This document shows, piece by piece, positions 1 through 64,000 of a stretch of 64,000 bases of DNA; the stretch's first letter is position 1, and each line of letters starts with the position of its first letter. The notes beneath the pieces are model-generated. The model saw nothing but the letters and a program-made list of their open reading frames with translations. It had not been told where the DNA came from and did no database searches. The translations under genes and the position numbers were made by a program. The stretch comes from a virus: positions 45,479 to 109,478 of IMG/VR virus record IMGVR_UViG_3300021511_000005; one strand, written 5' to 3'.

Positions 1-1
1 C

Positions 2-601
2 GGGGTCCACGGGGCCTTGATGAACAACGGACAGAAGGACCGCGGAGGGCTCGAGGCCGGCGATCAAGACAGCTACCTCTTGGTCCTGGGGCATTACCAC
101 AAGCACCACGCGCCGGCGCCGGGGGTGGTCTACGTCGGCAGTCCCTTCCAGCATACCTTTGGGGAGGTCGGTAACCGGACCGGCGTGGGCCGTGTTCTGT
201 GGGTCGATGGGGGCGTGGTCTTCGATCAAATCGAGCTGGACGTGGGACCGAAGCATTACGTGGTGTCCTGGGACGTCGCGAAGGAGGAGAGGCCGCCGGC
301 GCCGGAGTCTCTGGTCAACGGGCAGCCGCGGCCGCAGGACAAGGTCCGCGTGGACATCGTGGCCCCGCCGAGCCTGATCAACAAGGACCTGACCAAGCGG
401 CTGATGACGGCCGGCTACGAGGACGCCCAGGTCAACGTCCAGCCGGCGCCGGAGAAGCGGGAGCATCGTTTCCCCCTGGTTCCGGGCGAGTCGCTGGTGG
501 AGCTGGCGGAGCGGTTCGTGGCCCACCGGTTCGAGAAGCAGATCGATCCGGACGAGGATCCGCTGTGCCGCAAGCTTCATGAGTGGGCGGGTGAGCTATG
601 A
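2..601 (+). CDS. sbcD: SbcD/Mre11-like metallophosphoesterase nuclease, C-terminal part (truncated by window start)
   Basis: LVLGHYH and YVGSPFQHTFGE are typical SbcD/gp47 motifs; the frame is open to the window edge; it abuts an SbcC gene. Confidence 0.75.
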   Translation, partial: GVHGALMNNGQKDRGGLEAGDQDSYLLVLGHYHKHHAPAPGVVYVGSPFQHTFGEVGNRTGVGRVLWVDGGVVFDQIELDVGPKHYVVSWDVAKEERPPAPESLVNGQPRPQDKVRVDIVAPPSLINKDLTKRLMTAGYEDAQVNVQPAPEKREHRFPLVPGESLVELAERFVAHRFEKQIDPDEDPLCRKLHEWAGEL

Positions 602-2634
602 GACTGATCGAGCTGGAGCTGGAGAATTTCCAGACCTATACCGGCGTTCACACGCTGGTCCTGGACAACCGCGGCCTGGTACAGGTCTCCGGCAACAACC
701 TGGACGATCCGGGCAACAACGACAACGGCGCCGGCAAGACGACGATCCTGGAGGCGCTGACTTGGTGTCTGTTCGGGGAGGGGCTACCTCGCAGCCAGGG
801 CAACAAGGAGAAGGGCGTCCAGGCCGATGAGGTGATCCCCGACAACACGAAGGGCCAGACGCGGGTCACGGCCTATCTGATGGACGAGCAATTCGCGCCC
901 ACCCATATCGGCGTGGTCCGCTGGCGCAAGTACAAAGAGGGATCCAAGAAGCGGTCGAGCGGAGTCACTATCCGGGAGGATGGTCAGGACTTCACCTACC
1001 TGGACATGTCGGAGGGGAACAAGCATATCAAGAAGACCCTGGGCATCGACCGGGACATCTGGGTCCGGTCCGTCATCTTTGGTCAGGAATCCGCCTTCAA
1101 CTTCTGCGAGGCGACGGCCAAGCAGCGGGCGGACATCTTGACCACGGTGATGGGGCTTGAGGAGCTGGACCGCTGGCTGGGGCGCTGCAGGGACGAGCGG
1201 ACCAACCTCCGGCCGATCCTGGCCCGCGCCGAGGGGGCCCACGAGCAGCAGGCCCACCAGCTCGAGCAGGTCCGCGCCGAGAATCCAGCGGAGCGCGTCG
1301 AGGCGTGGGAGCAACAACGGCGGCAGCGGCTTGAGCAAGCCCGAGCCTACCGGGATGAGATCGAAGCCCATGGCAAAGACCAGAAGGCCAAGCTGGACGC
1401 GCTGCCGGCGCCGGAGCCTATCGAGGAACCGGCTCATGGCGTGGACCCCGCGCTGGAGGAGAGACATCACCAGCTCCGGACGCAGCACATCGCAGCGTGC
1501 GGTGAGGTGACACAGCGAGAACGGACGCTGGCTGAGCTGGTAGGGAGTTTGGACAGCTTGCGGGACTTCAACCAGAAGGCGACGTGCCCAGTCTGTCTCC
1601 AGGATATCCAAGAGGAGCACAAGCGATCCTGTGAGCAAGAAGCAGCGCAGCGGTGCCACAACGCGCAGATTGAATTGGAGGCGGCCAAGGCTGCCGTACC
1701 GGTGACGGAGCAGGCCTTCGCGGCCGCGGACGCGGAGCTGAAGGAGGTCCGCCAGCAGCTGGCCCGGGCGTGCGAGTACTACGACGTCCACAAGGCTCGC
1801 AATGCGCGGCTGAGCATGGATCGGCTCACCCTGGAGCAGGCCGTCAAGCTGGATCGCAGCAACTGGCAAACGGCCAACACACGGGTCCTGGAGATCGAGA
1901 CCGAAGTGAATCCCCATCTGGACCTGGAGCAACTGTGGCGGGCGAAGGTGAGCAGGCTCGAGCAAGAGCGGGCCGCTAGCCAGGCCGCGGTGGATGATCT
2001 TCAGGAGCAGATGGGCGTCTTGGATTGGTGGGCCGCCGAGTTTCCGCGGTTCAAGACCTGGTTGTTCGATAGTGTAGTGGACAGCCTGGCCGCGGAGGCC
2101 AATCGCTGGATCAAGGTGATGACCGGCGGCGTACTGTGGATCCAGGTCTCGACACAGCGGGAGCTGGCCAAGGGAGCGTTGAAGGACGAGCTAGACGTCC
2201 AGCTCTATCGCTGGAACCCGGACGGGTCTATCACGAGCCGGCCCTATCGTGTATGGTCCGGGGGCGAGAAGCGCCGGGTGGCGTTGGCGGTGGACCTGGG
2301 GTTGTCCAGACTGATGGCCCAGCGAGCCTCCAAGCCCTATCGCTTCTTGGCGCTTGATGAAGTAGACCGCCATCTGGACACCCAGGGGCGGGAAGGCCTG
2401 CGGCAAGTCCTGGAGGAGTTACGACGCGAGCGAGAGACCACCTTGGTCATCACGCACGATCCCGAGTTCCGCGCGTCATTCGATCGGGAGATCCGGGTCA
2501 CCAAGCACGGGGGCTCGAGCACAATGGAGACCATCAATCATGGGCAAGAAACGAGAGATCAAGCAGACGCGGACCCGGAAGGTCGCCAAGAGGACGAAGC
2601 CGCGCACCAAGAAGCAAGTTCTCCGCCGGCCTGA
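598..2634 (+). CDS. sbcC: SbcC/Rad50-like SMC ATPase (recombination nuclease subunit)
   Basis: LELENFQTY start, Walker A NGAGKTT, coiled coil with CPVC zinc hook, signature SGGE, Walker B LALDE, ITH. Confidence 0.92.
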   Translation: MRLIELELENFQTYTGVHTLVLDNRGLVQVSGNNLDDPGNNDNGAGKTTILEALTWCLFGEGLPRSQGNKEKGVQADEVIPDNTKGQTRVTAYLMDEQFAPTHIGVVRWRKYKEGSKKRSSGVTIREDGQDFTYLDMSEGNKHIKKTLGIDRDIWVRSVIFGQESAFNFCEATAKQRADILTTVMGLEELDRWLGRCRDERTNLRPILARAEGAHEQQAHQLEQVRAENPAERVEAWEQQRRQRLEQARAYRDEIEAHGKDQKAKLDALPAPEPIEEPAHGVDPALEERHHQLRTQHIAACGEVTQRERTLAELVGSLDSLRDFNQKATCPVCLQDIQEEHKRSCEQEAAQRCHNAQIELEAAKAAVPVTEQAFAAADAELKEVRQQLARACEYYDVHKARNARLSMDRLTLEQAVKLDRSNWQTANTRVLEIETEVNPHLDLEQLWRAKVSRLEQERAASQAAVDDLQEQMGVLDWWAAEFPRFKTWLFDSVVDSLAAEANRWIKVMTGGVLWIQVSTQRELAKGALKDELDVQLYRWNPDGSITSRPYRVWSGGEKRRVALAVDLGLSRLMAQRASKPYRFLALDEVDRHLDTQGREGLRQVLEELRRERETTLVITHDPEFRASFDREIRVTKHGGSSTMETINHGQETRDQADADPEGRQEDEAAHQEASSPPA

Positions 2635-3154
2635 GTGGTACCGGCTCGAGGCGCTGTTTCGGGATGCGCCGGCCAACACGGTCAGCCAGGTGGACGGCGG
2701 CGATGTCGTCATGTGCGGATTCTTGCCTCCGGAGAACGAGGTGGCTCTGTGCCTGGCTCCGCCGTCGATCACCCATGAGCAGGGGCTGGCGCTTCAGAAG
2801 CTCCTGGAGGCCAACTTCCGCGCACCCGTGATGATCCTGACCAACAACATTCAGCTGGTTCGCCTGAAGCCCATCACGGAGGCGCTCGCGAACAAGGTGA
2901 TCGCGGAGACCACTGGCGAGGTCGTTCAATTCGGACACGATGGAGAAGACGATGGGAGCGAAGTCGGGACCCAAAGGGAAAACGTTCGAGAGGAAAGTTG
3001 CCCAGCTGATGAGGGAGATCTACGATCCGCCGGAGCTGCTGGCGGAGCTGGCGGACTTGTCGAAACTGGCGGCGAGGGCCGCGAAGGGGAAGAAGGGTCC
3101 GCTCCTGCAGACTCATCGGGAGCTTCAGAAGTCAAGCGCGGTCCGACGTTCTGA
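2540..3154 (+). CDS. hypothetical protein
   Basis: ORF with upstream GGAG; overlaps both neighbours with low-complexity tails. Confidence 0.55.
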   Translation: MGKKREIKQTRTRKVAKRTKPRTKKQVLRRPEWYRLEALFRDAPANTVSQVDGGDVVMCGFLPPENEVALCLAPPSITHEQGLALQKLLEANFRAPVMILTNNIQLVRLKPITEALANKVIAETTGEVVQFGHDGEDDGSEVGTQRENVREESCPADEGDLRSAGAAGGAGGLVETGGEGREGEEGSAPADSSGASEVKRGPTF

Positions 3155-3596
3155 CCAGGGCAAGGGTGCCATAGAGCCCGATGTGGTGATCCGGGAGGGG
3201 CTCTGCCCTTGTTGGTTGGAATGTCAGGACGCTGCGGGGATCAATTACAGGCCCAAGGCCAAGTACACGCAGGCATGCAGGGATGTGGTGGAGAGTCGGT
3301 CTCCGTTGTGGCCGGTGGCCATCTGCCACAAGACCGGGGACCAGAAGATCGGCGTGTGGATCGGACTACCCCACCTGGTCCTGCTGGCCAACATGCAGCC
3401 GGGCGTTGGGCGGACCTGCGAGGCCGGACCGCTGAATCGCTGGTCCCAGGGCTTCGAGTTGCGGCAGCCCGTCCGCCTGGACCTGGAGGACTTCCTGTTG
3501 CTGCTGCGGGATGACAACTCACGCCGCAATGTGCAGAGCAACAATGGGGCCAAGATGCTGGAGCGGCAGAATAACGCGCTGAAGAGGAACCAATGA
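2952..3596 (+). CDS. Holliday junction resolvase-like PD-(D/E)xK nuclease
   Basis: MGAKSGPKGKTFERKVA N-terminus typical of phage Hjc-like resolvases; PD...WLECQ; GGAGA RBS before ATG 2952. Confidence 0.6.
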   Translation: MGAKSGPKGKTFERKVAQLMREIYDPPELLAELADLSKLAARAAKGKKGPLLQTHRELQKSSAVRRSDQGKGAIEPDVVIREGLCPCWLECQDAAGINYRPKAKYTQACRDVVESRSPLWPVAICHKTGDQKIGVWIGLPHLVLLANMQPGVGRTCEAGPLNRWSQGFELRQPVRLDLEDFLLLLRDDNSRRNVQSNNGAKMLERQNNALKRNQ

Positions 3597-3784
3597 ACGA
3601 ATTAGGCGATAAGCTTTTCGAATTAAGGAAGGCGCTCAAGGAGCAGGCCGAATTGATGAGGCGCTGGGCCGGGGAGTGCAGGATCTTTGGGTGGTCCACC
3701 CAGTTGGTGGAGCCGATGCGCCGCCAGGCGGATCTCCTTGATGAGCTGCTGATTCGCCACAGGCAAGGGGAGTCCGATGGCTGA
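3593..3784 (+). CDS. hypothetical protein
   Basis: ATGA-coupled to upstream gene. Confidence 0.5.
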   Translation: MNELGDKLFELRKALKEQAELMRRWAGECRIFGWSTQLVEPMRRQADLLDELLIRHRQGESDG

Positions 3785-4379
3785 GGACCTGGACAAGGTG
3801 AAGGCCCAGCTGAAGGCCGCCAAGATCAACGAGGTCCTGAATCGGCTGAAGGTCTCCGGGGCGGAGGACTTCTTCAAGGACCACCCCCAGCTCAAGCAGG
3901 GCTACGCGATCTACATGCAGCGGCGGGCGATGCGAGCCAAGGTCGGTGCCGATATGGCCCCGGGTGGTTGTTTCATCCTGGGGGATGCCGCGGTGATCGC
4001 CGGCTGCGTGGCGGAGGCCCATACCATGCTGGCGCGGTTGTTGCGGCTTCCCGCGGAGAACATCAAGCTGTCCATCGAGCGTCCGGGGCTCAACACGGGG
4101 ATCCGACTCAACGCGGACGTGCAGATCCCGGAGGGCTACATGACACCGGTCCACACACTGGACTCCCCGGAGGCCCAGCTCGACGAGATCGGCAAGTTGA
4201 CCAAGGACTACCTCGAGGTCTGCCTGTCCAAGATCAACCCTATCTTCAAGAAGGATCTGACCGAGCGGTTGGCCCACGTTCGTGTGACTCGGCCGGACTT
4301 GAACCAGCCGGTGGTCCCCTTCCGGAAGGAAGTCAGTGGCGAAGAAGAAGAAGAAGAAGGTCGTCCTGGTCCGGAGTGA
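3777..4379 (+). CDS. hypothetical protein
   Basis: GGGGAG RBS, GC3-biased codons. Confidence 0.65.
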   Translation: MAEDLDKVKAQLKAAKINEVLNRLKVSGAEDFFKDHPQLKQGYAIYMQRRAMRAKVGADMAPGGCFILGDAAVIAGCVAEAHTMLARLLRLPAENIKLSIERPGLNTGIRLNADVQIPEGYMTPVHTLDSPEAQLDEIGKLTKDYLEVCLSKINPIFKKDLTERLAHVRVTRPDLNQPVVPFRKEVSGEEEEEEGRPGPE

Positions 4380-4992
4380 GGCCCAGGAGGCGCGTTCCGC
4401 CAAGAAGTGGCAGCGGGAAGAGGCGCTCCGTAGCGCGGAGGTCGCCTATATCACGGACGAGCAGCAACGGTCCCTGGAATGGTGGTGGCATCAGCTCTGC
4501 GACAAGGTGATCGACCTGCGGACCTATACGGTCCGGGCGTCGAAGGGCAAGTGGGCCGATCGTCGGGAGAAGTACTGGCGCGGTGTCCAGCAGGCCATCC
4601 TTCGCCAGTCCAAGAACCACGCGATCCGGGATCGTGTCCGAGGGCTTCAGGAGATCCAGAAGGTGAGGGACAACACGCTGGAGTTGATTCAGCCCAAGAT
4701 CGTGGACGGTCAGAAGTTCTACAAGGTCCAGCCCAGCACCTACGAGGGGATGGCCCGGGCCTTCGTGAAGCTCGACGAGCACCTGTCCGCTGAGCGCGAC
4801 GGGATCCTGTCCATGATTGAGCCCGACCTGGCCCGCGACGAGCTGGGCGAGGAGCGGACACTATTCCCCCATGACGAGATGACAGCTCTGGCCGAGACCC
4901 TGCTGGAGATGCGACGACAGAAGCAACAGAAGCGGCTCGAAGCCAAGGTGGCCAAGGAGAGTGAAAATGGATCCGAAGACGATCACGATTGA
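4336..4992 (+). CDS. hypothetical protein with Lys-rich N-terminus
   Basis: Long ORF in operon; GTG start after AGGAAG. Confidence 0.65.
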   Translation: MAKKKKKKVVLVRSEAQEARSAKKWQREEALRSAEVAYITDEQQRSLEWWWHQLCDKVIDLRTYTVRASKGKWADRREKYWRGVQQAILRQSKNHAIRDRVRGLQEIQKVRDNTLELIQPKIVDGQKFYKVQPSTYEGMARAFVKLDEHLSAERDGILSMIEPDLARDELGEERTLFPHDEMTALAETLLEMRRQKQQKRLEAKVAKESENGSEDDHD

Positions 4993-6349
4993 GACTGCGG
5001 AGGTCCGCGAGGGCCGCCGAGTCCGCTCTGATCTGGGTGATGTGGATGGCCTCGCGGCCTCCATCCGTGACCTGGGGCAGCTCCACCCCATTGTGGTGAC
5101 CAACGGGGGGCACGGTCGCTACGACCTTGTGGTGGGCGCCAGGCGGCTCCGTGCGTGCAAGAAGCTGAAGGTTCCGGTCCGAGCCGAAGTGGTGACGGTG
5201 GAGGAGGCGCTCAAGCGGCTGGACATGGAGATGCACGAGAACCTACGCCGTAAGGATCTGGATTTGGCGGAGGAGTCGGAGGCCCACGCACGGCGGAAGG
5301 CTCTGTGGGAGAAGGCCCATCCCGAGACCAAGCGCGGTGCTCCGCTCAAGAAGGGCGACAAGAAGCCGGAGCCTCCCGTGTCGCAGAAACCGCGAGACGG
5401 GGAGCCGCCGGAGCCGGTCAAGCGCTACACGCTGATGGCCGCGGAGGCCCTGGGCTGCAGCGAGCGGCGGGTCCAGGAGCTGCTGGAGATCCAGAAGCTC
5501 CCCAAGGACGCGCTGGAGAAGGTTCTCAAGGGGTGCAAGACAACGACAGAGCGTAATCGGGCCTGTCAGGACTTGCTTCGCCAGGTCCGCCAGAAGCGGA
5601 AGGAAGACAAGCTCCAGAAGAAGGCGGAGGCCAAGAAACAGCAGACGATCGAGGATGTGACCAGGCCCAAGGTTATCTTGCACCACGGTAACTGTATGGA
5701 GCTGATGGGGCACGCGGAAGAGACCGTGGACCTGTGTATGACAGATCCGCTCTATGACCGGAAGCGAAGTCTGATCACCCACGCGGCCCGGGCGGCCATC
5801 GGGGAGGATGTGGACTGGGACCACGAGCTGGACCTGGGTTGGATCTTCAAGATGGCGCCCATGTTGAAGAAGGGCGGCCAGGTCTTGGCCTTCTGCCCGC
5901 TGGAGGCCGTGGGCTCCTATGAGGTGGTGATGAAGGCCGCGGAGCTGGAGTACCGGATGACCCTGATCTGGTGCAAGACCAACCCCGGTCCGGCCCACCG
6001 GCCCACCTATGTCCATGCTACCGAGGCCATCGTCTGGGGAGTCAAGCCAGGCAAGGCTCCCTACTTCGAGCCCTGGGGCGACCAGAGCGGCGGTGAGGCG
6101 CTCAATTGGATTGAGGGTCCTATCTGCCAGGGTAACGAGCGGCTCAATCATCCGACGCAGAAGCCTGAGTGGCTGATCACGAAGCTGATTAACCGCCATA
6201 GTCAGGAGGGGGACAACGTCCTGGATCCCTTCGCGGGCGTGGGGACCACCGGAGCGGTCTGTATGGATCTGAAGCGGGCCTGCACCATGATGGAGCTGGA
6301 GCCCAAGTACGTGAAGTTGGCCCGGATGCGGCTGGAGGCGAGGCGATGA
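4967..6349 (+). CDS. ParB N-terminal domain fused to N4/N6 DNA methyltransferase (beta class)
   Basis: ParB: LAASIRDLGQLHPIVV, VVGARRLRA, ENLRRKDL, HTH-like segment. MTase: TDPLY (DPPY-like), HPTQKP, VLDPFAGVGTT. Confidence 0.88.
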   Translation: MDPKTITIETAEVREGRRVRSDLGDVDGLAASIRDLGQLHPIVVTNGGHGRYDLVVGARRLRACKKLKVPVRAEVVTVEEALKRLDMEMHENLRRKDLDLAEESEAHARRKALWEKAHPETKRGAPLKKGDKKPEPPVSQKPRDGEPPEPVKRYTLMAAEALGCSERRVQELLEIQKLPKDALEKVLKGCKTTTERNRACQDLLRQVRQKRKEDKLQKKAEAKKQQTIEDVTRPKVILHHGNCMELMGHAEETVDLCMTDPLYDRKRSLITHAARAAIGEDVDWDHELDLGWIFKMAPMLKKGGQVLAFCPLEAVGSYEVVMKAAELEYRMTLIWCKTNPGPAHRPTYVHATEAIVWGVKPGKAPYFEPWGDQSGGEALNWIEGPICQGNERLNHPTQKPEWLITKLINRHSQEGDNVLDPFAGVGTTGAVCMDLKRACTMMELEPKYVKLARMRLEARR

Positions 6350-6537
6350 TCTGGCTCTGGTTTGCGGGGGCTGTGGTGATCTCCTTTAGCGTTGGTTACG
6401 CGGTGGGGCACGTCCACGAAGGTGATTATTGGGAGCGGAGGGCTCGCATTCAGACACCTGTCTGTCACCGAGGGGAGTTCTACTATGTGGTGCCCGAGGC
6501 CGCGTATGTGGAGATCAAACGGGAGGCCAGACGGTGA
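6346..6537 (+). CDS. small membrane protein
   Basis: Hydrophobic N-terminal helix; ATGA overlap. Confidence 0.55.
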   Translation: MIWLWFAGAVVISFSVGYAVGHVHEGDYWERRARIQTPVCHRGEFYYVVPEAAYVEIKREARR

Positions 6538-6725
6538 GCCGAGTTAAGATCACGGTGACCACGGTGGGGGCGGGCCACGACCAGCTCCCCACCGAGACGA
6601 TGCGGAAGGCCATCCAGCAGGACGTCCAGGCCCAGATCAACGCGGGTCGGACGCTGCGCGCCGGCGTGAGTCGCGGTGGCGCGGTCTACCTGGTCTACGC
6701 GGAGAAGGTGAAGGGGGAGCGGTGA
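6534..6725 (+). CDS. hypothetical protein
   Basis: GTGA-coupled, GGAGG RBS. Confidence 0.5.
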   Translation: MSRVKITVTTVGAGHDQLPTETMRKAIQQDVQAQINAGRTLRAGVSRGGAVYLVYAEKVKGER

Positions 6726-6916
6726 TCACTGTCGTCCTGGTCAAAGAGGAGGAGGTCTGGGCCTATGACATCGGCCGCAGGCCTGGGGGTGAGTACGTGG
6801 TGGAGACGATCCCCTGTGGGGCTCAGGCTCACTTGGTCAGTGCGGCGATCAAGAAGCTCGACGGGCATCTGATGACGACGCAGAAGCGGGGCTGTAAGCG
6901 GAGGCGGAGACGATGA
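6722..6916 (+). CDS. hypothetical protein
   Basis: GTGA-coupled, GGGGAG RBS. Confidence 0.5.
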   Translation: MITVVLVKEEEVWAYDIGRRPGGEYVVETIPCGAQAHLVSAAIKKLDGHLMTTQKRGCKRRRRR

Positions 6917-7077
6917 AGTGTGGGCAGTGCGGCGCGCCGACGTTCTCTTTGGTGGGGGACCGCTGTAAGTTCTGTCGGCGCGAGGGCCTGGTGGCCCGGC
7001 TATGGTGGTGGCTCCATCCCGACTTGATGCGGCGCGTCCGCTGGCGTCAGAATTTCCGCGCGGGGGGCTGGTGGTGA
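6913..7077 (+). CDS. small zinc-finger protein (MKCGQCGAP...RCKFC)
   Basis: Read manually (below ORF-track cutoff); two CxxC pairs; ATGA overlap. Confidence 0.45.
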   Translation: MKCGQCGAPTFSLVGDRCKFCRREGLVARLWWWLHPDLMRRVRWRQNFRAGGWW

Positions 7078-7078
7078 C

Positions 7079-7369
7079 GTGCCCAAGACAGGCTCCAGGC
7101 GATTCATTCGGGTCTGCCACGAGGACCACTGGTACGAGATCACGGTTCCGCAGTGGCGGGCCTTCGATTTGCTGTCTCCCCAGTGGATGTGGATCAAGTG
7201 GAAGGTTATTCACTTCAACACGCGGCTGGGGCTCGAACGTCAGGGCTGGGCGGAGTTCCGCAATGTCAGTGGAACGTTGCAAGTCCGGCTCACACCGCTG
7301 GGGCTTATCATCCGCGACAAGGTGGAGCTGCGGTTGGCCCAGCGCCGCGATCGGGAGCTGAGACGATGA
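7079..7369 (+). CDS. hypothetical protein
   Basis: ORF fills the gap in the operon. Confidence 0.5.
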   Translation: MPKTGSRRFIRVCHEDHWYEITVPQWRAFDLLSPQWMWIKWKVIHFNTRLGLERQGWAEFRNVSGTLQVRLTPLGLIIRDKVELRLAQRRDRELRR

Positions 7370-7875
7370 TTGTCCGATTGCCTGATGTGCCCCCGATGAC
7401 CGAAGACGGCGATCCTCCCGATCCATTGGCGGTGTTGCTGGGGTCAGCGGGACCTTGGCAGCCCCGGATCGCCAAGGACTTGGGGGCCAAGGCCGGTTCA
7501 GCGGGGGCGGTGGTGATGACGGATTGCCCTATTCGGGGAGTTCTGCAGACGGAGGGGTATCGTCCGGAGCCCATCTTGGACGCGATTCAGCTGTTGGTGG
7601 AAGCCGCGGATGTGGTGATGGTCTGGATCGATGGGGGTCCTGTGTGGTTGTGGCTTGAGCTGGGGGTCTGGATCGCGGATCGTCGTTTCGTTTGGGGTAT
7701 CGACGAGTCAGTCCGAAGCCATTTTCATCACGTTGGGCATCTCTATCACTTGTTGGTCCGCGAGGGCCGGGCGGTCCGCGCAACTCGTGAAGATACCCTA
7801 ATAGAGGCCGGGATCCGGCTACAGGAGAGACGAGCATGGAGACGCGACACATCCGGTTCTACATCAGCGAGTTGA
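7366..7875 (+). CDS. nucleoside 2-deoxyribosyltransferase-like protein
   Basis: EAADVVMVWID...WLELGVW...RFVWG pattern resembles the NDT-like family. Confidence 0.45.
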   Translation: MIVRLPDVPPMTEDGDPPDPLAVLLGSAGPWQPRIAKDLGAKAGSAGAVVMTDCPIRGVLQTEGYRPEPILDAIQLLVEAADVVMVWIDGGPVWLWLELGVWIADRRFVWGIDESVRSHFHHVGHLYHLLVREGRAVRATREDTLIEAGIRLQERRAWRRDTSGSTSAS

Positions 7876-8351
7876 TCGCGGCGCTCGAGGCCTATGGCAA
7901 GCTGCGGCGGCCGTCCATCTCGGAGGCGTTGACCTACTACTACAACTGGGCCTACGCCCGAGGGTGGCGGATCATCAGCGTCCTGGGGCATGGTGGCCGT
8001 CAGAGGATCTGGACGGGGGCAGGTGACCGGTCTACCCAGCTCGAGATCCAGGAGCTGGACTACGCCTATGAGGTGGTGATGGCCGGCGAGGACACAGACG
8101 GGACCTGCGACTTCATCGAGGCCTTTCCGGTGGTGGTGGCTGTCCGCGATATCGTCGAGGAGCTGGAGGCCCGGGGCTGGGTCATAGACGCCGATCGCGA
8201 TGGCTACCAGAAGGAAGACGGCTATCTCTACATCGCGGGCGGACAGATCGCCAAGCTACCCCTGGAGCGGGTCTTCGACTGGGACAGTCCGGAGGGGGTG
8301 GCGGAGGCCTGCGATCTGCTGGAGTCCAACGCCGTTCGGATGGGCATCTGA
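7836..8351 (+). CDS. hypothetical protein
   Basis: AGGAG RBS, operon context. Confidence 0.6.
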   Translation: METRHIRFYISELIAALEAYGKLRRPSISEALTYYYNWAYARGWRIISVLGHGGRQRIWTGAGDRSTQLEIQELDYAYEVVMAGEDTDGTCDFIEAFPVVVAVRDIVEELEARGWVIDADRDGYQKEDGYLYIAGGQIAKLPLERVFDWDSPEGVAEACDLLESNAVRMGI

Positions 8352-8557
8352 TGGGCTTCAAGCGCCACAGGGAAGCAGGGGAGCCGACCCACGTCCAGGT
8401 GATGGAGAGCCACGATTGGGTTCTCCAGGGGGGCTTCTGGGTCAAGGACATCAACGGGGATCTGCGGAAGCTGTCCGCCGGCCTGGTTCTGCGGCTGTGG
8501 GAGGAACAGGGGCCGCGGAATTTGGAGAGGACGGTCCGTGCCAAGGAGGCCGAGTAG
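8351..8557 (+). CDS. hypothetical protein
   Basis: TGATG coupling. Confidence 0.5.
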   Translation: MGFKRHREAGEPTHVQVMESHDWVLQGGFWVKDINGDLRKLSAGLVLRLWEEQGPRNLERTVRAKEAE

Positions 8558-8752
8558 ATGCCGCGTCCACAACCTCATGATTTCCGCCTGGAGCGGCTCT
8601 GCGCGTCTGGGTGGTTACTGTTGGACTTCGGGACCCAGCGGGAGATGAACGCCGGCTATCGGGCTCTGACGGGCTCGCTCGAGCTGATTCATGTCCGGTT
8701 CCGCGTGTTGCGGCCGGACGGCAAGACCGAGGTGGATACAGGAGATCGATAA
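8558..8752 (+). CDS. hypothetical protein
   Basis: AGGAGG RBS, abuts neighbours. Confidence 0.5.
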   Translation: MPRPQPHDFRLERLCASGWLLLDFGTQREMNAGYRALTGSLELIHVRFRVLRPDGKTEVDTGDR

Positions 8753-9036
8753 TGCCCTTCAAGCAGGACCTACAACAGCTGATGCAGCAGTTCGGCGGGC
8801 CGATGAACGCCATGGCGACGGTCCAGGGGATTGCCGGCGTGGCGATGGCGGTGGTCTACCAGGACCCCGAGGCGAGCGCGGAGGAGCGCAAGGACGAGGT
8901 GGCGCTGATCATCGTGCCCAAGCAGGCCCATATGGAGGACGACGTTATCCAGGTGGCCATCAACGCACTACAGGCGCATCTGCAGACCAAGCAGGCCCAG
9001 GACGCCGGCGGCGCTGCTGGCGGACCCAACAACTAG
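8752..9036 (+). CDS. hypothetical protein
   Basis: AGGAG RBS, TAATG coupling. Confidence 0.55.
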   Translation: MPFKQDLQQLMQQFGGPMNAMATVQGIAGVAMAVVYQDPEASAEERKDEVALIIVPKQAHMEDDVIQVAINALQAHLQTKQAQDAGGAAGGPNN

Positions 9037-9044
9037 GAGGAGAC

Positions 9045-9284
9045 ATGGACGTCAAGACCGCAGTCGAGGTGTTGGAGCGATTCAAAGCCCACTACAGCAT
9101 CTTGAAGTACTTCAGGTGGGATCATCTTCCCGAGCCTCTACAGGCGGTTTCCAGGTCTTTCGGGATGCTGGCAGCGCGGGCGTTGCTCGACGTAGGTGAT
9201 ACGAAGGCGCCGGCGGAGGTGGCCGCGGGCCTGCGGAAGCTCCTGGAGGCGAAGGACTGTTTCGTCCGCGCGGCGCTGAAATGA
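9045..9284 (+). CDS. conserved small helical phage protein (F.W/Y.HLP..LQAVS...GLRKLLEAKDCxVRA family)
   Basis: AGGAGG RBS; recognisable widespread phage motif of unknown function. Confidence 0.7.
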   Translation: MDVKTAVEVLERFKAHYSILKYFRWDHLPEPLQAVSRSFGMLAARALLDVGDTKAPAEVAAGLRKLLEAKDCFVRAALK

Positions 9285-9499
9285 GCGAGTATCTGTGGAG
9301 GGGATTGGCCATGGGGGTGGCCGAGACCGATTCGGCATTGAAGGCCTGGCCCAGGCAGATCTTCCAAGACTATGATGCTGGCGCGGCGGTGGCGAAGAAG
9401 GAGCGTGTGGCGCTGGCTCAGCTTCTTCGCGAGGCGTTGAAACATCTCGAGCCTGGCGATCTGCGGGAACGCGTCAAGCGGGCGCTATCGGGGGAGTGA
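9281..9499 (+). CDS. hypothetical protein
   Basis: ATGA-coupled. Confidence 0.5.
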   Translation: MSEYLWRGLAMGVAETDSALKAWPRQIFQDYDAGAAVAKKERVALAQLLREALKHLEPGDLRERVKRALSGE

Positions 9500-9717
9500 T
9501 GATCGGGGCTCTGAAGGACTTGGTTTGGGCGTTCCTCCACCGGGTCGAGATGACGGTCGATATCTTGGACAAGGCTCCGGCACTGAGCTTCCGCCAAGCG
9601 TGGGGGATGGCCTGCCAGACGATGCGGCAGGTAGAGCTGGAGGAGCTGGAGGATCTGCGGAAGCAGGTGGCCCGTATGCGGGACCTACGGGACGATTTGC
9701 GGAAACGGAGGACTTGA
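9496..9717 (+). CDS. hypothetical protein
   Basis: Coupled to neighbours. Confidence 0.45.
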   Translation: MMIGALKDLVWAFLHRVEMTVDILDKAPALSFRQAWGMACQTMRQVELEELEDLRKQVARMRDLRDDLRKRRT

Positions 9718-9884
9718 TGCACTGGACATGGAAATTCGCGATGGTGGTTGCCGTCATGATCTATGCGAGCCTGGCGATCTGGGGATCGGAGTATATCTGT
9801 CGCGGAGCTTTGGCCGGGACCGCGTTGACCTACGTGCTGGAATTGGTCCCCTGTTGGCGGCGCAGGAGGCACCGATGGACTTGA
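9717..9884 (+). CDS. small two-helix membrane protein
   Basis: GGAGG RBS; two hydrophobic segments. Confidence 0.45.
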   Translation: MHWTWKFAMVVAVMIYASLAIWGSEYICRGALAGTALTYVLELVPCWRRRRHRWT

Positions 9885-10240
9885 AGCTGGTTCCGGGTGA
9901 CAACGCCCTGATCAACACGGTGAGGGCGGCTCGCCAGCTCCTGTTGGCGCGGAAGGCCTGGCTGGAGAAGGAGCGGACCCTGTATGTGGAGCGACTCACC
10001 AGCAGACACAAAGGCCTCGAGCCGGACTTGGATCTGATGAACGAGTTGGAGGACGAGCGCTTCCAGGTCCAGGCGGAGGGGTTGTCCTACGAGGCCATGG
10101 CGGCAGAGTTGCAGGTCCTGGTGGACGGCTACGAGATCGTCCGCGAGCGGGGAGCCAACGGTTACCGTGTGGAGATCCGCGTGGAGCCCATTTCCGATTC
10201 CAACAACTTTGTGGATCCACCCGACAAATCGACACCTTAG
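9875..10240 (+). CDS. hypothetical protein
   Basis: AGGAGG RBS. Confidence 0.6.
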   Translation: MDLKLVPGDNALINTVRAARQLLLARKAWLEKERTLYVERLTSRHKGLEPDLDLMNELEDERFQVQAEGLSYEAMAAELQVLVDGYEIVRERGANGYRVEIRVEPISDSNNFVDPPDKSTP

Positions 10241-10303
10241 ACGACACCCCGAAGATCCGCGGAAGGGCGGAAGGATCGGGGGCGACAGCAAACAGGAGCC
10301 GAC

Positions 10304-11359
10304 ATGAGCGAAACTATAGACAGAATCGTCGCAGTGGCCAAGTTCGCGGACGCCAAGAGCGACATCAACAGCAGCTTCCAGACTGTCCAGTTCACCAAGG
10401 GACGCGTGGCCGCTTGCAGCTACGAGGGAGGGGCGTCCATGAGTATCGATGTGGACGTCAAGGCTGTGGTGGCCGCGTCCATCCTGCTGAAGGTCTGTAA
10501 GGCGATGCCCAACGCGGAGCTGTCCATGACGGAGCCGGAGAAGGGGTCCAAGGAGCGTCCGCGGCTGCAGCTCCGCCAGGGCGAGTCCGTGGCGGTCATC
10601 GACACCCAGCCGGACCAAACGGCCCCCAGAATCCCCAAGCCAGCCAAGAAGGCTACCTGGCATGAGGTCAGTGGGCTGGACGAGTTGGCGCGTGTGGCTT
10701 GGTGTTGCTGCGCGGATCCCACGCGGAGGCACATGGCGGGCGTCTACCTGGGCCAGTACGGGATGGCCGCCACGGATGGTCACGCCGCTGTGATGCTGCA
10801 GACACCGGGGGACCTGACCAAGGAGCTGGGGGAGAACGGACAGATCGTTCCGCCGGCGATGATGAAGGGTTTGGGAAGCCCGGTGATGATGACGTCCAGC
10901 GGGCGGCAGCTGTTCTTCGCGGAAGACCCCAGCTCCGGCGATTTCCGTGTGGCCAATTGCTACGACGGACGATTCCCCCCCTTGGACCAGGCGATGAAGG
11001 GCGTGTGGAAGCAGCCCAAGATGGAGGTCCCACGGGTCGAGTTCGAGGACATGGTCAAGTCCGCCAAGCTCGCGGACAAGAATCTGGTCCTGGCCGTGGA
11101 AGGTCAGCGGCTCCGCGTGGTGGTGGACCGCGGACGGATGGTCCAGACCCTGTTCGACTTCGAATCGGCCGTGAGCTTCGAGGGGAAGGTTCCCCCGGGC
11201 TATATCGGGTTCGGCGCTCATCTGGTTCTTCCGGCGCTCCAGGCCTGTGACAGCGATACGATCCAGGTCTTCCTCAATCCCCACGAGAAGGGGAGCATCG
11301 AGCCGATGGGCATCAGGGACGGTGGATACAAGGTCGTCATCATGCCCACGCGGATGTAG
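10304..11359 (+). CDS. dnaN: DNA polymerase III beta sliding clamp-like protein
   Basis: 351 aa; AGVYL...MAATDGHA, DGRFPP, IGFGAHLVLPAL..CDSDTIQVFL and C-terminal VVIMPTRM match beta-clamp motifs. Confidence 0.82.
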   Translation: MSETIDRIVAVAKFADAKSDINSSFQTVQFTKGRVAACSYEGGASMSIDVDVKAVVAASILLKVCKAMPNAELSMTEPEKGSKERPRLQLRQGESVAVIDTQPDQTAPRIPKPAKKATWHEVSGLDELARVAWCCCADPTRRHMAGVYLGQYGMAATDGHAAVMLQTPGDLTKELGENGQIVPPAMMKGLGSPVMMTSSGRQLFFAEDPSSGDFRVANCYDGRFPPLDQAMKGVWKQPKMEVPRVEFEDMVKSAKLADKNLVLAVEGQRLRVVVDRGRMVQTLFDFESAVSFEGKVPPGYIGFGAHLVLPALQACDSDTIQVFLNPHEKGSIEPMGIRDGGYKVVIMPTRM

Positions 11360-11362
11360 CCG

Positions 11363-11590
11363 GTGACCGTCCAGGAGCTGCGAGTGGTGCTGGCTGATCT
11401 GCCGGCGGAGATGCCAGTGTTGGTCCCCACGGGGACCAACTGGGCCTTCGTTGTCGAAGCGGGAGTGGAGGTCGTTTCCATCAAGGGAAGACATATCGCG
11501 TTGTCCGCAAGCGCGGGGTCAGGATTGGGAGTGGAGCTGCGGGGTTTGTTCTTGAAGCCTTATGAGGGCGATGGAGACAGGTATCCATGA
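11363..11590 (+). CDS. hypothetical protein (MTVxELxxxLxxLP phage family)
   Basis: Typical phage small-ORF N-terminus. Confidence 0.55.
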   Translation: MTVQELRVVLADLPAEMPVLVPTGTNWAFVVEAGVEVVSIKGRHIALSASAGSGLGVELRGLFLKPYEGDGDRYP

Positions 11591-11796
11591 TGCGTTCGAG
11601 CTGGATCTTGAAACTGGTGTCCGCGGAATGGCAGAAGCGGCCATTGACCAAGGCGGAGGCGGAGCGGTTGGTGATGTACCTGGACCATCTGGACAGCGCG
11701 GTGGCGGAAGCTTCTCTGGCGTTTGGACAGATGGAGGGCCACGCGCGGACGTTCTACAGATGTACTCAGGCCGCTGATGGGCGCGCGGACGAATGA
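11587..11796 (+). CDS. hypothetical protein
   Basis: ATGA-coupled. Confidence 0.45.
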   Translation: MMRSSWILKLVSAEWQKRPLTKAEAERLVMYLDHLDSAVAEASLAFGQMEGHARTFYRCTQAADGRADE

Positions 11797-11827
11797 CATC
11801 CGCAGCTCCCCGCGGAAGGGTAGAGGT

Positions 11828-12007
11828 ATGAAGGATCCGACGTTCATGGATTACAAGGACTGGAAGCGCCGCCACTTGAGGGAGTGCCGTTACACGTCCA
11901 TGGACGCTAGGCGGTCCACGCTGAGTCGGACGGTCATGTGTGCCAAGTACTTTGTGGGTCGGCGCTGCATGTGGAGGTGGTGTCCCCTGCGGAAGGAAGA
12001 TCCATGA
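11828..12007 (+). CDS. small Cys-rich protein
   Basis: GAGGT RBS; four Cys. Confidence 0.4.
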   Translation: MKDPTFMDYKDWKRRHLRECRYTSMDARRSTLSRTVMCAKYFVGRRCMWRWCPLRKEDP

Positions 12008-12204
12008 AGTTGACGATCGAGCTGCCCGAGGTGGACGTGGACGAGGCGATCCGCGCCTTGTATGGGGTTCGTCGGTGGTGTCGGCTGTATTCCGATGAGG
12101 GGCTGCGGGAGCCAGAGATGGGCGATGAGCGGTTGTTGGAGCAGGACGCGTGGAACGTGCTGGAGGTGTTGCGGAAGGCCTTGGAGAGGGGGCGCGGACG
12201 ATGA
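12004..12204 (+). CDS. hypothetical protein
   Basis: ATGA-coupled. Confidence 0.5.
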   Translation: MKLTIELPEVDVDEAIRALYGVRRWCRLYSDEGLREPEMGDERLLEQDAWNVLEVLRKALERGRGR

Positions 12205-12716
12205 AACTGGTCCGATTGATCGGCGGCAAGCCCGCGCCGGAGGCCAAGTTCGAGGTGACCGTCCACGGCTACTCCATGATGATCAAGTGTCCGTGTGGAA
12301 CGGTATGGACCACCACGGTCCCGGGTCCGGGGAGGCAGCGGGAGGAGATGTGCCCCAGCGGCTGTGGACACGGGATTGACGTGGACGCACGCCCGATAAT
12401 GGAGGTCCAGTGGGTGGATCTTCCACCGCCGGGGCCCCTGGAGGATGTGCTGCGGAATTTGACCTATCCGGTCCCGGAGGTCTTGCGGAACGCTTTCCGT
12501 ATTCCGGAGGAGCGTTTCCACAGGGAGTATCTGTGCGAGCCGGTACCGGCCGGCTTTGACTGGTTCTGCGGGGTCTGCCGGTTGGGTTACTACTCGCCGG
12601 ACGTGAAACGGTCGGACGCGGACAGCAATCCGCTGTGTCGCTGCGGACGGGTCCTGAACGGTTCACACGAACAACCCCCAGGACTGCGCTGGGTAGGAGA
12701 AGACGATGGGGACTGA
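12201..12716 (+). CDS. zinc-ribbon protein
   Basis: CPCG...CPSGCG and CGVC...CRCG. Confidence 0.55.
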   Translation: MKLVRLIGGKPAPEAKFEVTVHGYSMMIKCPCGTVWTTTVPGPGRQREEMCPSGCGHGIDVDARPIMEVQWVDLPPPGPLEDVLRNLTYPVPEVLRNAFRIPEERFHREYLCEPVPAGFDWFCGVCRLGYYSPDVKRSDADSNPLCRCGRVLNGSHEQPPGLRWVGEDDGD

Positions 12717-14382
12717 CTACTATCTGATCGACCCGAAGGCCCGGCAAGTCCTCTACATCGACCGCGCGGGCTCTGACTTCTGCTGCGTCCATCCCGGTCC
12801 CGAGCGCCAGAAGGTCCCGGACCACGGGACCGTCCGCGTGGTGACCGCGGGAGTCTTGGAGGCAGTGAGGGAGAGCCTGGAGGATGATGGGCCGCACGCG
12901 GACTTGCGCACGAAGGACGCCTACAATTGGTGCCTGGGGCGGACGCCGGTCCTGCTGGTGGACGACCACAGCTCCGGGGATGAAGTCGCGTTTGCATTCT
13001 GCGGTATGGTCTCTGCCGGCGAGGTGGAGGGCTGGTCCGCGGCGCCGGACGCGGGGACGGACCCCCGTCCGCGGAGCCAGCAGGAGCGGTGGGACAGCGC
13101 CATGTTCGAGCTGCGGGAGGCCGGCGTGGACGTTCCGCGGATGGCCATCGAGCAGGCGATGCGGAACTACGTCCGCCTGGGCCTGGGCAAGGATGAGCGG
13201 AAGGCCGCGGACGAGGCGATCCCCCACCGGATGTCCGCGGAGGGGATGAAGCTCCAGTACGAGCTGGACGTCCGCGACTTCGACGCGGGCGTGGCGGACA
13301 CGGCCCACACGGTCCTGGTCCTCCGCAGCAAGGACCCCGGCCACGGTTTCCACCAGCCGGTCTACGGCGCGGTCTTCCAGGAGGAGTGGAACGGCGAGGA
13401 CGACCCAGAGGCCCAGGGCGTCCGCATCGGCTACGGGCGGGACGTGCTGTCCGCCATCCAGGACCTGCTGGGCTCGGAGTCCGCGGAGGTGGACGAGGGC
13501 GACCTGCCCGGGCGGACCACCGGCGCGGAGCTTCCGCGGGAGGTGATCTTGGAGGCGGCGCTGGCGGACGCCTACGGACGGATCGAGCAGCTGCTGGAGG
13601 AGCGCCGGCCTCTCCTGGACCAGGCCAACGCGCTGGTCCTGTCCATGGAGCAGCGGGAGGCCATCGGGGAGGACTGGCACCCCTACTACGATCAGTGGCT
13701 GCGGACGTTCGCGGAGTGGTGCGCGCGGATGGGGCCCGAGTACTGGGGTCACCGGGATGCCGCCCACCTGGTCCGCTCCCTGTTCGCCAAGCTGTCGGGC
13801 TTCGAGCCCCAGGAGTCGCCGGAGCCCCGGCCGCTGTTCTACCCGACGATCCGCGGCGGCGAGCCTGAGCGGGACCAGGAGCGCCCGCAGACGTCGGAGC
13901 TGGAGAAGGACCCGGACCCCCAGAACGCCTACTGGGCGCAGCGGCGCGAGTCGGTGGAGGCCGGTCCGCCGGAGTGGCGTCAGCGCCGGCCGCCGCGGAC
14001 GACGCGCGACAGGAGCGTGACCCACGAGGTCGTGACCCGCTTCAACGTGGAGACGGGCTACGTCGAGTGGCGCGGCTACCGCATCCTGCTGGGCGCGCTG
14101 GAGCCGCTGGACCAGCCCCTTCTGCAGAGCAACGGCCACCTGTTGGAGGGCGTGATGTTGCTCCACGAGGTCTGGGAGGACATCGCGGAGAAGTTCATGC
14201 TGGGCGTCCCGCCGGAGAAGTCTCTGGCGGACATCCTGACGGGGGACATCACGGAGCGTGTCCGCGCCTACCTCGACCGGATCCCGCGGGTGACGGAGGA
14301 CGACCTGGCGGACAGCCACGGCGGGCCGGAGCTGGGCTCCCCGGCCCCCCACAAGCTATGGACAGGAGAGGACGATGGATAA
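12706..14382 (+). CDS. large hypothetical mosaic protein
   Basis: 558 aa, strong GC3 bias, AGGAG RBS. Confidence 0.75.
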   Translation: MGTDYYLIDPKARQVLYIDRAGSDFCCVHPGPERQKVPDHGTVRVVTAGVLEAVRESLEDDGPHADLRTKDAYNWCLGRTPVLLVDDHSSGDEVAFAFCGMVSAGEVEGWSAAPDAGTDPRPRSQQERWDSAMFELREAGVDVPRMAIEQAMRNYVRLGLGKDERKAADEAIPHRMSAEGMKLQYELDVRDFDAGVADTAHTVLVLRSKDPGHGFHQPVYGAVFQEEWNGEDDPEAQGVRIGYGRDVLSAIQDLLGSESAEVDEGDLPGRTTGAELPREVILEAALADAYGRIEQLLEERRPLLDQANALVLSMEQREAIGEDWHPYYDQWLRTFAEWCARMGPEYWGHRDAAHLVRSLFAKLSGFEPQESPEPRPLFYPTIRGGEPERDQERPQTSELEKDPDPQNAYWAQRRESVEAGPPEWRQRRPPRTTRDRSVTHEVVTRFNVETGYVEWRGYRILLGALEPLDQPLLQSNGHLLEGVMLLHEVWEDIAEKFMLGVPPEKSLADILTGDITERVRAYLDRIPRVTEDDLADSHGGPELGSPAPHKLWTGEDDG

Positions 14383-16342
14383 GCTACAGGCGCTGGAGGA
14401 GCGCATCCTTGAGCTGCAGAAACGGGAGAAGGTGGTGGCTGCTTTGGAGAAGCGGCTCGCCCAGGTGGAGGGTCTTCTCAGCATGCCCGAGGATCAGGAC
14501 GAATCCCTGTGGGGTCTGGAGAAGCGGGTCAGGGCCCTTGAGAGCATCGAGCTGCGGTTGGCCCAGCCCCTGGCGGACCGACAAACGGAGCTGGCTGGGC
14601 GGATGTCTGAGCTGGAGGAGCTGGCCGGGCGGATGTCTGAGCTGGAGGAGCTGGGACAGCGGCTGTTGGGCACGTTGGAAGCGCAGCCCCATCAGCTCTT
14701 GAATCTGGCGTCCACAACGAAGCTCGAGGATCTGGAGGATCGGGGCAAGGCCGGGCTCAAGCGTCTGCAGGCGCTGGAGATGCGATGCTCCAGGATGGAG
14801 ACGAACACAGATGAGTGGCTGGCCAAGGTGGGGGACCAGGCCTCGGGGGCTCTGCAGCGGGTGGCCCGTCTGGAGGAGGATCGGGGGGAGATGGAGGCTC
14901 TGGAGGCCTTGGCGGACAAGTTCGATTCGATGGGGGGGTGGTCCCGGCTCCTTGACGACGTCCAGCCCCGGCTGGAGGCCCTGGAGGCCAAGGCGGATCG
15001 GTTCCCCGATGGGATGGGGCAGCAGGCGATGAAGCGGCTTGAGGCGTCGGAGCAGGAGTGGGTGATCTGCCAGGCCCGTATCATGGCGCTGGAGGAGTTC
15101 GAGGTGGATGGGCAGCGGCTCACTCGAAAGCGTTTCGACGTGCAATTGTTGAGTCGGTTTCAAGAGCTAGAGGAGTTGATGGAGCGGGTCCAGGAGCGGG
15201 TGATGGACGGCTTTCGCCAGCGTCCGCGCTGTGTGGACTGTGGTGCGGCGATTAAGGCTCCAGCATGCCGCTGTCCTCAATGCAGTGGGGGGGAGCCTGT
15301 TGGCCTAGCGGCGCGAGTCGCAGTGTTGGAGGAGCAGGCGCCATGGGCGGACGCTTTCCGCAGTCTGCGGAAGCGAATAGAGGGGTTGGAGGAGGATCCA
15401 AGCCTCGCGGGGCTCCAGGGGGCCATTGACGGCGTGGAGGATGCTGCCGAGCTGGCGCGCGGACGGCTGGAGAAGCGGATCGATTTGTTGGAGACGACGC
15501 AGAGCGATGCCGCCCGGGCGCGGACGGAGATTCGGGAGCATCTGTCCCGGGCGATGAATGTGCCGGGCAAGGCGATCAACGGGTTTGAGCGCCGGCTTCA
15601 CGCGATAGAGGCAGCGCAAGCGGGCCAGGTCCTTCTGGACAAGGACCGGGCCGTGGAAGCCCAAGAGCTGAGCCATGGCCTGGCCAACCAGGTGGACGCT
15701 TTGAACGCACTGGACGGCCGTGTGGCTGTCCTGGAGACGATGCCAGACGAGGGTCCGGTGGTGGGCAAGCCCTTCCGCAATACCAAGGACCTGCAGAACG
15801 TTTTGAGTGGCACGGTGATGGGCGGATTCATCCCCAGTCCCCAGGCCCAGGCGGAGGTGAATCAGCATGTCCGGAACCTGCAGGACACGGCCGCCTTGCT
15901 GCAGGGGTTGGCGGAACAGCAGGAGCTGGCCGGGGCCTATCCGGCGAATAGCGAGCTGGCGGGACCTTGCGACTGTCCCCAGATGCCCTGTGAGCATGAT
16001 AACCTGCCACCGTTGTTCGCGAACGGGGAGCGCGCGAACCTGGTCAAGCTTCAAGCCCCGGTCCAGAGTCTGGTCCGTCCAGTCGGGTGGGTGATGACGG
16101 ACTACGTGGGGGCTGTGACGGTGGAACAGCGCGGGGAGGTCATCAAGCTCCGCGGCGATTGCCTGGTGACCTGGACCTCCGTGGGGGATGTGTGGGTGGC
16201 CGTATTGGGCGACAATGCTATGGTGTCCGGTAAGGTAAGGGCTTGGGAGGCTGCGGGGGCAAATCCAATGACCTTCGAGTCCAAGCCGGTCTTGGAGGTG
16301 GAGGTCATGGAGGTCAAGCGCTACGGCGACAAGGCCCATTGA
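14375..16342 (+). CDS. long coiled-coil protein with internal zinc finger
   Basis: Repeated RLxxLE heptads; CVDCG...CRCPQC. Confidence 0.75.
   Translation: MDKLQALEERILELQKREKVVAALEKRLAQVEGLLSMPEDQDESLWGLEKRVRALESIELRLAQPLADRQTELAGRMSELEELAGRMSELEELGQRLLGTLEAQPHQLLNLASTTKLEDLEDRGKAGLKRLQALEMRCSRMETNTDEWLAKVGDQASGALQRVARLEEDRGEMEALEALADKFDSMGGWSRLLDDVQPRLEALEAKADRFPDGMGQQAMKRLEASEQEWVICQARIMALEEFEVDGQRLTRKRFDVQLLSRFQELEELMERVQERVMDGFRQRPRCVDCGAAIKAPACRCPQCSGGEPVGLAARVAVLEEQAPWADAFRSLRKRIEGLEEDPSLAGLQGAIDGVEDAAELARGRLEKRIDLLETTQSDAARARTEIREHLSRAMNVPGKAINGFERRLHAIEAAQAGQVLLDKDRAVEAQELSHGLANQVDALNALDGRVAVLETMPDEGPVVGKPFRNTKDLQNVLSGTVMGGFIPSPQAQAEVNQHVRNLQDTAALLQGLAEQQELAGAYPANSELAGPCDCPQMPCEHDNLPPLFANGERANLVKLQAPVQSLVRPVGWVMTDYVGAVTVEQRGEVIKLRGDCLVTWTSVGDVWVAVLGDNAMVSGKVRAWEAAGANPMTFESKPVLEVEVMEVKRYGDKAH
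14588..14654 (+). repeat. 30-bp tandem duplication (ELAGRMSELE x2)
   Basis: gagctggcYgggcggatgtctgagctggag twice plus a partial third copy. Confidence 0.9.
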
Positions 16343-16818
16343 TGCCGATCCTGGATAGTGTGAGGGGGCAGCAGCCTACGATGGGATCGTGGGGGGCGCC
16401 GGCGACGGTGGACGGGACGCCGGCGATGGATACACCTCTATTTCGTCGATGTACGGGCCACTGCTGTCAGTGCTTCTGTCTGGGGGGTATGTCTCTCGAG
16501 GACTTCCGCGAGAACCTGCGGCGCTCGCGACTGCCGGGCGGCTACTTGTCGCAGGGCTGGCCCCAGCGATGTTCCAATGGGAAGTTTCTGCAGGGGCCGG
16601 TGGTCGATATCGAGCTGATCGTGGATATGCTGATTCCATGGAAGGAAAGCGATCCACGACCAGTGAGTCGATCATCAGGGACCCCGGATAGCCTTCCGCG
16701 GTTCACCTGCCGGTACCTGGACGGGGATCGCTGTAGTATCTACAGTCGGCGGCCGCACTTCTGTCGGAGCTATCCGAATGGGGCGTGTGAATACCGAGAT
16801 TGCACGAGGGAGCATTGA
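16342..16818 (+). CDS. YkgJ/FliB-family Cys-cluster (Fe-S/Zn) protein
   Basis: CTGHCC...CRYLDGDRCSIYSRRPHFCRSYP. Confidence 0.78.
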   Translation: MPILDSVRGQQPTMGSWGAPATVDGTPAMDTPLFRRCTGHCCQCFCLGGMSLEDFRENLRRSRLPGGYLSQGWPQRCSNGKFLQGPVVDIELIVDMLIPWKESDPRPVSRSSGTPDSLPRFTCRYLDGDRCSIYSRRPHFCRSYPNGACEYRDCTREH

Positions 16819-17035
16819 CCAAGGTCAATCTGATCCGCGATCACCCGCTGACCTGGCGGATGGTGAAGGGCGCGCGCAAGGGTGTTTGTCGGTACTACAC
16901 GGCGCAAGGACGGCCGCCGCGGCGCGATTCGATTCTGTGTCTGGGGCTCGAGGGCGCGTGGCGGCCATGCCTGGATCGAGAGATCTGCCTAGAAGTGGCA
17001 CCGGGCCAGCGGCGTGGTGTAGACTCGAAACGCTA

Positions 17036-17278
17036 ATGGGGCAGCTCACGGACAGTCAGCGGAGGATCTTGGGGATCCTGGTTGTGGAGCATGGATGGTG
17101 GGCCAAAGCGACGAGCTTGGCGTCCATGCTAGGCATCAATCCCCAGGGCTGCGGGATGGCGCTGAAGGGGCTCTACAAGCGGGGGCTGGTGGACCGTCGG
17201 CCGCCAGCTCCCAAGGACTCGGCGGAGTATCGGATCAACGCGGAGGGCATCAAGGAGGCCCAACGCCATGGAGAGTAG
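17036..17278 (+). CDS. winged-helix DNA-binding protein
   Basis: LTDSQRRIL...LASMLGI...ALKGLYKRGLVDR...YRINAEG, MarR-like pattern. Confidence 0.65.
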   Translation: MGQLTDSQRRILGILVVEHGWWAKATSLASMLGINPQGCGMALKGLYKRGLVDRRPPAPKDSAEYRINAEGIKEAQRHGE

Positions 17279-17567
17279 ATATCGCGTGGACCTGGCAGTC
17301 TTTGATCCCCCGGAGGGAGAGGACGAGGAGCCGGCCGTGGTTTGCCAGATGACGGCTCACGGGGCCAGTTTGGAGGGCGCCATCGCCAACGCGATCGTGG
17401 CGATGGCGCCGCATATCATCCACATGGGCTACGAGTTCATGGTGGTGGGCGCGGGGGTCTTCTGCGACGTCCACGGCTGCTACCACGAGATCCGGAATGT
17501 TCTGGGCCATGCCGCGGAACAGCCGGAAGTGGTCTTCGAGGGACCGCCGGAGCCGGCGGTCAATTGA
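17268..17567 (+). CDS. hypothetical protein
   Basis: AGGAGG RBS. Confidence 0.55.
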   Translation: MESRYRVDLAVFDPPEGEDEEPAVVCQMTAHGASLEGAIANAIVAMAPHIIHMGYEFMVVGAGVFCDVHGCYHEIRNVLGHAAEQPEVVFEGPPEPAVN

Positions 17568-17571
17568 GGCC

Positions 17572-17787
17572 ATGATGGTCCACGAGGTCTTGTTGTTGTG
17601 CGAATGGAAGCTGGAGGCCTTCGAGCAAGCGCTGGGAGTCGAGTGGCCCTACATCCGGTTGGCGCTGCGAGTGTGGCGTCAAGCCCTTGGGCTGTGGCCA
17701 CGGGGGGTCATCGGTCCGGAGCGCCAGCTTCCAGCTTACCAGTTCTTCTACGGGCAGCTGTGGCGATTGAAGGGGGTCACGAGGTGA
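17572..17787 (+). CDS. hypothetical protein
   Basis: GAGG RBS. Confidence 0.4.
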   Translation: MMVHEVLLLCEWKLEAFEQALGVEWPYIRLALRVWRQALGLWPRGVIGPERQLPAYQFFYGQLWRLKGVTR

Positions 17788-18041
17788 CGACGATCAAGGA
17801 GGCCTTCGCGAAGGTGGCTGTCGTTTTCACGGATGGCGCGATGGACAAGTTGGTCTACGGGCCGGGCAAGGACGGGGAGCCTGTCCGCATGATGTCCGAG
17901 CTGAAGAAGGGAGACCGTTTCCGCGAGTTCCGGTGGGATGGTCCGATCGAGGTTGCCGGTGGAGACGCTTATCAGATGGACAATCCACCGCCTGGGCCGA
18001 AGGGGAAGCTCTGGTGCGTGCCGATGGACCGGAGTCGCTGA
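17784..18041 (+). CDS. hypothetical protein
   Basis: GTGA-coupled. Confidence 0.5.
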   Translation: MTTIKEAFAKVAVVFTDGAMDKLVYGPGKDGEPVRMMSELKKGDRFREFRWDGPIEVAGGDAYQMDNPPPGPKGKLWCVPMDRSR

Positions 18042-18298
18042 TGGCGGGCAAGCGGGCGTTGAAGGCCTACCTCGCGGTCCTGGAGGCCTTGTCCACCGGG
18101 CCCAAGATGAAGACCGATTTGAAGCGGGCCTGCGGCTACGACGTCATCCGCGAGTACCCAGCTCTGGATCGTCTGCTTCAGGATATGCGAGTGGCCGGGG
18201 TCATTGAGTGCCGCGGCAAGACCTGGGTCTTGGCGGAGGGCAAAGAGCTGTGCCCCCAGTGCCATGGCCGGGGGATCTGGGATAAGGAGACGGGTTGA
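18041..18298 (+). CDS. winged-helix protein with C-terminal CxxCxGxG
   Basis: VLEALSTGPKMKTDL...LLQDMRVAGVIECRGKTWVL; CPQCHGRG. Confidence 0.55.
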   Translation: MAGKRALKAYLAVLEALSTGPKMKTDLKRACGYDVIREYPALDRLLQDMRVAGVIECRGKTWVLAEGKELCPQCHGRGIWDKETG

Positions 18299-18443
18299 TG
18301 AGCAAAGACAAAGACAAGGATACGGGTACAGACAGGGATCTGTTACGGGAGGGGGTGGGTCACCAAAACGATCAGATCGATGAGGCCATGAGGGAAGAGA
18401 CAAGGGATGATCGAGGGGGCGGGGATCGCGAGGAGAACGGCAA

Positions 18444-19073
18444 GTGATGTGGAGCTGGATGAAGGCGAGTCCCTGGACCTTCGCTGTCGGTGGTTTGATT
18501 GCTGTTTTGGCGGTGGGTGGTGTTATCTACGCATTGGCGACTCACAAGAGGCGGATGGCCGCGCGGGACAAAGGGCTGATGATTCGTGATGGTCACCGAC
18601 TTCGCTGGAAGCGGGAGGACTTGCCCCTGGGGGTCTGGTTCCATCCGGGCCTTGCTGACGAGCTGCTGGAGGCCTGGAAGGGTGCCACGGCGTTGTTCGA
18701 GCAGGCCGTGGGGCGGCCGCTGTTCATGATCCCGCTGATGGCCCCTAATGACCTGGACCTGGACAAGCCGCCGCGGGGGAACGTGGTCCTGAAGACGACA
18801 GACCCCCAGGGCGATATGTCGAGCGACCATGGACGGACGGAGCACCGCTACGACAAGCGGGACGGTTACTTGATCAGCGCCATTGTGTCGTTGCCCTGGG
18901 TTCCGCGGACCGGGCTCCACCGGCATGTGGCGGTCCACGAGATTGGTCATGTCTTGGGTCTGGACCATGACGATGTGACGTCGTCCATCATGTTCCCAAC
19001 GTTGAGCTTGCGGAGGACGCCGGGGACGCTGTCCGATCTGGACGCGCAGAGGCTCAAGGATATCTATGGTTAA
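18444..19073 (+). CDS. membrane-anchored matrixin (M10-like metzincin) metallopeptidase
   Basis: N-terminal TM helix; HEIGHVLGLDH zinc motif; SSIMFP Met-turn; LSDLD. Confidence 0.85.
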   Translation: MMWSWMKASPWTFAVGGLIAVLAVGGVIYALATHKRRMAARDKGLMIRDGHRLRWKREDLPLGVWFHPGLADELLEAWKGATALFEQAVGRPLFMIPLMAPNDLDLDKPPRGNVVLKTTDPQGDMSSDHGRTEHRYDKRDGYLISAIVSLPWVPRTGLHRHVAVHEIGHVLGLDHDDVTSSIMFPTLSLRRTPGTLSDLDAQRLKDIYG

Positions 19074-19143
19074 GGTAGGGCCGGCCATCGAGTCGGAGGG
19101 TTGGCGCCCGGTGGTGGGGAAGGCGCCGCTATAAGGGGAGGGG

Positions 19144-19172
19144 TTGACAGGTAGCCGGGCCTAGGGCACCTT
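19144..19172 (+). promoter_or_regulatory. sigma70-like promoter TTGACA-N17-CACCTT
   Basis: Perfect -35, 17-bp spacer, xAxxxT -10, in an intergenic gap. Confidence 0.55.
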
Positions 19173-19178
19173 GGAGCC

Positions 19179-19265
19179 TGGCGGACCGAAGGCGTTGGGT
19201 TATCCAGTGAGCAACTGGCCCGGTCCATGAGGTCGGGCTTATCCAGCTCCATACCATGTTCGCCA
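19179..19265 (+). ncRNA. candidate structured RNA (multi-stem, tRNA-sized)
   Basis: TGGCGGAC/GTTCGCCA closing stem at predicted +1; internal hairpins CCAGT-GAGCA-ACTGG and CCCGGTC-CATGA-GGTCGGG. Confidence 0.3.
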
Positions 19266-19299
19266 TCACGAGGTCACATGCAAGGGACACCCTGGATCA

Positions 19300-19533
19300 A
19301 TGGAATCTCGCGTGGACAGCTCCCCGGCTGCGCTCGAGGCGCGGCGACTGAGGTCCGCTCTCCGGAAGACCAAGGTTTCGGAGGGGCCGGTCCTGATGGT
19401 GGTGACACCGCAGGAGCAGGCCGAGATCTGGGCGGAGCTGACTCCCAGGGAGAGGGAGAGGGTCACGCTCCTGACGAGCTGGCCGTGGAGCGCTCCCGCG
19501 TTGGCCAGCTCCCGGTTGTGCCGAGCCGCCTAG
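19300..19533 (+). CDS. hypothetical protein
   Basis: ORF downstream of the promoter. Confidence 0.4.
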   Translation: MESRVDSSPAALEARRLRSALRKTKVSEGPVLMVVTPQEQAEIWAELTPRERERVTLLTSWPWSAPALASSRLCRAA

Positions 19534-19568
19534 ATCTGCGGCTCAAGGACGCCCTGATCGGGTGATCC

Positions 19569-19895
19569 ATGCGCTGGTCAGGGTTGATTGTCGCGGTGGT
19601 GGCGCTGGTCCTGGCCTTCGTGGTGGCCGTTCTGGGGTCCTGCACGGCCCCCAATCCATCGCTTCAGGACTGGGAGGCCTGGGACGTCTACTGCTATCCG
19701 GACAGCTGTGTGGCGGTCTGGCGGGCTCAGGACGGCGGTTTGGGCGTGGACCGGCTTCTGCTGTGCGATGAGACCGGGTGCTACTGCATGGGCGGGGGGA
19801 GCCTGCGGACGCGCTGCTGCGACCGGCAGCCCTTCACCATGGAGGCCATGGAGTCCGTCTACCTCGGTGGGTGCTGCGCTACATTAGGCCCTTGA
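19569..19895 (+). CDS. Cys-rich putative lipoprotein
   Basis: Signal-like hydrophobic stretch ending LGSC (lipobox-like); many Cys; stop lies within element E1. Confidence 0.55.
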   Translation: MRWSGLIVAVVALVLAFVVAVLGSCTAPNPSLQDWEAWDVYCYPDSCVAVWRAQDGGLGVDRLLLCDETGCYCMGGGSLRTRCCDRQPFTMEAMESVYLGGCCATLGP

Positions 19896-19953
19896 CTTAC
19901 TCCGCACTGCGGTCACCATCCTATTGTCTTCGGACAACAAGGAGGCTCACATG
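19889..19953 (+). promoter_or_regulatory. cassette-leader element E1 (promoter/operator/hairpin/RBS repeat)
   Basis: CCCTTGACT TACTCCGCACTGCGGT CACCAT CCTATT GTCTTCGGAC AACAA GGAGGCTCAC ATG. Confidence 0.85.
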
Positions 19954-20832
19954 GCGACCAAGCAGCTCTCTCTTCTTCCCAAGTTGGCCCTGGCGGCTGC
20001 GATGTCTAGCGAGTTGAACAAGGCCAAGCGGGACGAGACCATTCCCGACCTGCAGAGCTACGATATCATTCTGGTCAACACCAGCGCGGGCAAGGACAGC
20101 CAGGCGATGCTGGACCTGGTGGTGGAGCACGCCAAGGCGGCCGGCGTCCTGGACCGGGTAATCACGGTCCACGCGGACCTGGGTCGGATGGAGTGGGCGG
20201 GGACTGGCGAGCTGGCCCGCGAGCAGGCTGAGCACTACGGGCTCCGTCTCGAGGTCGTGAAGCGTCCCCAGGGCGATTTGCTGACCCAGGTGGAGGACCG
20301 GGGTATGTGGCCGGGCCATACCACGCGCTACTGCACCAGCGACCAGAAGCGGGGTCAGGTCTACCGCGCGATGACCGCCTTGGTCCGCGAGCTGGGTCTG
20401 AAGCGCCGGGCGCGGATCCTCAACTGCCTGGGCCTCCGCGCGGAAGAGAGTCCTAACCGTGCCAAGCTCGAGCCTCTGAAGGCGGACAAGAAGGCCAGCA
20501 ACAAGACTAAGCGTGAGGTGGACACCTGGCTGCCCATTCACGACTGGACGGTGGAGCAGGTCTGGGCACGTATCAAGCAGAGCGGCGTCCGCCACCACCG
20601 GGCCTACGATTTGGGGATGCCCCGGCTCAGCTGCGTGTTCTGTATCTTCGCGCCCAAGGCGGCCCTGGTGCTCGCCGGCAAGCACAATCAGGAGCTGTTG
20701 GACGAGTGTGCGGGGATCGAGAAGCGGATTGGCCACACCTTCCGCCAGGATCTGACGCTGGCGGAGGTCAAGGAAGCGGTGGAGGCCGGCGAGGGCGGGG
20801 CCGTCGAGGACATCGACAGCTGGTGCTGCTAG
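19951..20832 (+). CDS. PAPS-reductase-family (PP-loop) protein 1
   Basis: TSAGKDS, RYCTSDQKRG, GLRAEESPNRA, LPIHDWT, RLSCVFCI; start set at the repeat RBS. Confidence 0.88.
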   Translation: MATKQLSLLPKLALAAAMSSELNKAKRDETIPDLQSYDIILVNTSAGKDSQAMLDLVVEHAKAAGVLDRVITVHADLGRMEWAGTGELAREQAEHYGLRLEVVKRPQGDLLTQVEDRGMWPGHTTRYCTSDQKRGQVYRAMTALVRELGLKRRARILNCLGLRAEESPNRAKLEPLKADKKASNKTKREVDTWLPIHDWTVEQVWARIKQSGVRHHRAYDLGMPRLSCVFCIFAPKAALVLAGKHNQELLDECAGIEKRIGHTFRQDLTLAEVKEAVEAGEGGAVEDIDSWCC

Positions 20833-20844
20833 GAAGCGATTAGA

Positions 20845-20913
20845 CCCTTGACATGCTCCGCGCTGGGGTCAGCATATAGGGGTCCTCGGACACAACTCAC
20901 GGAGGCTCACATG
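20845..20913 (+). promoter_or_regulatory. cassette-leader element E2
   Basis: CCCTTGACA TGCTCCGCGCTGGGGT CAGCAT ATAGGG GTCCTCGGAC ACAACTCAC GGAGGCTCAC ATG. Confidence 0.85.
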
Positions 20914-21870
20914 ACGACTCAGACCTTGTTCGACTTTGCCCGCCCCAGCCGGCCCACCAGCACCTTCACCGATAGTGACCAGCTGACGGTCGTGGACCTG
21001 TGTTGCGGCGCCGGGATGGCCTCCTTGGGCTTCAAGGCGGCCGGCGGCTACGACATCCTGGGCGGCGTGGACATCTGGGACGACGCGGTGGAGGCCTTCT
21101 GTCTCAACCACGGCAATGACTACGACTTCTTCCAGGACGCGGGCTGGCTGGGCGTCGAGGGCGCAGCGGCTGGCCGTCAGGAGCATTCCGACGGTTGGAC
21201 GGTGGACGTGGTCTTGACCGGTCCGCCCTGCCAGGACGACAGCCTGGCCAACCACGCCGCGGACAAGGGTCGTGGCGCCATCAAGGCTCCGGCGCTGGCC
21301 GCGGCGCGGGCGATGGGGGCCACCTGGATCATCATGGAGATGGTCACGAGCAAGTACGCTGACTGGTGCCGCAGCCAGGGTGCCCGTCAGATCCTGAAAC
21401 TCCAGGACTGCAAGCTGGGCGGCTTCACCATGCGGACCCGCTGGTTCGCCGTCTGGGGTCCCTGGGACCTGGTCATCACGGAAGAGCAGGGACGCGGCTG
21501 GGGTGAGGCTCTGGGTGTGGACGACCCCGACGCCCGTCTGGCGACCGAGAGTAACAGCAAGGCCAAGCGTTGGCAGCGGGCCAAGGCTCCCCACGAGGCC
21601 GCGGATGCCTGCGTGGGCGGCGACCGGCGCCACGTCATCCGCTTGGGTAACGGCGAGGAGATCCGGTTGGGACCCCAGGACGAGGCCGCGTTGGCCGGTT
21701 TCCCCAACTTGGAGCTGCAGCGGTCCGAGCACATGTGCAACGGGGAGCGTGAGTGGACGTGGACTCAGGGCGCCCAGAACGAGCGGGACGCCAACACCAT
21801 GGTCGGCAACGGCTGGCCCATGAGCTTCGGGCGCGCCATCGGGCGGGCCATCACAAGGAGGAGCCGATGA
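20911..21870 (+). CDS. DNA (cytosine-5) methyltransferase
   Basis: Motif I DLCCGAGMASLGF, catalytic GPPCQ, motif VI variant EMV, motif VIII RTRWF, motif X MVGNG. Confidence 0.85.
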   Translation: MTTQTLFDFARPSRPTSTFTDSDQLTVVDLCCGAGMASLGFKAAGGYDILGGVDIWDDAVEAFCLNHGNDYDFFQDAGWLGVEGAAAGRQEHSDGWTVDVVLTGPPCQDDSLANHAADKGRGAIKAPALAAARAMGATWIIMEMVTSKYADWCRSQGARQILKLQDCKLGGFTMRTRWFAVWGPWDLVITEEQGRGWGEALGVDDPDARLATESNSKAKRWQRAKAPHEAADACVGGDRRHVIRLGNGEEIRLGPQDEAALAGFPNLELQRSEHMCNGEREWTWTQGAQNERDANTMVGNGWPMSFGRAIGRAITRRSR

Positions 21871-22040
21871 CCGAGAGGGAGAAGAAGCTTCAATCGATTA
21901 GGGCCGTGGCGCAGAATCTTCGAGGTGTGGCGTCGTCGGAAGAGACAACCGACGAGTACGCCATTTGGCTTCGACGTCAGGCCGCGGTCTTGGAGTCCTC
22001 GGTTCGATTTCTGGCCTCACAGCGCGAAACGAGGGAGTAG
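21867..22040 (+). CDS. hypothetical protein
   Basis: AGGAGGAG RBS, ATGA overlap. Confidence 0.5.
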   Translation: MTEREKKLQSIRAVAQNLRGVASSEETTDEYAIWLRRQAAVLESSVRFLASQRETRE

Positions 22041-22376
22041 ATGGCCGGCAAGGATAGCCACGGGGCAAGCGCGGCCCGGCGCGCCAAGGCGGACGCCAAG
22101 GACAAAGCCCGGCGCTTGAAGGCGCGCGGGACCTGGACGCCGCGGAAGCCGGAACAGTTGGAGCTGCCGCTGGACCGGATCGCGCTGGAGGAGGGCGTGA
22201 TCTACCATCCGTGCGAGACCGGGATGGAGCCCTGCGAGGCTTGTACCGAGTGGGCCAAGACCGCGGAGCGCGACGAGTGGGGGTACTTCATAGGTCCCAG
22301 TCCCTGCGACCTGGTTCGGCGCCGGCGGCTGGAGGCTTTTACTGCGGAACACAAGACCCGAGGAATCACACTATGA
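22041..22376 (+). CDS. hypothetical protein with QLELPL motif
   Basis: GGGAG RBS; Cys cluster. Confidence 0.55.
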   Translation: MAGKDSHGASAARRAKADAKDKARRLKARGTWTPRKPEQLELPLDRIALEEGVIYHPCETGMEPCEACTEWAKTAERDEWGYFIGPSPCDLVRRRRLEAFTAEHKTRGITL

Positions 22377-22693
22377 CTGACGAACAGATAGAAGCCCGAG
22401 CTTGGGCGTTGATCAACGAGGGGCCGCTGTTTCTGGCGAAGCAGATCGTCCGGATGGATGAGGCCCTGGTGGGTCTGATTGAGCGTGTGGACCGGCTCGA
22501 AGAGAATCAGGTTGTCCTGGATGTGGATGACATCGAGGGCCGCCTGGGAGCGGTTGAGGCGTCCTCCGAGCGATTCGAGGATCTGCAGCTCCTGGCCTTC
22601 ACCGAGACCACCGCGGACCAGTTGGAGAGCCTGGAGGGTCGCCTGGATCGCTTGGAGGAGCGGGTTCCAGACCCGGAGCTGCGGACACCATGA
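22373..22693 (+). CDS. coiled-coil hypothetical protein
   Basis: ATGA-coupled; RLxxLE repeats. Confidence 0.55.
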   Translation: MTDEQIEARAWALINEGPLFLAKQIVRMDEALVGLIERVDRLEENQVVLDVDDIEGRLGAVEASSERFEDLQLLAFTETTADQLESLEGRLDRLEERVPDPELRTP

Positions 22694-23436
22694 CCGCGTT
22701 CGCGAGGGGCTCCGATCTGATTGCCAAGTCTCTGGACGTGCCCGGGGTTCGGGATGCCCGGGTCTATGAGTCTGAGCCTGGGAAGGTGGATTTGGTGGTC
22801 TGGACGTATCCCGAGTATGTCTACCCTGGCCGTGATTCGGAAGTGATCCTGGACGAAGTCCGCAGGCAAGTATCGGGGATGATACCGATGGGAGTCTTGA
22901 TCAAGGTGATCAAGGGGGAGGACATCCCGATCCAGCTCAAGAGGGCGATGATTGGCCTCCAGGGCAACGCGGCGGTGGCTATGCCTATCCTCGATTGGGT
23001 TACTGCAGATGACTTCGCTGCGGGCCTCCTGGAGTGTGAGGACCAGGTCTTCGGGAGGAGCGGGAACTGCAATTGTCAGCTGTCATGGTTCTGGTGCGCG
23101 GCCCGCTGCGCCCAAGGATCTCCACGGGCCCGGCGCTGGCTGGGGGTGGATCTGGAGCGGTCACCGGAGAGCTACTGGCAGGATCGCCACGTCTGTCAGG
23201 CGCTGAAGAGTCCCGCGATAGAGGATATCTTTGTTCATGATATCTTTCTGGAGGCCGCTGGTTACGCACCCATCCTGAAGGTTCTCCGGATGGCCTACGC
23301 CGGCGAGGGGCTGATCCTGGATCGGGGAGTGAGCGGGGAATGGTGGGAGCTGGTCGGACTCCGCCACCAGGCCCAGCGTCGTGTTATCCTGGAGGCCGTG
23401 TGGGGCGGTGAGGAAGACGAGTCGGACTCCCCGTGA
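22690..23436 (+). CDS. hypothetical protein, N-terminal half resembling a baseplate-J C-terminal domain
   Basis: VPGVRDARVYESEPGKVDLVV...ILDEVRRQVSGMIPMGVLIKV. Confidence 0.5.
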   Translation: MTAFARGSDLIAKSLDVPGVRDARVYESEPGKVDLVVWTYPEYVYPGRDSEVILDEVRRQVSGMIPMGVLIKVIKGEDIPIQLKRAMIGLQGNAAVAMPILDWVTADDFAAGLLECEDQVFGRSGNCNCQLSWFWCAARCAQGSPRARRWLGVDLERSPESYWQDRHVCQALKSPAIEDIFVHDIFLEAAGYAPILKVLRMAYAGEGLILDRGVSGEWWELVGLRHQAQRRVILEAVWGGEEDESDSP

Positions 23437-23438
23437 CC

Positions 23439-23505
23439 CCCTTGACATACTCCGCATAGCGGTCAACATACAGGGGTCCTCGAGACAACTCCGGAGGCTC
23501 CGATG
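23439..23505 (+). promoter_or_regulatory. cassette-leader element E3
   Basis: CCCTTGACA TACTCCGCATAGCGGT CAACAT ACAGGG GTCCTCGAGAC AACTCC GGAGGCTCCG ATG. Confidence 0.85.
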
Positions 23506-24597
23506 ACCCAGACAGCTCTGAACGTAGACCGGATTGTGACCCTCAACTGCGGCCTGGGGCGTGATTCCATCGCGATGACGGGGCTGCTGGAAGAGGGCGA
23601 GCTGGTGGTGGCGGAGCGGGTTTGGTGTTGCCGGGATTGTGGAGCTGAGATCCCCATGGTGGAGGAGCTAGCCCCGATCTGTGATTGTACCGACCCCGAC
23701 GGTTGGTGTGTTCCCGCCATGATCCAGTTGACCACCAAGATCGGCCGCCAGGACGTGGACTACGTGGTCTTTTCGGATGTTGGTCACGAGTGGGAGCATA
23801 CCTACAAGCTGATCCCGACCATCCGCGAGAAGTGCGCGGCGATGGGCGTCCGCTTCTTCGTACTGGCCAAGGGCAACGGTCGGAGCTACCCCGCGAAGCC
23901 CTCCACCTGGGCCGAGGTTGAGGCCAAGGCCGCCGCGGGCGGTTATCACGTTAGCAACAAGGGTCAGGCCCTCCCGGCCCTCATGGATGAGATGTTGTCC
24001 CGGTCCACGGTGGTCAACTTCCGCGGACAATGCACGGACAAGCACAAGATCTCCCCGATGCGCCGGCTCATCGAGGATGTGGCCCGGATCCGCTTCGGCG
24101 TTCGTGACAACCGCCGCTGGGGTCACGAGGTCCGCAAGGGTCAGCGCCGTCCCCATCTGGCAATGGTGGGTATCGCCGCGGATGAGACTCCCCGCATCAA
24201 CAAGGCCGCCCAGGCTGCGGGTGTGAGCTACGTGGACGAGACCTATCCGCTGGTCACCATGGGGATCGCCAAGACGGACGAGCAGCCTATCCTGGAGCGT
24301 CACGGTCTGGGGCACGTCCGGAAGTCTGGCTGCTACCTTTGCCCCTTCCAGCCGGCGAGCTGGTACTGGGCTTTGAGCGTGACCGATGAGGTCGCCTACC
24401 AGATGGTGGTGAGCTACGAAGCTCAGGCCCTCCAGAACAATCCCAACATGCACGCCACGGCTGCCAAGAAGACCATCCCCGAGATGGTGAAGACTTGGCG
24501 AGCTGCCAACCCGAAGGCCACCGTGGGCGCTGTTCTGGCCAAGACTTACGAGATGTGCCCCGCCGCGGCTCGAACGGCCCAGCGGGTGGCGGCTTGA
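23503..24597 (+). CDS. PAPS-reductase-like (PP-loop) protein 2, divergent subfamily
   Basis: CGLGRDS, VVFSDVGHEWEHTY, CTDKHKISP, VGIAADE, YPLV..GI, KSGCYLCPF. Confidence 0.75.
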   Translation: MTQTALNVDRIVTLNCGLGRDSIAMTGLLEEGELVVAERVWCCRDCGAEIPMVEELAPICDCTDPDGWCVPAMIQLTTKIGRQDVDYVVFSDVGHEWEHTYKLIPTIREKCAAMGVRFFVLAKGNGRSYPAKPSTWAEVEAKAAAGGYHVSNKGQALPALMDEMLSRSTVVNFRGQCTDKHKISPMRRLIEDVARIRFGVRDNRRWGHEVRKGQRRPHLAMVGIAADETPRINKAAQAAGVSYVDETYPLVTMGIAKTDEQPILERHGLGHVRKSGCYLCPFQPASWYWALSVTDEVAYQMVVSYEAQALQNNPNMHATAAKKTIPEMVKTWRAANPKATVGAVLAKTYEMCPAAARTAQRVAA

Positions 24598-24659
24598 CAT
24601 ATTCCGCAGTGCGGTCAATATCTAGAGGTCCTCGCGACACTGACCAGGAGGCTCTGATG
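24593..24659 (+). promoter_or_regulatory. cassette-leader element E4
   Basis: CTTGACA TATTCCGCAGTGCGGT CAATAT CTAGAG GTCCTCGCGAC ACTGACCA GGAGGCTCTG ATG. Confidence 0.85.
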
Positions 24660-24998
24660 GCTCGATTGACCCAACCCCCCAAGAACCAGGCCTACGCGCA
24701 AATCACTGAGGCCATCGGTACACGCGGCCGGTGGAACCTGTTGGGCTACGCTCGCGTGTCTCTGCTCAGTCCAACTGATCGGGAGGAGATTACGGTTCGT
24801 GTTCAGGCGAGCGCTTGCGAGGTCCCGGTGGGCCACAAGCGGCAACTCAGGCGATGCGACCTGTTCATTACGCCGGAGGAGATCGAGTGGCTCGAGCGGC
24901 AGATCGCCTATACCCAGAGCCATGATGGGAAGGCCCCGCATCCGGGCGAGCGACCGGATTGGCCCAAGGCCGGGGACCAGCTCGGGCTGGGCGTGTGA
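24657..24998 (+). CDS. hypothetical protein (first gene of cassette E4)
   Basis: Start set by the repeat RBS; ends DQLGLGV. Confidence 0.65.
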   Translation: MARLTQPPKNQAYAQITEAIGTRGRWNLLGYARVSLLSPTDREEITVRVQASACEVPVGHKRQLRRCDLFITPEEIEWLERQIAYTQSHDGKAPHPGERPDWPKAGDQLGLGV

Positions 24999-25058
24999 CA
25001 ATCGGCAGGGGCGCGGAATAGGATCAACAGGGGCTTTGGCCCCAGGGAGGCACCGATG
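24995..25058 (+). promoter_or_regulatory. degenerate cassette-leader element E5
   Basis: GTGACA...GCGG...TAGGAT, hairpin GGGGC-TTTG-GCCCC, GGAGGCACCG ATG; its TGA again ends the upstream gene. Confidence 0.4.
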
Positions 25059-25322
25059 GCGGGATCACCCAACCTGAAGGTCTACGCAGGCCGCGAGTAT
25101 GTGGCGAGCTGCAAGCATATCGAGGACGCGGTGGTGATTGCGGCCGTCCGCGGCGAGGGCACCACCATCCGCTACGGGCACGGCAAGGCTGCGATCCTGT
25201 GGACGGAGGGGGCGGAGGGCCAGTCCGCTAGCGAGAGTTACGACCACGCGACGGCCGTGGTGGTCTCGCGGATGGAGGCCCACTTCGCGCTGCTGGCGCG
25301 CAGGCGGAAGGCCCGCGGCTGA
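25056..25322 (+). CDS. hypothetical protein
   Basis: GGAGG RBS. Confidence 0.6.
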   Translation: MAGSPNLKVYAGREYVASCKHIEDAVVIAAVRGEGTTIRYGHGKAAILWTEGAEGQSASESYDHATAVVVSRMEAHFALLARRRKARG

Positions 25323-25484
25323 TGTCCAACCCGGACCGTAACCGGATTGAGCTGCCTGGGGTAATTCTTCAACTGGGCAAGCCACGGTTGACAGCCCGGG
25401 GACGGGTCATGGTGATCCCGGCGCTGCTCTACCCGGAGCGGCCGGTTAACTTCATCAACACGACGATCACACTCGGAGGCGGAG

Positions 25485-25907
25485 ATGCCCCTGTTGGACG
25501 ACAAGGACCGGGCGACGTTGGCCTGGCTGAAGGAGGCGAAGATGACGAGGGACGGAAGGTACAACACGACGCCGGCGGTGGACCGCAAGGCGGCCAAGCT
25601 CCGGGCGGAGGGGTTGAGCTTCCGCAAGATCGCGGAGGCTCTGGGGGTCAGTGACAAGACGGCCAAGCAGGCCGCGGAGCGTGGCGCTAACGGTCGTCAG
25701 CTGGACGCCGAGAAGGCCAGGGGCCAGGAACTGCGGAAGCTCCTGAAGGACCGCTGGCGGAGGCTGACGGACCCGGAGATGGAGGCAATGGAGCGGCGGA
25801 TGGCCGGCGATACCCAGGACGCGATCGGCGCCAAGCTGGGCATCAGCAAGCAGCGGGTGGCCCAGCTCCAGGCCCAGGCGGAGAAGAAGCTTCGGGAGGA
25901 ACGATGA
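25485..25907 (+). CDS. double helix-turn-helix (sigma70 region-4-like) DNA-binding protein
   Basis: GLSFRKIAEALGVSDKTA and GDTQDAIGAKLGISKQRVAQLQAQAEKKLR. Confidence 0.75.
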   Translation: MPLLDDKDRATLAWLKEAKMTRDGRYNTTPAVDRKAAKLRAEGLSFRKIAEALGVSDKTAKQAAERGANGRQLDAEKARGQELRKLLKDRWRRLTDPEMEAMERRMAGDTQDAIGAKLGISKQRVAQLQAQAEKKLREER

Positions 25908-26275
25908 CGACGGCCGAGCGACTCAGGAAGATCTTGACGAGGCACCGTTACAGGTCCTTTGACTACTCCAACGACTTCAAGATCAAGGCGACAGACGCCC
26001 TGCTGGACAAGCTGGTGGCGGAGCTGCTGGAGGTCGTGGAGGATCAGGAGAAGAAGGTTCACGCGGCATACGCGCCTGACGTGGCCGCTTCCTTCGACAA
26101 GGTCAATCAGAGTGATTTCGTTATCGGGCTGGTCCGCAAGGTCCGCAAATGTAATGCCTGCGGTTGTTCTAAGTGGGAACCCTACGTTCCGCTGGGGCGG
26201 TTCGGGGCGGACGGGCTCGTCTGCGCGGGCTGTGGTAACGCTATCGAGAATAGCACCATGATGGAGGAGCCCTGA
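25904..26275 (+). CDS. hypothetical protein with C-terminal zinc ribbon
   Basis: CNACG...CAGCG. Confidence 0.55.
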   Translation: MTTAERLRKILTRHRYRSFDYSNDFKIKATDALLDKLVAELLEVVEDQEKKVHAAYAPDVAASFDKVNQSDFVIGLVRKVRKCNACGCSKWEPYVPLGRFGADGLVCAGCGNAIENSTMMEEP

Positions 26276-27432
26276 TGGGCCAAGATAGACTTACCGAGGG
26301 CGGCCGGAGCATTGTGTGGAAGGCCGTGATGGACAGTTTGAACGCTCACCGGCGCCAGGGGATGGTCTTCAAGACCAAGCTGTTCTTGAAGTTCGAGCGC
26401 TGGGGCGTGGGGGTGGAGGATCTGTGGGAGCCCGGGATGCCCGACAAGCCTGGGATTCCGGAGGAGACGATCCAGGCCTTCGTTGCGGACATCGCCGCGG
26501 ACGTCTGCAAGCGTGTGGAGGAGGCGCTGGACCGCATCGACCCTAGGCCAGGGCCCAACCAGGAGATCATCTGCCAGAGCTGCGGTCAGGAGTTCGTGAC
26601 CACGGTGGGTGGAGCTTGCCCGAGCTGCGGACACAAGTGGGACGGGACAACGCCGGCGACAAAGGACCTGTCCGCGGCAGACCGGGCGAAGCGGGCCTGG
26701 GGCGAAGTCCAGATTGGCGGACCTGGTGACGTGGTGGAGCCGCCGGCGATAACCGACGCCATAGAGCGCTGGAAGGCGGATCCGGAGCCCAGCATGGACG
26801 AGACGTGGACGGAGGCCGAGAGGATCTCGTGGACGGAGGCCGAGAGGATCTCCTGGGAAGCAGTGGAGCGGTTGGAGGGGAGCGGCCACACCCCCCATTG
26901 CGCGCGGAGGATGATCTGGGGAGATGGGGAGTGCGAATGCCAGCTGCCGAAGGCGAAGGCCTCCGCGATCACCTGCACCTGCCACCTGATGGACCCGGGG
27001 AAGCTCTGTGCCGTCTGCTTGGAGGACATGAATCGCCAGCTCCAGGAGACCTACCAGCCGGCCTTCCCGGACACGCAAAGTCGGATCGACGAGCTGCGGG
27101 GAGCGCTCGAGGCCGGCGCACGGTTGGCGGAGGAAGAGCCCCTTCCGGTGATGGACGACCCGATGGGTCCCGTATCGCAGGCCCCGCGACACGGGACACG
27201 ACCAGGCCGGCCCCCGCGGAGCTACAAGGAGATGGCCCGAGATGAGCGAGAGGCTGCAGAGAGAGACGCTAGGGTTCTGCATGAATTGTGGGGATCCGCT
27301 GGTCCCAAGGGACCTAGAGCTGGCGGTGGTGCAGCTCCGGAAGACGATCCTCAATCAGCTGAGGAGCGTGGGCTGGACGCCGGGCTGGAGGACCGCGGAC
27401 AACCTGGCCCGGACGATCCTGTCGGGGATTGA
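26275..27432 (+). CDS. multi-zinc-finger hypothetical protein
   Basis: CQSCG...CPSCG, HTPHCA...CEC, CTC...CAVC; contains a 24-bp tandem repeat. Confidence 0.6.
   Translation: MGQDRLTEGGRSIVWKAVMDSLNAHRRQGMVFKTKLFLKFERWGVGVEDLWEPGMPDKPGIPEETIQAFVADIAADVCKRVEEALDRIDPRPGPNQEIICQSCGQEFVTTVGGACPSCGHKWDGTTPATKDLSAADRAKRAWGEVQIGGPGDVVEPPAITDAIERWKADPEPSMDETWTEAERISWTEAERISWEAVERLEGSGHTPHCARRMIWGDGECECQLPKAKASAITCTCHLMDPGKLCAVCLEDMNRQLQETYQPAFPDTQSRIDELRGALEAGARLAEEEPLPVMDDPMGPVSQAPRHGTRPGRPPRSYKEMARDEREAAERDARVLHELWGSAGPKGPRAGGGAAPEDDPQSAEERGLDAGLEDRGQPGPDDPVGD
26806..26853 (+). repeat. 24-bp tandem duplication (WTEAERIS x2)
   Basis: tggacggaggccgagaggatctcS twice. Confidence 0.9.
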
Positions 27433-27475
27433 GGATTACGGGCGAGAGGAGCCTCCACCGAATTCTGACCCTTGA
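27242..27475 (+). CDS. hypothetical protein (overlaps tail of upstream ORF)
   Basis: FCMNCG; stop lies within element E6. Confidence 0.45.
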   Translation: MSERLQRETLGFCMNCGDPLVPRDLELAVVQLRKTILNQLRSVGWTPGWRTADNLARTILSGIEDYGREEPPPNSDP

Positions 27476-27537
27476 CATGCTCCGCGGCGCGGTCATCATC
27501 TCGGTTGTCTTCGGACGCTACCTTGGAGGCTCGAATG
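27469..27537 (+). promoter_or_regulatory. cassette-leader element E6
   Basis: CCCTTGACA TGCTCCGCGGCGCGGT CATCAT CTCGGTT GTCTTCGGAC GCTACCTT GGAGGCTCGA ATG. Confidence 0.85.
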
Positions 27538-27831
27538 TTCAGCAGCTACGACAACTGGAAGACCACGGACCCCCGCGACTCTGAGCGGGAGGTTGGGATG
27601 GTGGATTGCCCCGACTGTCAAGGCGAGGGCCATGGTTGCGACGAGGACGGCCCCTGGTACTGCCCGACCTGCAGCGGCGAGGGTTGGCTGTGGGAGGAAG
27701 TCCTGGAGGTCATGGAAGCGGAGGAGGAGCTGGACGCGGGTTGTCCGCGCTGTGGTGGCCTTCTCTGCAACTGCGTCAACATCGAGGCCAGTATAGAAGC
27801 CATGATGGCCGGAAAGGAAGAAGCTGCCTGA
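27535..27831 (+). CDS. DnaJ-type CxxCxGxG zinc-finger small protein
   Basis: YDNWKTTDP; CPDCQGEG, CPTCSGEG, CPRCGG. Confidence 0.7.
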   Translation: MFSSYDNWKTTDPRDSEREVGMVDCPDCQGEGHGCDEDGPWYCPTCSGEGWLWEEVLEVMEAEEELDAGCPRCGGLLCNCVNIEASIEAMMAGKEEAA

Positions 27832-28202
27832 TGGACCGCACCGATCCCCGACACGTCGCCCACGAGCTGACCCCCCTGGAGCGTGTTCTCCAGACCATGT
27901 CCTACCACACCGGCCTGGTGATGACCGAGCCGGCCCCCAGCACCTTGAAGATGGGGCTGTCCCACGAAGACGTCTTGGTCTTGGTGGAGATCACCATCCA
28001 GCCCAGCTCCTGCGGCCCGCAGGAGGACAGCCCCCTGGGTCCCAACGTCATGGACCAGTGTTGCATCAAGGTCGAGGGGGAGGCGAAGGGCTCCTGGGTT
28101 GGGAACCGCTGTGGTGCCCGTCAGGCCCTGGCAGCGCTATACGCTCCGGTCATCGCGGCCGCAGCCGCGATGGAGTCCGAGACCGAGAGGAATGCGGCTT
28201 GA
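27831..28202 (+). CDS. hypothetical protein
   Basis: TGATG coupling. Confidence 0.55.
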   Translation: MDRTDPRHVAHELTPLERVLQTMSYHTGLVMTEPAPSTLKMGLSHEDVLVLVEITIQPSSCGPQEDSPLGPNVMDQCCIKVEGEAKGSWVGNRCGARQALAALYAPVIAAAAAMESETERNAA

Positions 28203-28381
28203 TGGATCGGGATCAGTGGAAGAGGCGCGTGGTGTCCAAGCGGGAGGCCAGGATCGCCAAGTTGGTCCGTGCTCATGGTTTCACGCGCGTATCGGATCGG
28301 AAGGTCCGCTGTCCTCATTGCGGCGCGGAGCTGACCTATAATCTGGTGCGACGTGTCCATTTGACCGGGAGGTGTGTCTGA
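28202..28381 (+). CDS. small zinc-finger protein
   Basis: CPHCG...H...C; TGATG coupling. Confidence 0.5.
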   Translation: MDRDQWKRRVVSKREARIAKLVRAHGFTRVSDRKVRCPHCGAELTYNLVRRVHLTGRCV

Positions 28382-29130
28382 TGGCCAAGCCGAAACAATA
28401 CCGCTGGGTCTGTCCTCAGTGTGGGGCCGGCAAGCTGGCGCCGAGCAGGCCGCGGAAGGACGACGTCCGCCGCTACTGCCTACCCTGCAGCGAGCGGACG
28501 GGGCGGTTGGTGGAGAGACTGTCTCCGGCGCTGGAGCGCCAGCGTCGGGAGAAGGAGGAGCGCCGGCGGAGCAGGGACAAGCGCAAGCGGGCGGCCAAGA
28601 CCCGGGCGAGGGCTCGCAATCGCGAAGCCCGGGCGGAGTGGATCGTGGAGCGGGAGATCGCTTTGGGCTTTGCCCAGGACGGCGGGAAAGACTCCATCCA
28701 CGGTTGGTTCCGCAGGCTCCGGAAGCTGAAGGCCTGGGGCTGCAAGATGAGCCACTGCAGCCTCCGGGTCCGTTACAGCGACACGGACCGTCACGCGCAT
28801 CCCTGGACCAGCGGACACGCCTGGCTGGAGGAGGGCGAGATCGTGATCACGGCCGCCAAGCCCAGGGCGGGTTACCCGACGTTGCGGCAGAAGGCGGAGG
28901 TGATCCAGACTCTGCTCCACGAGCTGGCCCATCCCGCAGCCTTTGGGCGTTTCGGACACGAGGGGACTAACCACGGCCCGGAGTTCAAGCGGACACTGCT
29001 CGAGGCCGCGGAGGAGCTGACCGGTCGGGTAGCGGATGTGACCGTAGAGCACGCGACTTATGACGTGGACCAAGAGGTTGTGGATATGCTTCACCTGTGG
29101 CTGATGGAAGAGGACGCCGATGGCTGCTGA
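28381..29130 (+). CDS. SprT-like metalloprotease with N-terminal zinc finger
   Basis: CPQCG...CLPC; TLLHELAH...HGPEFK. Confidence 0.75.
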   Translation: MAKPKQYRWVCPQCGAGKLAPSRPRKDDVRRYCLPCSERTGRLVERLSPALERQRREKEERRRSRDKRKRAAKTRARARNREARAEWIVEREIALGFAQDGGKDSIHGWFRRLRKLKAWGCKMSHCSLRVRYSDTDRHAHPWTSGHAWLEEGEIVITAAKPRAGYPTLRQKAEVIQTLLHELAHPAAFGRFGHEGTNHGPEFKRTLLEAAEELTGRVADVTVEHATYDVDQEVVDMLHLWLMEEDADGC

Positions 29131-29767
29131 CCTAACACGGGGACAGGTGATGGACGCCCTGGAGCAGCTCATATGGGGTGGGACCGCTTCGTGGCTGGGG
29201 GAGGACCTGGCCCACGCGATGGCCATCTTTGAGGGCACCGGGCGGATCAGCGAGCGCTTGATGGAGGTGGTCCAAGATCACGTCCAGGTCCGAGAGGTTG
29301 AGCGCTTGGAGCAACAGGTGGCTCAGACTGCCCTTCGGGAGACCGCATTGGAGGCTATGAAGAAGAAGGGGCGGAAGGTTCACTGGCGGATCGCGGGTCA
29401 GCGCAAGACGGCTTGCGGGTTGGTCCTCAATCCTCAGCGCGAGCCCTACAACGCGCCGGCGGCCGATTACGATCCGGAGAAGGTCACCTGCAAGAGTTGC
29501 CTGGGATCCAGTGGGCTCCGGGAGCTGCGGTCCAAGTGGCCGCCGGTTCGTGTGTTGTCTGCGAGCTTCAGTTTGGAGGGGCCACCGGAGGGCAGGACTC
29601 GGGTCTTCAGTTATCGGCGCCGGATGACCCCGGAGGAAGTGGCGGTGGTGACGACACTTCTGGAGGAGCGAGTCCCCAGTCTACTGGAGGAGCCGGATCC
29701 CAAGATTGTCACAGCCTATCGCGCGGCCAAGGCGGCCGCGGAGAGGAGGGACGCCGATGGCAGCTAA
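29120..29767 (+). CDS. hypothetical protein with zinc finger
   Basis: VH...TACG...VTCKSC. Confidence 0.6.
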   Translation: MAADLTRGQVMDALEQLIWGGTASWLGEDLAHAMAIFEGTGRISERLMEVVQDHVQVREVERLEQQVAQTALRETALEAMKKKGRKVHWRIAGQRKTACGLVLNPQREPYNAPAADYDPEKVTCKSCLGSSGLRELRSKWPPVRVLSASFSLEGPPEGRTRVFSYRRRMTPEEVAVVTTLLEERVPSLLEEPDPKIVTAYRAAKAAAERRDADGS

Positions 29768-29948
29768 GGTCTACATGTTGGAGCTGGAGAACGGGACCTA
29801 TGTCTACCTGTGTCCCCAGCACCTGAAGGATTGGCGGGTGGCTGGCGGCAAGGAGAAGGCCAAGGTGGCCACCGGCCGCGACTGCGATCACTGCGCGGCT
29901 GGCGGTGGGCCGGGCAGCTCCTGGAGCGTGCGCGATGATGACGCCTAA
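29757..29948 (+). CDS. small zinc-binding protein
   Basis: LCPQH...CDHC; GGAGG RBS. Confidence 0.45.
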   Translation: MAAKVYMLELENGTYVYLCPQHLKDWRVAGGKEKAKVATGRDCDHCAAGGGPGSSWSVRDDDA

Positions 29949-30588
29949 GCGGTTGCTCCGGAACCTGCGGGACGCCAAGGCGGCCCGCAACAAGTTGGTC
30001 AAGGTCTGGCGCCACAAGGTCCAGCTCCCCGAGGGGGCGAAGGTCCAGTGTCGGGGTAAGGGTTGCGTGGGCTGCTGTTACCAATTCGTCCTGGCGGGCA
30101 TCTGGGAGGGCGCGTTGATCGCTCACTATCTGCTGCACACGGAGGGCTCCCACGAGCTGATTCAGGAGTGCGCGCGGGCCGGGGACGAGCAGCTCGAGCG
30201 TGTTGGGCCCGAGTACACCCCGGACGCGATCAACGCGGTCACGGGGCCCTGGTTGGACGAGAGACACCCCTGCGTCTTCCTGAAGGATGGGGTCTGCGAG
30301 ATTTATGCTCTGCGGCCTATCGCGTGCTCGAGCTACGTTGTCATCAGCGATCCGGAGGTCTGCGCCGCGGGGAGCGGGGCGGAGGTTTGCGCCGGCGACA
30401 ACGCGAGCTGTTTGGCCTGGAGGCTTGAGGTGGACCGGCGGCTCGTTTCGGAGCTGCTGAGCATCAAGCGGGACGACGTGGTGGTGATGCCCTTGCCGCT
30501 GCCCCGGGCGGTGACTCTGGGCTCTCAGCTCCTGCTGGAGGGGCCAGAGGCGCTTCGTGGGATTGTCCTGGGCGAATCGAACCCTTGA
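29935..30588 (+). CDS. YkgJ/FliB-family Cys-cluster protein 2
   Basis: CRGKGCVGCC...CVFLKDGVCEIYALRPIACSSY; stop lies within element E7. Confidence 0.8.
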   Translation: MMTPKRLLRNLRDAKAARNKLVKVWRHKVQLPEGAKVQCRGKGCVGCCYQFVLAGIWEGALIAHYLLHTEGSHELIQECARAGDEQLERVGPEYTPDAINAVTGPWLDERHPCVFLKDGVCEIYALRPIACSSYVVISDPEVCAAGSGAEVCAGDNASCLAWRLEVDRRLVSELLSIKRDDVVVMPLPLPRAVTLGSQLLLEGPEALRGIVLGESNP

Positions 30589-30650
30589 CATAGTCCGCAT
30601 CGTGGTCACCATATGCTCGTCTTCGGACGCAACCTCAGGAGGCTCCAATG
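30582..30650 (+). promoter_or_regulatory. cassette-leader element E7
   Basis: CCCTTGACA TAGTCCGCATCGTGGT CACCAT ATGCTC GTCTTCGGAC GCAACCTCA GGAGGCTCCA ATG. Confidence 0.85.
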
Positions 30651-30956
30651 ACTAAAGTGGTGTTTGAGCGGATGGAGACGGATCCCCAGGACGGGACCAC
30701 GACTTGGGAGATCCGGTTGGAGACCGGGGGCGTGACCGAGGTGGTGGGCTCCATCCACAAGGATACGGTGTGGTGCGGCGATGGCTACCGGGCGGATACC
30801 TATCATGTCGAGGTGGACCGGGATCAGTGGGACGATTCGCGGGAGAAGACGTTCCAGGTCTGCAATATTTGGAGCCGCGGTCGTGGAACGTCGGCGCGGA
30901 CTGCGATGGCCGAGGCGAAGGCCTGGGCACGCGAACAGCTCAAGGAGGGCCTCTAG
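30648..30956 (+). CDS. hypothetical protein (first gene of cassette E7)
   Basis: Repeat RBS; ends MAEAKAWA. Confidence 0.7.
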   Translation: MTKVVFERMETDPQDGTTTWEIRLETGGVTEVVGSIHKDTVWCGDGYRADTYHVEVDRDQWDDSREKTFQVCNIWSRGRGTSARTAMAEAKAWAREQLKEGL

Positions 30957-31198
30957 TGGCTCGCAACTCAGACGGCACGTTTGCCAGCAAGCAGCACCTG
31001 GATCGCTTCGACCATCAGCGGCAGCTCCAGATGAAGCTCCGCGAGGTCTTGACCACCGCCGCGGACAAGTTGGATCCCCAGGACGCGCTGTGGGGTGTCA
31101 AGGTGATGCGGGAGCGGCCGGACTGGGCCGTCCCAGTGATCGAGCGTATCGAGGCCGAGCTGGCCGTTGACCGTCTAACTGGAGGCTGCAATGGTTGA
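30956..31198 (+). CDS. hypothetical protein
   Basis: AGGAGG RBS; GTG start; RNSDGTFA. Confidence 0.55.
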   Translation: MARNSDGTFASKQHLDRFDHQRQLQMKLREVLTTAADKLDPQDALWGVKVMRERPDWAVPVIERIEAELAVDRLTGGCNG

Positions 31199-31544
31199 TC
31201 TGTTCCTGGCCCTTCTCTCCATCCCCTTCGTTCTCCGCCCGCGGGAGGACGACTGTTGCCGGTGGGACGTCTACGCAGGCCCCATGCTCGTGGCGATCGT
31301 GGAGTACGTCCACAGCGCCAAGGGGGAGTGGATGTGGAGTCCTCCGTGTTCCGGGTTCCGTTATCCCTGTCCCTGGGACTCTTCCCGGGGGACCTGGGCG
31401 GACTCCTATCCGGACCGCCACGAGGAGGCGCTGATGGCGGAGATCCGGCGCTTCATCGAGATCCACAACGTCGAGCATCACCAGGCCTACCTGCTTGCCA
31501 TGATGACCGGGGAGCGGCGCTTGCTCGAGCTGGAGGGAGAGTAG
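31191..31544 (+). CDS. hypothetical protein
   Basis: GGAGG RBS. Confidence 0.55.
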   Translation: MVDLFLALLSIPFVLRPREDDCCRWDVYAGPMLVAIVEYVHSAKGEWMWSPPCSGFRYPCPWDSSRGTWADSYPDRHEEALMAEIRRFIEIHNVEHHQAYLLAMMTGERRLLELEGE

Positions 31545-31546
31545 CC

Positions 31547-31798
31547 ATGGACAAACGATCGGCCCCTACTCTGTACTTCAGCTCCAAGACCGGCAAGTGG
31601 GGCACCACGCCGATCGAGGGTGCTCCCACCTGGCAGCACAGCTCCATGATGGTCTATGAGGCCTGGTTGCGGAGCCAGGACCGTCGGCGGCGCTACGCGG
31701 CCCAGAGAGCCGCGGACCGTCGGCGGACCAAGGCCCAGTCCAAGTACATCGTCGAGCGGTGCCTGATGGCACTCCTGGCTCACTGGGAGCGGTCATGA
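31547..31798 (+). CDS. hypothetical protein
   Basis: GGAGGGAG RBS. Confidence 0.5.
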   Translation: MDKRSAPTLYFSSKTGKWGTTPIEGAPTWQHSSMMVYEAWLRSQDRRRRYAAQRAADRRRTKAQSKYIVERCLMALLAHWERS

Positions 31799-32085
31799 GG
31801 CGGCGCGCGGGTGAGGACCAAGAGGATACACGTCGGCGGTTGACCTGGCGCATTGAACAGCTGGCGGAGGTGGGCTGGATCCCGGTGGGCTGGGATGATG
31901 TCCGCGGGAAGTTGGCGCCTAAGTCTCCGGCGGAGAGCCATAGGGTCCGCTGTCCCCATTGTGAAGTGACCTTTGACCACAGCAGCGGGACGGCCCGGGA
32001 GAAGCACTTGATCAAGAAACATGGTTACAGTCGCCTGGACGGTTTCTACCGGGCTCATGGGATGGACTGCTTCGAAGAGCCTTGA
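31795..32085 (+). CDS. C2H2-type zinc-finger protein
   Basis: CPHCEVTF...HLIKKH; stop lies within element E8. Confidence 0.55.
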   Translation: MRRRAGEDQEDTRRRLTWRIEQLAEVGWIPVGWDDVRGKLAPKSPAESHRVRCPHCEVTFDHSSGTAREKHLIKKHGYSRLDGFYRAHGMDCFEEP

Positions 32086-32153
32086 CATACTCCGCAGCGG
32101 GGTCATCATATCGGTTGTCAGGGCTTCGGCCCACAACCCAGGAGGCTCCGATG
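32080..32153 (+). promoter_or_regulatory. cassette-leader element E8
   Basis: CCTTGACA TACTCCGCAGCGGGGT CATCAT ATC GGTTGT CA GGGC TTCG GCCC ACAACC CA GGAGGCTCCG ATG (extended UUCG hairpin). Confidence 0.85.
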
Positions 32154-32381
32154 ACCAAGACCGTTACGAAGGAACGCAAGGATGGCCGGGACCTGGCCAA
32201 GCTTCTCCGCTCCAATTTCGGCTCCTACGAGCTGGTTCAGAATGTCCTGACCGCACAGTGCGCCGGCTGTCGCGAGATGGCTCAGGGGATGTTGGACGAG
32301 CTGACTGTGGACGAGCTGGACGAATTGGACGCCCAGATCGAGCTGATTCAGACTCAGATGGCTCAGCAGGCGCAGGAGTAG
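32151..32381 (+). CDS. small acidic helical protein (first gene of cassette E8)
   Basis: Start set by the repeat RBS. Confidence 0.65.
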   Translation: MTKTVTKERKDGRDLAKLLRSNFGSYELVQNVLTAQCAGCREMAQGMLDELTVDELDELDAQIELIQTQMAQQAQE

Positions 32382-32384
32382 GCG

Positions 32385-33194
32385 ATGCACCAGCTCCGCC
32401 TTGCCATCGAGCCCCTGGACGACACCCGGCCCATTCCGACCTGCCAGGATGGAACCGGGCCCATCTGCCCCTGGTGCGGGGAGGAGCGTTTCCTGGATGT
32501 CCTGGAGTACTGGCCGGAGGAGCGGGCGTGGATGTTCGATACCTGCTGTGAGGGCTCCCATCAGGATGCCTGTGAGCACGCCGCCCAGGACCCCCGGGGC
32601 TTCGGTCGTTGGTTTGAGGGCGTGACTGGTTGCTACGTCCGTCAGGGTTACCAGAGTACGGTGGAGCCCGACTTTCTCCGCCTGGACTTCGGTTTGACCG
32701 TGGGGCCGGTGAAGCAGGCGGACGCCAAGGCCTTCATCAGCGAGCATCACCGCCACAACAACGCACCGGCCGGCTGGAAGTGGGGTTTGGGCTGCTACAA
32801 CGGCCACGAGCTAATCGCAGTCCTGTGGGTCGGTCGTCCGGTGGCGCGGAAGCTGGACCACACCAAGATCGTCGAGGTCAACCGCTTGTGTGTGAATCCC
32901 GACCTGGACCCGGAGCTGGTGTGGAACGCTTGCTCGAAGCTCTACGCTGAGGCGGCCCGGGAGGCCAAGACTCGGCGCTACGACAGGGCCATCACCTACA
33001 CCCTGGCGAGCGAGTCCGGCGGGACCCTGGTGGCTGCGGGCTGGACCCCGACGCACCGCACCGAGGGAGGAAGCTGGGATCGCCCGAGCCGAGCCCGCAC
33101 CGACAAGGCCCCGACTTGCCAGAAGATCCGTTGGGAGAAGGGTTGCAACAAGCGCGCCCGTAAGGACATCGCCAAGCGGGCCATCACCCTGTAA
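32385..33194 (+). CDS. Mom-like / XF1762-family GNAT adenine-modification protein with N-terminal Cys domain
   Basis: AKAFISEHHRH, GRPVARKLD, VEVNRLC, NACSKLY, ITYTLASESGGTLVAAGW, GGSWDRPSRAR. Confidence 0.8.
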   Translation: MHQLRLAIEPLDDTRPIPTCQDGTGPICPWCGEERFLDVLEYWPEERAWMFDTCCEGSHQDACEHAAQDPRGFGRWFEGVTGCYVRQGYQSTVEPDFLRLDFGLTVGPVKQADAKAFISEHHRHNNAPAGWKWGLGCYNGHELIAVLWVGRPVARKLDHTKIVEVNRLCVNPDLDPELVWNACSKLYAEAAREAKTRRYDRAITYTLASESGGTLVAAGWTPTHRTEGGSWDRPSRARTDKAPTCQKIRWEKGCNKRARKDIAKRAITL

Positions 33195-33196
33195 GC

Positions 33197-33225
33197 TTGC
33201 CCACCGAGGTCTCGCGCGTTACGCT
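33197..33225 (+). promoter_or_regulatory. sigma70-like promoter TTGCCC-N17-TACGCT (leaderless endolysin mRNA?)
   Basis: The -10 ends 6 nt before ATG 33232; no Shine-Dalgarno. Confidence 0.45.
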
Positions 33226-33231
33226 GGGGCC

Positions 33232-33942
33232 ATGCCCGCCAAGCCCAAGATGGTCAGGTTCAACGAGCTGGCCGGGATCCCCTGCTACTACGCGAGGGTC
33301 AACGCGGCCTATGGGGACCTGGCGAGGACCACGAGCAGAACCGACAAGGGACGTATGCGGAGTTTGGCGCCGAGCTTCAAGGCCCGGATGGATGCCTGCA
33401 TCGCGGAGATCTACTGGCTGACCTACGGGCTGCTGGGGCCCTTGCAGGCCATCACCAGCGGTGGCGCCTATGTGAACAAGCCGGGCTGGCATCGTAAGGG
33501 CAAGGCCTACGATCTGGGCGGGCTTCACTGGCCGGAGCGGAAGCTGGTCCTGATTCAGACCGCCTCCGCGCGGAAGCTGGGTGAAGACTGGAATTGGCAT
33601 CTGTATTTGGCCGTGGAAGCCGCGATCCGGCGGCACTTTGGGACCGTCTTGGGAATCCTCCACAACCGCCAACATTGGAATCATTACCATATTGATCCGG
33701 GGACCAAGGTGGGCTTCTGGACCGAGGGCTTCGGAGCTACCACCAGGATCACCTTCCTCCAGGCCGTGTTGAAGGACATCTGGGGTCACTACGTCGGCAA
33801 GCTGGACGGGGACTACGGTCCCAAGTCCAAGGCGGCCGTGGCGGCCGTCCGAAAGGAGCTGGCCCTGGGCCCCCTCGAGAACCCCACGGCCTGGAGTCAG
33901 TTTCTGCTTCTGACCGCGATGTCGGGGATTCAGCATGGGTAA
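33232..33942 (+). CDS. endolysin: extensin-like/M15-type Zn peptidase plus peptidoglycan-binding domain
   Basis: H-x6-D (WHRKGKAYDLGGL) and HWNHYHID; LDGDYGPKSKAAV PG-binding motif. Confidence 0.75.
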   Translation: MPAKPKMVRFNELAGIPCYYARVNAAYGDLARTTSRTDKGRMRSLAPSFKARMDACIAEIYWLTYGLLGPLQAITSGGAYVNKPGWHRKGKAYDLGGLHWPERKLVLIQTASARKLGEDWNWHLYLAVEAAIRRHFGTVLGILHNRQHWNHYHIDPGTKVGFWTEGFGATTRITFLQAVLKDIWGHYVGKLDGDYGPKSKAAVAAVRKELALGPLENPTAWSQFLLLTAMSGIQHG

Positions 33943-34504
33943 GAGCTGGACTGATGACCTGAGCCGTTACCAGGACCTGGCGCGGCAAATCGAGCCCGCG
34001 ATTCGATTGACCACGAAGGACGGGTGGTTCTGGCGGGCGTTGGCGGTTGTGGTTCACGGTGTCACATTCGGGGGGACCACGCGGACAGAGTTCCTCGAGG
34101 ACTACGGGACGACGATCGGGCCGGTGATGGCCAATCCTCGACGTTGGCCGCGGCTTGGTGAGGGCTACATTGTCCACGAGGGGACCCACGCCGCGGACAT
34201 GCGGAAGGCTGGTTTGGGTATCCATCCGTGGGTCGGGTTGTTGTTCTACGGCCTGGTCTACCTGTTGGTGTTCTTCCCCTTTCTTTTGGCCTATGGGCGG
34301 TACAAGCTCGAGCTGCGAGCGGACGTGGCCCGTTGGCGTCACGAGCTGAAGCAGGGATTGAGGTCTCCGGATCAGCTCCGCGCGCACGCTGAGCGCCGGG
34401 GGAAGTCGCTCAAGGGGGGAGCCTACGCCTTCGCTTGGCTGTGGGCCCGCAAGGGGTACGCGAGCCGCGTGGAGGCGGTGATCGAGGAGATCGGTCATGT
34501 CTGA
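33935..34504 (+). CDS. membrane protein with HExxH motif
   Basis: IVHEGTH, TM helix, LELRAD. Confidence 0.6.
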   Translation: MGKSWTDDLSRYQDLARQIEPAIRLTTKDGWFWRALAVVVHGVTFGGTTRTEFLEDYGTTIGPVMANPRRWPRLGEGYIVHEGTHAADMRKAGLGIHPWVGLLFYGLVYLLVFFPFLLAYGRYKLELRADVARWRHELKQGLRSPDQLRAHAERRGKSLKGGAYAFAWLWARKGYASRVEAVIEEIGHV

Positions 34505-35042
34505 CGACAGCACGCCGTCTCATCCAATGCTGCAGGTCTTCAAGGACATCGGCTCCATCAAGACCGGGATTGCGAACCTGGAAGGCGGGCAGGCGGAGCT
34601 GGACGGCAAGGTTTCCGGGCTCCACCACACCATCGCGGGCCTGGTCACATCGGATGAGTGTGAAGCCCACAGGGACGCGCTGGAGGCGTCCATGGAGATG
34701 GCGGAGGGTCCGACAGCTCAGCTCCCCCCAGGCGGACCGGGGCTGCTGGAGCGCGCCGGCAAGCATGCCAAGGCCATCACGGCGATCCTGGTCCTGTTGG
34801 GGATGGTCGGAGGGATCCTGTTGGTCATGTCCCGGTTGGTGGGCTCTGTGGAGCGGACGCTGGCTGCGGACCGTCAGGCTCAGAAGGCCGTCCAGGCCCA
34901 GGTCCTCCAGGAGTTGAAGAAGCCTCAGGAGCCCGTGGTGGTTCGGGAGAAGGTTTATGTCTACCCGGACGCGGGGGCTCGCAGGCGGCGCCGGCGGCCT
35001 GTCAGGCGGCGTCGGGTTCCGCGGACCAAGCGGACCCCCTAG
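34497..35042 (+). CDS. membrane-anchored coiled-coil protein (holin/spanin-like position)
   Basis: Single TM; basic C-terminus; lies between lysins. Confidence 0.5.
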   Translation: MSDDSTPSHPMLQVFKDIGSIKTGIANLEGGQAELDGKVSGLHHTIAGLVTSDECEAHRDALEASMEMAEGPTAQLPPGGPGLLERAGKHAKAITAILVLLGMVGGILLVMSRLVGSVERTLAADRQAQKAVQAQVLQELKKPQEPVVVREKVYVYPDAGARRRRRRPVRRRRVPRTKRTP

Positions 35043-35067
35043 ACAGACCTACACCGCGGAAGATACT
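35040..35067 (+). promoter_or_regulatory. possible promoter TAGACA-N16-GATACT
   Basis: Intergenic, upstream of the FmdB-SLT-TerL cluster. Confidence 0.3.
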
Positions 35068-35087
35068 CTACTGCCCAGGAGGGTCAC

Positions 35088-35396
35088 ATGCCTGTTTACG
35101 CTTACACCTGCCAAGCCTGCGGGGAGACAACGGATCATTGTGTCCCCTACGATAGCCGGTTGAGGTCGCTGGATTGTCCGCTTTGCGAAGCTCCCGAGGC
35201 GGCCAAGTACTCCTGTGTGGACGGTCGGCCGCCGATGTCCACCATGAACGCAGTTCGGCCGCGGAAGGACGATGGCCGGATGATCTTCGATGAGCGGGAA
35301 GTCCACGCCGATTCAGAGCGGGGCAAGGATTGGCGGGATGAGGGGACCAACGGTAACCCGGGCGGCGCCGGCGAGAAGCTTTATTTCCACGATTAG
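35088..35396 (+). CDS. FmdB-family zinc-ribbon protein
   Basis: MPVYAYTCQACG...CPLC. Confidence 0.8.
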   Translation: MPVYAYTCQACGETTDHCVPYDSRLRSLDCPLCEAPEAAKYSCVDGRPPMSTMNAVRPRKDDGRMIFDEREVHADSERGKDWRDEGTNGNPGGAGEKLYFHD

Positions 35397-35399
35397 CCG

Positions 35400-35855
35400 A
35401 TGACCACCCTGATCATCACGGCGATCCTGTGGTTGGCGCCTCAGGTGGAGCCGGCGGACGCGAAGCTCTACGCGACTCATATTCAGCGAGAGGCCACCCG
35501 CTGGGACCTGGACCCCCTGCTGGTGCTGGCGGTGATCAAGCGGGAGTCCGGCTTCAACCCCAGGGCCAGGTCCAAGACGTCCGACTATGGCCTGATGCAG
35601 GTCCATGTCTCCAAGACGACCTACTCCGGCTACCTCCATCATCCGGAACGACTCTACAACCCCAAGCTCAACATCCGTTTGGGGATCCGCCTGATGGCCA
35701 TCTGGAGGGACTACCACGCCGGCCGATGTGAGGGTCAGCATCCGTTCTGGGCCCACTTCAAGTACGGCAAACGGATCCCGCGCAAGCGCAAGGGCAAGAA
35801 GGTGGACGCTATCTACCGGGAGCTGGTGGCCAAGTTCCGCAGTTCGGGGGTTTGA
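35400..35855 (+). CDS. lytic transglycosylase (SLT domain)
   Basis: LDPLLVLAVIKRESGFNPRARS...GLMQV...LYNPKLNIRLG; N-terminal signal. Confidence 0.88.
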   Translation: MTTLIITAILWLAPQVEPADAKLYATHIQREATRWDLDPLLVLAVIKRESGFNPRARSKTSDYGLMQVHVSKTTYSGYLHHPERLYNPKLNIRLGIRLMAIWRDYHAGRCEGQHPFWAHFKYGKRIPRKRKGKKVDAIYRELVAKFRSSGV

Positions 35856-37939
35856 TGCAGCGATACCCGGTGATGGGGCGGGTCCCCAAGGTCCTGCTGC
35901 GGAACACCAAGCCCACCCCCACGCCGGTTATCAACGGGACGACGGTTCCGCCCATCCGGGAGCTGGTTAACGCGGAGCTGACGCCGGAGCGAATCGCCGC
36001 AGCGGTGGAGCTGGCGGGCACCGCGGCCCAGCACGATCCGGGCTGGAGCTGCGCCTACGATCAGCTGCTGCGGACCAGCTGCTGCTTCTTCGCGACGGAG
36101 AAGATCCGGGGCCCCCAGGAGGAGCCCTATAACGGCAAGTTCCTGGTGGGACGCCATCACCTGGAGTGGGACAAGATGATCCCGCGCTACGACCGGATGA
36201 ATATCCTGGCGGCGCGGGACCACGGCAAGTCCTTCTTCTGGACGCTGGCCTACCCTATCTGGAAGGCCGGCTACAACAAGCCTGGGAGCTTGGGTTACAT
36301 CTTCAGTTCGACGCAGCCGGAGGCGGAGAAGTTCCTCCGGATGATCAAGGACGAGATCCTCGAGAATCCGGAGTTCGCCCACCTGATCCCTTACACGCGG
36401 GACCGCTACTGGTCGGCCAAGGAGATCAAGCTCCGCAACGGGTCGGTCATCAGGGCGCGCGGCTTCGGGGTCAAGGTCAGGGGCGGGCACCCCGACTGGG
36501 TCATTGCGGATGACGTCCTGGACGATGAAGACATCTATTCGGAGACTATCCGCCGGCGCAACGTGGACTACTTCTTGTCCGCCATCGCCAACATGGTTCC
36601 GATGCAGGAGCATGTGGTTGAGCACAAGCGGGCTCAACTAGTGGTCGTCGGGACTCCGATGCACCAGGCGGATCTCTATGCGGCGCTGGACTCCACAGGT
36701 GAGTACGAGTGTCGGAAGTATCCCTGCAGGAACAAGGCGGGGGAGCTGTTGTTCCCCGAGCGCTACAGTGAAGCCACGTTACTCCGTAAGCGGCGGGAGC
36801 TGAAGTCAGAGGCCCGGTTCGCCAGGGAGTTCATGTGTGAACCGCTGAGCGATGAGGCCAGCCTCTTCCCCTCAAAACTGTTCGTGGGAAAGACGGTCAG
36901 CGGGGACGCGATTCGTGTGCCCTACAAGTTGGGGATGCCTGCGAGTTACTGGGAGGCCAAGGGCTGCTTGCGCTATACCGGCGTGGACATCGCGATGTCC
37001 GCGGAGACCGGGGGCGACTACTTCGTGATCTTCACGGTCGCGGTGGACCAGGCGGGCAACCGCTGGATCGCCAACATCACCCGTAAGAAGGGGATCAGCT
37101 TCCAGGCTCAGCTCGACTTGATCAAGGACGAGTACTATCTCTTGAAGCCCGAGACCATCCTGATTGAGGCGAACCAGATGCAGCGGGTCTGGGCCGACGA
37201 GATTGTCCGGGAGACAGACCTACCAGTGAAGAAGTTCTTCACGACGGGCGTGGGTGGAACGCAACCGGATCAACCCTGGAAGAAGGGAGCCACGTCCATC
37301 AGCGTCAACAAGAATCACCTGGACCGTGGCGTTCCGGCGCTGCGGATCTCCCTTGAGAACGGCAAGTGGCGGATTCCGCGCGGGGACGCGGAGGCCATCG
37401 AGACCACTGACTACTGGATTGGGGAGATGGGTGCCATTGGCTGGATCGATGGGAAGGTCCAGTCAGTGGGCGAGCATGACGACACTGTGATGGCCTGCTG
37501 GATGTGCAACACGGCGGTCACCATGGGCGCGGCCGCGAAGCTCGACATGATCGAGACCGGTCCGGAGGAGCGTCGGGCTATCTTGGCGGCGCCGAAGCCG
37601 GAGGAGCTGATGGGAGAAGACGAGGTCAACACTTTGGAGCAGGACACCAGGAAGGCTTTGGCCGCCGTCCACAGCGGTAAGAAGACCAGCCTGGACCGGG
37701 ACACCTACATCATGGGGGGCCGGGATGCTTTGCAACACTACGCCGGTCAGTGCGTGGACTGGGGTGATGAGACCCGGGCGGTGGTGGTGCTGGAGGAGAT
37801 CAAGCGGCTGGACCGGTTACACGGGGTCCGTGCTGGAGACGTCCACCTTGCATCTGCGGAACGCGGAAGGTATGTTCAAGGCGCCGATTGGGCACCCCAG
37901 GAGCACGCCCCAACCGCCGAAGATCTTGGTGTTACCTAG
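35855..37939 (+). CDS. terL: terminase large subunit
   Basis: Walker A AARDHGKS, VRGGHPD, Walker B IADDVLDD, VVGTP, GVDIA, HDDTVMACW; C-terminal extension. Confidence 0.92.
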   Translation: MQRYPVMGRVPKVLLRNTKPTPTPVINGTTVPPIRELVNAELTPERIAAAVELAGTAAQHDPGWSCAYDQLLRTSCCFFATEKIRGPQEEPYNGKFLVGRHHLEWDKMIPRYDRMNILAARDHGKSFFWTLAYPIWKAGYNKPGSLGYIFSSTQPEAEKFLRMIKDEILENPEFAHLIPYTRDRYWSAKEIKLRNGSVIRARGFGVKVRGGHPDWVIADDVLDDEDIYSETIRRRNVDYFLSAIANMVPMQEHVVEHKRAQLVVVGTPMHQADLYAALDSTGEYECRKYPCRNKAGELLFPERYSEATLLRKRRELKSEARFAREFMCEPLSDEASLFPSKLFVGKTVSGDAIRVPYKLGMPASYWEAKGCLRYTGVDIAMSAETGGDYFVIFTVAVDQAGNRWIANITRKKGISFQAQLDLIKDEYYLLKPETILIEANQMQRVWADEIVRETDLPVKKFFTTGVGGTQPDQPWKKGATSISVNKNHLDRGVPALRISLENGKWRIPRGDAEAIETTDYWIGEMGAIGWIDGKVQSVGEHDDTVMACWMCNTAVTMGAAAKLDMIETGPEERRAILAAPKPEELMGEDEVNTLEQDTRKALAAVHSGKKTSLDRDTYIMGGRDALQHYAGQCVDWGDETRAVVVLEEIKRLDRLHGVRAGDVHLASAERGRYVQGADWAPQEHAPTAEDLGVT

Positions 37940-37952
37940 CTAGGAGAGGCCC

Positions 37953-40900
37953 TTGTCCCATTACCTACGGAATCCCCTGATACCGGGGCAAGGCCCCAAG
38001 CTGGTGATAGGTATGCGGAACCTGCGGAACGATGTCCGCGTGGACACGTCTGCGCTGGCGGAGTTGACCCGGCCGCCGAAGCCCCTGGGCCGGCCGGTCA
38101 TACCCGGCGGGGAGCATGAGTACCGCTCCGCGGATGAGGTCGCCAAGGGTCTGGGACTCAACCACGACCAGGAGCGGGACTTTCTCCAGGCGATGAAGGC
38201 CTGGTTGAGCGAGCCCAACGTGGTGTCCTTCCGCAAGTCGCTGGTCCGCGGTCTGCGGAAGATGGCACCCGGCAACGGTCCGTTGCGTGGGGAGCTGGCG
38301 CGCCGGGCGGTTCAGGTCTGGAAGGCCACAAGGGGGAACCACCCCTCTCGGACCTACGGACGGGAGGGGCAGCCCCAGGACATCATCCGCAAGGCCAAGA
38401 AGGACAAGCCTATCAGCGGTCAGTTGGGGTTGTTTGGGGGGACGCTGCCCAAGGGCGTCACAGTGGGCAAGCCCAAGAAGCCCAAGAAGCAGGTGAAGGC
38501 CGCGGCGGCGAGTGCGGGCTGGCAGGCGATCCCCGCGGGGAAGCACGGCGGCCAGCGCCGGCGGAAGGGCAATAAGTGGGAGTACCGCTACCCCGATGGT
38601 AAGGGAGGCTGGTCAGGCCAGCCCCAGAAGGCTGAGCCCAAACCGGTGAAGGTCCCAGAGCTGAAGCCCGAGGCCCGGAAGATGGCGTACAAGGGCCTGC
38701 GGACCTGGGTCACCGCGAGCGGTCACGGGACGACCAAGGAGGAGCTGGAGCAGCGACTGGCCGCGGCGCTCGAGGCCCAGAAGCAGTCCGAGGTATTTAG
38801 CTTCAAGGTGACGCACGTCAAGCGGGAGAAGGCCCAGAAGCATGACGACGGCCGATCGGTCCCCGCCTATGACGAGTGGGACGTGGAGGTCGAGCACCAG
38901 GCTGCCATTCCCGGTCACCAGTTGACCGGCAAGATCGAAACGGCCACTGGCGTGGTGACGCTGTTCCACGACAAAGCTACCGTTTCCAAGGACGATTACG
39001 CGCGGGCGCAGAGGGGCGTCTGTGACGTCTGCAAGACCAAGCGTCGGCGGAATTCGGTCTTCGTGGTGCAGCGGGAATCCGACGATAAGCACTTGTTGGT
39101 GGGTGGAGAGTGTTCCAAGAAGTTCAAGGGGGCCAATCTGTGGCGGTTGGCCAACGCCATGGAGGAGGTGGACCTGGGCGGCGCCATCGCGGATGCCTTT
39201 GACGAGGGAGAGGGCTTCGGCGGTGGTGGTGGTGGCGGACCCCGGTCCGCGGAGCCCCACGATCTGCTGGGGACAGCGTTGTGGCTCGTCCGTAAAGAGG
39301 GCTATATCGGCGGCGCGGATGCAGATGCCGAGATGACCATGTCCACACCCGATCGGGTCAAGGAGATCCTGGCCGGGGGGAAGGCCGCCCCAACCAAGGA
39401 GGAGCAAGCCGAGATTGATCGGGAAGCCGAGCTGATCAAGAAGGACCTTCCCGAGATTCGGAAATGGATCCAGGAACGCATCCCCACGGACCCGGACGCG
39501 GTCATCACCAAGGACATCGCGTTTGCGGTGACGGTGGACAAGCTCCTGGGCTCCGATTTCATCGAGCCCAAGCACTTCAGCCGCGTGGTGTGGGTTCCAC
39601 ATCGCTACTACAAGATGGTTCAGCGGCGTGAACAGAAGGCGAAGGCCAAGCCCTACGAGGCTCCCCACGCCAAGATGCACAACCTCCCCGGTGAGTGGAC
39701 GATCTTGTCCAACACCGTCAAGGACTCGGACTACGGTTCCTACAACTCGGTGACCGCGATGGACGCGGAGGGACACAAGATCTGGTTCCGCCAGACAGAC
39801 GCCTACGATCTGAAGGAGGGGGACAAGGTCACGCTCCGCGGCAAGCTCAAGGATCAGAAGGACACCATCACGTTCATGTCCCACATGAAGGTGAAGAATC
39901 TGTCCGAGGAGAAGCGGCAGTCTGTGATCGAGGCCGAAGCCGAGGAGTTCCGCAAGGAGCGGGCGCGGCGGATGGCGAGTACGGATCCGAAGGAAATCGT
40001 CCAGGTCAAGATGCACGAGGCCTATGATCCAACACCAGGCGGCACTGAGCGCCAGTCGGCCTTCCGCAAGAAGCTGGTCAAGGCTGTGGTGGCTTTGATG
40101 AAGGAAGGCGCCGAGATCCCCCACGACGCCCTGTATACGACGTGGGATTACTTCGACGGCTACGGCGACGACAAACGACCCGAGAAGGAGAAGCGCGGGG
40201 ACCCGGTAGCCGCCGCGGCTACACGCCAGTATGCCAAGGTCCAGGCCGGCGAGAATCCGGTCAACGCCAAGGAGCTGTTGGAGCTGTTACCCGAGGTGGG
40301 GGCTCGCATGATCCGCAAGAAGTTGGGGGAAGAGGCAGCCAAGTGGATCTTCAAGCGGGCCGGCCTGGCCAAGTCCATGGATGATGATTTGGCGAGGCTG
40401 CGGCCGCGGATGATCCTTCAGCCCACGAGTCACCCTATGGAGCTGGTATGGATGGCCGAAGAGGTCCCGGACAATCTCCACGAGACCTGGAAGCGGATGC
40501 CTCCGGGTTGGCCGGCCGCCGATGAGATCCTCAAGGCGAAGTACTTCAAGCGGACGGGCTCGCCGGGAAACTACGTTTACTACTACAAGCGAGACGATGG
40601 ATCGGTCCAGGCCGTCCGCCAGAAGATGCACCCGGAGGGTGATCCTCGGAGGCGGGGTCCCTACAAGAAGACCAAGAACGCCAAGGGAGAGACCGTTTAC
40701 ACCGGCGGGGAGAAGCCGCCGGGCGCGGGCTGGGAGAAGATCCCGGAGAGTCCACACGGCGGGATGCGGCGGCCGGTGAGCGGCGGCAAGGTCCGTCAGT
40801 GGGAGTTCTGGTATCCGGGTGGGGGGGAGAAGCAGACGGCGATGTTCGGTGGTGGGGGTGCAGCCCCGCCGGCACCGGCGGCACCCGAAGCGGCCAAGGG

Positions 40901-43403
40901 TGGCCCGGTCAAGTGGTCCAAGACGGATGGCGGCTACGAAGCCCGCGGCGGCTCCATCAAGATCCGGAAGCAGGGCAAGAAGTGGGAGATGGTCTACTAC
41001 GGCGAGACCATCCCCATCACCACCAGGAAGCCGAGCTTCGACCACGCGGAGGGTTTGATTCGCGAGCGTGAGGCGCCAAAGCAGACCGACCTGTTCCGTG
41101 CCCTGATGGCCACGGGTCTCTTCGAGCTGCGGAAGGCGGCGGGGCACAAGTACTTGAAGCGGATCCCCACGGGCAAGCCCAAGCCCAAGTATCGCTACAT
41201 CTACCGCCAGCCCAAGGGTGGGCTCACCAGCTCCAGGGACATCCAGGCCGGCGCCAAATTCAAGGTGGAGCACGCCGGCAAGTTGGGTCACTTCGAGGTC
41301 AAGGGCCACGACGCCCACAACGGAATCGTGACGCTGCAGCATGACGAGTCGGGCAGGATCGCCCATATCCGGGAGAAGGACCTACACCGGATGATCACCA
41401 GCCACCACGAGAAGCAGACCAAGAAGGTTACCGAGAAGCCGGACGAGTTCGCGGCAGAGCGGGCGGAGCTGCGCCAACGGCTGGCCACGAGTGAGGCCAA
41501 GCGCCGGCGCGCGGAGAAGAAGGCCCCCAAGAAGCCGGAGGCCAAGGGGCCCGTTCCGGAGCTTCCGCGGGCGAGCCTGGAAGACCTGGGCAAGGGTGGC
41601 TACGACAAGATCGAGGGCTTCAGTGCCGACCCGAAGGATCTGGAGACGCAGGCGTCCCTGATGGGGGGCGATCGGGAGTATGCGATCATTCCCCAGGCCG
41701 GTGGTCACGTTCTGGCGAGCCGGGCCAAGGCCAGCGGGACGGTCAAGGAGGCCAAGGGAGACAAGGCGGAGCTGGTGATGCGGGGCTCCAAGGGCAAGAG
41801 CCTGGACAAGGTGGAGGTGGAGTACGTGGTGATGGAGGCCAAGGACCTGGTGGCCAGTCATGATCCCACAAGCTTCGAGCCCCGGGCGGCCTATCCCGAG
41901 GGCGTCCAGGAGCGGCGTTACGAGGTCCAGGGCTCCGGTGATCAGGGCAAGATCGATCGCATTGCGCGGGAAATGGAGCCGGCGCTGATGGTCAACACCA
42001 ATCCGTCCGCCATCGACGGGTCCCCGATGGTCACCGAGGAGGGGATCGTCCTGGGCGGCAACGGGCGAACCATGGGCCTGCAGCGGGCCTATCAGCTCTA
42101 TCCAGAGAAGGCTCAGGAGATGAAGGACTACCTGGCCAAGCATGCCCGCGGCTTCGGCGTTAGCTCCGCAGAGCTGTCCAAGATGAAGCAGCCGGTCCTG
42201 GTGCGGCGGATGAAGGCGGAGACCAAGGATCTGACCGCGCTGGGTCGGCGGATGAATGAGGCGCTGACCCAAGGCATGGACCCGCGGACCATCGAGGTCG
42301 CGCTGGGTCAGAACTACGTCACGCCCGAGCTGATGGACAGCCTCACCCACAACATGGACCCGGGCCAGTCGATGTCCGAGTTCCTGCGGACCGCCAAGTC
42401 CCGCCCCTTCGTGGAGGCGCTCGAGCGCGCCGGCGTTATCGACCAGTACAACAAGGACGAGTTCGTGGAGAAGGGAAAGGGTGTCCTGAACGAGGACGGC
42501 CGGATGCGGGTGGAGCGAGTTCTGACCGCTCGCATGATCCCGGATGCCAGCGCCTTGTCCCGGATGGGGACCAAGCTCCGGCAGACCATCGCCAAGAGCG
42601 TCCCTTCCCTGATCCAGATGGAGCGCAACGGGTGGAGCGTCCAGGAGGCGCTGGAGCTGGCCGTCAAGGTGGACAACGACATGCGGCTGGAAGGCTTCAG
42701 CGGCGGGACCCGGACGTCCAAGAAGGCAGGCGGCAAGATCAAGATCCCGATGTCCGAGCACCGCGAGTCCTACAGGCAGCAGCAGACCCTGGGGGACAGC
42801 CTTCAGCGCCAGATCGAAGGGAACCCGCTGGCCCAGCTCCTGCTCGAGACGATCCAGGACAAGGCGGACAAGAACATGCCGTCCAAGTGGCGTCAGGTGG
42901 CGCTCGAGGCGGATCGCCAACGGGCGCGCAAGGCCTCCGCCGGTGAAGCTAAGGGTCAGGCCATGCTGGGCGGCGAGGACATCGTGGAGGAGCGGTCCTT
43001 GGAGGACAGCATCCGCGGCGCGTTCGGGCTGAAGAAGCAGGCCCAGCAGGGTGGCCTGTTCGCCATGAGCCTCCCGGAGCCGGATCTGGTGAAGGCCGGC
43101 GCGGAGCTGACCAGCTACCTGATGCACGCGGTCTTGTGGGAGGTCGAGAACCTGATCCGCGGGGCGGTGGTGGACGGGAAGCCCCCGAGCGGCGGGCAGC
43201 TTTTGCCGCGGCTCCAGGCCTTCATCAAGGACCAGGCCGCGGCGGACCAGAAGTTCGCCCAAGCTTTGGGCGCTCATCCCCTGAGTTCGGAGGCCCTGAA
43301 GGGGCTCCTGAAGGCCTCCGCGATGTCACGATCGACAGACCTGGCCAAGAGCATGGCTCGCTCGAGCCTGCATGCCAGCTGGAGGGATTTGTATGCCGGC
43401 TAA
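37953..43403 (+). CDS. 1816-aa polyvalent head-associated protein (Zn-finger/OB module; DdrB-like ParB module)
   Basis: CDVC...RRRN.VFV...VGGEC and C-terminal OB-like strand set; YVVMEAKDLVASHD...QER.Y...DGSPMV...VLGGNGRTMGL...PVLVRR (DdrB-ParB). TTG start with AGGAGAGG RBS. Confidence 0.8.
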   Translation: MSHYLRNPLIPGQGPKLVIGMRNLRNDVRVDTSALAELTRPPKPLGRPVIPGGEHEYRSADEVAKGLGLNHDQERDFLQAMKAWLSEPNVVSFRKSLVRGLRKMAPGNGPLRGELARRAVQVWKATRGNHPSRTYGREGQPQDIIRKAKKDKPISGQLGLFGGTLPKGVTVGKPKKPKKQVKAAAASAGWQAIPAGKHGGQRRRKGNKWEYRYPDGKGGWSGQPQKAEPKPVKVPELKPEARKMAYKGLRTWVTASGHGTTKEELEQRLAAALEAQKQSEVFSFKVTHVKREKAQKHDDGRSVPAYDEWDVEVEHQAAIPGHQLTGKIETATGVVTLFHDKATVSKDDYARAQRGVCDVCKTKRRRNSVFVVQRESDDKHLLVGGECSKKFKGANLWRLANAMEEVDLGGAIADAFDEGEGFGGGGGGGPRSAEPHDLLGTALWLVRKEGYIGGADADAEMTMSTPDRVKEILAGGKAAPTKEEQAEIDREAELIKKDLPEIRKWIQERIPTDPDAVITKDIAFAVTVDKLLGSDFIEPKHFSRVVWVPHRYYKMVQRREQKAKAKPYEAPHAKMHNLPGEWTILSNTVKDSDYGSYNSVTAMDAEGHKIWFRQTDAYDLKEGDKVTLRGKLKDQKDTITFMSHMKVKNLSEEKRQSVIEAEAEEFRKERARRMASTDPKEIVQVKMHEAYDPTPGGTERQSAFRKKLVKAVVALMKEGAEIPHDALYTTWDYFDGYGDDKRPEKEKRGDPVAAAATRQYAKVQAGENPVNAKELLELLPEVGARMIRKKLGEEAAKWIFKRAGLAKSMDDDLARLRPRMILQPTSHPMELVWMAEEVPDNLHETWKRMPPGWPAADEILKAKYFKRTGSPGNYVYYYKRDDGSVQAVRQKMHPEGDPRRRGPYKKTKNAKGETVYTGGEKPPGAGWEKIPESPHGGMRRPVSGGKVRQWEFWYPGGGEKQTAMFGGGGAAPPAPAAPEAAKGGPVKWSKTDGGYEARGGSIKIRKQGKKWEMVYYGETIPITTRKPSFDHAEGLIREREAPKQTDLFRALMATGLFELRKAAGHKYLKRIPTGKPKPKYRYIYRQPKGGLTSSRDIQAGAKFKVEHAGKLGHFEVKGHDAHNGIVTLQHDESGRIAHIREKDLHRMITSHHEKQTKKVTEKPDEFAAERAELRQRLATSEAKRRRAEKKAPKKPEAKGPVPELPRASLEDLGKGGYDKIEGFSADPKDLETQASLMGGDREYAIIPQAGGHVLASRAKASGTVKEAKGDKAELVMRGSKGKSLDKVEVEYVVMEAKDLVASHDPTSFEPRAAYPEGVQERRYEVQGSGDQGKIDRIAREMEPALMVNTNPSAIDGSPMVTEEGIVLGGNGRTMGLQRAYQLYPEKAQEMKDYLAKHARGFGVSSAELSKMKQPVLVRRMKAETKDLTALGRRMNEALTQGMDPRTIEVALGQNYVTPELMDSLTHNMDPGQSMSEFLRTAKSRPFVEALERAGVIDQYNKDEFVEKGKGVLNEDGRMRVERVLTARMIPDASALSRMGTKLRQTIAKSVPSLIQMERNGWSVQEALELAVKVDNDMRLEGFSGGTRTSKKAGGKIKIPMSEHRESYRQQQTLGDSLQRQIEGNPLAQLLLETIQDKADKNMPSKWRQVALEADRQRARKASAGEAKGQAMLGGEDIVEERSLEDSIRGAFGLKKQAQQGGLFAMSLPEPDLVKAGAELTSYLMHAVLWEVENLIRGAVVDGKPPSGGQLLPRLQAFIKDQAAADQKFAQALGAHPLSSEALKGLLKASAMSRSTDLAKSMARSSLHASWRDLYAG

Positions 43404-46400
43404 CGTTGTGACGACTGGGACGGACGAGGCCCGGTGGGCCCGTGCGAAGGCAGCGGCGGCCAAGCAGGGAAAGGCCAAGAACTACGCGCTGGTGATGCAC
43501 ATCTACAAGCAGATGACCAAGGCGAAGGACCCGGATGAAGACGAGGGCGAGGCCCACAAGATGCCCATCCCGGGGATCCCCGCGAGCTGGAACAAGGGGG
43601 AGATTCTGACCGGTGGCGAGGGGGACAAGCGGCCGGACTCCGACTTTGACGCCACGGCGCTGAAGCAGGGGATCAAGGTGGAGTTCGAGCACACCACCAG
43701 CCGAGCGGTGGCGAAGGAGATCGCCAAGGACCACCTGACCGAAGACCCCCAATATTACAAGAAGCTGGCGACCATCGAGAAGGCGTTTCCAGGTCCGGCA
43801 GCTCCACCGGCGGGACATGCGGCCGGCGGCGCTCAGATTGGGGAGGTCCACGACTGGGGCCGGGGCAAGATGCGGAAGGTGGCTCCGGGTAAGTGGGAGC
43901 CGGTGACGGGGCCGCAGTCGGGGGCAAAACAGCAGCCCACAGGGCCAGAGCCAGCCACAGAGGGCACGGCGGACCATCACCGTCAGCAGGCCCTGGTCCA
44001 CACCCAGGCGGCCATGGCGCACGCCGTAGCTCACCAGAGCGCCAAGGAGCAAGAAGAGGCCGCCAAGCATGACGACAACGTCAGGGAGGCCAAGGAAGCC
44101 AGCCAGGAGGCTTACGAGGGCAAGGACGGCCGCCCGGTCGAGCCCCAGAGCCTGGAGGACAAGATCAAGGCTCTGATGGAAGAGCACGGCCAAGATGCGG
44201 TAGCCGCGGCTACCAGCAAGGCGGCCAAGGCCACAGCGGCCGGGCTGGACAAGGCTTTCCAGGCGGAGGCCAAGAAGGTGGCGGGCTCTGAGGGTGTCCA
44301 AGCGGCCGCCGGCGATGCCATCGCCGCGGCGGGCATCAAGAAGGGCGGAGAGGCTCCTAGCAAGTCTCAGGTGGACCAGGCGGTCAAGCACGCAGCCCAG
44401 GACCCCAACGTCAAGAAGGCGGCCCGGGATGGGCTGAAGGCGCTTGAGGGCCCCGGCGCGGACGCCTTGGTGTCGGGACTCGAGGCCGCGGTTCCGCCGG
44501 AGGAAAAGAAGAAGGCGAGCTGGAAGACCAAGGCGGCCGCGGTGGCCAAGATGATGATCCGGCCGTTTGTCTTCGGGTTCGTGGATAACTTCGTGATGTA
44601 TGTCGCGGGTTCCGCGGTGGACGGCGCTGTCCAGGGCGCTGGCTTCAGCTCTGCGGCCACGGCGGGGATCGGCAACGCCATCTCTGACGCGGTGGGCGAG
44701 ACCGCTGGCGGCTTGCTCGAACGGGCTCTACCGGACGAGGAGAAGCTGAAGGCGGAGCTGGGCAAGGACACCTACGAGAAGATGGAGAAGTTCCTGCAGC
44801 CGCTGGGGGTCTTTACCGGCGCGCTGCTGGGGATGATTCCGTTGGCCTTCGGGGTATCCTTCGGTAAATCTATGCGGCGGGAGATGGACATCCAGAAGGC
44901 CAGAGCCAAGGTCGCCGCGGGGCAGATGGGCTTCCAGTTTGGGGCGGCGAAGCCGGCCGGCGGCGGCGAGGGTTCGAGGGGTGGCGAAGTTGTGGGTCAC
45001 ACGGCCAGCGGCAAGGCCATTTACAAGAAGAAGGTCGCGGACCACGAGGCCAAGGCCAAGGAGCATGCCACCGCGGCAGCCAAGGCGACGGACCACGGTG
45101 TTCGGACCAAGCATTTGCACGCGGCCAAGGCTCACCAGGTTGCCGCGTCAGCCCACCGTATTGGGCACAAGGACGCGGACAAGGTGAGCACGGGGGCGGA
45201 AGGTTACAGCCGGCGAGCCCATCGGGCGCGGCCGACAGCGCCCCAGCGTCCTAAGCTTCAGCGGCCCACGTCTGCGGACCGTCCGCCGGGGATGCGAGCG
45301 AGGGCACCGGCAGCCAAGAAGGTGTCACAACCACACGCACAACCGGGCTCCGGCTCGCACCTGCAATTCTCAATGGAGGACAACATGGACATGAACAAGG
45401 CCGAGCTGCGGAAGTCTCTGATCAGTTTCCGCGGTCTGCGGAAGGGGCTGTACAACCGCGTGACCGAGTGGGCCGGTCAATTCATGGGGACGCCGCTGTA
45501 CGTGGAGGCGTTGCGCTGCCTGAAAGAGAAAGCCCAGTGCGACAAGGAGGCGGAGGCCACGCGGGCCAAGCATAAGTCTTGGCGTGAGCTGGAGGAGCTT
45601 CCGCGGAGTCGGCGCCAGGAGATGCGGAAGAAGCAGGACAAGGCCATGGACGTCCACCACCAGCGCAGCAGCAAGATCCTAGCGAAGATGGACGGTTTGG
45701 AGGAGAGGCTTCTGGACCACCAGATCGCGGAGGCGGAGCGGATGGGCAAGGGCGACGTGGACAAGGCCACGCCGATCAACCTTCCGGTGATCAAGTCCAC
45801 GGACGCTGTTGTCGAGGGGTTGGAGGAGCTGTTCAAAGCCGGCCAAGCGGCTGGACCTTTCCGCGGTCCCAAGGGTGGGCTGTGGGCTGATCCCGAGCAC
45901 AAGGTCCCCTATAAGCCGTTGGCGGGCAAGACGTCCAAAGCCGGACACAAGGGGGCCCACAAGGCTCATGTGATTCACCACGAGCGGGAGGCGGTCCGCG
46001 CGCGCAACAAGGGCAACGAGAAGGTGGCTGGCGCGCACCTGGACGCGGCGGACGCCCACAAGGTCGCGATGAAGGCCAAGCCCACTACGCTTGCGCGAGA
46101 GGCTGCCTATTCGGCTACCAAGAAGGCGAGTCACGACAAGGATCGGGCAATCCGGAAGCAGGCCTCGCACGTCAATAGCCACAAGGACCACGGGCATTAT
46201 GCCGCCCGGCTCCGCAGCTCGGCGGAGGAGGCCAAGCAGATGGGGATCGGCTCCCATGTAGACAAGTTGGCCCGGCAGCACGAACAGGCCAGCTCCGCCC
46301 ACAAGCACGCTGCGGAGATGCACGGTAAGGGGCACGAGTCCGCGGATGACCACAGCAAGGTGGCAGCCAAGGCCACGTCCACGGCCTTCGGGGATCCCAC

Positions 46401-47622
46401 GAAGCTCCCCCCATCACCACCGCCGGCGAACAAGGAGTCCGTCTTGGGCGGAGGCCACGCCCATCCAGCAGGGACTAAGGGAGCCGCTGAGCATCACGGC
46501 AAGTCCAAGGACTACCATGGGCGCCAGGCCGCCCACGCGCTGGCTCACGGCTACAAGAAGGACGCCATGATGCACGCGATGGCGTCCAAGCTCCACGGGG
46601 ATGCTCAGGATTTCCACGACAGCAAGCATGACGACGCGGGCTACTGGAGTGAGATGGCAAACAGCTCTACCAGAGCCGCAGAGCATCCCGAGGGCTTCAG
46701 CGACAAGCCGGGGGCCAAGACGACCCGAGAGGAGAAGGCAGCGATGGGCAAGAGCTTGGACCAGACGATGGACGATCTGATGAAGGCGGCCAACGGGGAG
46801 CCTGTGGCCGCATCCATGCGCCCCAAGGACGGCAAGGACGCCCAGACCAGTCTGGTGAAGAAGAAGTCTGGAGAGGAAGAGGAGGAGAACGGTCCCGGGG
46901 ACAGCGAGCACCACAAGGACCAGGCGATGTCCCATCTGGCGGCCGCCCAGGCCCATGCCACGGCCCACCGTTCCGCGAAGCAGCTCGAATCCGCGGACGG
47001 GCATCAGAAGAACGTCGAGGCGGCGCAGCAGGCCAGCGAGGCCGCAGCTCCGCCGGAGGAGGAGAAGAAGCCGGTGAAGAAGCCAAACGCGATCAAGAAG
47101 GGGTCCATGGTGATTCACCTGGACGCCGAAGAGGAGATCCTCAAGGGACTGGGCGACTCCGGGTTATCGGTCCAGGGAGCGGCCCAGGATCCCTACGGCA
47201 AGTACCGGATGGCTGCCATGGGGCGCGGAGATCCCGATGAGAACGTTCGCGCGGCGTCCTTCGAGAAGAGCGGGGTGGCCGGCGGGACGATCTTCGAGGG
47301 CGAGCACAACACTCAGGGTTTCCGCGAGGGTGACTCCCGGGAGGCCCATATGCGCGCCCAGGAGCTGGCCCAGGTAGTGGAGGATGACCCGGCGGGCTTC
47401 GAGGGTCAGGGCGGCCTTCCGAGCTGGTGGAGGGACGCGGGCCACCTGGTCAACGTCCCGGTGGGGGTCCGACCGATGGTCAAGGCGGTGGAGCCCCCGG
47501 TTCAGATCCTGGACGATTCCGACCCTCACACGCGGGCGATGGTCAACACCGATCCGCGCGAGGGGCAGATGGGCGCTCTGATGGCATACAAGGGCGCTGG
47601 CAAAGGCCGCGGCACCCGATAG
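43393..47622 (+). CDS. 1409-aa multi-module head-associated protein (DUF5661-like, His-rich helical repeats, TMEM65-like membrane domain)
   Basis: GGEGDK...GIKVEFEHT...EIAKDHLTEDPQYYKKL (DUF5661-like); PFVFGFVDNFVM...AGIGNAISD...GALLGMIPL; ATG 43393 with GGAGG RBS. Confidence 0.75.
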   Translation: MPANVVTTGTDEARWARAKAAAAKQGKAKNYALVMHIYKQMTKAKDPDEDEGEAHKMPIPGIPASWNKGEILTGGEGDKRPDSDFDATALKQGIKVEFEHTTSRAVAKEIAKDHLTEDPQYYKKLATIEKAFPGPAAPPAGHAAGGAQIGEVHDWGRGKMRKVAPGKWEPVTGPQSGAKQQPTGPEPATEGTADHHRQQALVHTQAAMAHAVAHQSAKEQEEAAKHDDNVREAKEASQEAYEGKDGRPVEPQSLEDKIKALMEEHGQDAVAAATSKAAKATAAGLDKAFQAEAKKVAGSEGVQAAAGDAIAAAGIKKGGEAPSKSQVDQAVKHAAQDPNVKKAARDGLKALEGPGADALVSGLEAAVPPEEKKKASWKTKAAAVAKMMIRPFVFGFVDNFVMYVAGSAVDGAVQGAGFSSAATAGIGNAISDAVGETAGGLLERALPDEEKLKAELGKDTYEKMEKFLQPLGVFTGALLGMIPLAFGVSFGKSMRREMDIQKARAKVAAGQMGFQFGAAKPAGGGEGSRGGEVVGHTASGKAIYKKKVADHEAKAKEHATAAAKATDHGVRTKHLHAAKAHQVAASAHRIGHKDADKVSTGAEGYSRRAHRARPTAPQRPKLQRPTSADRPPGMRARAPAAKKVSQPHAQPGSGSHLQFSMEDNMDMNKAELRKSLISFRGLRKGLYNRVTEWAGQFMGTPLYVEALRCLKEKAQCDKEAEATRAKHKSWRELEELPRSRRQEMRKKQDKAMDVHHQRSSKILAKMDGLEERLLDHQIAEAERMGKGDVDKATPINLPVIKSTDAVVEGLEELFKAGQAAGPFRGPKGGLWADPEHKVPYKPLAGKTSKAGHKGAHKAHVIHHEREAVRARNKGNEKVAGAHLDAADAHKVAMKAKPTTLAREAAYSATKKASHDKDRAIRKQASHVNSHKDHGHYAARLRSSAEEAKQMGIGSHVDKLARQHEQASSAHKHAAEMHGKGHESADDHSKVAAKATSTAFGDPTKLPPSPPPANKESVLGGGHAHPAGTKGAAEHHGKSKDYHGRQAAHALAHGYKKDAMMHAMASKLHGDAQDFHDSKHDDAGYWSEMANSSTRAAEHPEGFSDKPGAKTTREEKAAMGKSLDQTMDDLMKAANGEPVAASMRPKDGKDAQTSLVKKKSGEEEEENGPGDSEHHKDQAMSHLAAAQAHATAHRSAKQLESADGHQKNVEAAQQASEAAAPPEEEKKPVKKPNAIKKGSMVIHLDAEEEILKGLGDSGLSVQGAAQDPYGKYRMAAMGRGDPDENVRAASFEKSGVAGGTIFEGEHNTQGFREGDSREAHMRAQELAQVVEDDPAGFEGQGGLPSWWRDAGHLVNVPVGVRPMVKAVEPPVQILDDSDPHTRAMVNTDPREGQMGALMAYKGAGKGRGTR

Positions 47623-47631
47623 GAGGCCCTG

Positions 47632-49341
47632 ATGGGCGACTTCATGGAGGGCCTGTCCAAGGCGCTGGAAGGCGTCATGGTGGACGCGATGACCAACGCG
47701 ATGGCGAAGGCCAACGCGCGGGACATCGATGGTCGTCAACCGATGACGCTGGAGGGGGCGAAGCCCCAGCCTCTGCCACCTGAGCCGGCCATGGACGAGC
47801 CGACCGGGCTCCTGTTCGATCCCTTCGCCCTGATTGACCAGTTGGGCTACCGGGACCGGCCCAGCGGCCTGACTTATCAGACGCTGCGGGAGATGGCCAA
47901 GCGGGTCCCGACCTATGCGGCCATCGAGCAGATCCGGGTCAACCAAATCTGCGGCTTCGCCCAGCCCCAGGAAGACGAGCGGGATCCGGGCTTCAAGATT
48001 GAGCTGCGAGACTTCAAGCAGACCCCGAGCCGCAAAGACGTCAAGCGCATGAACGAGATAACGGACTGGGTCCAGCAGACTGGGACCGCCTGGGGTCCGA
48101 CGCGCGATGATTTCCGGACCTTCCTTCACAAGCTGTCCCGGGACAGCCTCGAGCTGGATCAGGGGACCTTCGAGGTCGGGCTCAACCGCAGGGGGGTTCC
48201 AGCGGAGTTCGTTTGTCTTGATGGCGCCACCATGCGGCTGGCGGATGTTCCGCCGGGCGCGGAGCATCGACCTGATCCGACGGACATCAAGTACGTACAG
48301 GTCTACGATGAGATCATCATCGGGGAGTTCCCGATCAATCGGCTGTGCTGGGGGATCCGCAACCCGCGGTCTGACATCCGGGCCAACGGCTACGGCTACT
48401 CCGAGCTGGAGATGTTGATCAACGTCATCACGGCGAGCCTGTGGGCCTTCGAGTACAACAAGCGCTTCTTCTCCCAGGGGACGAGCGCCAAGGGCGTGGT
48501 GAACCTGAAGGGCGGCGTCCCCGATGCCAAGATGGATGCCTTCCGCCGCATGTGGCAGATGATGATTGCCGGCGTGGGCAACGCCCACCGGACCCCGATG
48601 GTGTCCGTGGACGAGGTTCAGTGGATCGATCTGCACAAGTCCAACACGGATATGGAGTACTCCGCGTGGATGGATTGGCTGATCAAGATCACATGTGCGG
48701 TCATGTTGATGGATCCGGCGGAGCTGAACTTCAATTACGGCAACACCGGTCAGGCCAGCCAGATGTATCAGGCGCCGGCCGAGCAGAAGATGAAGGCCTC
48801 CAAGGACCGCGGGCTCCGGCCGCTGTTGACCTACTTCGCCAAGTGGATCAACACCCACCTGATCTGGCGGCTGGACCCCAACTACCGCCTGGTCTTCAAG
48901 GGGCTTGACGCCAAGGGCGAGGATGAGAAGGTGGACCTGTCCAAGAAGAAGTCCTCCTACCTGATGACGGTGGACGAGCTGCGCGCGGAAGAGGATTTGG
49001 AGCCACTGCCGGACGAGCTGGGGAACGTCATCCTGGATCCCACCTGGCTCCAGAACAAACAGGCCGCCGAGATGGCCGCCCAGGGCGATATGGGGATGGA
49101 GGGGGAAGAAGACGAGGAAGGGCCGGCGCCACCGCCGGGGGTCCCTGGGGTGGATGACCAGGAGGAAGAGGACGACGGTTCAGACGACTTCGATCAGATC
49201 TTCGGTCAGGCTGACCAGGAAGAGAAGTCCCTGTCCGCAGCGGAGCGGATCCGCGCATCACGTCAGCGGCTTGAGGCGGGCCAGCCGGATGACGATCCAC
49301 TGCAGAAGGCCCGAGTCACCGTCTACGAGATCGACCTGTAG
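47632..49341 (+). CDS. portal protein
   Basis: RDSLELDQ, LDGATMR, RNPRSD...GYGYSELE, YNKRFFSQGT, DMEYSAWMDWLIKITCAV..MDPAELNF, SKDRGLRPLL, MTVDELR; resembles SPO1/Twort-like portals. Confidence 0.92.
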   Translation: MGDFMEGLSKALEGVMVDAMTNAMAKANARDIDGRQPMTLEGAKPQPLPPEPAMDEPTGLLFDPFALIDQLGYRDRPSGLTYQTLREMAKRVPTYAAIEQIRVNQICGFAQPQEDERDPGFKIELRDFKQTPSRKDVKRMNEITDWVQQTGTAWGPTRDDFRTFLHKLSRDSLELDQGTFEVGLNRRGVPAEFVCLDGATMRLADVPPGAEHRPDPTDIKYVQVYDEIIIGEFPINRLCWGIRNPRSDIRANGYGYSELEMLINVITASLWAFEYNKRFFSQGTSAKGVVNLKGGVPDAKMDAFRRMWQMMIAGVGNAHRTPMVSVDEVQWIDLHKSNTDMEYSAWMDWLIKITCAVMLMDPAELNFNYGNTGQASQMYQAPAEQKMKASKDRGLRPLLTYFAKWINTHLIWRLDPNYRLVFKGLDAKGEDEKVDLSKKKSSYLMTVDELRAEEDLEPLPDELGNVILDPTWLQNKQAAEMAAQGDMGMEGEEDEEGPAPPPGVPGVDDQEEEDDGSDDFDQIFGQADQEEKSLSAAERIRASRQRLEAGQPDDDPLQKARVTVYEIDL

Positions 49342-49349
49342 GAGAGATC

Positions 49350-49748
49350 ATGAGCACCGTATATATCCGCCACCGCGTTGTGGTGGTGGCCGCGATGGAC
49401 AGCGATGAGAAGAACCTCCAGCTGAAGCGGGAGGACGAGACCTTGACCACCGTCAACGATGAGCTGGCGGCGGAGGAGTCGGGTCACGCGGTCCTGGGGT
49501 CGGGTGAGACGGGTTTCAGTCTCCCCATGGGCAAGGTGGCCACCGGGGCGCTTCTCTTCATCGAGAGCGATAAGGAGCTGGTCCTCAACTTCGATGGCGG
49601 CGCGGAGGACATTCCGATCAAGCCGACGCAATCGGGGGTCAAGGCGAAGCTGCTGTTGACTAGCAGCTTCACCACGGCACCGAGCCTGGACAACGCCACT
49701 TCGGAGGTTGCTAACGTGACCTTCCTGATTGCCGGCGCCACGGCTTAG
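49350..49748 (+). CDS. hypothetical virion-region protein (beta-rich)
   Basis: AGGAG RBS after portal. Confidence 0.65.
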   Translation: MSTVYIRHRVVVVAAMDSDEKNLQLKREDETLTTVNDELAAEESGHAVLGSGETGFSLPMGKVATGALLFIESDKELVLNFDGGAEDIPIKPTQSGVKAKLLLTSSFTTAPSLDNATSEVANVTFLIAGATA

Positions 49749-49749
49749 G

Positions 49750-49995
49750 ATGAAGATCCGCGTGGAGGCGGAGCCCGGCGAGCTGCAGGAGCGGCTGGGC
49801 GATGCGATCAAGGTCCTGCAGACGCTGTCCTTGGAGAAGGCGCTGCCCGGGATCCCGGATACGCATACCGACCAGGAGCCGCGGCCGCTGGATTACGAGG
49901 TTCTGCAGGCCGCGGTGGTCCGAGCGAACCAGCGCCAGGTCGTCCGCATCAAGCGAGCGCTGGACAAGCGGGTCGCGCAGATCCTGAAGGGGTAG
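49750..49995 (+). CDS. hypothetical protein
   Basis: Contains LEKA and C-terminal ILKG. Confidence 0.55.
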   Translation: MKIRVEAEPGELQERLGDAIKVLQTLSLEKALPGIPDTHTDQEPRPLDYEVLQAAVVRANQRQVVRIKRALDKRVAQILKG

Positions 49996-49998
49996 CTC

Positions 49999-52900
49999 TT
50001 GGCCCTGTTGACACCAGAACAGCTGGAGCAGCTGCGGCGCGCCATTCAAGACGCATCGACCGCCGTGGCAATCTCCACCGTGGGCCACACGGTCACGGAT
50101 GACGAGCTGCAGCGGCTGGTGGACGAGGGCTGGGTGGATCCCGATAAGGTAGACGACGTCGTCATGACGGGTTTCCAGTACGGTAATCTGTTGAGCCACC
50201 TTCCCCGGGCCGCGGACATGGGCCTGGGGGCCTTCATCAAGGAGATCCAGCGGAACCCGATCAAGCTGTCCGCCGCGGAACGCCAGGCCGTCCAGATCGC
50301 GAGGGACCGTGCTGGCCAATACTGCGCGGGCCTGGGCTCGAGGTACAACGAAGAGATGGGCCGGATGGTGGTGGAGGCGGACGCCCAGCTGGCCAAGGTT
50401 ACTCGAGAGTTGATTGCTGACGAGACCGCCAAGAACATCGCCACACGCGGGACGCGGAAGCAGCTGGGTCAAACCCTGGGCAAGTTGACCCGCGACTGGG
50501 CCCGCGACTGGCGCCGAATCGCTAATACTGAGATTCATATGGCCCAGCAGGAGGGCTACCTGGAGGACGTCCGCGAGCGTTACGGGGACGATGAGCTGCT
50601 GGCCAAGATCCCCGAGCCCAACGCTTGCAAGCATTGCAAGCGGCTCTACCTGGATGGCGATGGTCAGCCCATCGTCCGTCCGGCGTCTTGGTGGGCAGCT
50701 CAGGGGGCGAGCAACGCCGGCCGCAAGGCTGCGGACTGGCTCCCCGTCCTGGGAGCGATGCACCCCTGGTGCCAGTGCCGGATGATCCGGGTCCCGGCGG
50801 GCTGGAAGCTGGACGGCGAGTTTCCCGACTGGGACTTGGTTCCCGAGGGCCTGGAGACGGAGAAGTCCCGAGTCGCGGATACTGCGACACGGGACCAGCT
50901 CGAGAAGGCCAAGAAGCCCACTCAGATGGGTTTCGCCTGGGAGCCTGCTCCGAAGTCCCGGAAGGGTGCGGAGCGGCGCAGGCTGCCCGGTGGGGGCTAT
51001 GAGTACCGCTATCAGACTCCGGTCCGCGCGGAGACCCGGAGGAAGGTCCACGGGGCTGAAGACCTGGCCGCGGTCACGTCGATCTTCGTCAACGTGTCCG
51101 GCGGTTCCGAGCGCAAGCGGTTTGTTCCGCAGGAGGAAGGCGAGGGCGTGGACATCGCGTCCAAGAACGTCCACGCCCAGATCACCGCCCACGAAGTCCC
51201 CAAGACCGACAAGGGCCGGTCCCGCTTCGCCAAGCTGGCGAAGGAGCGCGGGATGCGACTGATGATCGACTCCGGCGAGTTCGGCCGTTTCGGTAAGGAG
51301 CTGCGGGAGTACAAGAAGGCGGAGAAGGAGGAGCGGGAGCCGGTGGTTCCGGAGCTGGACTTCAACAAGGTCTTCGACAACTACGAGGCCATGGCCAAGC
51401 TGTTCCCCGCGGGGAAGCTGACCGTGGTGGCGCCGGACCGCATCGCGAACCCGGACAAGACCGCGGAGCTGCGGAAGCAGTACGCCGGGCGAGTCAAGGC
51501 ACTGCAGGCCGGCGGTGCGGAGGTCATCGTTCCAATCCAGGCCCGGTCCGCAGAAGAGATCGGGAAGGACTACATCGCGGCGACCAAGGTCTTCGGGGAG
51601 GACGTGACGCTGGGCTTCCCCACAGCGGCCGCGGTTCTGCCGATGGAGGAGATCCTCCCGGCGATGGCCCAGCTCTACGCTCACGGCAAGTTCCCGCGGA
51701 TCCACTTCCTGGGCGGCGGACGTCCCCGGGAGATGGCGGAGCGGACGGCGCAGCTCGTGGCAGCGGCCTACTTCGCCGGCCAGGGCGTGGCGCCGGAGCG
51801 TGTCCTGGAGCTGACCAAGACCGCGGACCTGGCAGCCCGCGCGCTACGGAACGTCAAGACCGCGGACATGGTCCTGGGGCGCGAGGCGGACGAGGCGCTG
51901 TCCGCGCGGTTCGAGGCATGGGCGGAGGAGCAGGGCCTGGACACCAGCGATCCGGACTTCGACGAGACGGAGGCCTGGCCCGACTTCTACGAGGCTCACC
52001 CGGAGGAGTTCAACCTGGAGCTGGACAGTGAGGATAAGCCGAAGTTGTTCCGCAAGATGGCCGCGGACCTGGTGCAGATGGACAGCCGCGTGGTGGGTTC
52101 CGCGCAGCAGTACGGTCTCCAGCACGACCCGATCACCGGGACGCAGATCAAGGCGGGGAAGAAAATCACGGCGCTGCCCAAGGCGGAGCGCCATCCGGCC
52201 ACGCTGCAGGCCTATTTAGAGGCTCGCGAGCATCAGACCGAGCGCTTCACCCCGCCGGCGATGTCCGCCTGGGAGGCTCTGTGGGGCGATTTTGAGAAGG
52301 TGGAGAAGGTGGAGAAGTCGCGGAAGCTCCACGGTCGGCGGAAGTTCCAGGGCTTCGATATCTCGATCGAGAACCGGGTGGGTTCAGTCCGTCACTGGTA
52401 CGACAAGGCCACGGACACGAAGGGCGAGACCAAGATGGTCAACCCCTACGGCTACATCCGTCTGACTGAGGGAACCGACGGCGACCATGTGGACGTCTTC
52501 CTGGGAGAGGACGAGCAAGCGCCGCGGGTTTACGTTATCCATCAGATGAAGGCCCCGAGCTTCACCGAATACGATGAGGACAAGTGTATGTTGGGGTTTC
52601 CGTCGGCGCGGGCGGCCAAGGCGGCCTACCTTCGCCACTTCGACAGTCCCAAGTTCTTCGGCTCGATGACAGCGCTTCCCGTGGAGGAGTTTCGCAAGAA
52701 GGTCTACAAGATGAAGGGCGAGCTGATCAAGGCGGGAGGGACCTACTCCGGATACGCCTCTGGTTCCCAGCCGCGGTCCACGTCGATCGTAGGAACCATG
52801 GGGCAGCATGATCGGAAGGCTCCACGGACGGCCGGGGCCAATGTTCGCGAGAACCGGGCGGATCACACCGAGGACTGGCCGCCCTATCAGGAGCGGCGGA

Positions 52901-53208
52901 TCCGCAAGGTCCGCAAGGTGGTCTCCGCGGAGGGAGCCGCCGATCCGGTCCTGGCAGGGGTGAGCCTGACCCAGCTCGTGGCCGCCGCAGAGCGGTTCAA
53001 CGTCCGCGGGCTTCAGCAGAGCCACGACTGGGCCAACAAGCCAAAGCTGGACCGTTGTCCGGACCTGAACGAAGCTGTGGCCCGGACGGACGCGGGCAAG
53101 AAGAATCTGGAGACCGTCGAGGAGATAGGACGCCAGCGGCGGAAGACCGCGGCGGGGGCGCGTTTGACGCTGAACCCCAAACTGATCCGAAGGGAGCAGA
53201 AGCGATGA
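49999..53208 (+). CDS. MuF-like head morphogenesis protein fused to TGT/DpdA-like barrel and polyvalent-type inorganic pyrophosphatase (InPase)
   Basis: RDWRRIANTE...ACKHCKRLY...MHPWCQC (MuF-like); IDSGEF...VAPDRIAN...VIVPIQ...IHFLG...DS; ISIEN.VGSVR...PYGYI..TEGTDGDHVDVFLG...YDEDKCMLGF (InPase). Confidence 0.8.
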   Translation: MALLTPEQLEQLRRAIQDASTAVAISTVGHTVTDDELQRLVDEGWVDPDKVDDVVMTGFQYGNLLSHLPRAADMGLGAFIKEIQRNPIKLSAAERQAVQIARDRAGQYCAGLGSRYNEEMGRMVVEADAQLAKVTRELIADETAKNIATRGTRKQLGQTLGKLTRDWARDWRRIANTEIHMAQQEGYLEDVRERYGDDELLAKIPEPNACKHCKRLYLDGDGQPIVRPASWWAAQGASNAGRKAADWLPVLGAMHPWCQCRMIRVPAGWKLDGEFPDWDLVPEGLETEKSRVADTATRDQLEKAKKPTQMGFAWEPAPKSRKGAERRRLPGGGYEYRYQTPVRAETRRKVHGAEDLAAVTSIFVNVSGGSERKRFVPQEEGEGVDIASKNVHAQITAHEVPKTDKGRSRFAKLAKERGMRLMIDSGEFGRFGKELREYKKAEKEEREPVVPELDFNKVFDNYEAMAKLFPAGKLTVVAPDRIANPDKTAELRKQYAGRVKALQAGGAEVIVPIQARSAEEIGKDYIAATKVFGEDVTLGFPTAAAVLPMEEILPAMAQLYAHGKFPRIHFLGGGRPREMAERTAQLVAAAYFAGQGVAPERVLELTKTADLAARALRNVKTADMVLGREADEALSARFEAWAEEQGLDTSDPDFDETEAWPDFYEAHPEEFNLELDSEDKPKLFRKMAADLVQMDSRVVGSAQQYGLQHDPITGTQIKAGKKITALPKAERHPATLQAYLEAREHQTERFTPPAMSAWEALWGDFEKVEKVEKSRKLHGRRKFQGFDISIENRVGSVRHWYDKATDTKGETKMVNPYGYIRLTEGTDGDHVDVFLGEDEQAPRVYVIHQMKAPSFTEYDEDKCMLGFPSARAAKAAYLRHFDSPKFFGSMTALPVEEFRKKVYKMKGELIKAGGTYSGYASGSQPRSTSIVGTMGQHDRKAPRTAGANVRENRADHTEDWPPYQERRIRKVRKVVSAEGAADPVLAGVSLTQLVAAAERFNVRGLQQSHDWANKPKLDRCPDLNEAVARTDAGKKNLETVEEIGRQRRKTAAGARLTLNPKLIRREQKR

Positions 53209-55259
53209 ATTGGGACACCTGGCTGGACAATTTGGTGGGACCGAAGTTGGTCTTGGACCTGGCGAAGGCGAAGCGGAAGGCCGCAGAGGGTCAGATGGGC
53301 CTGTTCGATCAACCGGCGAAGCCCGCCGCGAAGCCAAAGCCCAAGGCTCCAGCGGCCAGCGGCTGGCAGGCGATCCCCGGCGGCAAGAAGGGCGGCCAGC
53401 GGCGGAAGCAAGGCGGCAAGTGGGTCTATCGTTACCCGGACGGCAAGGGTGGCTACAGCTCGAGCCCGCCCAAGCCCAAGGCGAAGCCCAAGGCGAAGCC
53501 CGAGTCCGCGCACCGGGTCCCCACGTCGGGCGAGTTCGACGGGCGGACCAAGCCCTATCCGAGGCACTCAACGCTTGAGATCGGCCGGGGCTTCGATGCC
53601 CAGCACATCAGCGGACCCAAGGCGATGCCTGGGGATCACTGGACACACTCCCTGGCAGCCGATCCCAACGCGACGATGAAGATCTTGTCCCAGCGGTTTG
53701 ATCGGTACGGTCAGTGGAGTTACGTCGTGGAGTACGCCAGTGGCAATACCGGCGTGGTTCCCGAGCACAGCTTGAAGTCCATGAAGGCGAAGCCCCGAGG
53801 CGATAAGTCCGCGTCAGCTCCGAAGCCGAAGCCGTCCAAGGTCAAGCTCGAGCCGGCCAAGCCCGCCGGTCCGGAACGCCGGATCGCAGAGCGGTGGATG
53901 GCGATGAACCAGCGGGAGAAGATGGCCAATCTCCAGGAGCTGGGGCAGCAGAAGGGGATGAGCCTCATCTACGACGGGAAGAACTACATCGTTTCCCAGG
54001 GCAAGGACCACAAGGTCGCGGTGGGCTCCATCGCGGAGGCCAAGGACCTGATCCAGGCCGGCTCCGTCAAGGGGGCCAAGCCGGTCCCTGGGACCACAAG
54101 CTGGACCAAAGCGCCCGGCGGCGAGACCCTGGCCGTCACGGACAAGGCGGGCTTCGCGATTGCGAAGGACAACACCGTGACCAAGGTGGAGGGGAAGAAG
54201 AAGACCACCGTGGGCAAGTTCGAGTCTGAGCCGGAGGCGGTCCACGCGGTCAAGCAGGCCGCTGCGCCAAAGCCCAAGCCCAAGCCGAAATACAAGTTGG
54301 CGCCGGTCGAGCACTACGACGGCTATGGACCCAACGCATGGCGCGGCGCCAAGTCGGGAAAGCTGGGAGCCAAGGAGACCACGGCCGCGGTTCGCAAGGA
54401 GATCAAGCAGGCCCAGGCCGCGGGATGGCTCCCGGAGGGTGTGAAGGTCAGCGTGTCCCACGAGGGCTACGCCGGCGGCTGGTCCATGAATCTGAAGATC
54501 AAGGAGCTACCTCCGGGGATGATGCTCTACGAGGCCGCGGATTATGACGAGTTCGAGCATCGGTATGAGACGCCGTCCGAAGGGGGCAAGGTCCCGGTCA
54601 TGCGTCCGGAGATCGCGGACATGATCAAGAAGATGGAGCAGATTGCGGATCAGTATAACTACGATGACTCCGATTCCATGACCGACTACTTCAATCGCGG
54701 ATTCTACGTCCACAGCGGCGTGGGTCATGAGTTGGACAGTCTCCATCGGACGATGGCGTTGGATCCGGCCAAGGGTGTTGTCTTGGGCTCCGCGGCCCAG
54801 GCTCTCAAGACTCGCGACTTGGGGGACATTCAGGACGCTTTGGTGGGCTATCACGGCTCCGGCATGGACAAGGACGAGCGCGGACCTTGGGGGCTGGGTC
54901 AAGACCTGCGGAAGGTTCTGGCGGACAACTTGGGCGAGCTGGCTGGGCAGCACGGAGGGAAGCTCCAATCCGAGAAGACCCAGGCGCAGTATCGCTCCAA
55001 GGGCTTTCCGCCGAGCAGGATCCGCCAGATCTACGGCTTTGAGACGGAGGCCGGCGCCGAGAAGTTCTACGAGCTGGTGGCGGGCTTAACGGGCGCGGAC
55101 TGGGAGAACCCGGCCCCAAGAGATATGCGGGTGGTGCGGATGGGGCACCAGGTGGACCTGGTCAACATCCCGCTGGATGTCCCCAGCAAGCGGAAGGGCC
55201 ACAAGGCCAAGAAGAAGGTGAAGAAGTCCATGGAGCCGAGGCTTGTCCTCCACGTCTAA
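53205..55259 (+). CDS. 684-aa polyvalent protein with LPD29-like domain
   Basis: ATGA-coupled start (MNWDTW); ETTAAVRKEIK...VKVSVS...YAGGWSM...YNYDDSDSMTDYFNRGFY. Confidence 0.75.
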   Translation: MNWDTWLDNLVGPKLVLDLAKAKRKAAEGQMGLFDQPAKPAAKPKPKAPAASGWQAIPGGKKGGQRRKQGGKWVYRYPDGKGGYSSSPPKPKAKPKAKPESAHRVPTSGEFDGRTKPYPRHSTLEIGRGFDAQHISGPKAMPGDHWTHSLAADPNATMKILSQRFDRYGQWSYVVEYASGNTGVVPEHSLKSMKAKPRGDKSASAPKPKPSKVKLEPAKPAGPERRIAERWMAMNQREKMANLQELGQQKGMSLIYDGKNYIVSQGKDHKVAVGSIAEAKDLIQAGSVKGAKPVPGTTSWTKAPGGETLAVTDKAGFAIAKDNTVTKVEGKKKTTVGKFESEPEAVHAVKQAAAPKPKPKPKYKLAPVEHYDGYGPNAWRGAKSGKLGAKETTAAVRKEIKQAQAAGWLPEGVKVSVSHEGYAGGWSMNLKIKELPPGMMLYEAADYDEFEHRYETPSEGGKVPVMRPEIADMIKKMEQIADQYNYDDSDSMTDYFNRGFYVHSGVGHELDSLHRTMALDPAKGVVLGSAAQALKTRDLGDIQDALVGYHGSGMDKDERGPWGLGQDLRKVLADNLGELAGQHGGKLQSEKTQAQYRSKGFPPSRIRQIYGFETEAGAEKFYELVAGLTGADWENPAPRDMRVVRMGHQVDLVNIPLDVPSKRKGHKAKKKVKKSMEPRLVLHV

Positions 55260-55506
55260 GCTCCCCCGTTGTAGCTGCAACCAGCGGCTGTTCTACAAGT
55301 CCGCGGACGGCGCCGTCCGCTTGCGGTCCGCGGTCCTGGTCTTCAAGTCGGGGCGGGCCCTGGCTATCTGCCCACGATGTAAGGGGGAAGTCCCCGTGGA
55401 CCTGGCCTTGGGGGAGGGCCTGCGGAAGGCCCTGGACCAACCTCCGCGGAAGTTGGTCCTCCGCGACTTGCGGAAATGTCTTGACGATCCGGAATCCGCC
55501 CAGTAG
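55243..55506 (+). CDS. zinc-ribbon protein (Mu Com-like)
   Basis: RCSCNQRLF...ICPRCK. Confidence 0.55.
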   Translation: MSSTSKLPRCSCNQRLFYKSADGAVRLRSAVLVFKSGRALAICPRCKGEVPVDLALGEGLRKALDQPPRKLVLRDLRKCLDDPESAQ

Positions 55507-55509
55507 TTT
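55481..55509 (+). promoter_or_regulatory. sigma70-like promoter TTGACG-N17-TAGTTT for the protease-scaffold-capsid operon
   Basis: Good -35/-10 spacing just before an intergenic gap. Confidence 0.55.
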
Positions 55510-55531
55510 CTGACTCACGTCCCGCGTGGCC

Positions 55532-55546
55532 TGCGGAAGTTCCGCA
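55532..55546. promoter_or_regulatory. perfect 15-bp dyad TGCGGAA-G-TTCCGCA (operator candidate)
   Basis: Lies between promoter and protease start. Confidence 0.45.
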
Positions 55547-55569
55547 CTTGGGCATGGGAAGAGAACCCC

Positions 55570-56376
55570 ATGGCCAACCATCCTTCAGAGATACCGTTTC
55601 ACTTCGAGCTGCCCATAGAGGTATGGGAGAAGGCTGGCGATCCCGGCAAGGAGCGGCGGATCGGCGGCGTTATCTCTTCTCAGGACAAGGACCGCCAGGG
55701 CGAGGTTGTCCTTCAGCGCGGTCTGGACTTCTCCGAATTCATCGATCACGGGTGGTTCAACGATAACCACAGCAAGGATACGACGGGGATCGTCGGTTAC
55801 CCGGAGAAGGTGGAGAAGCGGACCATCAACGGGCGCCCCGAGCACTACGTGGAAGGCTATCTGCTGCGGGGTTTCGATAAGGCGGACGAGATCTGGAAGT
55901 TGGCTCAGTCGCTTCAGAAGACCAACCGCCGGCTGGGCTTCAGCATCGAGGGCTCCGTGATGAGGCGGGAAGGGCTCGACGGAAAGACGATTGCCCAGGC
56001 CAAGGTCCGCAACGTGGCGATCACGAATTGTCCGGTCAACACGTCCACGGGTCTCGAGATTCTGGCCAAGAGTATGATGGCCATGGAGTCCGAGGGTGAT
56101 CAGTCCGCGGCGGCCCACAGATGCTGGGGGGAGGGCGACTGTTGTGGAAGCTGCGAGACCGCGGACGCCGAGAAAGCGATGTCCGCTGGTCAGGCGGTGA
56201 GCGACCCGGGCGCATCTCCGGGCGAAGGCTTCGCGTTGCGGACCGAATCCATGGAAAAGAAGCCTAAGCGACTGACCAAGGCGGAGGCGATCAAGTTCCT
56301 TCAATCCCGTTATCGCGATCTGTCCAAGGCGGACGCGGAACGAATCTATCGCCACGCGGTCAAGATGGCCGCGTAA
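55570..56376 (+). CDS. prohead (capsid maturation) protease, HK97/U35-like
   Basis: DRQGEVVLQRGLD, NDNH, IVGYP, YVEGYL, LGFSIEG, VAITNCPVN. Confidence 0.9.
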   Translation: MANHPSEIPFHFELPIEVWEKAGDPGKERRIGGVISSQDKDRQGEVVLQRGLDFSEFIDHGWFNDNHSKDTTGIVGYPEKVEKRTINGRPEHYVEGYLLRGFDKADEIWKLAQSLQKTNRRLGFSIEGSVMRREGLDGKTIAQAKVRNVAITNCPVNTSTGLEILAKSMMAMESEGDQSAAAHRCWGEGDCCGSCETADAEKAMSAGQAVSDPGASPGEGFALRTESMEKKPKRLTKAEAIKFLQSRYRDLSKADAERIYRHAVKMAA

Positions 56377-56386
56377 GGAGGATCCA

Positions 56387-57796
56387 ATGGCGGACGAGAG
56401 CAGGCAGTTGACCCTTGACGACCAGGCGGCAGAGCTGGCGGCGACGATGAACTTCGACGGCGCGGGTGCCCCGCTGGAGAAAGGGGGAGCCGCCGGCGAT
56501 CTGCCCGAGGGGCAGACCAGCGCGGAAGGCGGTTTCACCCAGGACGCCGGGGGCCAGGTTATCACGGCGGGCGTGGAAGGCGCGGTCAACAAGGGGGGCC
56601 AGACGGGCTCCCAGATGACGAGCGAGCCGGGCGCGCAGAACCAGAACCCCAAGACCGGCCGCGCCATGAGTGGCGAGCCCGGCGCGGACGCGGGCGGCGG
56701 AGCCGGCACCGGTGGCAACCTGTCTCAGGATGGGGATGCCAGCACCCGGGCGCGGAAGCCCGGCCAGGTGGGCGTCAGCGGCGGTTCCACTGGCGGCGGA
56801 AACTTGTCGGAGTCGGAGGACGACAAGATCCGTGGACGCAAGGCTGGGAAAGTCGGCATCTCCAAGGCGGAGGCCATCGAGATGGGTCTGTCCAAGGCCC
56901 AGTACGACGCCATGATGGCCAAGGGCCTGATCAAGGCGGAGGTCGAGGAGGATGACGAGGTCGAGGACGAGGAGAAGGGCTGCAAGAAGTCCGTCTCCGC
57001 CGGCGACTTGATGAAGTCGCTGGACACGCTCGAGGCCGTGGCCTCCGGTGCGGGGATCCCCACTACGGAGGATCGTCGGGTGGAGCTGGCCAAGGGCTTG
57101 GAGGCCGGTCAGCTGACTCAGGACGAGATGGTGGAGCTGGCGGACCTGATGAAGGCTGCGACCAGCTCCGACGAGGACGAGGACGCCCTGGTCAAGGGCG
57201 GCGATGTGGACGAGCTGGACGGCGTGGTCGATGAGGTCCAGGACCTGGACGATATGGACAAGAGTTTCCAGGAGCAGTTCGCAGACGCAGAAGCGGACCA
57301 CGACACCTACGACATCAGCCCCTACCTGGAGAGACTTCACCAGTCCACGGCGGCGGCGCTGGACCAGATCCAGGGCAACCTTCAGAAGGCGATGGACGTC
57401 CAGGGCAGCAACCAGCGCAACTTCAACGTCAACCTGGCCAAGAGCTTGAAGGGTATGGCTCAGTTGGCCCAGGACCAGGGGGAGCTGATCAAGAGCCTGA
57501 CGGACCGGCTGGAGCATGTCGAGAACCAGCCTCTCCCCCGCATTGGGGCGACCAGCGTCCAGCAGCTCCAGAAGTCCATTCCCAACGAGGCGACCGGAGC
57601 CGGTGGCAACGGTCTGAACCGGACCCAGATCTTGGACGCCATGACGGACATGGCGTGTCGCCAGGAGATGGCCCCCTGCGGGGAGAAGTTGGACCGCGCG
57701 GTGGCGATGTTCGAGTCCAGCGGCCAGCTCAGCAAGTCGCTGTACCGGGACGTCCAGAACTTCATCAAGAGCAACGGAATGGTCCAAGTCCACTAG
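56387..57796 (+). CDS. capsid scaffolding protein
   Basis: Between protease and MCP; acidic and Gly-rich; more than 15 hydrophobic-x-K-[A/S/G] sites. Confidence 0.75.
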   Translation: MADESRQLTLDDQAAELAATMNFDGAGAPLEKGGAAGDLPEGQTSAEGGFTQDAGGQVITAGVEGAVNKGGQTGSQMTSEPGAQNQNPKTGRAMSGEPGADAGGGAGTGGNLSQDGDASTRARKPGQVGVSGGSTGGGNLSESEDDKIRGRKAGKVGISKAEAIEMGLSKAQYDAMMAKGLIKAEVEEDDEVEDEEKGCKKSVSAGDLMKSLDTLEAVASGAGIPTTEDRRVELAKGLEAGQLTQDEMVELADLMKAATSSDEDEDALVKGGDVDELDGVVDEVQDLDDMDKSFQEQFADAEADHDTYDISPYLERLHQSTAAALDQIQGNLQKAMDVQGSNQRNFNVNLAKSLKGMAQLAQDQGELIKSLTDRLEHVENQPLPRIGATSVQQLQKSIPNEATGAGGNGLNRTQILDAMTDMACRQEMAPCGEKLDRAVAMFESSGQLSKSLYRDVQNFIKSNGMVQVH

Positions 57797-57837
57797 GGCT
57801 GGCCTCCACATAACGAACCTGAACGAAGGAGAGGATC

Positions 57838-59271
57838 ATGGGAGACAACGCATTTGTGAGCTGGCGAGACTACGAAGGTCTCGACGGCTTCGGCGCGGCC
57901 AGCCAAGCGGACGTCCAGGACCTGCGGAAGGCGCTTGCCGCGGGCCAGGATGTCAACAACCCGGGCACGGCCGCCGGTGAGGGCTTCCCGCTCCGCATCG
58001 AGTCGCTCGAGCGGACGCTGAAGGTCGTCACGTATCGCATGGACGATGTCCGCCTGTGGCGGAACATCACCAAGCTTCCGGCCTACAACACGGTCGAGGA
58101 GTACAACCGGCTGAGGAGCTACGGCTCCGGGGACGGAAACGCTTTCATCGCGGAGGGCAACCTCCCCGAGACGGACGATTCGACCTACAGCCGTGAGTTC
58201 ACCATCATCAAGTACCTGGGCACCACCCGGAGCGTGACGCACGTCATGTCCCTGGTGCGACCGGCCCATGGTCCGGTGGTGGCCCAGGAAACCATCAACG
58301 GGACTGCCTGGCTGCTCAAGCAGATCGAGCGGGCCCTGTTCTTCGGGGACTCGTCCCTGGTGCCGGTCCAGTGGGACGGGCTCGACGTGTTGATCACGGC
58401 GGGCGCGCCGGCGGCCAACATCATCGACCTGCGGGGTCAGCCGTTGTCGGAGGATGTCCTCAACGATGGCGGTTTGACGGTCAAGACCGCCCCCAACTAC
58501 GGGCGGGCGACCGACCTGTACCTGGCCGATGGCGCCTACAGCGACCTGGCCAAGTCCTTCTACCCGGCGGAGCGCTACAACATCCCGCCCGGCGGCTGGA
58601 CTGATGGAATGGTGGGGATGCAGATCAAGGGCTTCCACAGCATGGTCGGCCCCATCATGTTCAACCCGGACGTCTTCGTCGAGTTCGGCGCGGCCCCGGC
58701 CGCGGCAGCGGTTGGCGCGGCGGCCACCAGGCCGGGTACCCCGACCGAGGACGTGGCCCCTGCGGCCGCCGGCACGGGTTCCCAGTTCACCGCGGCGGAC
58801 GCCGGCGACTACAACTACAAGGTGGTCGCCATCAACCGGTACGGCAAGAGTGCAGCGCTGGCTCTGACCGGTCCGGTGACGGTCGCCACGGGTGAGCAGG
58901 TCACCTTCTCGATCGGTGACGGTTCCCCAATCGCCACGGCCTACGAGGTCTACCGCAGCCCGAAGGACGGCGCGGTGGGCACCGAGAAGCTGGCCTTCAC
59001 CACGGCATGGACGGCGGATCCGACGGTCATCACCGACACCAACGCCTACTTGCCGGGGACGAGCACGGCATTCCTCGTTCAGCAGAACGTGGAGTTCTTC
59101 TCGTTCAAGCAGCTGGCCCCGTTCGTGAAGATCCCGCTCGCCACGATCGACACCAGCATCCGTTGGATGCAGTTGATTTACGGCGCGCCGACGGTCTACG
59201 CGCCGGGCAAGTCCGTGATTTACCGGAACGTTGGCCGTGCGGTCGGTTCCGTGGGTGGCGGCGGCGCCTAG
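57838..59271 (+). CDS. major capsid protein (Herelleviridae-like)
   Basis: DLRK|ALAAG, LRIESLE, PAYNTVEEY, AFIAEG, IKYLGTTRSV, IERALFFGDSSL, QWDGL, IIDLRG, YNYKVVAINRYGKSA, QLAPFVKIPLA. Confidence 0.9.
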   Translation: MGDNAFVSWRDYEGLDGFGAASQADVQDLRKALAAGQDVNNPGTAAGEGFPLRIESLERTLKVVTYRMDDVRLWRNITKLPAYNTVEEYNRLRSYGSGDGNAFIAEGNLPETDDSTYSREFTIIKYLGTTRSVTHVMSLVRPAHGPVVAQETINGTAWLLKQIERALFFGDSSLVPVQWDGLDVLITAGAPAANIIDLRGQPLSEDVLNDGGLTVKTAPNYGRATDLYLADGAYSDLAKSFYPAERYNIPPGGWTDGMVGMQIKGFHSMVGPIMFNPDVFVEFGAAPAAAAVGAAATRPGTPTEDVAPAAAGTGSQFTAADAGDYNYKVVAINRYGKSAALALTGPVTVATGEQVTFSIGDGSPIATAYEVYRSPKDGAVGTEKLAFTTAWTADPTVITDTNAYLPGTSTAFLVQQNVEFFSFKQLAPFVKIPLATIDTSIRWMQLIYGAPTVYAPGKSVIYRNVGRAVGSVGGGGA

Positions 59272-59289
59272 TAGCTAGGTAGGACCTGA

Positions 59290-59321
59290 CCCTGGGGGCT
59301 GGACGGCTCCGGCCCCCAGGG
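59290..59321 (+). terminator. 14-bp GC stem-loop after MCP (attenuator or mRNA 3' stabiliser; no U tract)
   Basis: CCCTGGGGGCTGGA-CGGC-TCCGGCCCCCAGGG. Confidence 0.6.
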
Positions 59322-59352
59322 GATATCCTCCAGCTACACAAGGAGGCGTCAC

Positions 59353-59898
59353 ATGAAGGTACAACTGCAACACAAGCGCCGCCGCGAAGGCGGTGTCTCG
59401 GTAGGTACGACTCGCTACACTCTGGATGAGCGGGGTGTGGTGGAGGTGAGCGAGGAGCACGCGGGGAAGATGCTCCAGGGGTCAGCCTGGCGGCCACTGG
59501 GGCCGGATGGGCAGCTCCCCTGGGATGAGCCTCCCCCAGCTCCGCCCATGATCCAGGGAGCCGCAGGCCGGCGTCCCAGGACGCGGGAGGAGCTGCTGGA
59601 CGTGGCGGACATCGCGGGGGTTCCGCCACCCGGCGACGAGCCCAAGGTTTTCGATCGGTCCGGGCGGACCATCAAGCCGCCCGAGCCGAAGGGCGAGGAC
59701 GAGGACGAGACCACCCCCGATCTGCCCCCAGCTCCGGCGGAGGCGTCCGAGCCCGAGGGGGCGGAAGAGGAGACCATCGAGGTCTCCATGGACATGACCA
59801 AGGCTCAGCTTCTGGAGGTCTGCGAACAGGTGGGGATCGAAGTCCCCAAGGGAGCGACCAAGGCGAAGCTGCTGGAGCTGATCACGCAAGGAGACTGA
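59353..59898 (+). CDS. virion-region protein with C-terminal HeH/Rho-N-like domain
   Basis: MTKAQLLEVCEQVGIEVPKGATKAKLLELI. Confidence 0.7.
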   Translation: MKVQLQHKRRREGGVSVGTTRYTLDERGVVEVSEEHAGKMLQGSAWRPLGPDGQLPWDEPPPAPPMIQGAAGRRPRTREELLDVADIAGVPPPGDEPKVFDRSGRTIKPPEPKGEDEDETTPDLPPAPAEASEPEGAEEETIEVSMDMTKAQLLEVCEQVGIEVPKGATKAKLLELITQGD

Positions 59899-59899
59899 C

Positions 59900-60208
59900 A
59901 TGGCACCGAGAAACACGACCAAAGAGGACGAAGTCCTCCACGGCGTCAAGGCCCAGGCGAACGAGCGGTTCATGTCGTTCAAGCACGTCCACGCGGGCGC
60001 GGCGGACGCTGTGTTGTTCGCGTCCTACGGACTCCCCGACATGAAGGATACGGACTATCGGATCTTCCTACAGGGCGAGTCCACAGAGAGCCAGGGAGAC
60101 GCCATTTCCATCGACGAGTCTTCGATCGCCACCACGGGCTTCAGCTTCGTGGGAGGGACGGCCGCGGAGATCAGCCACATCCTGATCCACGGCAACGTGC
60201 AGGAGTAG
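59900..60208 (+). CDS. hypothetical structural protein
   Basis: AAGGAG RBS. Confidence 0.6.
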   Translation: MAPRNTTKEDEVLHGVKAQANERFMSFKHVHAGAADAVLFASYGLPDMKDTDYRIFLQGESTESQGDAISIDESSIATTGFSFVGGTAAEISHILIHGNVQE

Positions 60209-60211
60209 CCG

Positions 60212-60511
60212 ATGCCCCCAGTGGTCCAGCTGAAGGGCGGGGTCCCGAAGCACATCAACGGGACCACGGTTAATCCGGCGGCTCCGGAGGAATGGCCCTG
60301 GTCAGGCGGTCGGTCCAATTACCTGTGGTTTGAGAACACGGGGTCCGGGGCCATCGTGCTGTCCTTCAACGAGGCAGACGCCACGGCGGACATCGGTGTG
60401 TCGGTCGCAGCCGGTGCCCAGGTTCTGCTTCCGGTGGAGGCGGTATCCTTCTGGACCAAGTCGGCAGCGGCTCAAACGTTCCAAGCGGTAGCGTTTCTGC
60501 ATCGCGGCTGA
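60212..60511 (+). CDS. hypothetical structural protein (beta-sandwich-like)
   Basis: AGGAG RBS. Confidence 0.6.
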   Translation: MPPVVQLKGGVPKHINGTTVNPAAPEEWPWSGGRSNYLWFENTGSGAIVLSFNEADATADIGVSVAAGAQVLLPVEAVSFWTKSAAAQTFQAVAFLHRG

Positions 60512-60532
60512 TGGAGGCTCGACGGAGGAAGC

Positions 60533-61042
60533 GTGGCAGGCAGCGAGGGCACGGACGGTCTGATCCACCCGCCTGACGGTGGGGCCCATGACCATCATGC
60601 TGCGCCGGACCACGTCACGATCAGCGACATAGCTACGGTTATCTCCGCGGGTTCAACAGCCAATGTAGACACAACGCTCCCTCGTTCGGATTATCAGATT
60701 GCGCGGGTCCTGGTCCACGGGCCCAAGGCGGCCGTGGGGACCCTTCCGGGTAATGCGGGCTATGAGGGGGCCTTCGTCCTGGCAGCGCTGGTGTCCTCCG
60801 ACGCCATGGGGCATTCGGCGCGGGACGCGGGGGCCTTCCGCCAGTACAGCGGCGTCTGGAGCAAACAGGCTTCGGCGGCGATCCTGTCGGAGTACGTGTT
60901 CGACTCGTCGACATCTCTCTACAACCGTTACATCGCGATCCAGGACGCCTACATCACCGGCTCGACGCTACGGCTGGTGATGGTCAATGGACACAGCTCG
61001 TCTGCGACAGTCTGGATCAAGGGAGGAGCGATTCTGCTGTGA
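60533..61042 (+). CDS. paralog 1 of His-motif beta-rich protein triplet
   Basis: N-terminal HDHH; C-terminal DAYITGSTLRLVMVNG...TVWIKG. Confidence 0.65.
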   Translation: MAGSEGTDGLIHPPDGGAHDHHAAPDHVTISDIATVISAGSTANVDTTLPRSDYQIARVLVHGPKAAVGTLPGNAGYEGAFVLAALVSSDAMGHSARDAGAFRQYSGVWSKQASAAILSEYVFDSSTSLYNRYIAIQDAYITGSTLRLVMVNGHSSSATVWIKGGAILL

Positions 61043-61509
61043 GGCTTCGCGCGCCAGAAGGAATCACCGATCACGACCTGCTGGTGGTTACGCCGGAGGA
61101 CCACCATCCGGGCGCGGAGATTGAGCGTGTGATCCAGAATGGCCTATCGATAGCTCCGGGAGCCTACGAGCATCGAGTTCAGTGGACTCACGATGGTCAC
61201 GAGGTTACGGAGGCGATGTTGGCCGGGGTGTCGACGATTATCTCCGGCGGCCGTATTGGGGCCTGGGGGATGGGATCCCAAACGTCGGGTGAGGGGGACT
61301 CCCGCTTCATCAGCGGGGCGGGCGTCTACACGTACATCGCCAGCTTCAGCCGACTCCACGGGGATACCTACCTGTCCACCGCGATCTTCGGGACGTCGAT
61401 CTACTGGAGAGATATCTATCTCGATGGGGACGAGACTGTGTTGGAGTTCTTCAACACCGGCGCTAGCAACCAGATCTTGCGGTTCTGGGGGACGGTGGCG
61501 GCGAAGTGA
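61039..61509 (+). CDS. paralog 2 of triplet
   Basis: DHDLLVVTPEDHH; DIYLDGDETVLEFFNTG...LRFWG. Confidence 0.65.
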   Translation: MRLRAPEGITDHDLLVVTPEDHHPGAEIERVIQNGLSIAPGAYEHRVQWTHDGHEVTEAMLAGVSTIISGGRIGAWGMGSQTSGEGDSRFISGAGVYTYIASFSRLHGDTYLSTAIFGTSIYWRDIYLDGDETVLEFFNTGASNQILRFWGTVAAK

Positions 61510-62027
61510 AGACCCGGGATCCCCTTGACCATCCGCTCGCCCACGCTGCGCTGACGAACGTCACGATCGACCAGCACCACATCCGGCCCAGTAACATCTC
61601 AGTGGTGAACACCACGCAGTCGATTGCGCCGCTTCCGGGTGGCCCTGACGATTGGGACATTGCGATCCCGTTCGATACTCAGGTGGTCCGGTTGTCGTTG
61701 CGGTCAGCGTGGCAGACGGATGATGTGGGTGGGATGGGCGGTGTCCACGTCATTGCCGGGAGGACGGCATACCTGCAGGCGTCTAGCTTCTCTCAGGGTG
61801 GCCCGAGCAACTGGAGAAGCGGGGGCTACTTCGGTGTCTTCGCCAAGCCCGCATCTTCGCTGGACTTGAGCCACAGGATCTTCGACAGTTCTGGTAAGAT
61901 TGCGTTGACGGACGTCTATATCGCGCAGACGGGGCCAAGTACGCGAGTGCTCCGGACGAGCTGGACGAACTACGGCGCAAGTTACTTGACTCTCTCCGCT
62001 TATGGAGAGGTCCACATCATGGGATAG
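61506..62027 (+). CDS. paralog 3 of triplet
   Basis: HAALTNVTIDQHH; DVYIAQTG...LRTSWTNYG...LSAYG. Confidence 0.65.
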   Translation: MKTRDPLDHPLAHAALTNVTIDQHHIRPSNISVVNTTQSIAPLPGGPDDWDIAIPFDTQVVRLSLRSAWQTDDVGGMGGVHVIAGRTAYLQASSFSQGGPSNWRSGGYFGVFAKPASSLDLSHRIFDSSGKIALTDVYIAQTGPSTRVLRTSWTNYGASYLTLSAYGEVHIMG

Positions 62028-62029
62028 GG

Positions 62030-63355
62030 ATGGACATGTCCGGACGGTTGCGAGTGCTTGCGATCTGCACAGAGGACCCTGAGGTCCTGCTGGGCGGGAT
62101 GGGCCGTCATTGCCGCGAGCTGTACCGGGCGATGGCCCGCCGGTCGGACGTGGAGATTGACTTCCTCACCGCGGGGCCCGGGGAGCTGTCGAAGGAGTAC
62201 CTGGGCTTCACGAAGCACCGGTGGGCGGAGGTGGTCTCGCAGAAACCCATCGAGCTGGGGCTTCGCCCGGTCCTCCAGGCCGATTTGCAGATGGCCGGGC
62301 GGCTGATGGAGCTGATCGCCAGGGGGAAGCGTTGGGACGTGATCCACGCGCACGAATGGTCTTCTATCCAGCTTGCACATCTGGCCCGGACGGCGCTGGG
62401 GATCCCAATTGTCTCGACGATGCACCTGTGTATGGCGGCGCTCCGCATCTACGATCAACCGCTGTGGGGCGATGAGGGGGCTAAAGAAGACGCGGGGCCG
62501 GAGTGGAGCGAGATCGATCTGTGGGTCGCCAACCAGGAGGGGAAGCTCTTGATTGAGAATGACGCGCTGATTCTCTGCAGCCAGGCCTACGTGGATATCG
62601 CGCGGGAGTTCTATCCGCTGCGAGATCCAGCGGATCATTCAAAGGAACAGGCCTTCATGCTCCCCAAGCCCATCTCCATGATCCACAACGGCATCAATAT
62701 CGAGGAATGGCGTCCTGGGGCTGGTGATGGGGAGCGAGCCCGGGCCGAGCATCAGCTCAGCTCCGGGCGTCCAATTGCGCTATTCGTGGGGCGCATCGCG
62801 ACGATGAAGGGGATCGAATACCTTCTGGAGGCACTCGAGGACGAGGACACCGGCTATCAGGTTGTCATTGCGGGCGAGGTCAACGCGGATGTGGGGAAAG
62901 AGGAGTGGTACGTGACGCGGATGCTCCGCTCCATCGAAGGAAGGCATCCCAAGCGACTGCGATGGATCGGCCACCAGGGGGACCGGCAGCTGAAGGATCT
63001 CTACACGCTGGCGGACTGCTGCATCATGCCGAGTACACATGAACCGTTCGGAATCGTCGGACTTGAGGCCATGGCCATGGGCTGCCCTTTGATCGCAACT
63101 CCGATCGGCGGGCTGAAGGAGATCGTCGTCGACAACGACGGTCAGGAGTATGCGTTGATTATCCCCTCGCACAGTTCGGACGCGATCAACGTAGCTCTGA
63201 AGCAGCTTCGGGAGTATCCCGAGGATCGCGCCGAGCTGACGAAGTTGGGGCTCCGCCGAGTCCTGGCGTTTGATTGGGGGCGCATCGCAAACCAGACCGT
63301 GGAGGTCTATCGTTCGGCAATCGAGCCGAGCCAGGAGGTCGCCGTATGCCTGTGA
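62030..63355 (+). CDS. GT4-family glycosyltransferase
   Basis: LGGMGRH, DVIHAHEW, IHNGIN, LFVGRIATMKG, PSTHEPFGIVGLEAMAMGCPLI, GGLKEIV, FDW. Confidence 0.92.
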   Translation: MDMSGRLRVLAICTEDPEVLLGGMGRHCRELYRAMARRSDVEIDFLTAGPGELSKEYLGFTKHRWAEVVSQKPIELGLRPVLQADLQMAGRLMELIARGKRWDVIHAHEWSSIQLAHLARTALGIPIVSTMHLCMAALRIYDQPLWGDEGAKEDAGPEWSEIDLWVANQEGKLLIENDALILCSQAYVDIAREFYPLRDPADHSKEQAFMLPKPISMIHNGINIEEWRPGAGDGERARAEHQLSSGRPIALFVGRIATMKGIEYLLEALEDEDTGYQVVIAGEVNADVGKEEWYVTRMLRSIEGRHPKRLRWIGHQGDRQLKDLYTLADCCIMPSTHEPFGIVGLEAMAMGCPLIATPIGGLKEIVVDNDGQEYALIIPSHSSDAINVALKQLREYPEDRAELTKLGLRRVLAFDWGRIANQTVEVYRSAIEPSQEVAVCL

Positions 63356-63852
63356 ATCTGACAGAACCCGCTCCGAGCATTGTCATTGACAAGGCCCGGA
63401 TCGCGAACATCGTGATCGAGCACAACCCCTTTCTCGGTCAGTATTGGCTTCTGGTTTACGTTGTCCTGGGGCGGTTGGTAGACGGCGTGTGGGAGCAGAG
63501 GACGGACCCGGAGGACGGCGCTACGGCGTTGTTCTTCCGCATTCAGCCCGGGATCAACCCCCACGCACAGAAGGCCTATCCGGGGCAGCCTGCGCCCGGA
63601 GCTGGGGCCGCGTTAGGCAAGTGCGATACCTGCGGGGCCTGGCACCACCAAGCCGCGGGGGACTGTACCGAGGATGGATGTGCGGGGACGATCCAGCCAT
63701 ATGATGGCTTCGAGCGGCTCTGTCTCGCGGCTCCAGCGGGATCAACCTGCTACGAGGTAATCAAGACGGCGGTCTACAGTTTTCTGACAACGGAGGAGGC
63801 CCCCGATCCGGCGGGCGTGGTTCGCCCGCTTCTCGCGGCTTCGATGGGGTAA
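63346..63852 (+). CDS. hypothetical protein with zinc ribbon
   Basis: AGGAGG RBS; CDTCG...CTEDGC. Confidence 0.6.
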   Translation: MPVNLTEPAPSIVIDKARIANIVIEHNPFLGQYWLLVYVVLGRLVDGVWEQRTDPEDGATALFFRIQPGINPHAQKAYPGQPAPGAGAALGKCDTCGAWHHQAAGDCTEDGCAGTIQPYDGFERLCLAAPAGSTCYEVIKTAVYSFLTTEEAPDPAGVVRPLLAASMG

Positions 63853-63855
63853 CCG

Positions 63856-64000
63856 ATGACGCTTCACGCCAAATCAGGAGTGCAGCGGCGGTTCTGGACG
63901 GAGCCGCTGCACAGCGGCAATCCCGCCACGCCGGTCACGGGGTCCGCCACAATTTTGATTCGGATCTGGCGTAACAGCGACGGTCTGTGGTTCGACTTCA
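63856..64000 (+). CDS. hypothetical protein, truncated by window end
   Basis: ATG after the previous stop; frame open to the edge. Confidence 0.45.
   Translation, partial: MTLHAKSGVQRRFWTEPLHSGNPATPVTGSATILIRIWRNSDGLWFDF

Follow-up and report, generated by a model that had tools for sequence, protein, structure and literature searches.

A TMEM65-family membrane module lies within a giant head-region protein of an uncultured phage, between predicted prohead protease sites

The DNA analysed here comes from an uncultured IMG/VR viral record, a 109-kb phage that is 97%-complete. The window, the whole stretch of DNA examined, covers 64,000 nucleotides of that record and includes its head module (Table 1). 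Within the head module, an open reading frame with a GC3 of 0.82 encodes the 1416-aa protein P0002. The gene is flanked on one side by the genes for the terminase large subunit and a giant ddrB-ParB protein, and on the other by the portal gene; the protease, scaffold and major capsid protein (MCP) genes lie further downstream. An earlier sequence-only reading of this DNA drew attention to a hydrophobic segment of P0002. Translation places the three peptides that it quoted in a single open frame, corresponding to P0002 residues 394-500.

Table 1. Features of the P0002 gene and its neighbourhood, in window coordinates. An arrow marks the predicted point of cleavage.
Feature	Position	Strand	Details
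Terminase large subunit	35852..37939	+	Profile matches
1816-aa polyvalent protein with ddrB-ParB, P0002 neighbour	37953..43403	+	Profile matches
P0002 cargo polyprotein gene (putative cargo)	43372..47622	+	1416 aa; DUF5661 + TMEM65 module + long His/Ala/Lys-rich regions
DUF5661 (PF18905) module of P0002	43654..43782	+	aa 95-137, E=4.4e-11
LDK↓A predicted protease site (K294)	44245..44256	+	K codon 44251-44253; upstream boundary of 205-aa fragment
VKK↓A predicted protease site (K349)	44410..44421	+	Nearest strict-motif site upstream of module; 150-aa fragment
TMEM65-family module	44551..44871	+	aa 394-500; key residues D405, N406, N435, S438, D439, G442, E450
Predicted helix 1	44560..44640	+	aa 397-423; FGF-x-DN motif; AF2 + hydropathy
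Predicted helix 2	44650..44727	+	aa 427-452; GN-x-x-SD-x-x-G + E450; weakly hydrophobic; AF2
Predicted helix 3	44764..44847	+	aa 465-492; G-xxx-G-xxx-G glycine zipper; AF2 + hydropathy
Glycine zipper of TMEM65 module	G479/G483/G487	+	Alignment
FGK↓S predicted protease site (K499)	44860..44871	+	K codon 44866-44868; directly after helix 3
IQK↓A predicted protease site (K509)	44890..44901	+	K codon 44896-44898; next module starts here
Q-M-G-F-Q-F tag (QLGLF type)	44923..44940	+	Few residues past predicted cut site; also follows such sites in homologues and in further cargo proteins
Portal protein	47632..49341	+	SPO1-like, 37-40% identity; directly downstream of P0002 gene
1069-aa neighbour with polyvalent-type InPase	49999..53208	+	PHROG relatives annotated minor head / virion structural protein
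Head maturation (prohead) protease	55570..56376	+	phrog_1028, E=2.5e-44; presumed enzyme for cut sites
Scaffold protein	56387..57796	+	17/27 lysines within cut motif
Major capsid protein	57838..59271	+	SPO1-like, ~39% identity; LRK↓A at aa 29-32 = propeptide junction

A profile search confirms, at the level of sequence, that the segment is a true relative of TMEM65. It matches PF10507 (Pfam TMEM65) with E=5.8e-16 and 58.8 bits, against a gathering cut-off of 25, and the match covers profile positions 5-107 of 109 and P0002 residues 398-493. A six-frame search of the whole record found a single copy (57.6 bits). When the segment was run with phmmer against 1.84 billion proteins, 477 relatives were found at E<=0.001, and all of the short homologues taken from that list (32/32) themselves match Pfam TMEM65. 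An alignment of the module with these 32 homologues (33 sequences) contains 13 invariant columns, every one of which is retained in the phage module (13/13). The sole departure is a near-invariant helix-3 cysteine (Cys91), which is alanine in the phage clade. A chance resemblance, or a generic hydrophobic stretch of the tape-measure type unrelated to TMEM65, is barely credible: nothing was found in its favour, and it is ruled out by a score more than twice the gathering cut-off, the near full-length profile match, the 477 relatives and the retained invariant columns.

The sequence-only reading had called the segment TMEM65-like, including its DN and GNxxSD residues, and had named a Pfam search as a check; the significant TMEM65 match bears it out on both the family and these residues. 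Its second suggestion, a relationship to VIT1/CCC1, found no support. PF01988 matched neither the segment (E<=0.1) nor any of the 33 family members (E<=10), and VIT1 was absent from the Foldseek and VIA-align matches of the module model. NCBIfam, PADLOC and PHROGs offered no family for the module or for P0002.

Eukaryotic TMEM65 (PF10507) is a mitochondrial inner-membrane protein of Na+-dependent Ca2+ efflux (PMC12830682; PMC13254257). Work cited in PMC13254257 describes Na+-dependent Ca2+ exchange by purified TMEM65 in liposomes, and a homodimer. It is debated whether TMEM65 itself transports or regulates NCLX (bioRxiv 10.1101/2023.10.06.561062 versus PMC12830682). Mutagenesis of the human protein showed that D132, D167, G170 and E178 are needed for activity (PMC12830682). 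Among cellular homologues the rule is a D-to-D spacing of 35, followed by G at +3 and E at +11, and by this conserved spacing alone the four residues would correspond to D12, D46, G49 and E57 of the segment. We infer from the spacing that all four mutationally required positions are kept in the phage module.

The phage module shares with eukaryotic TMEM65 its three helices, the FGF-x-DN motif in helix 1, helix 2's GN-x-x-SD-x-x-G motif together with its acidic residue at +11, and the glycine zipper of helix 3. Unlike its eukaryotic relative, it has neither a targeting peptide nor an acidic tail and is embedded in a 1416-aa protein; it also has the Cys-to-Ala change in helix 3, a loop that is more polar, and an F-G-K-S end specific to its clade. 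Compared with cellular homologues, hydrophobicity is lower in helix 2 (0.75 versus 1.11) and in helix 3 (1.74 versus 1.93). A transport activity for the phage module is suggested by homology.

An AlphaFold2 model of the segment (pLDDT 78) has helices at 4-30, 34-59, 63-70 and 72-99 in segment numbering, of which 4-30, 34-59 and 72-99 are predicted to span the membrane. Hydropathy within the module peaks at helices 1 and 3. Helix 3 is the most hydrophobic 19-residue stretch across the nine head-module proteins scanned, and the module holds the only membrane-like segment within the two largest giant proteins. A PDB sequence search found no solved TMEM65 structure, Foldseek against the PDB returned nothing significant (best E=4.3), and a wide VIA-align search gave generic helical matches (best Z 5.8). 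The fold of the module cannot be tied to any solved transporter. Against BFVD, the best Foldseek match was a 94-aa viral protein (TM 0.67).

The module is not peculiar to this phage. It occurs in at least 16 giant phage "polyvalent" proteins of 1251-3037 aa, which together form one clade (SH-aLRT 92 in a quick tree) and in which the module lies at positions ranging from aa 190 to aa 1550. In these proteins it stands alongside InPase, ART-PolyVal, ParB, ddrB-ParB, DarA_C, LPD1, N6-methylase and SNF2 modules. Overall identity among 14 phage-clade sequences is just 42-53%, and D12, N13, D24, N42, S45, D46 and G49 are invariant in all of them. The protease and MCP context recurs in L010, a distant relative of 46% GC.

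TMEM65 is also encoded by viruses as a separate small gene. The cultured jumbo phage Vibrio phage 2.275.O has a free-standing 94-aa TMEM65 gene, NVP2275O_332 (MG592671.1), in a non-structural, tRNA-rich region, and free-standing TMEM65 proteins of 124-500 aa occur on IMG/VR contigs. Marine viral TMEM65 proteins of 270-340 aa exist as well. The free-standing viral proteins sampled belong to the same Pfam family as the P0002 module and fall outside the polyvalent clade in the quick tree. None of the free-standing viral ORF ends examined carries the F-G-K-S end, and when the head proteins of our phage were compared by tblastn with nine IMG/VR loci bearing TMEM65 genes, only the module itself matched. 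The free-standing gene in the Vibrio jumbo phage seems to indicate that the activity itself is useful to phages.

Predicted protease sites set the module off from the rest of P0002. The predicted cut motif is hydrophobic-x-K↓A/S/G, defined as [LIVMF]-x-K-[ASG]. In the scaffold protein it takes in 17/27 lysines, where 1.8 would be expected (z ~13), and P0002 contains 20 motifs against 7.8 expected (z ~4.9), a number reached in 0/2000 shuffles. There was no enrichment of control motifs in which K was replaced by R or E, or the P1' or P3 position by other residues. Before residues other than A, S or G, hydrophobic-x-K was seen 0 times in the scaffold against 4 expected. Together with the flat control motifs, this rules out mere coiled-coil composition as the source of the enrichment. 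The 1069-aa and 734-aa cargo candidates showed no motif enrichment. In L010, the protease-scaffold protein has 11 motifs against 2.5 expected, and the MCP carries LQK↓A at aa 22-25.

The F-G-K directly after helix 3 is invariant in 14/14 aligned phage-clade sequences. Half of the aligned clade members (7/14) also have a site directly before helix 1, where the P0002 residues (VAK-M) do not fit the strict motif. LDK↓A, FGK↓S and IQK↓A lie where the sequence-only reading had placed them, and its description of P0002 as a phage head polyprotein is well founded, because the K↓A and K↓S sites on either side of the module fit the motif that saturates the scaffold and marks the capsid propeptide junction, in a gene that belongs to the head module. 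P0002 thus shares a predicted cut-site motif with the scaffold and the capsid propeptide.

P0002 resembles the polyvalent proteins (PMC5512222) in being a giant multi-domain protein beside the head-morphogenesis genes of a terminase-portal phage, and the relatives of its TMEM65 module carry ART-PolyVal, InPase, ddrB-ParB, DarA_C, LPD1, methylase and SNF2 domains. Unlike those proteins it has no canonical polyvalent marker domain of its own, only DUF5661 and TMEM65, and no PHROG match. DUF5661 itself has tblastn matches in huge uncultured phages and in a Vibrio phage DUF2213 protein. P0002 is best called polyvalent-like cargo, as hallmark domains occur only in its neighbours and in the homologues of its TMEM65 module. 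In their founding paper on this class, Iyer, Burroughs, Anand, de Souza and Aravind (2017, PMC5512222) describe soluble domains only, and the word "transmembrane" occurs 0 times in it. That paper proposed processing by an in-built MPTase peptidase, whereas prohead protease sites are apparently used here.

P0002 also resembles the T4 IPI-III and Alt, P1 DarA/DarB and phiKZ/SPN3US cargo proteins (PMC5694885, PMC10052503), being encoded in the head module and having a cut motif in common with the scaffold and the capsid protein. Internal proteins of this type enter the capsid along with the DNA and pass from it into the host, and P0002 may follow the same route. To our knowledge, none of the T4, P1 or phiKZ/SPN3US internal cargoes is an integral membrane domain of a transporter family. 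The known cut motifs end in Glu, being L/I-x-E in T4 and S/A/G-x-E in phiKZ-like phages, in contrast to the sites predicted here, which follow Lys.

In all likelihood short of proof, the TMEM65 segment of P0002 bracketed by these sites is excised, carried inside the capsid and brought to the host membrane. The fuller reading, that it is a protease-excised, capsid-carried three-helix cation-transport unit that enters the host membrane at entry, is one we put forward tentatively, on the strength of motif statistics, gene context and homology, as falling a little short of evenly balanced. P0002 would be made late and built into the prohead with the other giant head-module proteins, and we propose that the lower hydrophobicity of helices 2 and 3, relative to cellular homologues, keeps it soluble. 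Judging by motif statistics and conservation, the prohead protease would then cleave it at hydrophobic-x-K↓A/S/G sites, yielding a TMEM65 piece of 150-205 aa; in the relatives with a site directly before helix 1, the freed unit would be ~105 aa. Excision would remove a topological problem, since with an odd number of spans the soluble modules before and after the unit would end up on different sides of the membrane.

The freed unit would exit the capsid with the DNA and enter the host cytoplasmic membrane. By homology, it could there dimerise or oligomerise and move cations, through Na+/Ca2+-type or H+-coupled exchange or as a leak, by way of the acidic and polar residues on which human TMEM65 also depends. 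During the first minutes of infection, this would locally shift the ion balance or the membrane potential. The strongest form of this idea, in which the capsid delivers a ready-made mini cation exchanger or channel that inserts within seconds and resets ion gradients or membrane potential, is possible and rather doubtful. Against an exchanger, a few delivered copies would move few ions, unless they act as a channel or leak. Also counting against the proposed reading are the lack of a polyvalent marker domain and PHROG match in P0002, the VAK-M before helix 1, the flat motif counts of the 1069-aa and 734-aa proteins, the Cys-to-Ala change in helix 3, and the debate over transport by TMEM65 itself.

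The excised three-helix unit might instead help to form or hold a passage for DNA and cargo through the membrane, with ion transport not its purpose. T7 gp14/15/16, P22 gp7/gp20/gp16 and the hydrophobic segments of tape-measure proteins are carried in the virion and reach the host envelope at entry, and the unit could be of this kind. Its membrane-like segment outranks all others in the nine head-module proteins scanned, its glycine zipper is of a type found in oligomeric pores, its marginal hydrophobicity is what would be expected of a soluble traveller that inserts later, and it accompanies many large soluble enzymes that need to cross a membrane. We nevertheless consider a conduit unlikely. 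The polar in-helix residues required for transport by human TMEM65 are invariant in the phage clade, and an anchor or conduit would not need them. The T7 and P22 ejection proteins are, as far as we know, phage-specific and without homology to cellular ion transporters, unlike this module, which belongs to a conserved cation-transport family and keeps its functional residues. The module is also rare, with one partial tblastn match among 50,697 phage records, meaning that most polyvalent-protein phages manage without it, and the free-standing copy of the Vibrio jumbo phage lies away from structural genes.

Two other roles would leave the membrane piece unpackaged, and each is improbable, to about the same degree. 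T4 proheads assemble on the membrane, and the module could anchor a nascent head core or portal initiation complex there until the FGK↓S cut frees the prohead. The gene lies directly upstream of the portal gene, cleavage motifs stand on both sides of the module, and an invariant site straight after the last helix would suit a release mechanism. Co-translational insertion of three spans would, however, separate the large N-terminal part from the large C-terminal part across the membrane; in the relatives, ART and InPase would be parted in this way from ParB or a helicase. The position of the module varies freely, as in a shuffled cargo module and unlike a fixed anchor, and the conservation of the transport residues would be left unexplained. 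Alternatively, a late or host-takeover membrane protein acting inside the cell once released from the polyprotein, in ion homeostasis, superinfection exclusion or lysis timing, may have been fused to P0002 by happenstance; the free-standing TMEM65 genes in non-structural contexts of other viral genomes agree with this. Against it, the cut sites in P0002 fit the specificity inferred for the prohead protease, which in other phages works inside proheads. The fusion partners and gene position are likewise typical of virion-packaged polyvalent proteins (PMC5512222).

The literature searched contains no description of a TMEM65-type membrane module as capsid cargo or in a capsid-region protein, just as the sequence-only reading had supposed. 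Soluble enzymes that disarm host defences are what polyvalent and ejected head proteins are known to carry. A transporter-family module integral to the membrane would, among such cargo, be a new class of early weapon, one that would act directly on the ion balance or membrane potential of the host ahead of any phage gene expression. If capsid delivery of a TMEM65 transport unit is true, it would mark the first known case of a transporter-type membrane protein as virion cargo, which could serve to drive or gate the entry of the genome, to prevent superinfection, or to blunt abortive-infection defences based on depolarisation or Ca2+. A further question is how a membrane protein of three helices stays soluble in a capsid and then inserts from outside.

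The lysine-directed cut motif across scaffold, capsid and cargo yields a testable rule from which the mature cargo peptides of this phage group could be predicted. In the TMEM65 field, a transport role was established only recently and the structure of every member is still to be solved. To this field the phage clade brings minimal units of ~105 aa and, in its conservation, a natural guide to the residues that matter. If the proposed delivery is correct, these units would represent the mitochondrial Na+/Ca2+ exchanger family in a minimal, soluble-to-membrane form, usable for mechanism studies.

The segment at 44551-44871 on the plus strand translates without a stop into 107 residues that include all three peptides picked out in the sequence-only reading. 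It forms residues 394-500 of a 1416-aa ORF (P0002) with a clear coding signature (GC3 0.82, GC2 0.47). TMEM65 (PF10507) was the sole Pfam-A match of the segment (E=5.8e-16, 58.8 bits against a gathering score of 25, profile positions 5-107 of 109), and a six-frame search of the whole record returned one TMEM65 match, at 57.6 bits. The same profile search found the family in none of 14 well-known control genomes. Among 1.84 billion representative proteins, phmmer identified 477 relatives of the segment at E<=0.001. When aligned with 32 short homologues, the segment keeps every invariant column (F8, G9, D12, N13, G20, A38, G41, N42, G49, G90, G94, L98) and departs once, where a near-invariant Cys at position 91 is replaced by Ala. 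AlphaFold2, run on the alignment, modelled three long helices with a short one connecting them (pLDDT 78). The segment almost certainly belongs to the TMEM65 family, so that the proposal of a TMEM65-like membrane domain is borne out by the Pfam score, the kept columns and the modelled helices. Together with the 477 relatives, these also exclude a generic hydrophobic stretch, and leave chance resemblance with a negligible probability. The accompanying label of VIT1/CCC1 kinship found no support: at a cut-off as loose as E<=10, the VIT1 Pfam profile matched 0 of the 33 family members, and no VIT1 structure was among the Foldseek or VIA-align matches, though the structural comparison does not speak against the link. 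A sequence search found no solved structure from the TMEM65 family.

Human TMEM65 spans the inner membrane three times and has a glycine zipper. As cited in PMC13254257, the purified protein is a homodimer that performs Na+-dependent Ca2+ exchange in liposomes; another group describes TMEM65 as a regulator of NCLX (bioRxiv 10.1101/2023.10.06.561062). Cellular homologues as a rule carry two Asp residues 35 apart, with a Gly at +3 and an acidic residue at +11. By this conserved spacing, the four residues required in human TMEM65 (PMC12830682) map to D12, D46, G49 and E57 of the segment (D405, D439, G442 and E450 of P0002). In the phage clade, D12, N13, D24, N42, S45, D46 and G49 are invariant at an overall identity of 42-53%. 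Because these buried polar residues stay invariant at such identity, their conservation argues for a retained ion-binding function, as opposed to a mere anchor. Compared with cellular homologues, phage-clade members have lower hydrophobicity in helices 2 and 3 and in the loop. The strongest membrane-like segment of nine scanned head-module proteins lies in the TMEM65 module. EF-hand Ca2+-binding domains occur in 8 of the 33 short TMEM65 homologues (P0057, P0059, P0066, P0069, P0074, P0084, P0131, P0133). These fusions are independent support for a calcium link of the family.

The nearest relatives of the segment lie almost all within giant proteins of 1251-3037 aa. There the module is accompanied by the Pfam domains ddrB-ParB, DarA_C, InPase, LPD1 and ART-PolyVal, by ParB_N with HTH_ParB, and by an N6-methylase with an SNF2 helicase, all hallmarks of the polyvalent proteins described by Iyer et al. 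2017 (PMC5512222). The position of the module varies from residue ~190 to ~1550, as expected for a shuffled cassette. The metagenome contig L010 (46% GC) encodes a 1725-aa protein with ART-PolyVal, InPase, TMEM65 and ParB_N with HTH_ParB (44-5221) and a 1528-aa SNF2-helicase protein (5202-9788), followed by a phrog_1028 protease(-scaffold) protein and a phrog_752 capsid protein. A distant relative shares the head-module context seen here, and its two giant proteins make a textbook polyvalent pair, membrane module included. In a quick tree inferred by maximum likelihood from 162 domain sequences, which carry no taxon labels, all 16 giant-protein copies group with three shorter ones in a single clade (SH-aLRT 92, stem length 0.47). 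It stands apart from a short-sequence clade that includes four Pseudomonadota MAG loci, and from a large clade with most of the other sequences. Given how often EF-hand fusions occur in short homologues of the family, the large clade is probably eukaryotic.

The family also occurs in other viruses. Nine more TMEM65 loci were found in IMG/VR, all encoding proteins of 124-500 aa. Marine viral and metagenome contigs (L003, L005, L053, L013, L050 and similar; match ~10001-10330) encode proteins of 270-340 aa in which ~170 uncharacterised N-terminal residues precede a C-terminal TMEM65 domain; PHROG matches of the genes next to the one in L053 were uninformative. A tblastn search of 50,697 deposited phage records gave one partial match, in Vibrio phage 2.275.O (MG592671.1), where NVP2275O_332 (L099:5004-5288) is a free-standing 94-aa TMEM65 gene among tRNA genes; the record already tags it pfam:PF10507.

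The window is the right-hand 64 kb of one linear 109,478-bp viral record (63.9% GC, CheckV completeness 97%), and P0002 lies among its head genes (table). The portal and capsid proteins share 37-40% identity with their counterparts in SPO1-like myoviruses, and a weak, sub-threshold tail-sheath match falls outside the window, at record positions 8063-8569. The ORF at 53055-55259 probably starts after 53208; it lacks cut-motif enrichment, and its phrog_1926 match hints once more at ejected cargo in this region. Residues ~560-1240 of P0002 (window ~45050-47100) contain long low-complexity His/Ala/Lys-rich stretches with recurring A-H-x-x-A-type helical repeats, and have no family match.

Head-module and neighbouring genes, predicted cut sites (slash) and tag positions
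Feature	Position	Match or remark
TerL	35852-37939	
1816-aa protein	37953-43403	ddrB-ParB
TMEM65-bearing protein (P0002)	43372-47622 (+)	
Portal	47632-49341	then two small ORFs
1069-aa protein	49999-53208	polyvalent-type InPase
ORF, ~734 aa	53055-55259	phrog_1926, annotated 'released from the phage upon host infection', E=2e-7
Head maturation protease	55570-56376	phrog_1028, E=2.5e-44
Scaffold	56387-57796	
Major capsid protein	57838-59271	phrog_752
Endonuclease VII/HNH-like ORF	59353-59898	phrog_3281; directly 3' of capsid gene
Glycosyltransferase-like ORF	62030-63355	phrog_2170; farther 3' of capsid gene
Predicted cut site LDK/A	K294 of P0002	
Predicted cut site VKK/A	K349 of P0002	
Predicted cut site FGK/S	K499 of P0002	directly after helix 3
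Predicted cut site IQK/A	K509 of P0002	
Tag Q-[LM]-G-[LF]-(x)-F	44923-44940	P0002
Tag, same	~38421-38438	1816-aa protein, aa 157-162
Tag, same	aa 80-85	ORF 53055-55259

By its z for the motif [LIVMF]-x-K-[ASG], the scaffold ranks first in the genome (17 observed, 1.8 expected, z about 13; 17 of its 27 lysines) and the TMEM65-bearing protein second (20 observed, 7.8 expected, z 4.9), a count reached in 0 of 2000 shuffles. Control motifs with Arg or Glu for Lys, other P1' residues or a non-hydrophobic P3 were not enriched, and every hydrophobic-x-K of the scaffold has A, S or G after it. The major capsid protein carries LRK/A at residues 29-32 (57922-57933), where the propeptide junction is expected. 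In L010 the motif recurs in the protease-scaffold protein (11 against 2.5 expected), and the capsid protein has LQK/A at residues 22-25. Since prohead proteases classically act on scaffolds, the motif very probably reflects where the phrog_1028 protease of this phage group cleaves. F104, G105 and K106 are invariant in the 14 aligned phage-clade domains, and S107 nearly so; the homologues compared at their ends, cellular or free-standing viral, all lack an FGKS-type ending. In 7 of the 14, a motif site also lies directly before helix 1, so the module would be freed as a unit of ~105 residues. Of the four giant proteins here, three have a tag, Q-[LM]-G-[LF]-(x)-F, 5-12 residues past a K/A cut site. 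Many homologues have it as well, with a maximum of 4 copies in P0013 (<0.06 expected by chance). The tag matches the bacterial beta-clamp-binding consensus, QLxLF, but may just as well serve in capsid targeting or handling.

We propose that the TMEM65-bearing protein is packaged in the capsid and cut there by the prohead protease, and that the module would be ejected along with the DNA, enter the host cytoplasmic membrane and move cations. With three spans, the ends of the module fall on either side of a membrane. As DNA- and nucleotide-directed enzymes flank the module on both sides in relatives, excision by the protease is the simplest way for such an architecture to work. P0002 is likely to be protease-processed capsid cargo; that the module transports cations at entry is a tentative step, to which we give somewhat less than an even chance. 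The sequence-only interpretation thus holds in part: the TMEM65 identity stands, the predicted head-polyprotein cut sites flanking the module are supported by motif enrichment in P0002 and the scaffold and by recurrence in L010, and the VIT1/CCC1 relation is unsupported.

A role in non-specific membrane penetration, or as a conduit, is plausible, but would explain neither the invariant transport residues nor the rarity of the module. The invariant cut site could be accounted for by a T4-like membrane tether for prohead assembly, freed by cleavage; we consider this unlikely, as both the three-span topology and the freely varying position of the module are at odds with it. Free-standing viral genes would fit a purely intracellular role, to which the cargo context is unsuited, and we judge it just as improbable as the tether.

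The 2017 polyvalent-protein paper uses the word 'transmembrane' 0 times and does not include the TMEM65 family. In the literature we searched, no paper joins TMEM65/PF10507 with polyvalent proteins and none describes the domain in phages, in keeping with the earlier remark that no description in a capsid-region protein was known. Polyvalent-type, protease-processed capsid cargo with an integral-membrane transporter-family module is thus absent from that literature. Vibrio phage 2.275.O, a cultured 349-kb phage, offers a tractable system for testing what use the TMEM65 family is to a phage.

Follow-up and report, generated by a model that had tools for sequence, protein, structure and literature searches.

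A very divergent DpdA/TGT-like barrel within a probable MuF-type polyvalent virion protein of an uncultured phage

We found that a probable polyvalent virion protein of 1069 aa, encoded in the head module of an uncultured phage (109 kb, 97% complete), contains a barrel that represents a new, unnamed, and very divergent clade of the DpdA/TGT superfamily. In the reading that we favor, to which we assign a probability of roughly 60%, this barrel is catalytically competent, performs base exchange, and is packaged in the capsid, with DNA as the likeliest substrate. The window was the whole 64,000-nucleotide stretch of DNA that was analyzed, and the features of the protein within it were as follows.

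49999 to 53208, + strand: whole gene, a MuF-type polyvalent virion protein of 1069 aa (ORF list and translation)
49999 to 50853, + strand: MuF-like head-morphogenesis domain, residues 1 to ~285 (fold matches, Atlas neighbors, gene position)
50899 to 51069, + strand: basic linker, LEKAKK followed by the tag QMGFAWEPAPKSRKGAERRRLPGGGYEYRY (tag at 50923-51012; consensus of alignments A1 and A6)
51070 to 52242, + strand: DpdA/TGT-like (beta/alpha)8 barrel, residues 358 to ~748 (AF2 model, profile comparison)
51268 to 51282, + strand: D424-S-G-E-F428, end of strand 3 (D invariant in 107/107 aligned relatives)
51436 to 51438, + strand: D480 (A-P-D), after strand 4 (invariant in 108/108)
51538 to 51540, + strand: Q514 (V-P-I-Q), after strand 5 (Q in 104/108)
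51703 to 51714, + strand: H569-F-L571-G572, strand 7 (H, L, and G invariant in 108/108)
51775 to 52062, + strand: acidic helical insertion of 96 aa, residues 593-688, net charge -13 (AF2, charge count)
52075 to 52086, + strand: Q693-M-D695-S, strand 8 of the model (model residues 335-339; Q693 and D695 invariant in the close family)
52330 to 52701, + strand: InPase (PF18823), an inorganic pyrophosphatase of the polyvalent-protein type, residues 778-901, with DGDHVD (Pfam)
52702 to 53205, + strand: basic C-terminal tail, residues 902-1069, net charge +14 (charge count)

The gene starts with TTG, and its N-terminus (MALLT) is common to the homologues. From N- to C-terminus the protein consists of the MuF-like domain, the basic tag, the barrel of ~390 aa, the InPase, and the basic tail. 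The portal gene (47632-49341), together with a 132-aa ORF, lies upstream, and a 684-aa gene follows, the ATG of which (53205) overlaps the stop codon of the 1069-aa gene (ATGA). A PHROGs scan recognized terminase, portal, protease, scaffold, and major head protein among the neighbors, which places the gene after the portal and before protease, scaffold, and major head protein.

The N-terminal region had originally been labeled MuF from its sequence, and this label held in part. A MuF-type fold, the Atlas neighbors, and the position after the portal agreed with it, but PF04233 matched the N-terminus with an E-value of only 0.07 (14.3 bits; Pfam cut-off 29.6). There was no PHROG match to this part of the protein. 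The AF2 model of the region had a pLDDT of 71.5. In a BFVD fold search its top matches were two viral proteins with Hint/intein domains (E 6e-12, TM 0.60), and from rank 4 onward the named matches, which had E-values of 1e-4 or weaker, were mostly MuF, head morphogenesis, and minor capsid proteins. Among the language-model neighbors in the Atlas, 19 of 30 clusters carried Phage_Mu_F. The motifs CKHCKRLY (residues 210-217) and HPWCQCRM (255-262) both lie within this domain. The linker region that follows was modeled with pLDDT below 50 at residues 287-311 and 341-357; its tag is kept ahead of the barrel in close homologues, and comparison of three translations revealed related copies in the neighboring 1816-aa and 684-aa proteins. 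The InPase predicted behind the barrel was recovered by PF18823 with an E-value of 2.2e-35 (121.9 bits, cut-off 26.8), and the same stretch was matched by PHROG minor-head or virion families. Nothing significant in Pfam or NCBIfam matched the C-terminal tail.

We placed the barrel in the TGT/DpdA superfamily with high confidence. Its AlphaFold model was an eight-stranded TIM barrel (pLDDT 84.6), in agreement with the TGT-like fold named in the original prediction. When 48,161 PDB representatives were ranked by structure, TGT-superfamily chains took ranks 1, 2, 3, 4, and 6, with a small Z lead of TGT-type chains over generic TIM barrels (1.3-2.7). Z. mobilis TGT came first in the Foldseek list, and phage DpdA-type proteins were prominent among the best viral structure matches. 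At the level of sequence profiles, hhalign against a phage 9g-type DpdA profile gave 95.3% for the distant relatives and 93.7% for the close family. The paired positions were DSGAF, the Asp of strand 4, the Q/H of strand 5, and the DS of strand 8, and identity to phage DpdA was ~17-20%. The family HMM retrieved DpdA 7ui4 as its sole match among PDB sequences, through the same motifs and without significance (E 1.4). Alignment of the family with the single E. coli TGT sequence was not significant (probability 2%), and a phmmer search of PDB sequences returned only PabI at chance level (E 0.6).

Curated models did not recognize the clade. Neither the isolated barrel nor any of ten distant relatives had a match in Pfam or NCBIfam, and the window protein matched none of TGT (PF01702), DpdA (PF23859), DUF6610/DpdA4 (PF20314), or NCBIfam. 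As a control, the validated phage 9g DpdA was also missed by those Pfam models. DUF6610 scored 17 bits, under its cut-off, on two stand-alone relatives, and PF23859 had no match in the window's phage, three relative-bearing phages, or phage 9g. The name of an Atlas cluster had pointed to PF14350 (T4 Beta_protein), but this model was likewise without a match in the same five phages and was rejected. The Zn site CxCx2C...H was absent, residues 358-777 being free of any Cys. The phage 9g DpdA sequence lacks this motif as well, and the Zn site is therefore not defining for phage DpdA.

All of the motif strings originally listed for a TGT-like barrel were found in the order given: RLMIDSGEF (residues 420-428, 51256-51282), VVAPDRIAN (476-484), VIVPIQ (509-514), LGFP (538-541), RIHFLGG (567-573, 51697-51717), and QMDS (693-696). 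The aspartates on which that prediction depended, D424, D480, and D695, are present and invariant in the close family, and the His of HxLG is also kept. In full, the residues invariant in the close family are D424-S-G-x-F, P479-D480, Q514, P541, H569-x-L571-G572, and D695. Among 108 relatives at 18-29% identity, all of these except D695 are likewise invariant or almost so; at strand 8 the distant relatives carry their own Asp, with the usual spacing. The motifs are more than chance resemblances.

The end of strand 3 carries D424/S425/F428, and the ends of strands 4, 5, 7, and 8 carry D480, Q514, H569-x-L-G, and D695, respectively. D424-S-G-E-F428 aligned to GDCGAF of DpdA 7ui4 and DSGAFS of phage 9g DpdA, making D424 and F428 the putative equivalents of the general acid/base Asp and the base-stacking Phe (D95/F99 in DpdA; D73/S74 in Cap10). 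D480 paired with the Asp within the LDGIGD of phage DpdA and would be equivalent to the base-recognition Asp (DpdA D130, Cap10 D122). Q514 aligned to the His of CFHAGE in phage DpdA, and its position is predicted to be that of the polar reader of the base edge (His H181 in DpdA, Lys K154 in Cap10). H569-F-L571-G572 aligned to VHLLG of 7ui4 and is the apparent equivalent of that motif (L236) and of H226, the His that partners the Cap10 nucleophile. In DpdA, D95, F99, D130, L236, and D256 are important by mutagenesis or structure, with L236 stacking on the base (PMC10164549); in Cap10, D73, S74, D122, H226, and D248 are important, and H226 pairs with the nucleophile (bioRxiv 10.1101/2025.04.06.647259). 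Each of these residues has a conserved counterpart in the barrel, which for strand 8 is D695, invariant in the close family. With all catalytic residues kept, the barrel is judged from its sequence most likely to be catalytically competent.

D695 is proposed as the nucleophile Asp (D256 in SIDS of DpdA, D248 in Cap10, SCDSS in phage DpdA), an assignment for which both the AF2 model and an alignment lacking the insertion are needed. The insertion lies between helix 7 and strand 8 and is confined to the close family, the distant relatives having ~26-30 aa at this site. AF2 modeled it as helices (model residues 219-334, pLDDT mostly 87-96), and it might serve as a lid that is auto-inhibitory or mimics DNA. 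In the unedited hhalign, the strand-8 Asp of the family falls opposite G-V-A-P (residues 596-599). With the insertion removed, the strand-8 alignment was recovered: D695 then coincides with the Asp that the distant relatives conserve, which in turn aligns to the DS of DpdA. An acidic insertion before the last DS had originally been noted and is present, including the acidic stretch EAWAEEQGLDTSDPDFDETEAWPDFYE (residues 639-665), but it spans ~96 aa (593-688) and not ~60 aa.

DpdA enzymes are regarded as a signature of phage 7-deazaguanine DNA modification; they have so far been described as ordinary cytoplasmic enzymes, the best characterized of them encoded beside preQ0 synthesis genes. A check of the rest of the phage genome for queC/D/E/folE was negative: this 97% complete phage carries no queC, queD, folE, or radical-SAM genes. 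QueC was found in 2 of the 48 viral records with relatives. In one of these, a 70-kb phage (L049), the relative directly adjoins QueE-like and QueC genes, and a 135-aa ORF adjoining QueC had no Pfam match. The 7-deazaguanine donor is therefore not evident, and any deazaguanine base would need a host origin. DpdAs occurring as singletons are known (PMC6884629).

The distant relatives number ~130 and occur either as stand-alone genes in DNA-metabolism neighborhoods or as modules of polyvalent proteins; in metagenomes the clade comprises ~146 cluster representatives. Genes for DNA methylases, Mom, RecT/YqaJ, ParB, and primase-helicase neighbor 28 stand-alone relatives. The long relatives are polyvalent proteins, 12 of 24 with an InPase, and their other fusion partners include LPD1, LPD5, LPD22, LPD38, ART-PolyVal, ddrB-ParB, RadC, PAPS reductase, and N6_Mtase. 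Co-occurrence of PAPS reductase (12/49 records, several of them in the same giant protein) was considered as a pathway sign and judged to be typical polyvalent-protein mixing. An IMG/VR scan for close-family loci yielded two short contigs only, and the QueC co-occurrence count covers the distant relatives. In tblastn searches, the window domain and two stand-alone relatives had no match among 50,697 GenBank phage records; when phage records were probed with E. coli TGT, bacterial-type tgt genes alone were retrieved, and no DpdA.

By homology, the most likely chemistry would be the double-displacement base exchange of the TGT/DpdA family. D695 would attack C1' of a guanine nucleotide in nucleic acid, D424 would protonate the leaving base, and D480, Q514, F428, and L571 would hold the guanine-like base. 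The covalent intermediate would then be resolved by a free base, either guanine or one of the 7-deazaguanine type, and a deazaguanine base, if used, would be supplied by the host. Since the barrel lies behind a MuF domain, in the block of portal, protease, scaffold, and capsid genes, it is probably a capsid component that enters the cell along with the DNA. The phage thus probably packages a base-exchange enzyme in its particle. Its likeliest substrate would be DNA, whether that of the host or the incoming phage genome. More tentatively, an injected DpdA-like enzyme might use host preQ0/preQ1 to rewrite guanines of the incoming DNA in cis before restriction, or might strip or hijack Dpd/type IV CBASS marks. 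If so, it would be a deazaguanine counterpart of DarB, the virion-borne methyltransferase of P1, and the ~130 stand-alone and fused relatives would amount to a sixth DpdA-like clade of wide distribution, operating independently of deazaguanine synthesis by the phage and perhaps using a different base.

Other explanations were weighed against DNA base exchange. The barrel could be a true TGT-superfamily enzyme that acts on host tRNA, or a hydrolytic glycosylase acting on host DNA or RNA, in either case as an injected take-over or toxin module rather than an anti-restriction enzyme that modifies DNA. We consider this unlikely, in that the profiles tie the barrel to phage DpdA (94-95%) but give E. 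coli TGT a probability of 2%, the stand-alone relatives reside among DNA-modification and replication genes, and the Zn subdomain, within the Ins8 that TGT uses for the tRNA anticodon arm, is missing. The DNA-gene neighborhoods also count against a Cap10-like enzyme that acts on protein-linked or free 7-deazaguanine, or a counter-defense against type IV CBASS/Dpd marks. No Cap9/QueC-like or CD-NTase partner was found nearby, and strand 5 has Lys in Cap10 whereas the barrel family has Gln, which together leave this explanation quite improbable.

Least probable of all, with only a slim chance, is that the likeness reflects nothing but the common TIM-barrel fold, the domain being an unrelated enzyme (for example, of the aldolase or sugar-phosphate type) or a non-catalytic structural module. 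Against it stand the five TGT-superfamily chains among the six best structures of 48,161, and sequence-profile evidence that is independent of fold. Strand by strand, and in unchanged order, six conserved motifs coincide with the catalytic and base-binding residues of TGT, DpdA, and Cap10, and one relative adjoins QueC and QueE.

The clade, unrecognized by curated models, has repeatedly been built into virion or polyvalent proteins. If the barrel is active, base exchange would be among the enzymatic activities that phages bring in on injection, and more phages would come under suspicion of carrying non-canonical guanines. Residues 358-777, with D424, D480, and D695, define a construct on which this can be tested.

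The architecture resembles that of polyvalent/MuF fusions (Iyer et al. 2017, PMC5512222), in which a MuF head domain is followed by enzymatic modules including an InPase of the polyvalent type. The terms "TGT", "queuine", and "TIM barrel" do not occur in the text of PMC5512222, and no paper tying DpdA or TGT-like domains to MuF or polyvalent proteins came up in a full-text literature search; among the modules of such proteins, the barrel thus seems to be one that has not been listed. The Zn motif CxCx2C...H is conserved in TGT, ArcTGT, and bacterial DpdA (PMC10164549). Compared to the TGTs (ArcTGT 1IQ8, Z. mobilis/E. coli TGT), the window barrel has neither the Zn subdomain nor the C-terminal PUA-type domains of ArcTGT, and it has no significant profile link to E. 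coli TGT. Bacterial DpdA (Salmonella Montevideo, 7UI4, Dpd system) has a structural Zn site and a large Ins8 after strand 8, and requires the ParB-like ATPase DpdB (PMC10164549), whereas the window protein lacks the Zn site, carries its large insertion before strand 8 instead of after it, and has no dpdB/dpdC-type partners nearby. Unlike Cap10 (type IV CBASS, 9NTN), the locus has no CD-NTase or Cap9 partner.

By sequence profile, the closest known system is phage DpdA of the Enterobacteria phage 9g gp03 type (hhalign 94-95%). The barrel differs from it in that the family has Gln and not His after strand 5, that the window's phage and nearly all relative-bearing phages are without preQ0 genes, that the clade has no BLAST-level link to any of the 50,697 GenBank phage records, and that the barrel, which has an acidic insertion of 96 aa, is here one part of a MuF/InPase fusion protein of the virion. 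Both nevertheless lack the CxCxxC Zn motif and go unseen by the Pfam TGT and DpdA models. Their common motifs are DSGAF(S), an Asp of strand 4 with (V/I)GD behind it, a polar residue that comes after strand 5, a His within strand 7, and, on strand 8, (C/M)DS; as for a DpdA, one stand-alone relative of the barrel is encoded next to QueE and QueC.

The MuF-type protein is encoded in the 64-kb right-hand part of an IMG/VR virus record of 109,478 bp (estimated completeness 97%, GC about 64%), and its N-terminus (MALLT...) is common to homologues. The head module is arranged as follows, in window coordinates.

35852-37939, large terminase, first in order
37953-43403, 1816-aa giant protein between terminase and portal, with a ddrB-ParB domain (E 2.5e-21)
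43372-47622, 1416-aa giant protein between terminase and portal, with a TMEM65-like membrane domain (PF10507, E 6e-14) and DUF5661
47632-49341, portal, after the two giant proteins
between the portal and the MuF-type gene, 132-aa ORF
49999-53208, plus strand, gene of the MuF-type protein, a single ORF of 1069 aa
ATG at 53205, directly downstream, 684-aa protein
55570-56376, prohead protease, after the 684-aa protein
between prohead protease and major head protein, scaffold
57838-59271, major head protein, last in order

Within this module, the barrel is fused behind the MuF-type domain and ahead of the InPase. All sequence strings quoted in the original prediction were found in the protein, in the places and order given there, and the InPase that it set after the barrel was recovered as PF18823 at residues 778-901 (E 2.2e-35). 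The proposed N-terminal MuF domain was sub-threshold in Pfam (E 0.07), and was favored by fold matches, language-model neighbors, and its position right after the portal, the usual place of MuF genes. Compared with viral models, the AlphaFold model of residues 1-357 (pLDDT 71.5) was led by two Hint/intein-domain viral proteins (best match E 6e-12, TM 0.60), with MuF, head-morphogenesis, and minor capsid proteins from rank 4 (E 1e-4 and weaker). Phage_Mu_F was carried by 19 of the 30 language-model neighbor clusters. Base exchange releases no pyrophosphate, and the InPase is a constant partner of the barrel.

Both giant proteins have the appearance of additional polyvalent cargo of the virion. 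A basic module of short length, GWQAIPxGKxGGQRRxxGxKWxYRYPDGKGG, was near-identical in the 1816-aa protein (38457-38669) and the 684-aa protein (53301-53513), and a looser copy, FAWEPAPKSRKGAERRRLPGGGYEYRY, lay ahead of the barrel at 50923-51012; the basic, low-confidence linker between MuF and barrel carries the tag QMGF...GGGYEYRY. It may act as a tag common to the cargo proteins of this head, for targeting to the capsid, DNA binding, or processing. The stop codon of the MuF-type gene overlaps the ATG of the 684-aa protein gene (ATGA, 53205-53208), which suggests translational coupling with this protein, itself carrying the same basic tag.

We place the barrel in the TGT/DpdA superfamily with a probability of roughly 90%. 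The AlphaFold model built from a 108-sequence alignment (pLDDT 84.6, pTM 0.82) consists of eight strands with helices in alternation, and 5 of its 6 best-matching chains belong to the TGT superfamily. The margin of these matches over generic barrels was modest. Chance would not put members of a single small superfamily in five of the top six places. Foldseek against BFVD viral models returned an ART-PolyVal polyvalent protein on top (E 6e-9). The same list included phage proteins bearing the annotation queuine tRNA-ribosyltransferase, meaning DpdA, as well as proteins from two phages with DpdA2 and DpdA3 in their genomes, Vibrio phage nt-1 and Cellulophaga phage phiST (PMC6884629). A DpdA profile was built from the experimentally validated phage 9g DpdA (gp03) and ten IMG/VR homologues; with hhalign, it matched the stand-alone family at 95.3% (E 2e-8) and the close family at 93.7% (E 2e-7). 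Alignment of the barrel family to a single E. coli TGT sequence was not significant, and the sole contact of the family HMM among PDB sequences was bacterial DpdA 7UI4, non-significant (E 1.4), on GDCGAF, VHLLG, and SIDS. Together, the model and the profile matches upheld the TGT-like barrel originally proposed.

Residues 358-777 had no match in Pfam, in NCBIfam, or among PDB sequences, and Pfam and NCBIfam were equally silent on the stand-alone distant relatives. When 1.84 billion cluster representatives were searched exhaustively with HMMER, 146 proteins matched. Sixteen were close relatives (42-71% identity), every one large and multidomain, and about 130 were distant (26-41% identity within the matching segment), mostly stand-alone proteins of 250-470 aa. 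The two groups are clearly homologous by profile comparison (hhalign 99.95%, E 6e-38). The family is widespread in uncultured phages and unnamed; no relative was found at BLAST level among 50,697 GenBank phage records. Relatives in bacterial assemblies (among them Edaphobacter modestus, Granulicella, Myxococcota, Alphaproteobacteria, Salinibacterium) presumably sit in prophages. More distant relatives (24-27% identity) are conserved in several cultured Microvirga strains (records L086-L090, Microvirga genomes and plasmid pMVF16-3); one of these relatives is carried by a plasmid of 731 kb. The strains could serve as a culturable system for the family.

Across 108 aligned members, S367-G368, D424-S-G-x-F, V-A-P-D480, G506, P512-x-Q514, P541, and H569-x-L-G572 were invariant or nearly so. 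In DpdA, D95 is the acid/base, F99 and L236 stack on the base, D130 and H181 recognize it, and D256 is the nucleophile (PMC10164549); the Cap10 equivalents are D73/S74, D122, K154, H226, and D248 (bioRxiv 10.1101/2025.04.06.647259). In the corresponding places the MuF-type protein has D424/S425/F428 where strand 3 ends, D480 and Q514 following strands 4 and 5, respectively, H569/L571/G572 within strand 7, and D695 within strand 8. The catalytic aspartates D424, D480, and D695 are at the expected strands, and the full catalytic and base-binding set is present, with D695 placed by model and edited alignment.

The unedited profile alignment set the strand-8 Asp of the barrel family opposite residues 596-599 (G-V-A-P), directly after helix 7, a segment that holds no Asp in the close family and is coil and helix in the model. 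Distant members have an Asp 26-30 residues downstream of HLLG. In the model the eighth strand is formed by residues 692-696 (V-Q-M-D-S), Q693 and D695 never vary among the close relatives, and with residues 593-688 removed hhalign aligned LVQMDS...DPIT to FCDS...RPLT, the score rising slightly (273.8 versus 268.6 unedited). On these three grounds we read residues 593-688 as a helical insertion of net charge -13 between helix 7 and strand 8, and D695 would be the predicted nucleophile. The acidic insertion that the original prediction noted before the last DS was present, at 96 aa instead of about 60 aa.

The setting of the stand-alone relatives is DNA metabolism and DNA modification. The genes nearest to 28 of them encoded C5 and MT-A70 methylases, Mom, RecT/YqaJ, ParB, DUF5906 or VapE primase-helicases, Thy1, and SNF2, with a portal nearest in only one case. 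QueC was found in only 2 of 48 IMG/VR records with barrel relatives. In one of these two, a 70-kb uncultured phage (97% complete; L049:9956-14466), a 433-aa stand-alone relative, grazed by the DpdA4 model DUF6610 at 17 bits, has a DUF927 primase-helicase upstream and directly adjoins, on the opposite strand, a QueE-like radical-SAM gene followed by QueC, a 135-aa ORF that matches no Pfam family, and a gene of the Mom family. This is a candidate for a compact deazaguanine DNA-modification island in which the new clade replaces a known DpdA. The long relatives are of the polyvalent type: 12 of 24 carry InPase, and LPD1, LPD5, LPD22, LPD38, ART-PolyVal, RadC, PAPS reductase, N6-MTase, ddrB-ParB, SLT, and helicases also occur. 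PAPS-reductase domains occur inside several barrel-bearing polyvalent proteins, such as those of 1908 aa (record L005) and 1909 aa (record L018), and a PAPS-reductase-like gene lies in the same phage as the MuF-type protein (20071-20646; G000:C1:65549-66124 in the whole virus record; PF01507, E 7e-18, 314-aa frame).

By MuF and polyvalent logic (PMC5512222), the MuF-type protein would be packaged and ejected. It would exchange or remove a guanine-type base. The substrate is probably DNA, given the context of the relatives and a profile closest to phage DpdA. As to the queC/D/E/folE genes for which a search had been proposed, the phage (97% complete record) encodes no QueC, QueD/PTPS, FolE, or radical-SAM protein; any deazaguanine would then come from the host, and there is precedent for singleton DpdAs that depend on the host (PMC6884629).

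TGT, ArcTGT, and bacterial DpdA share a conserved CxCx2C...H zinc site, whereas the whole barrel contains no cysteine and therefore lacks it, as does the phage 9g DpdA sequence. The curated models PF01702, PF23859, and PF20314 did not match the MuF-type protein; since phage 9g DpdA, used as a control, also failed them, this absence says little. The polyvalent-protein survey (PMC5512222) makes no mention of TGT, queuine, or TIM barrels, and our literature search found no paper linking DpdA with polyvalent or MuF proteins. The fold and chemistry of the barrel are of a kind already known. The novelty lies in the clade, in its occurrence within virion or polyvalent proteins, in the insertion that precedes strand 8, and in the almost total uncoupling of the clade from preQ0 synthesis encoded by the phages.
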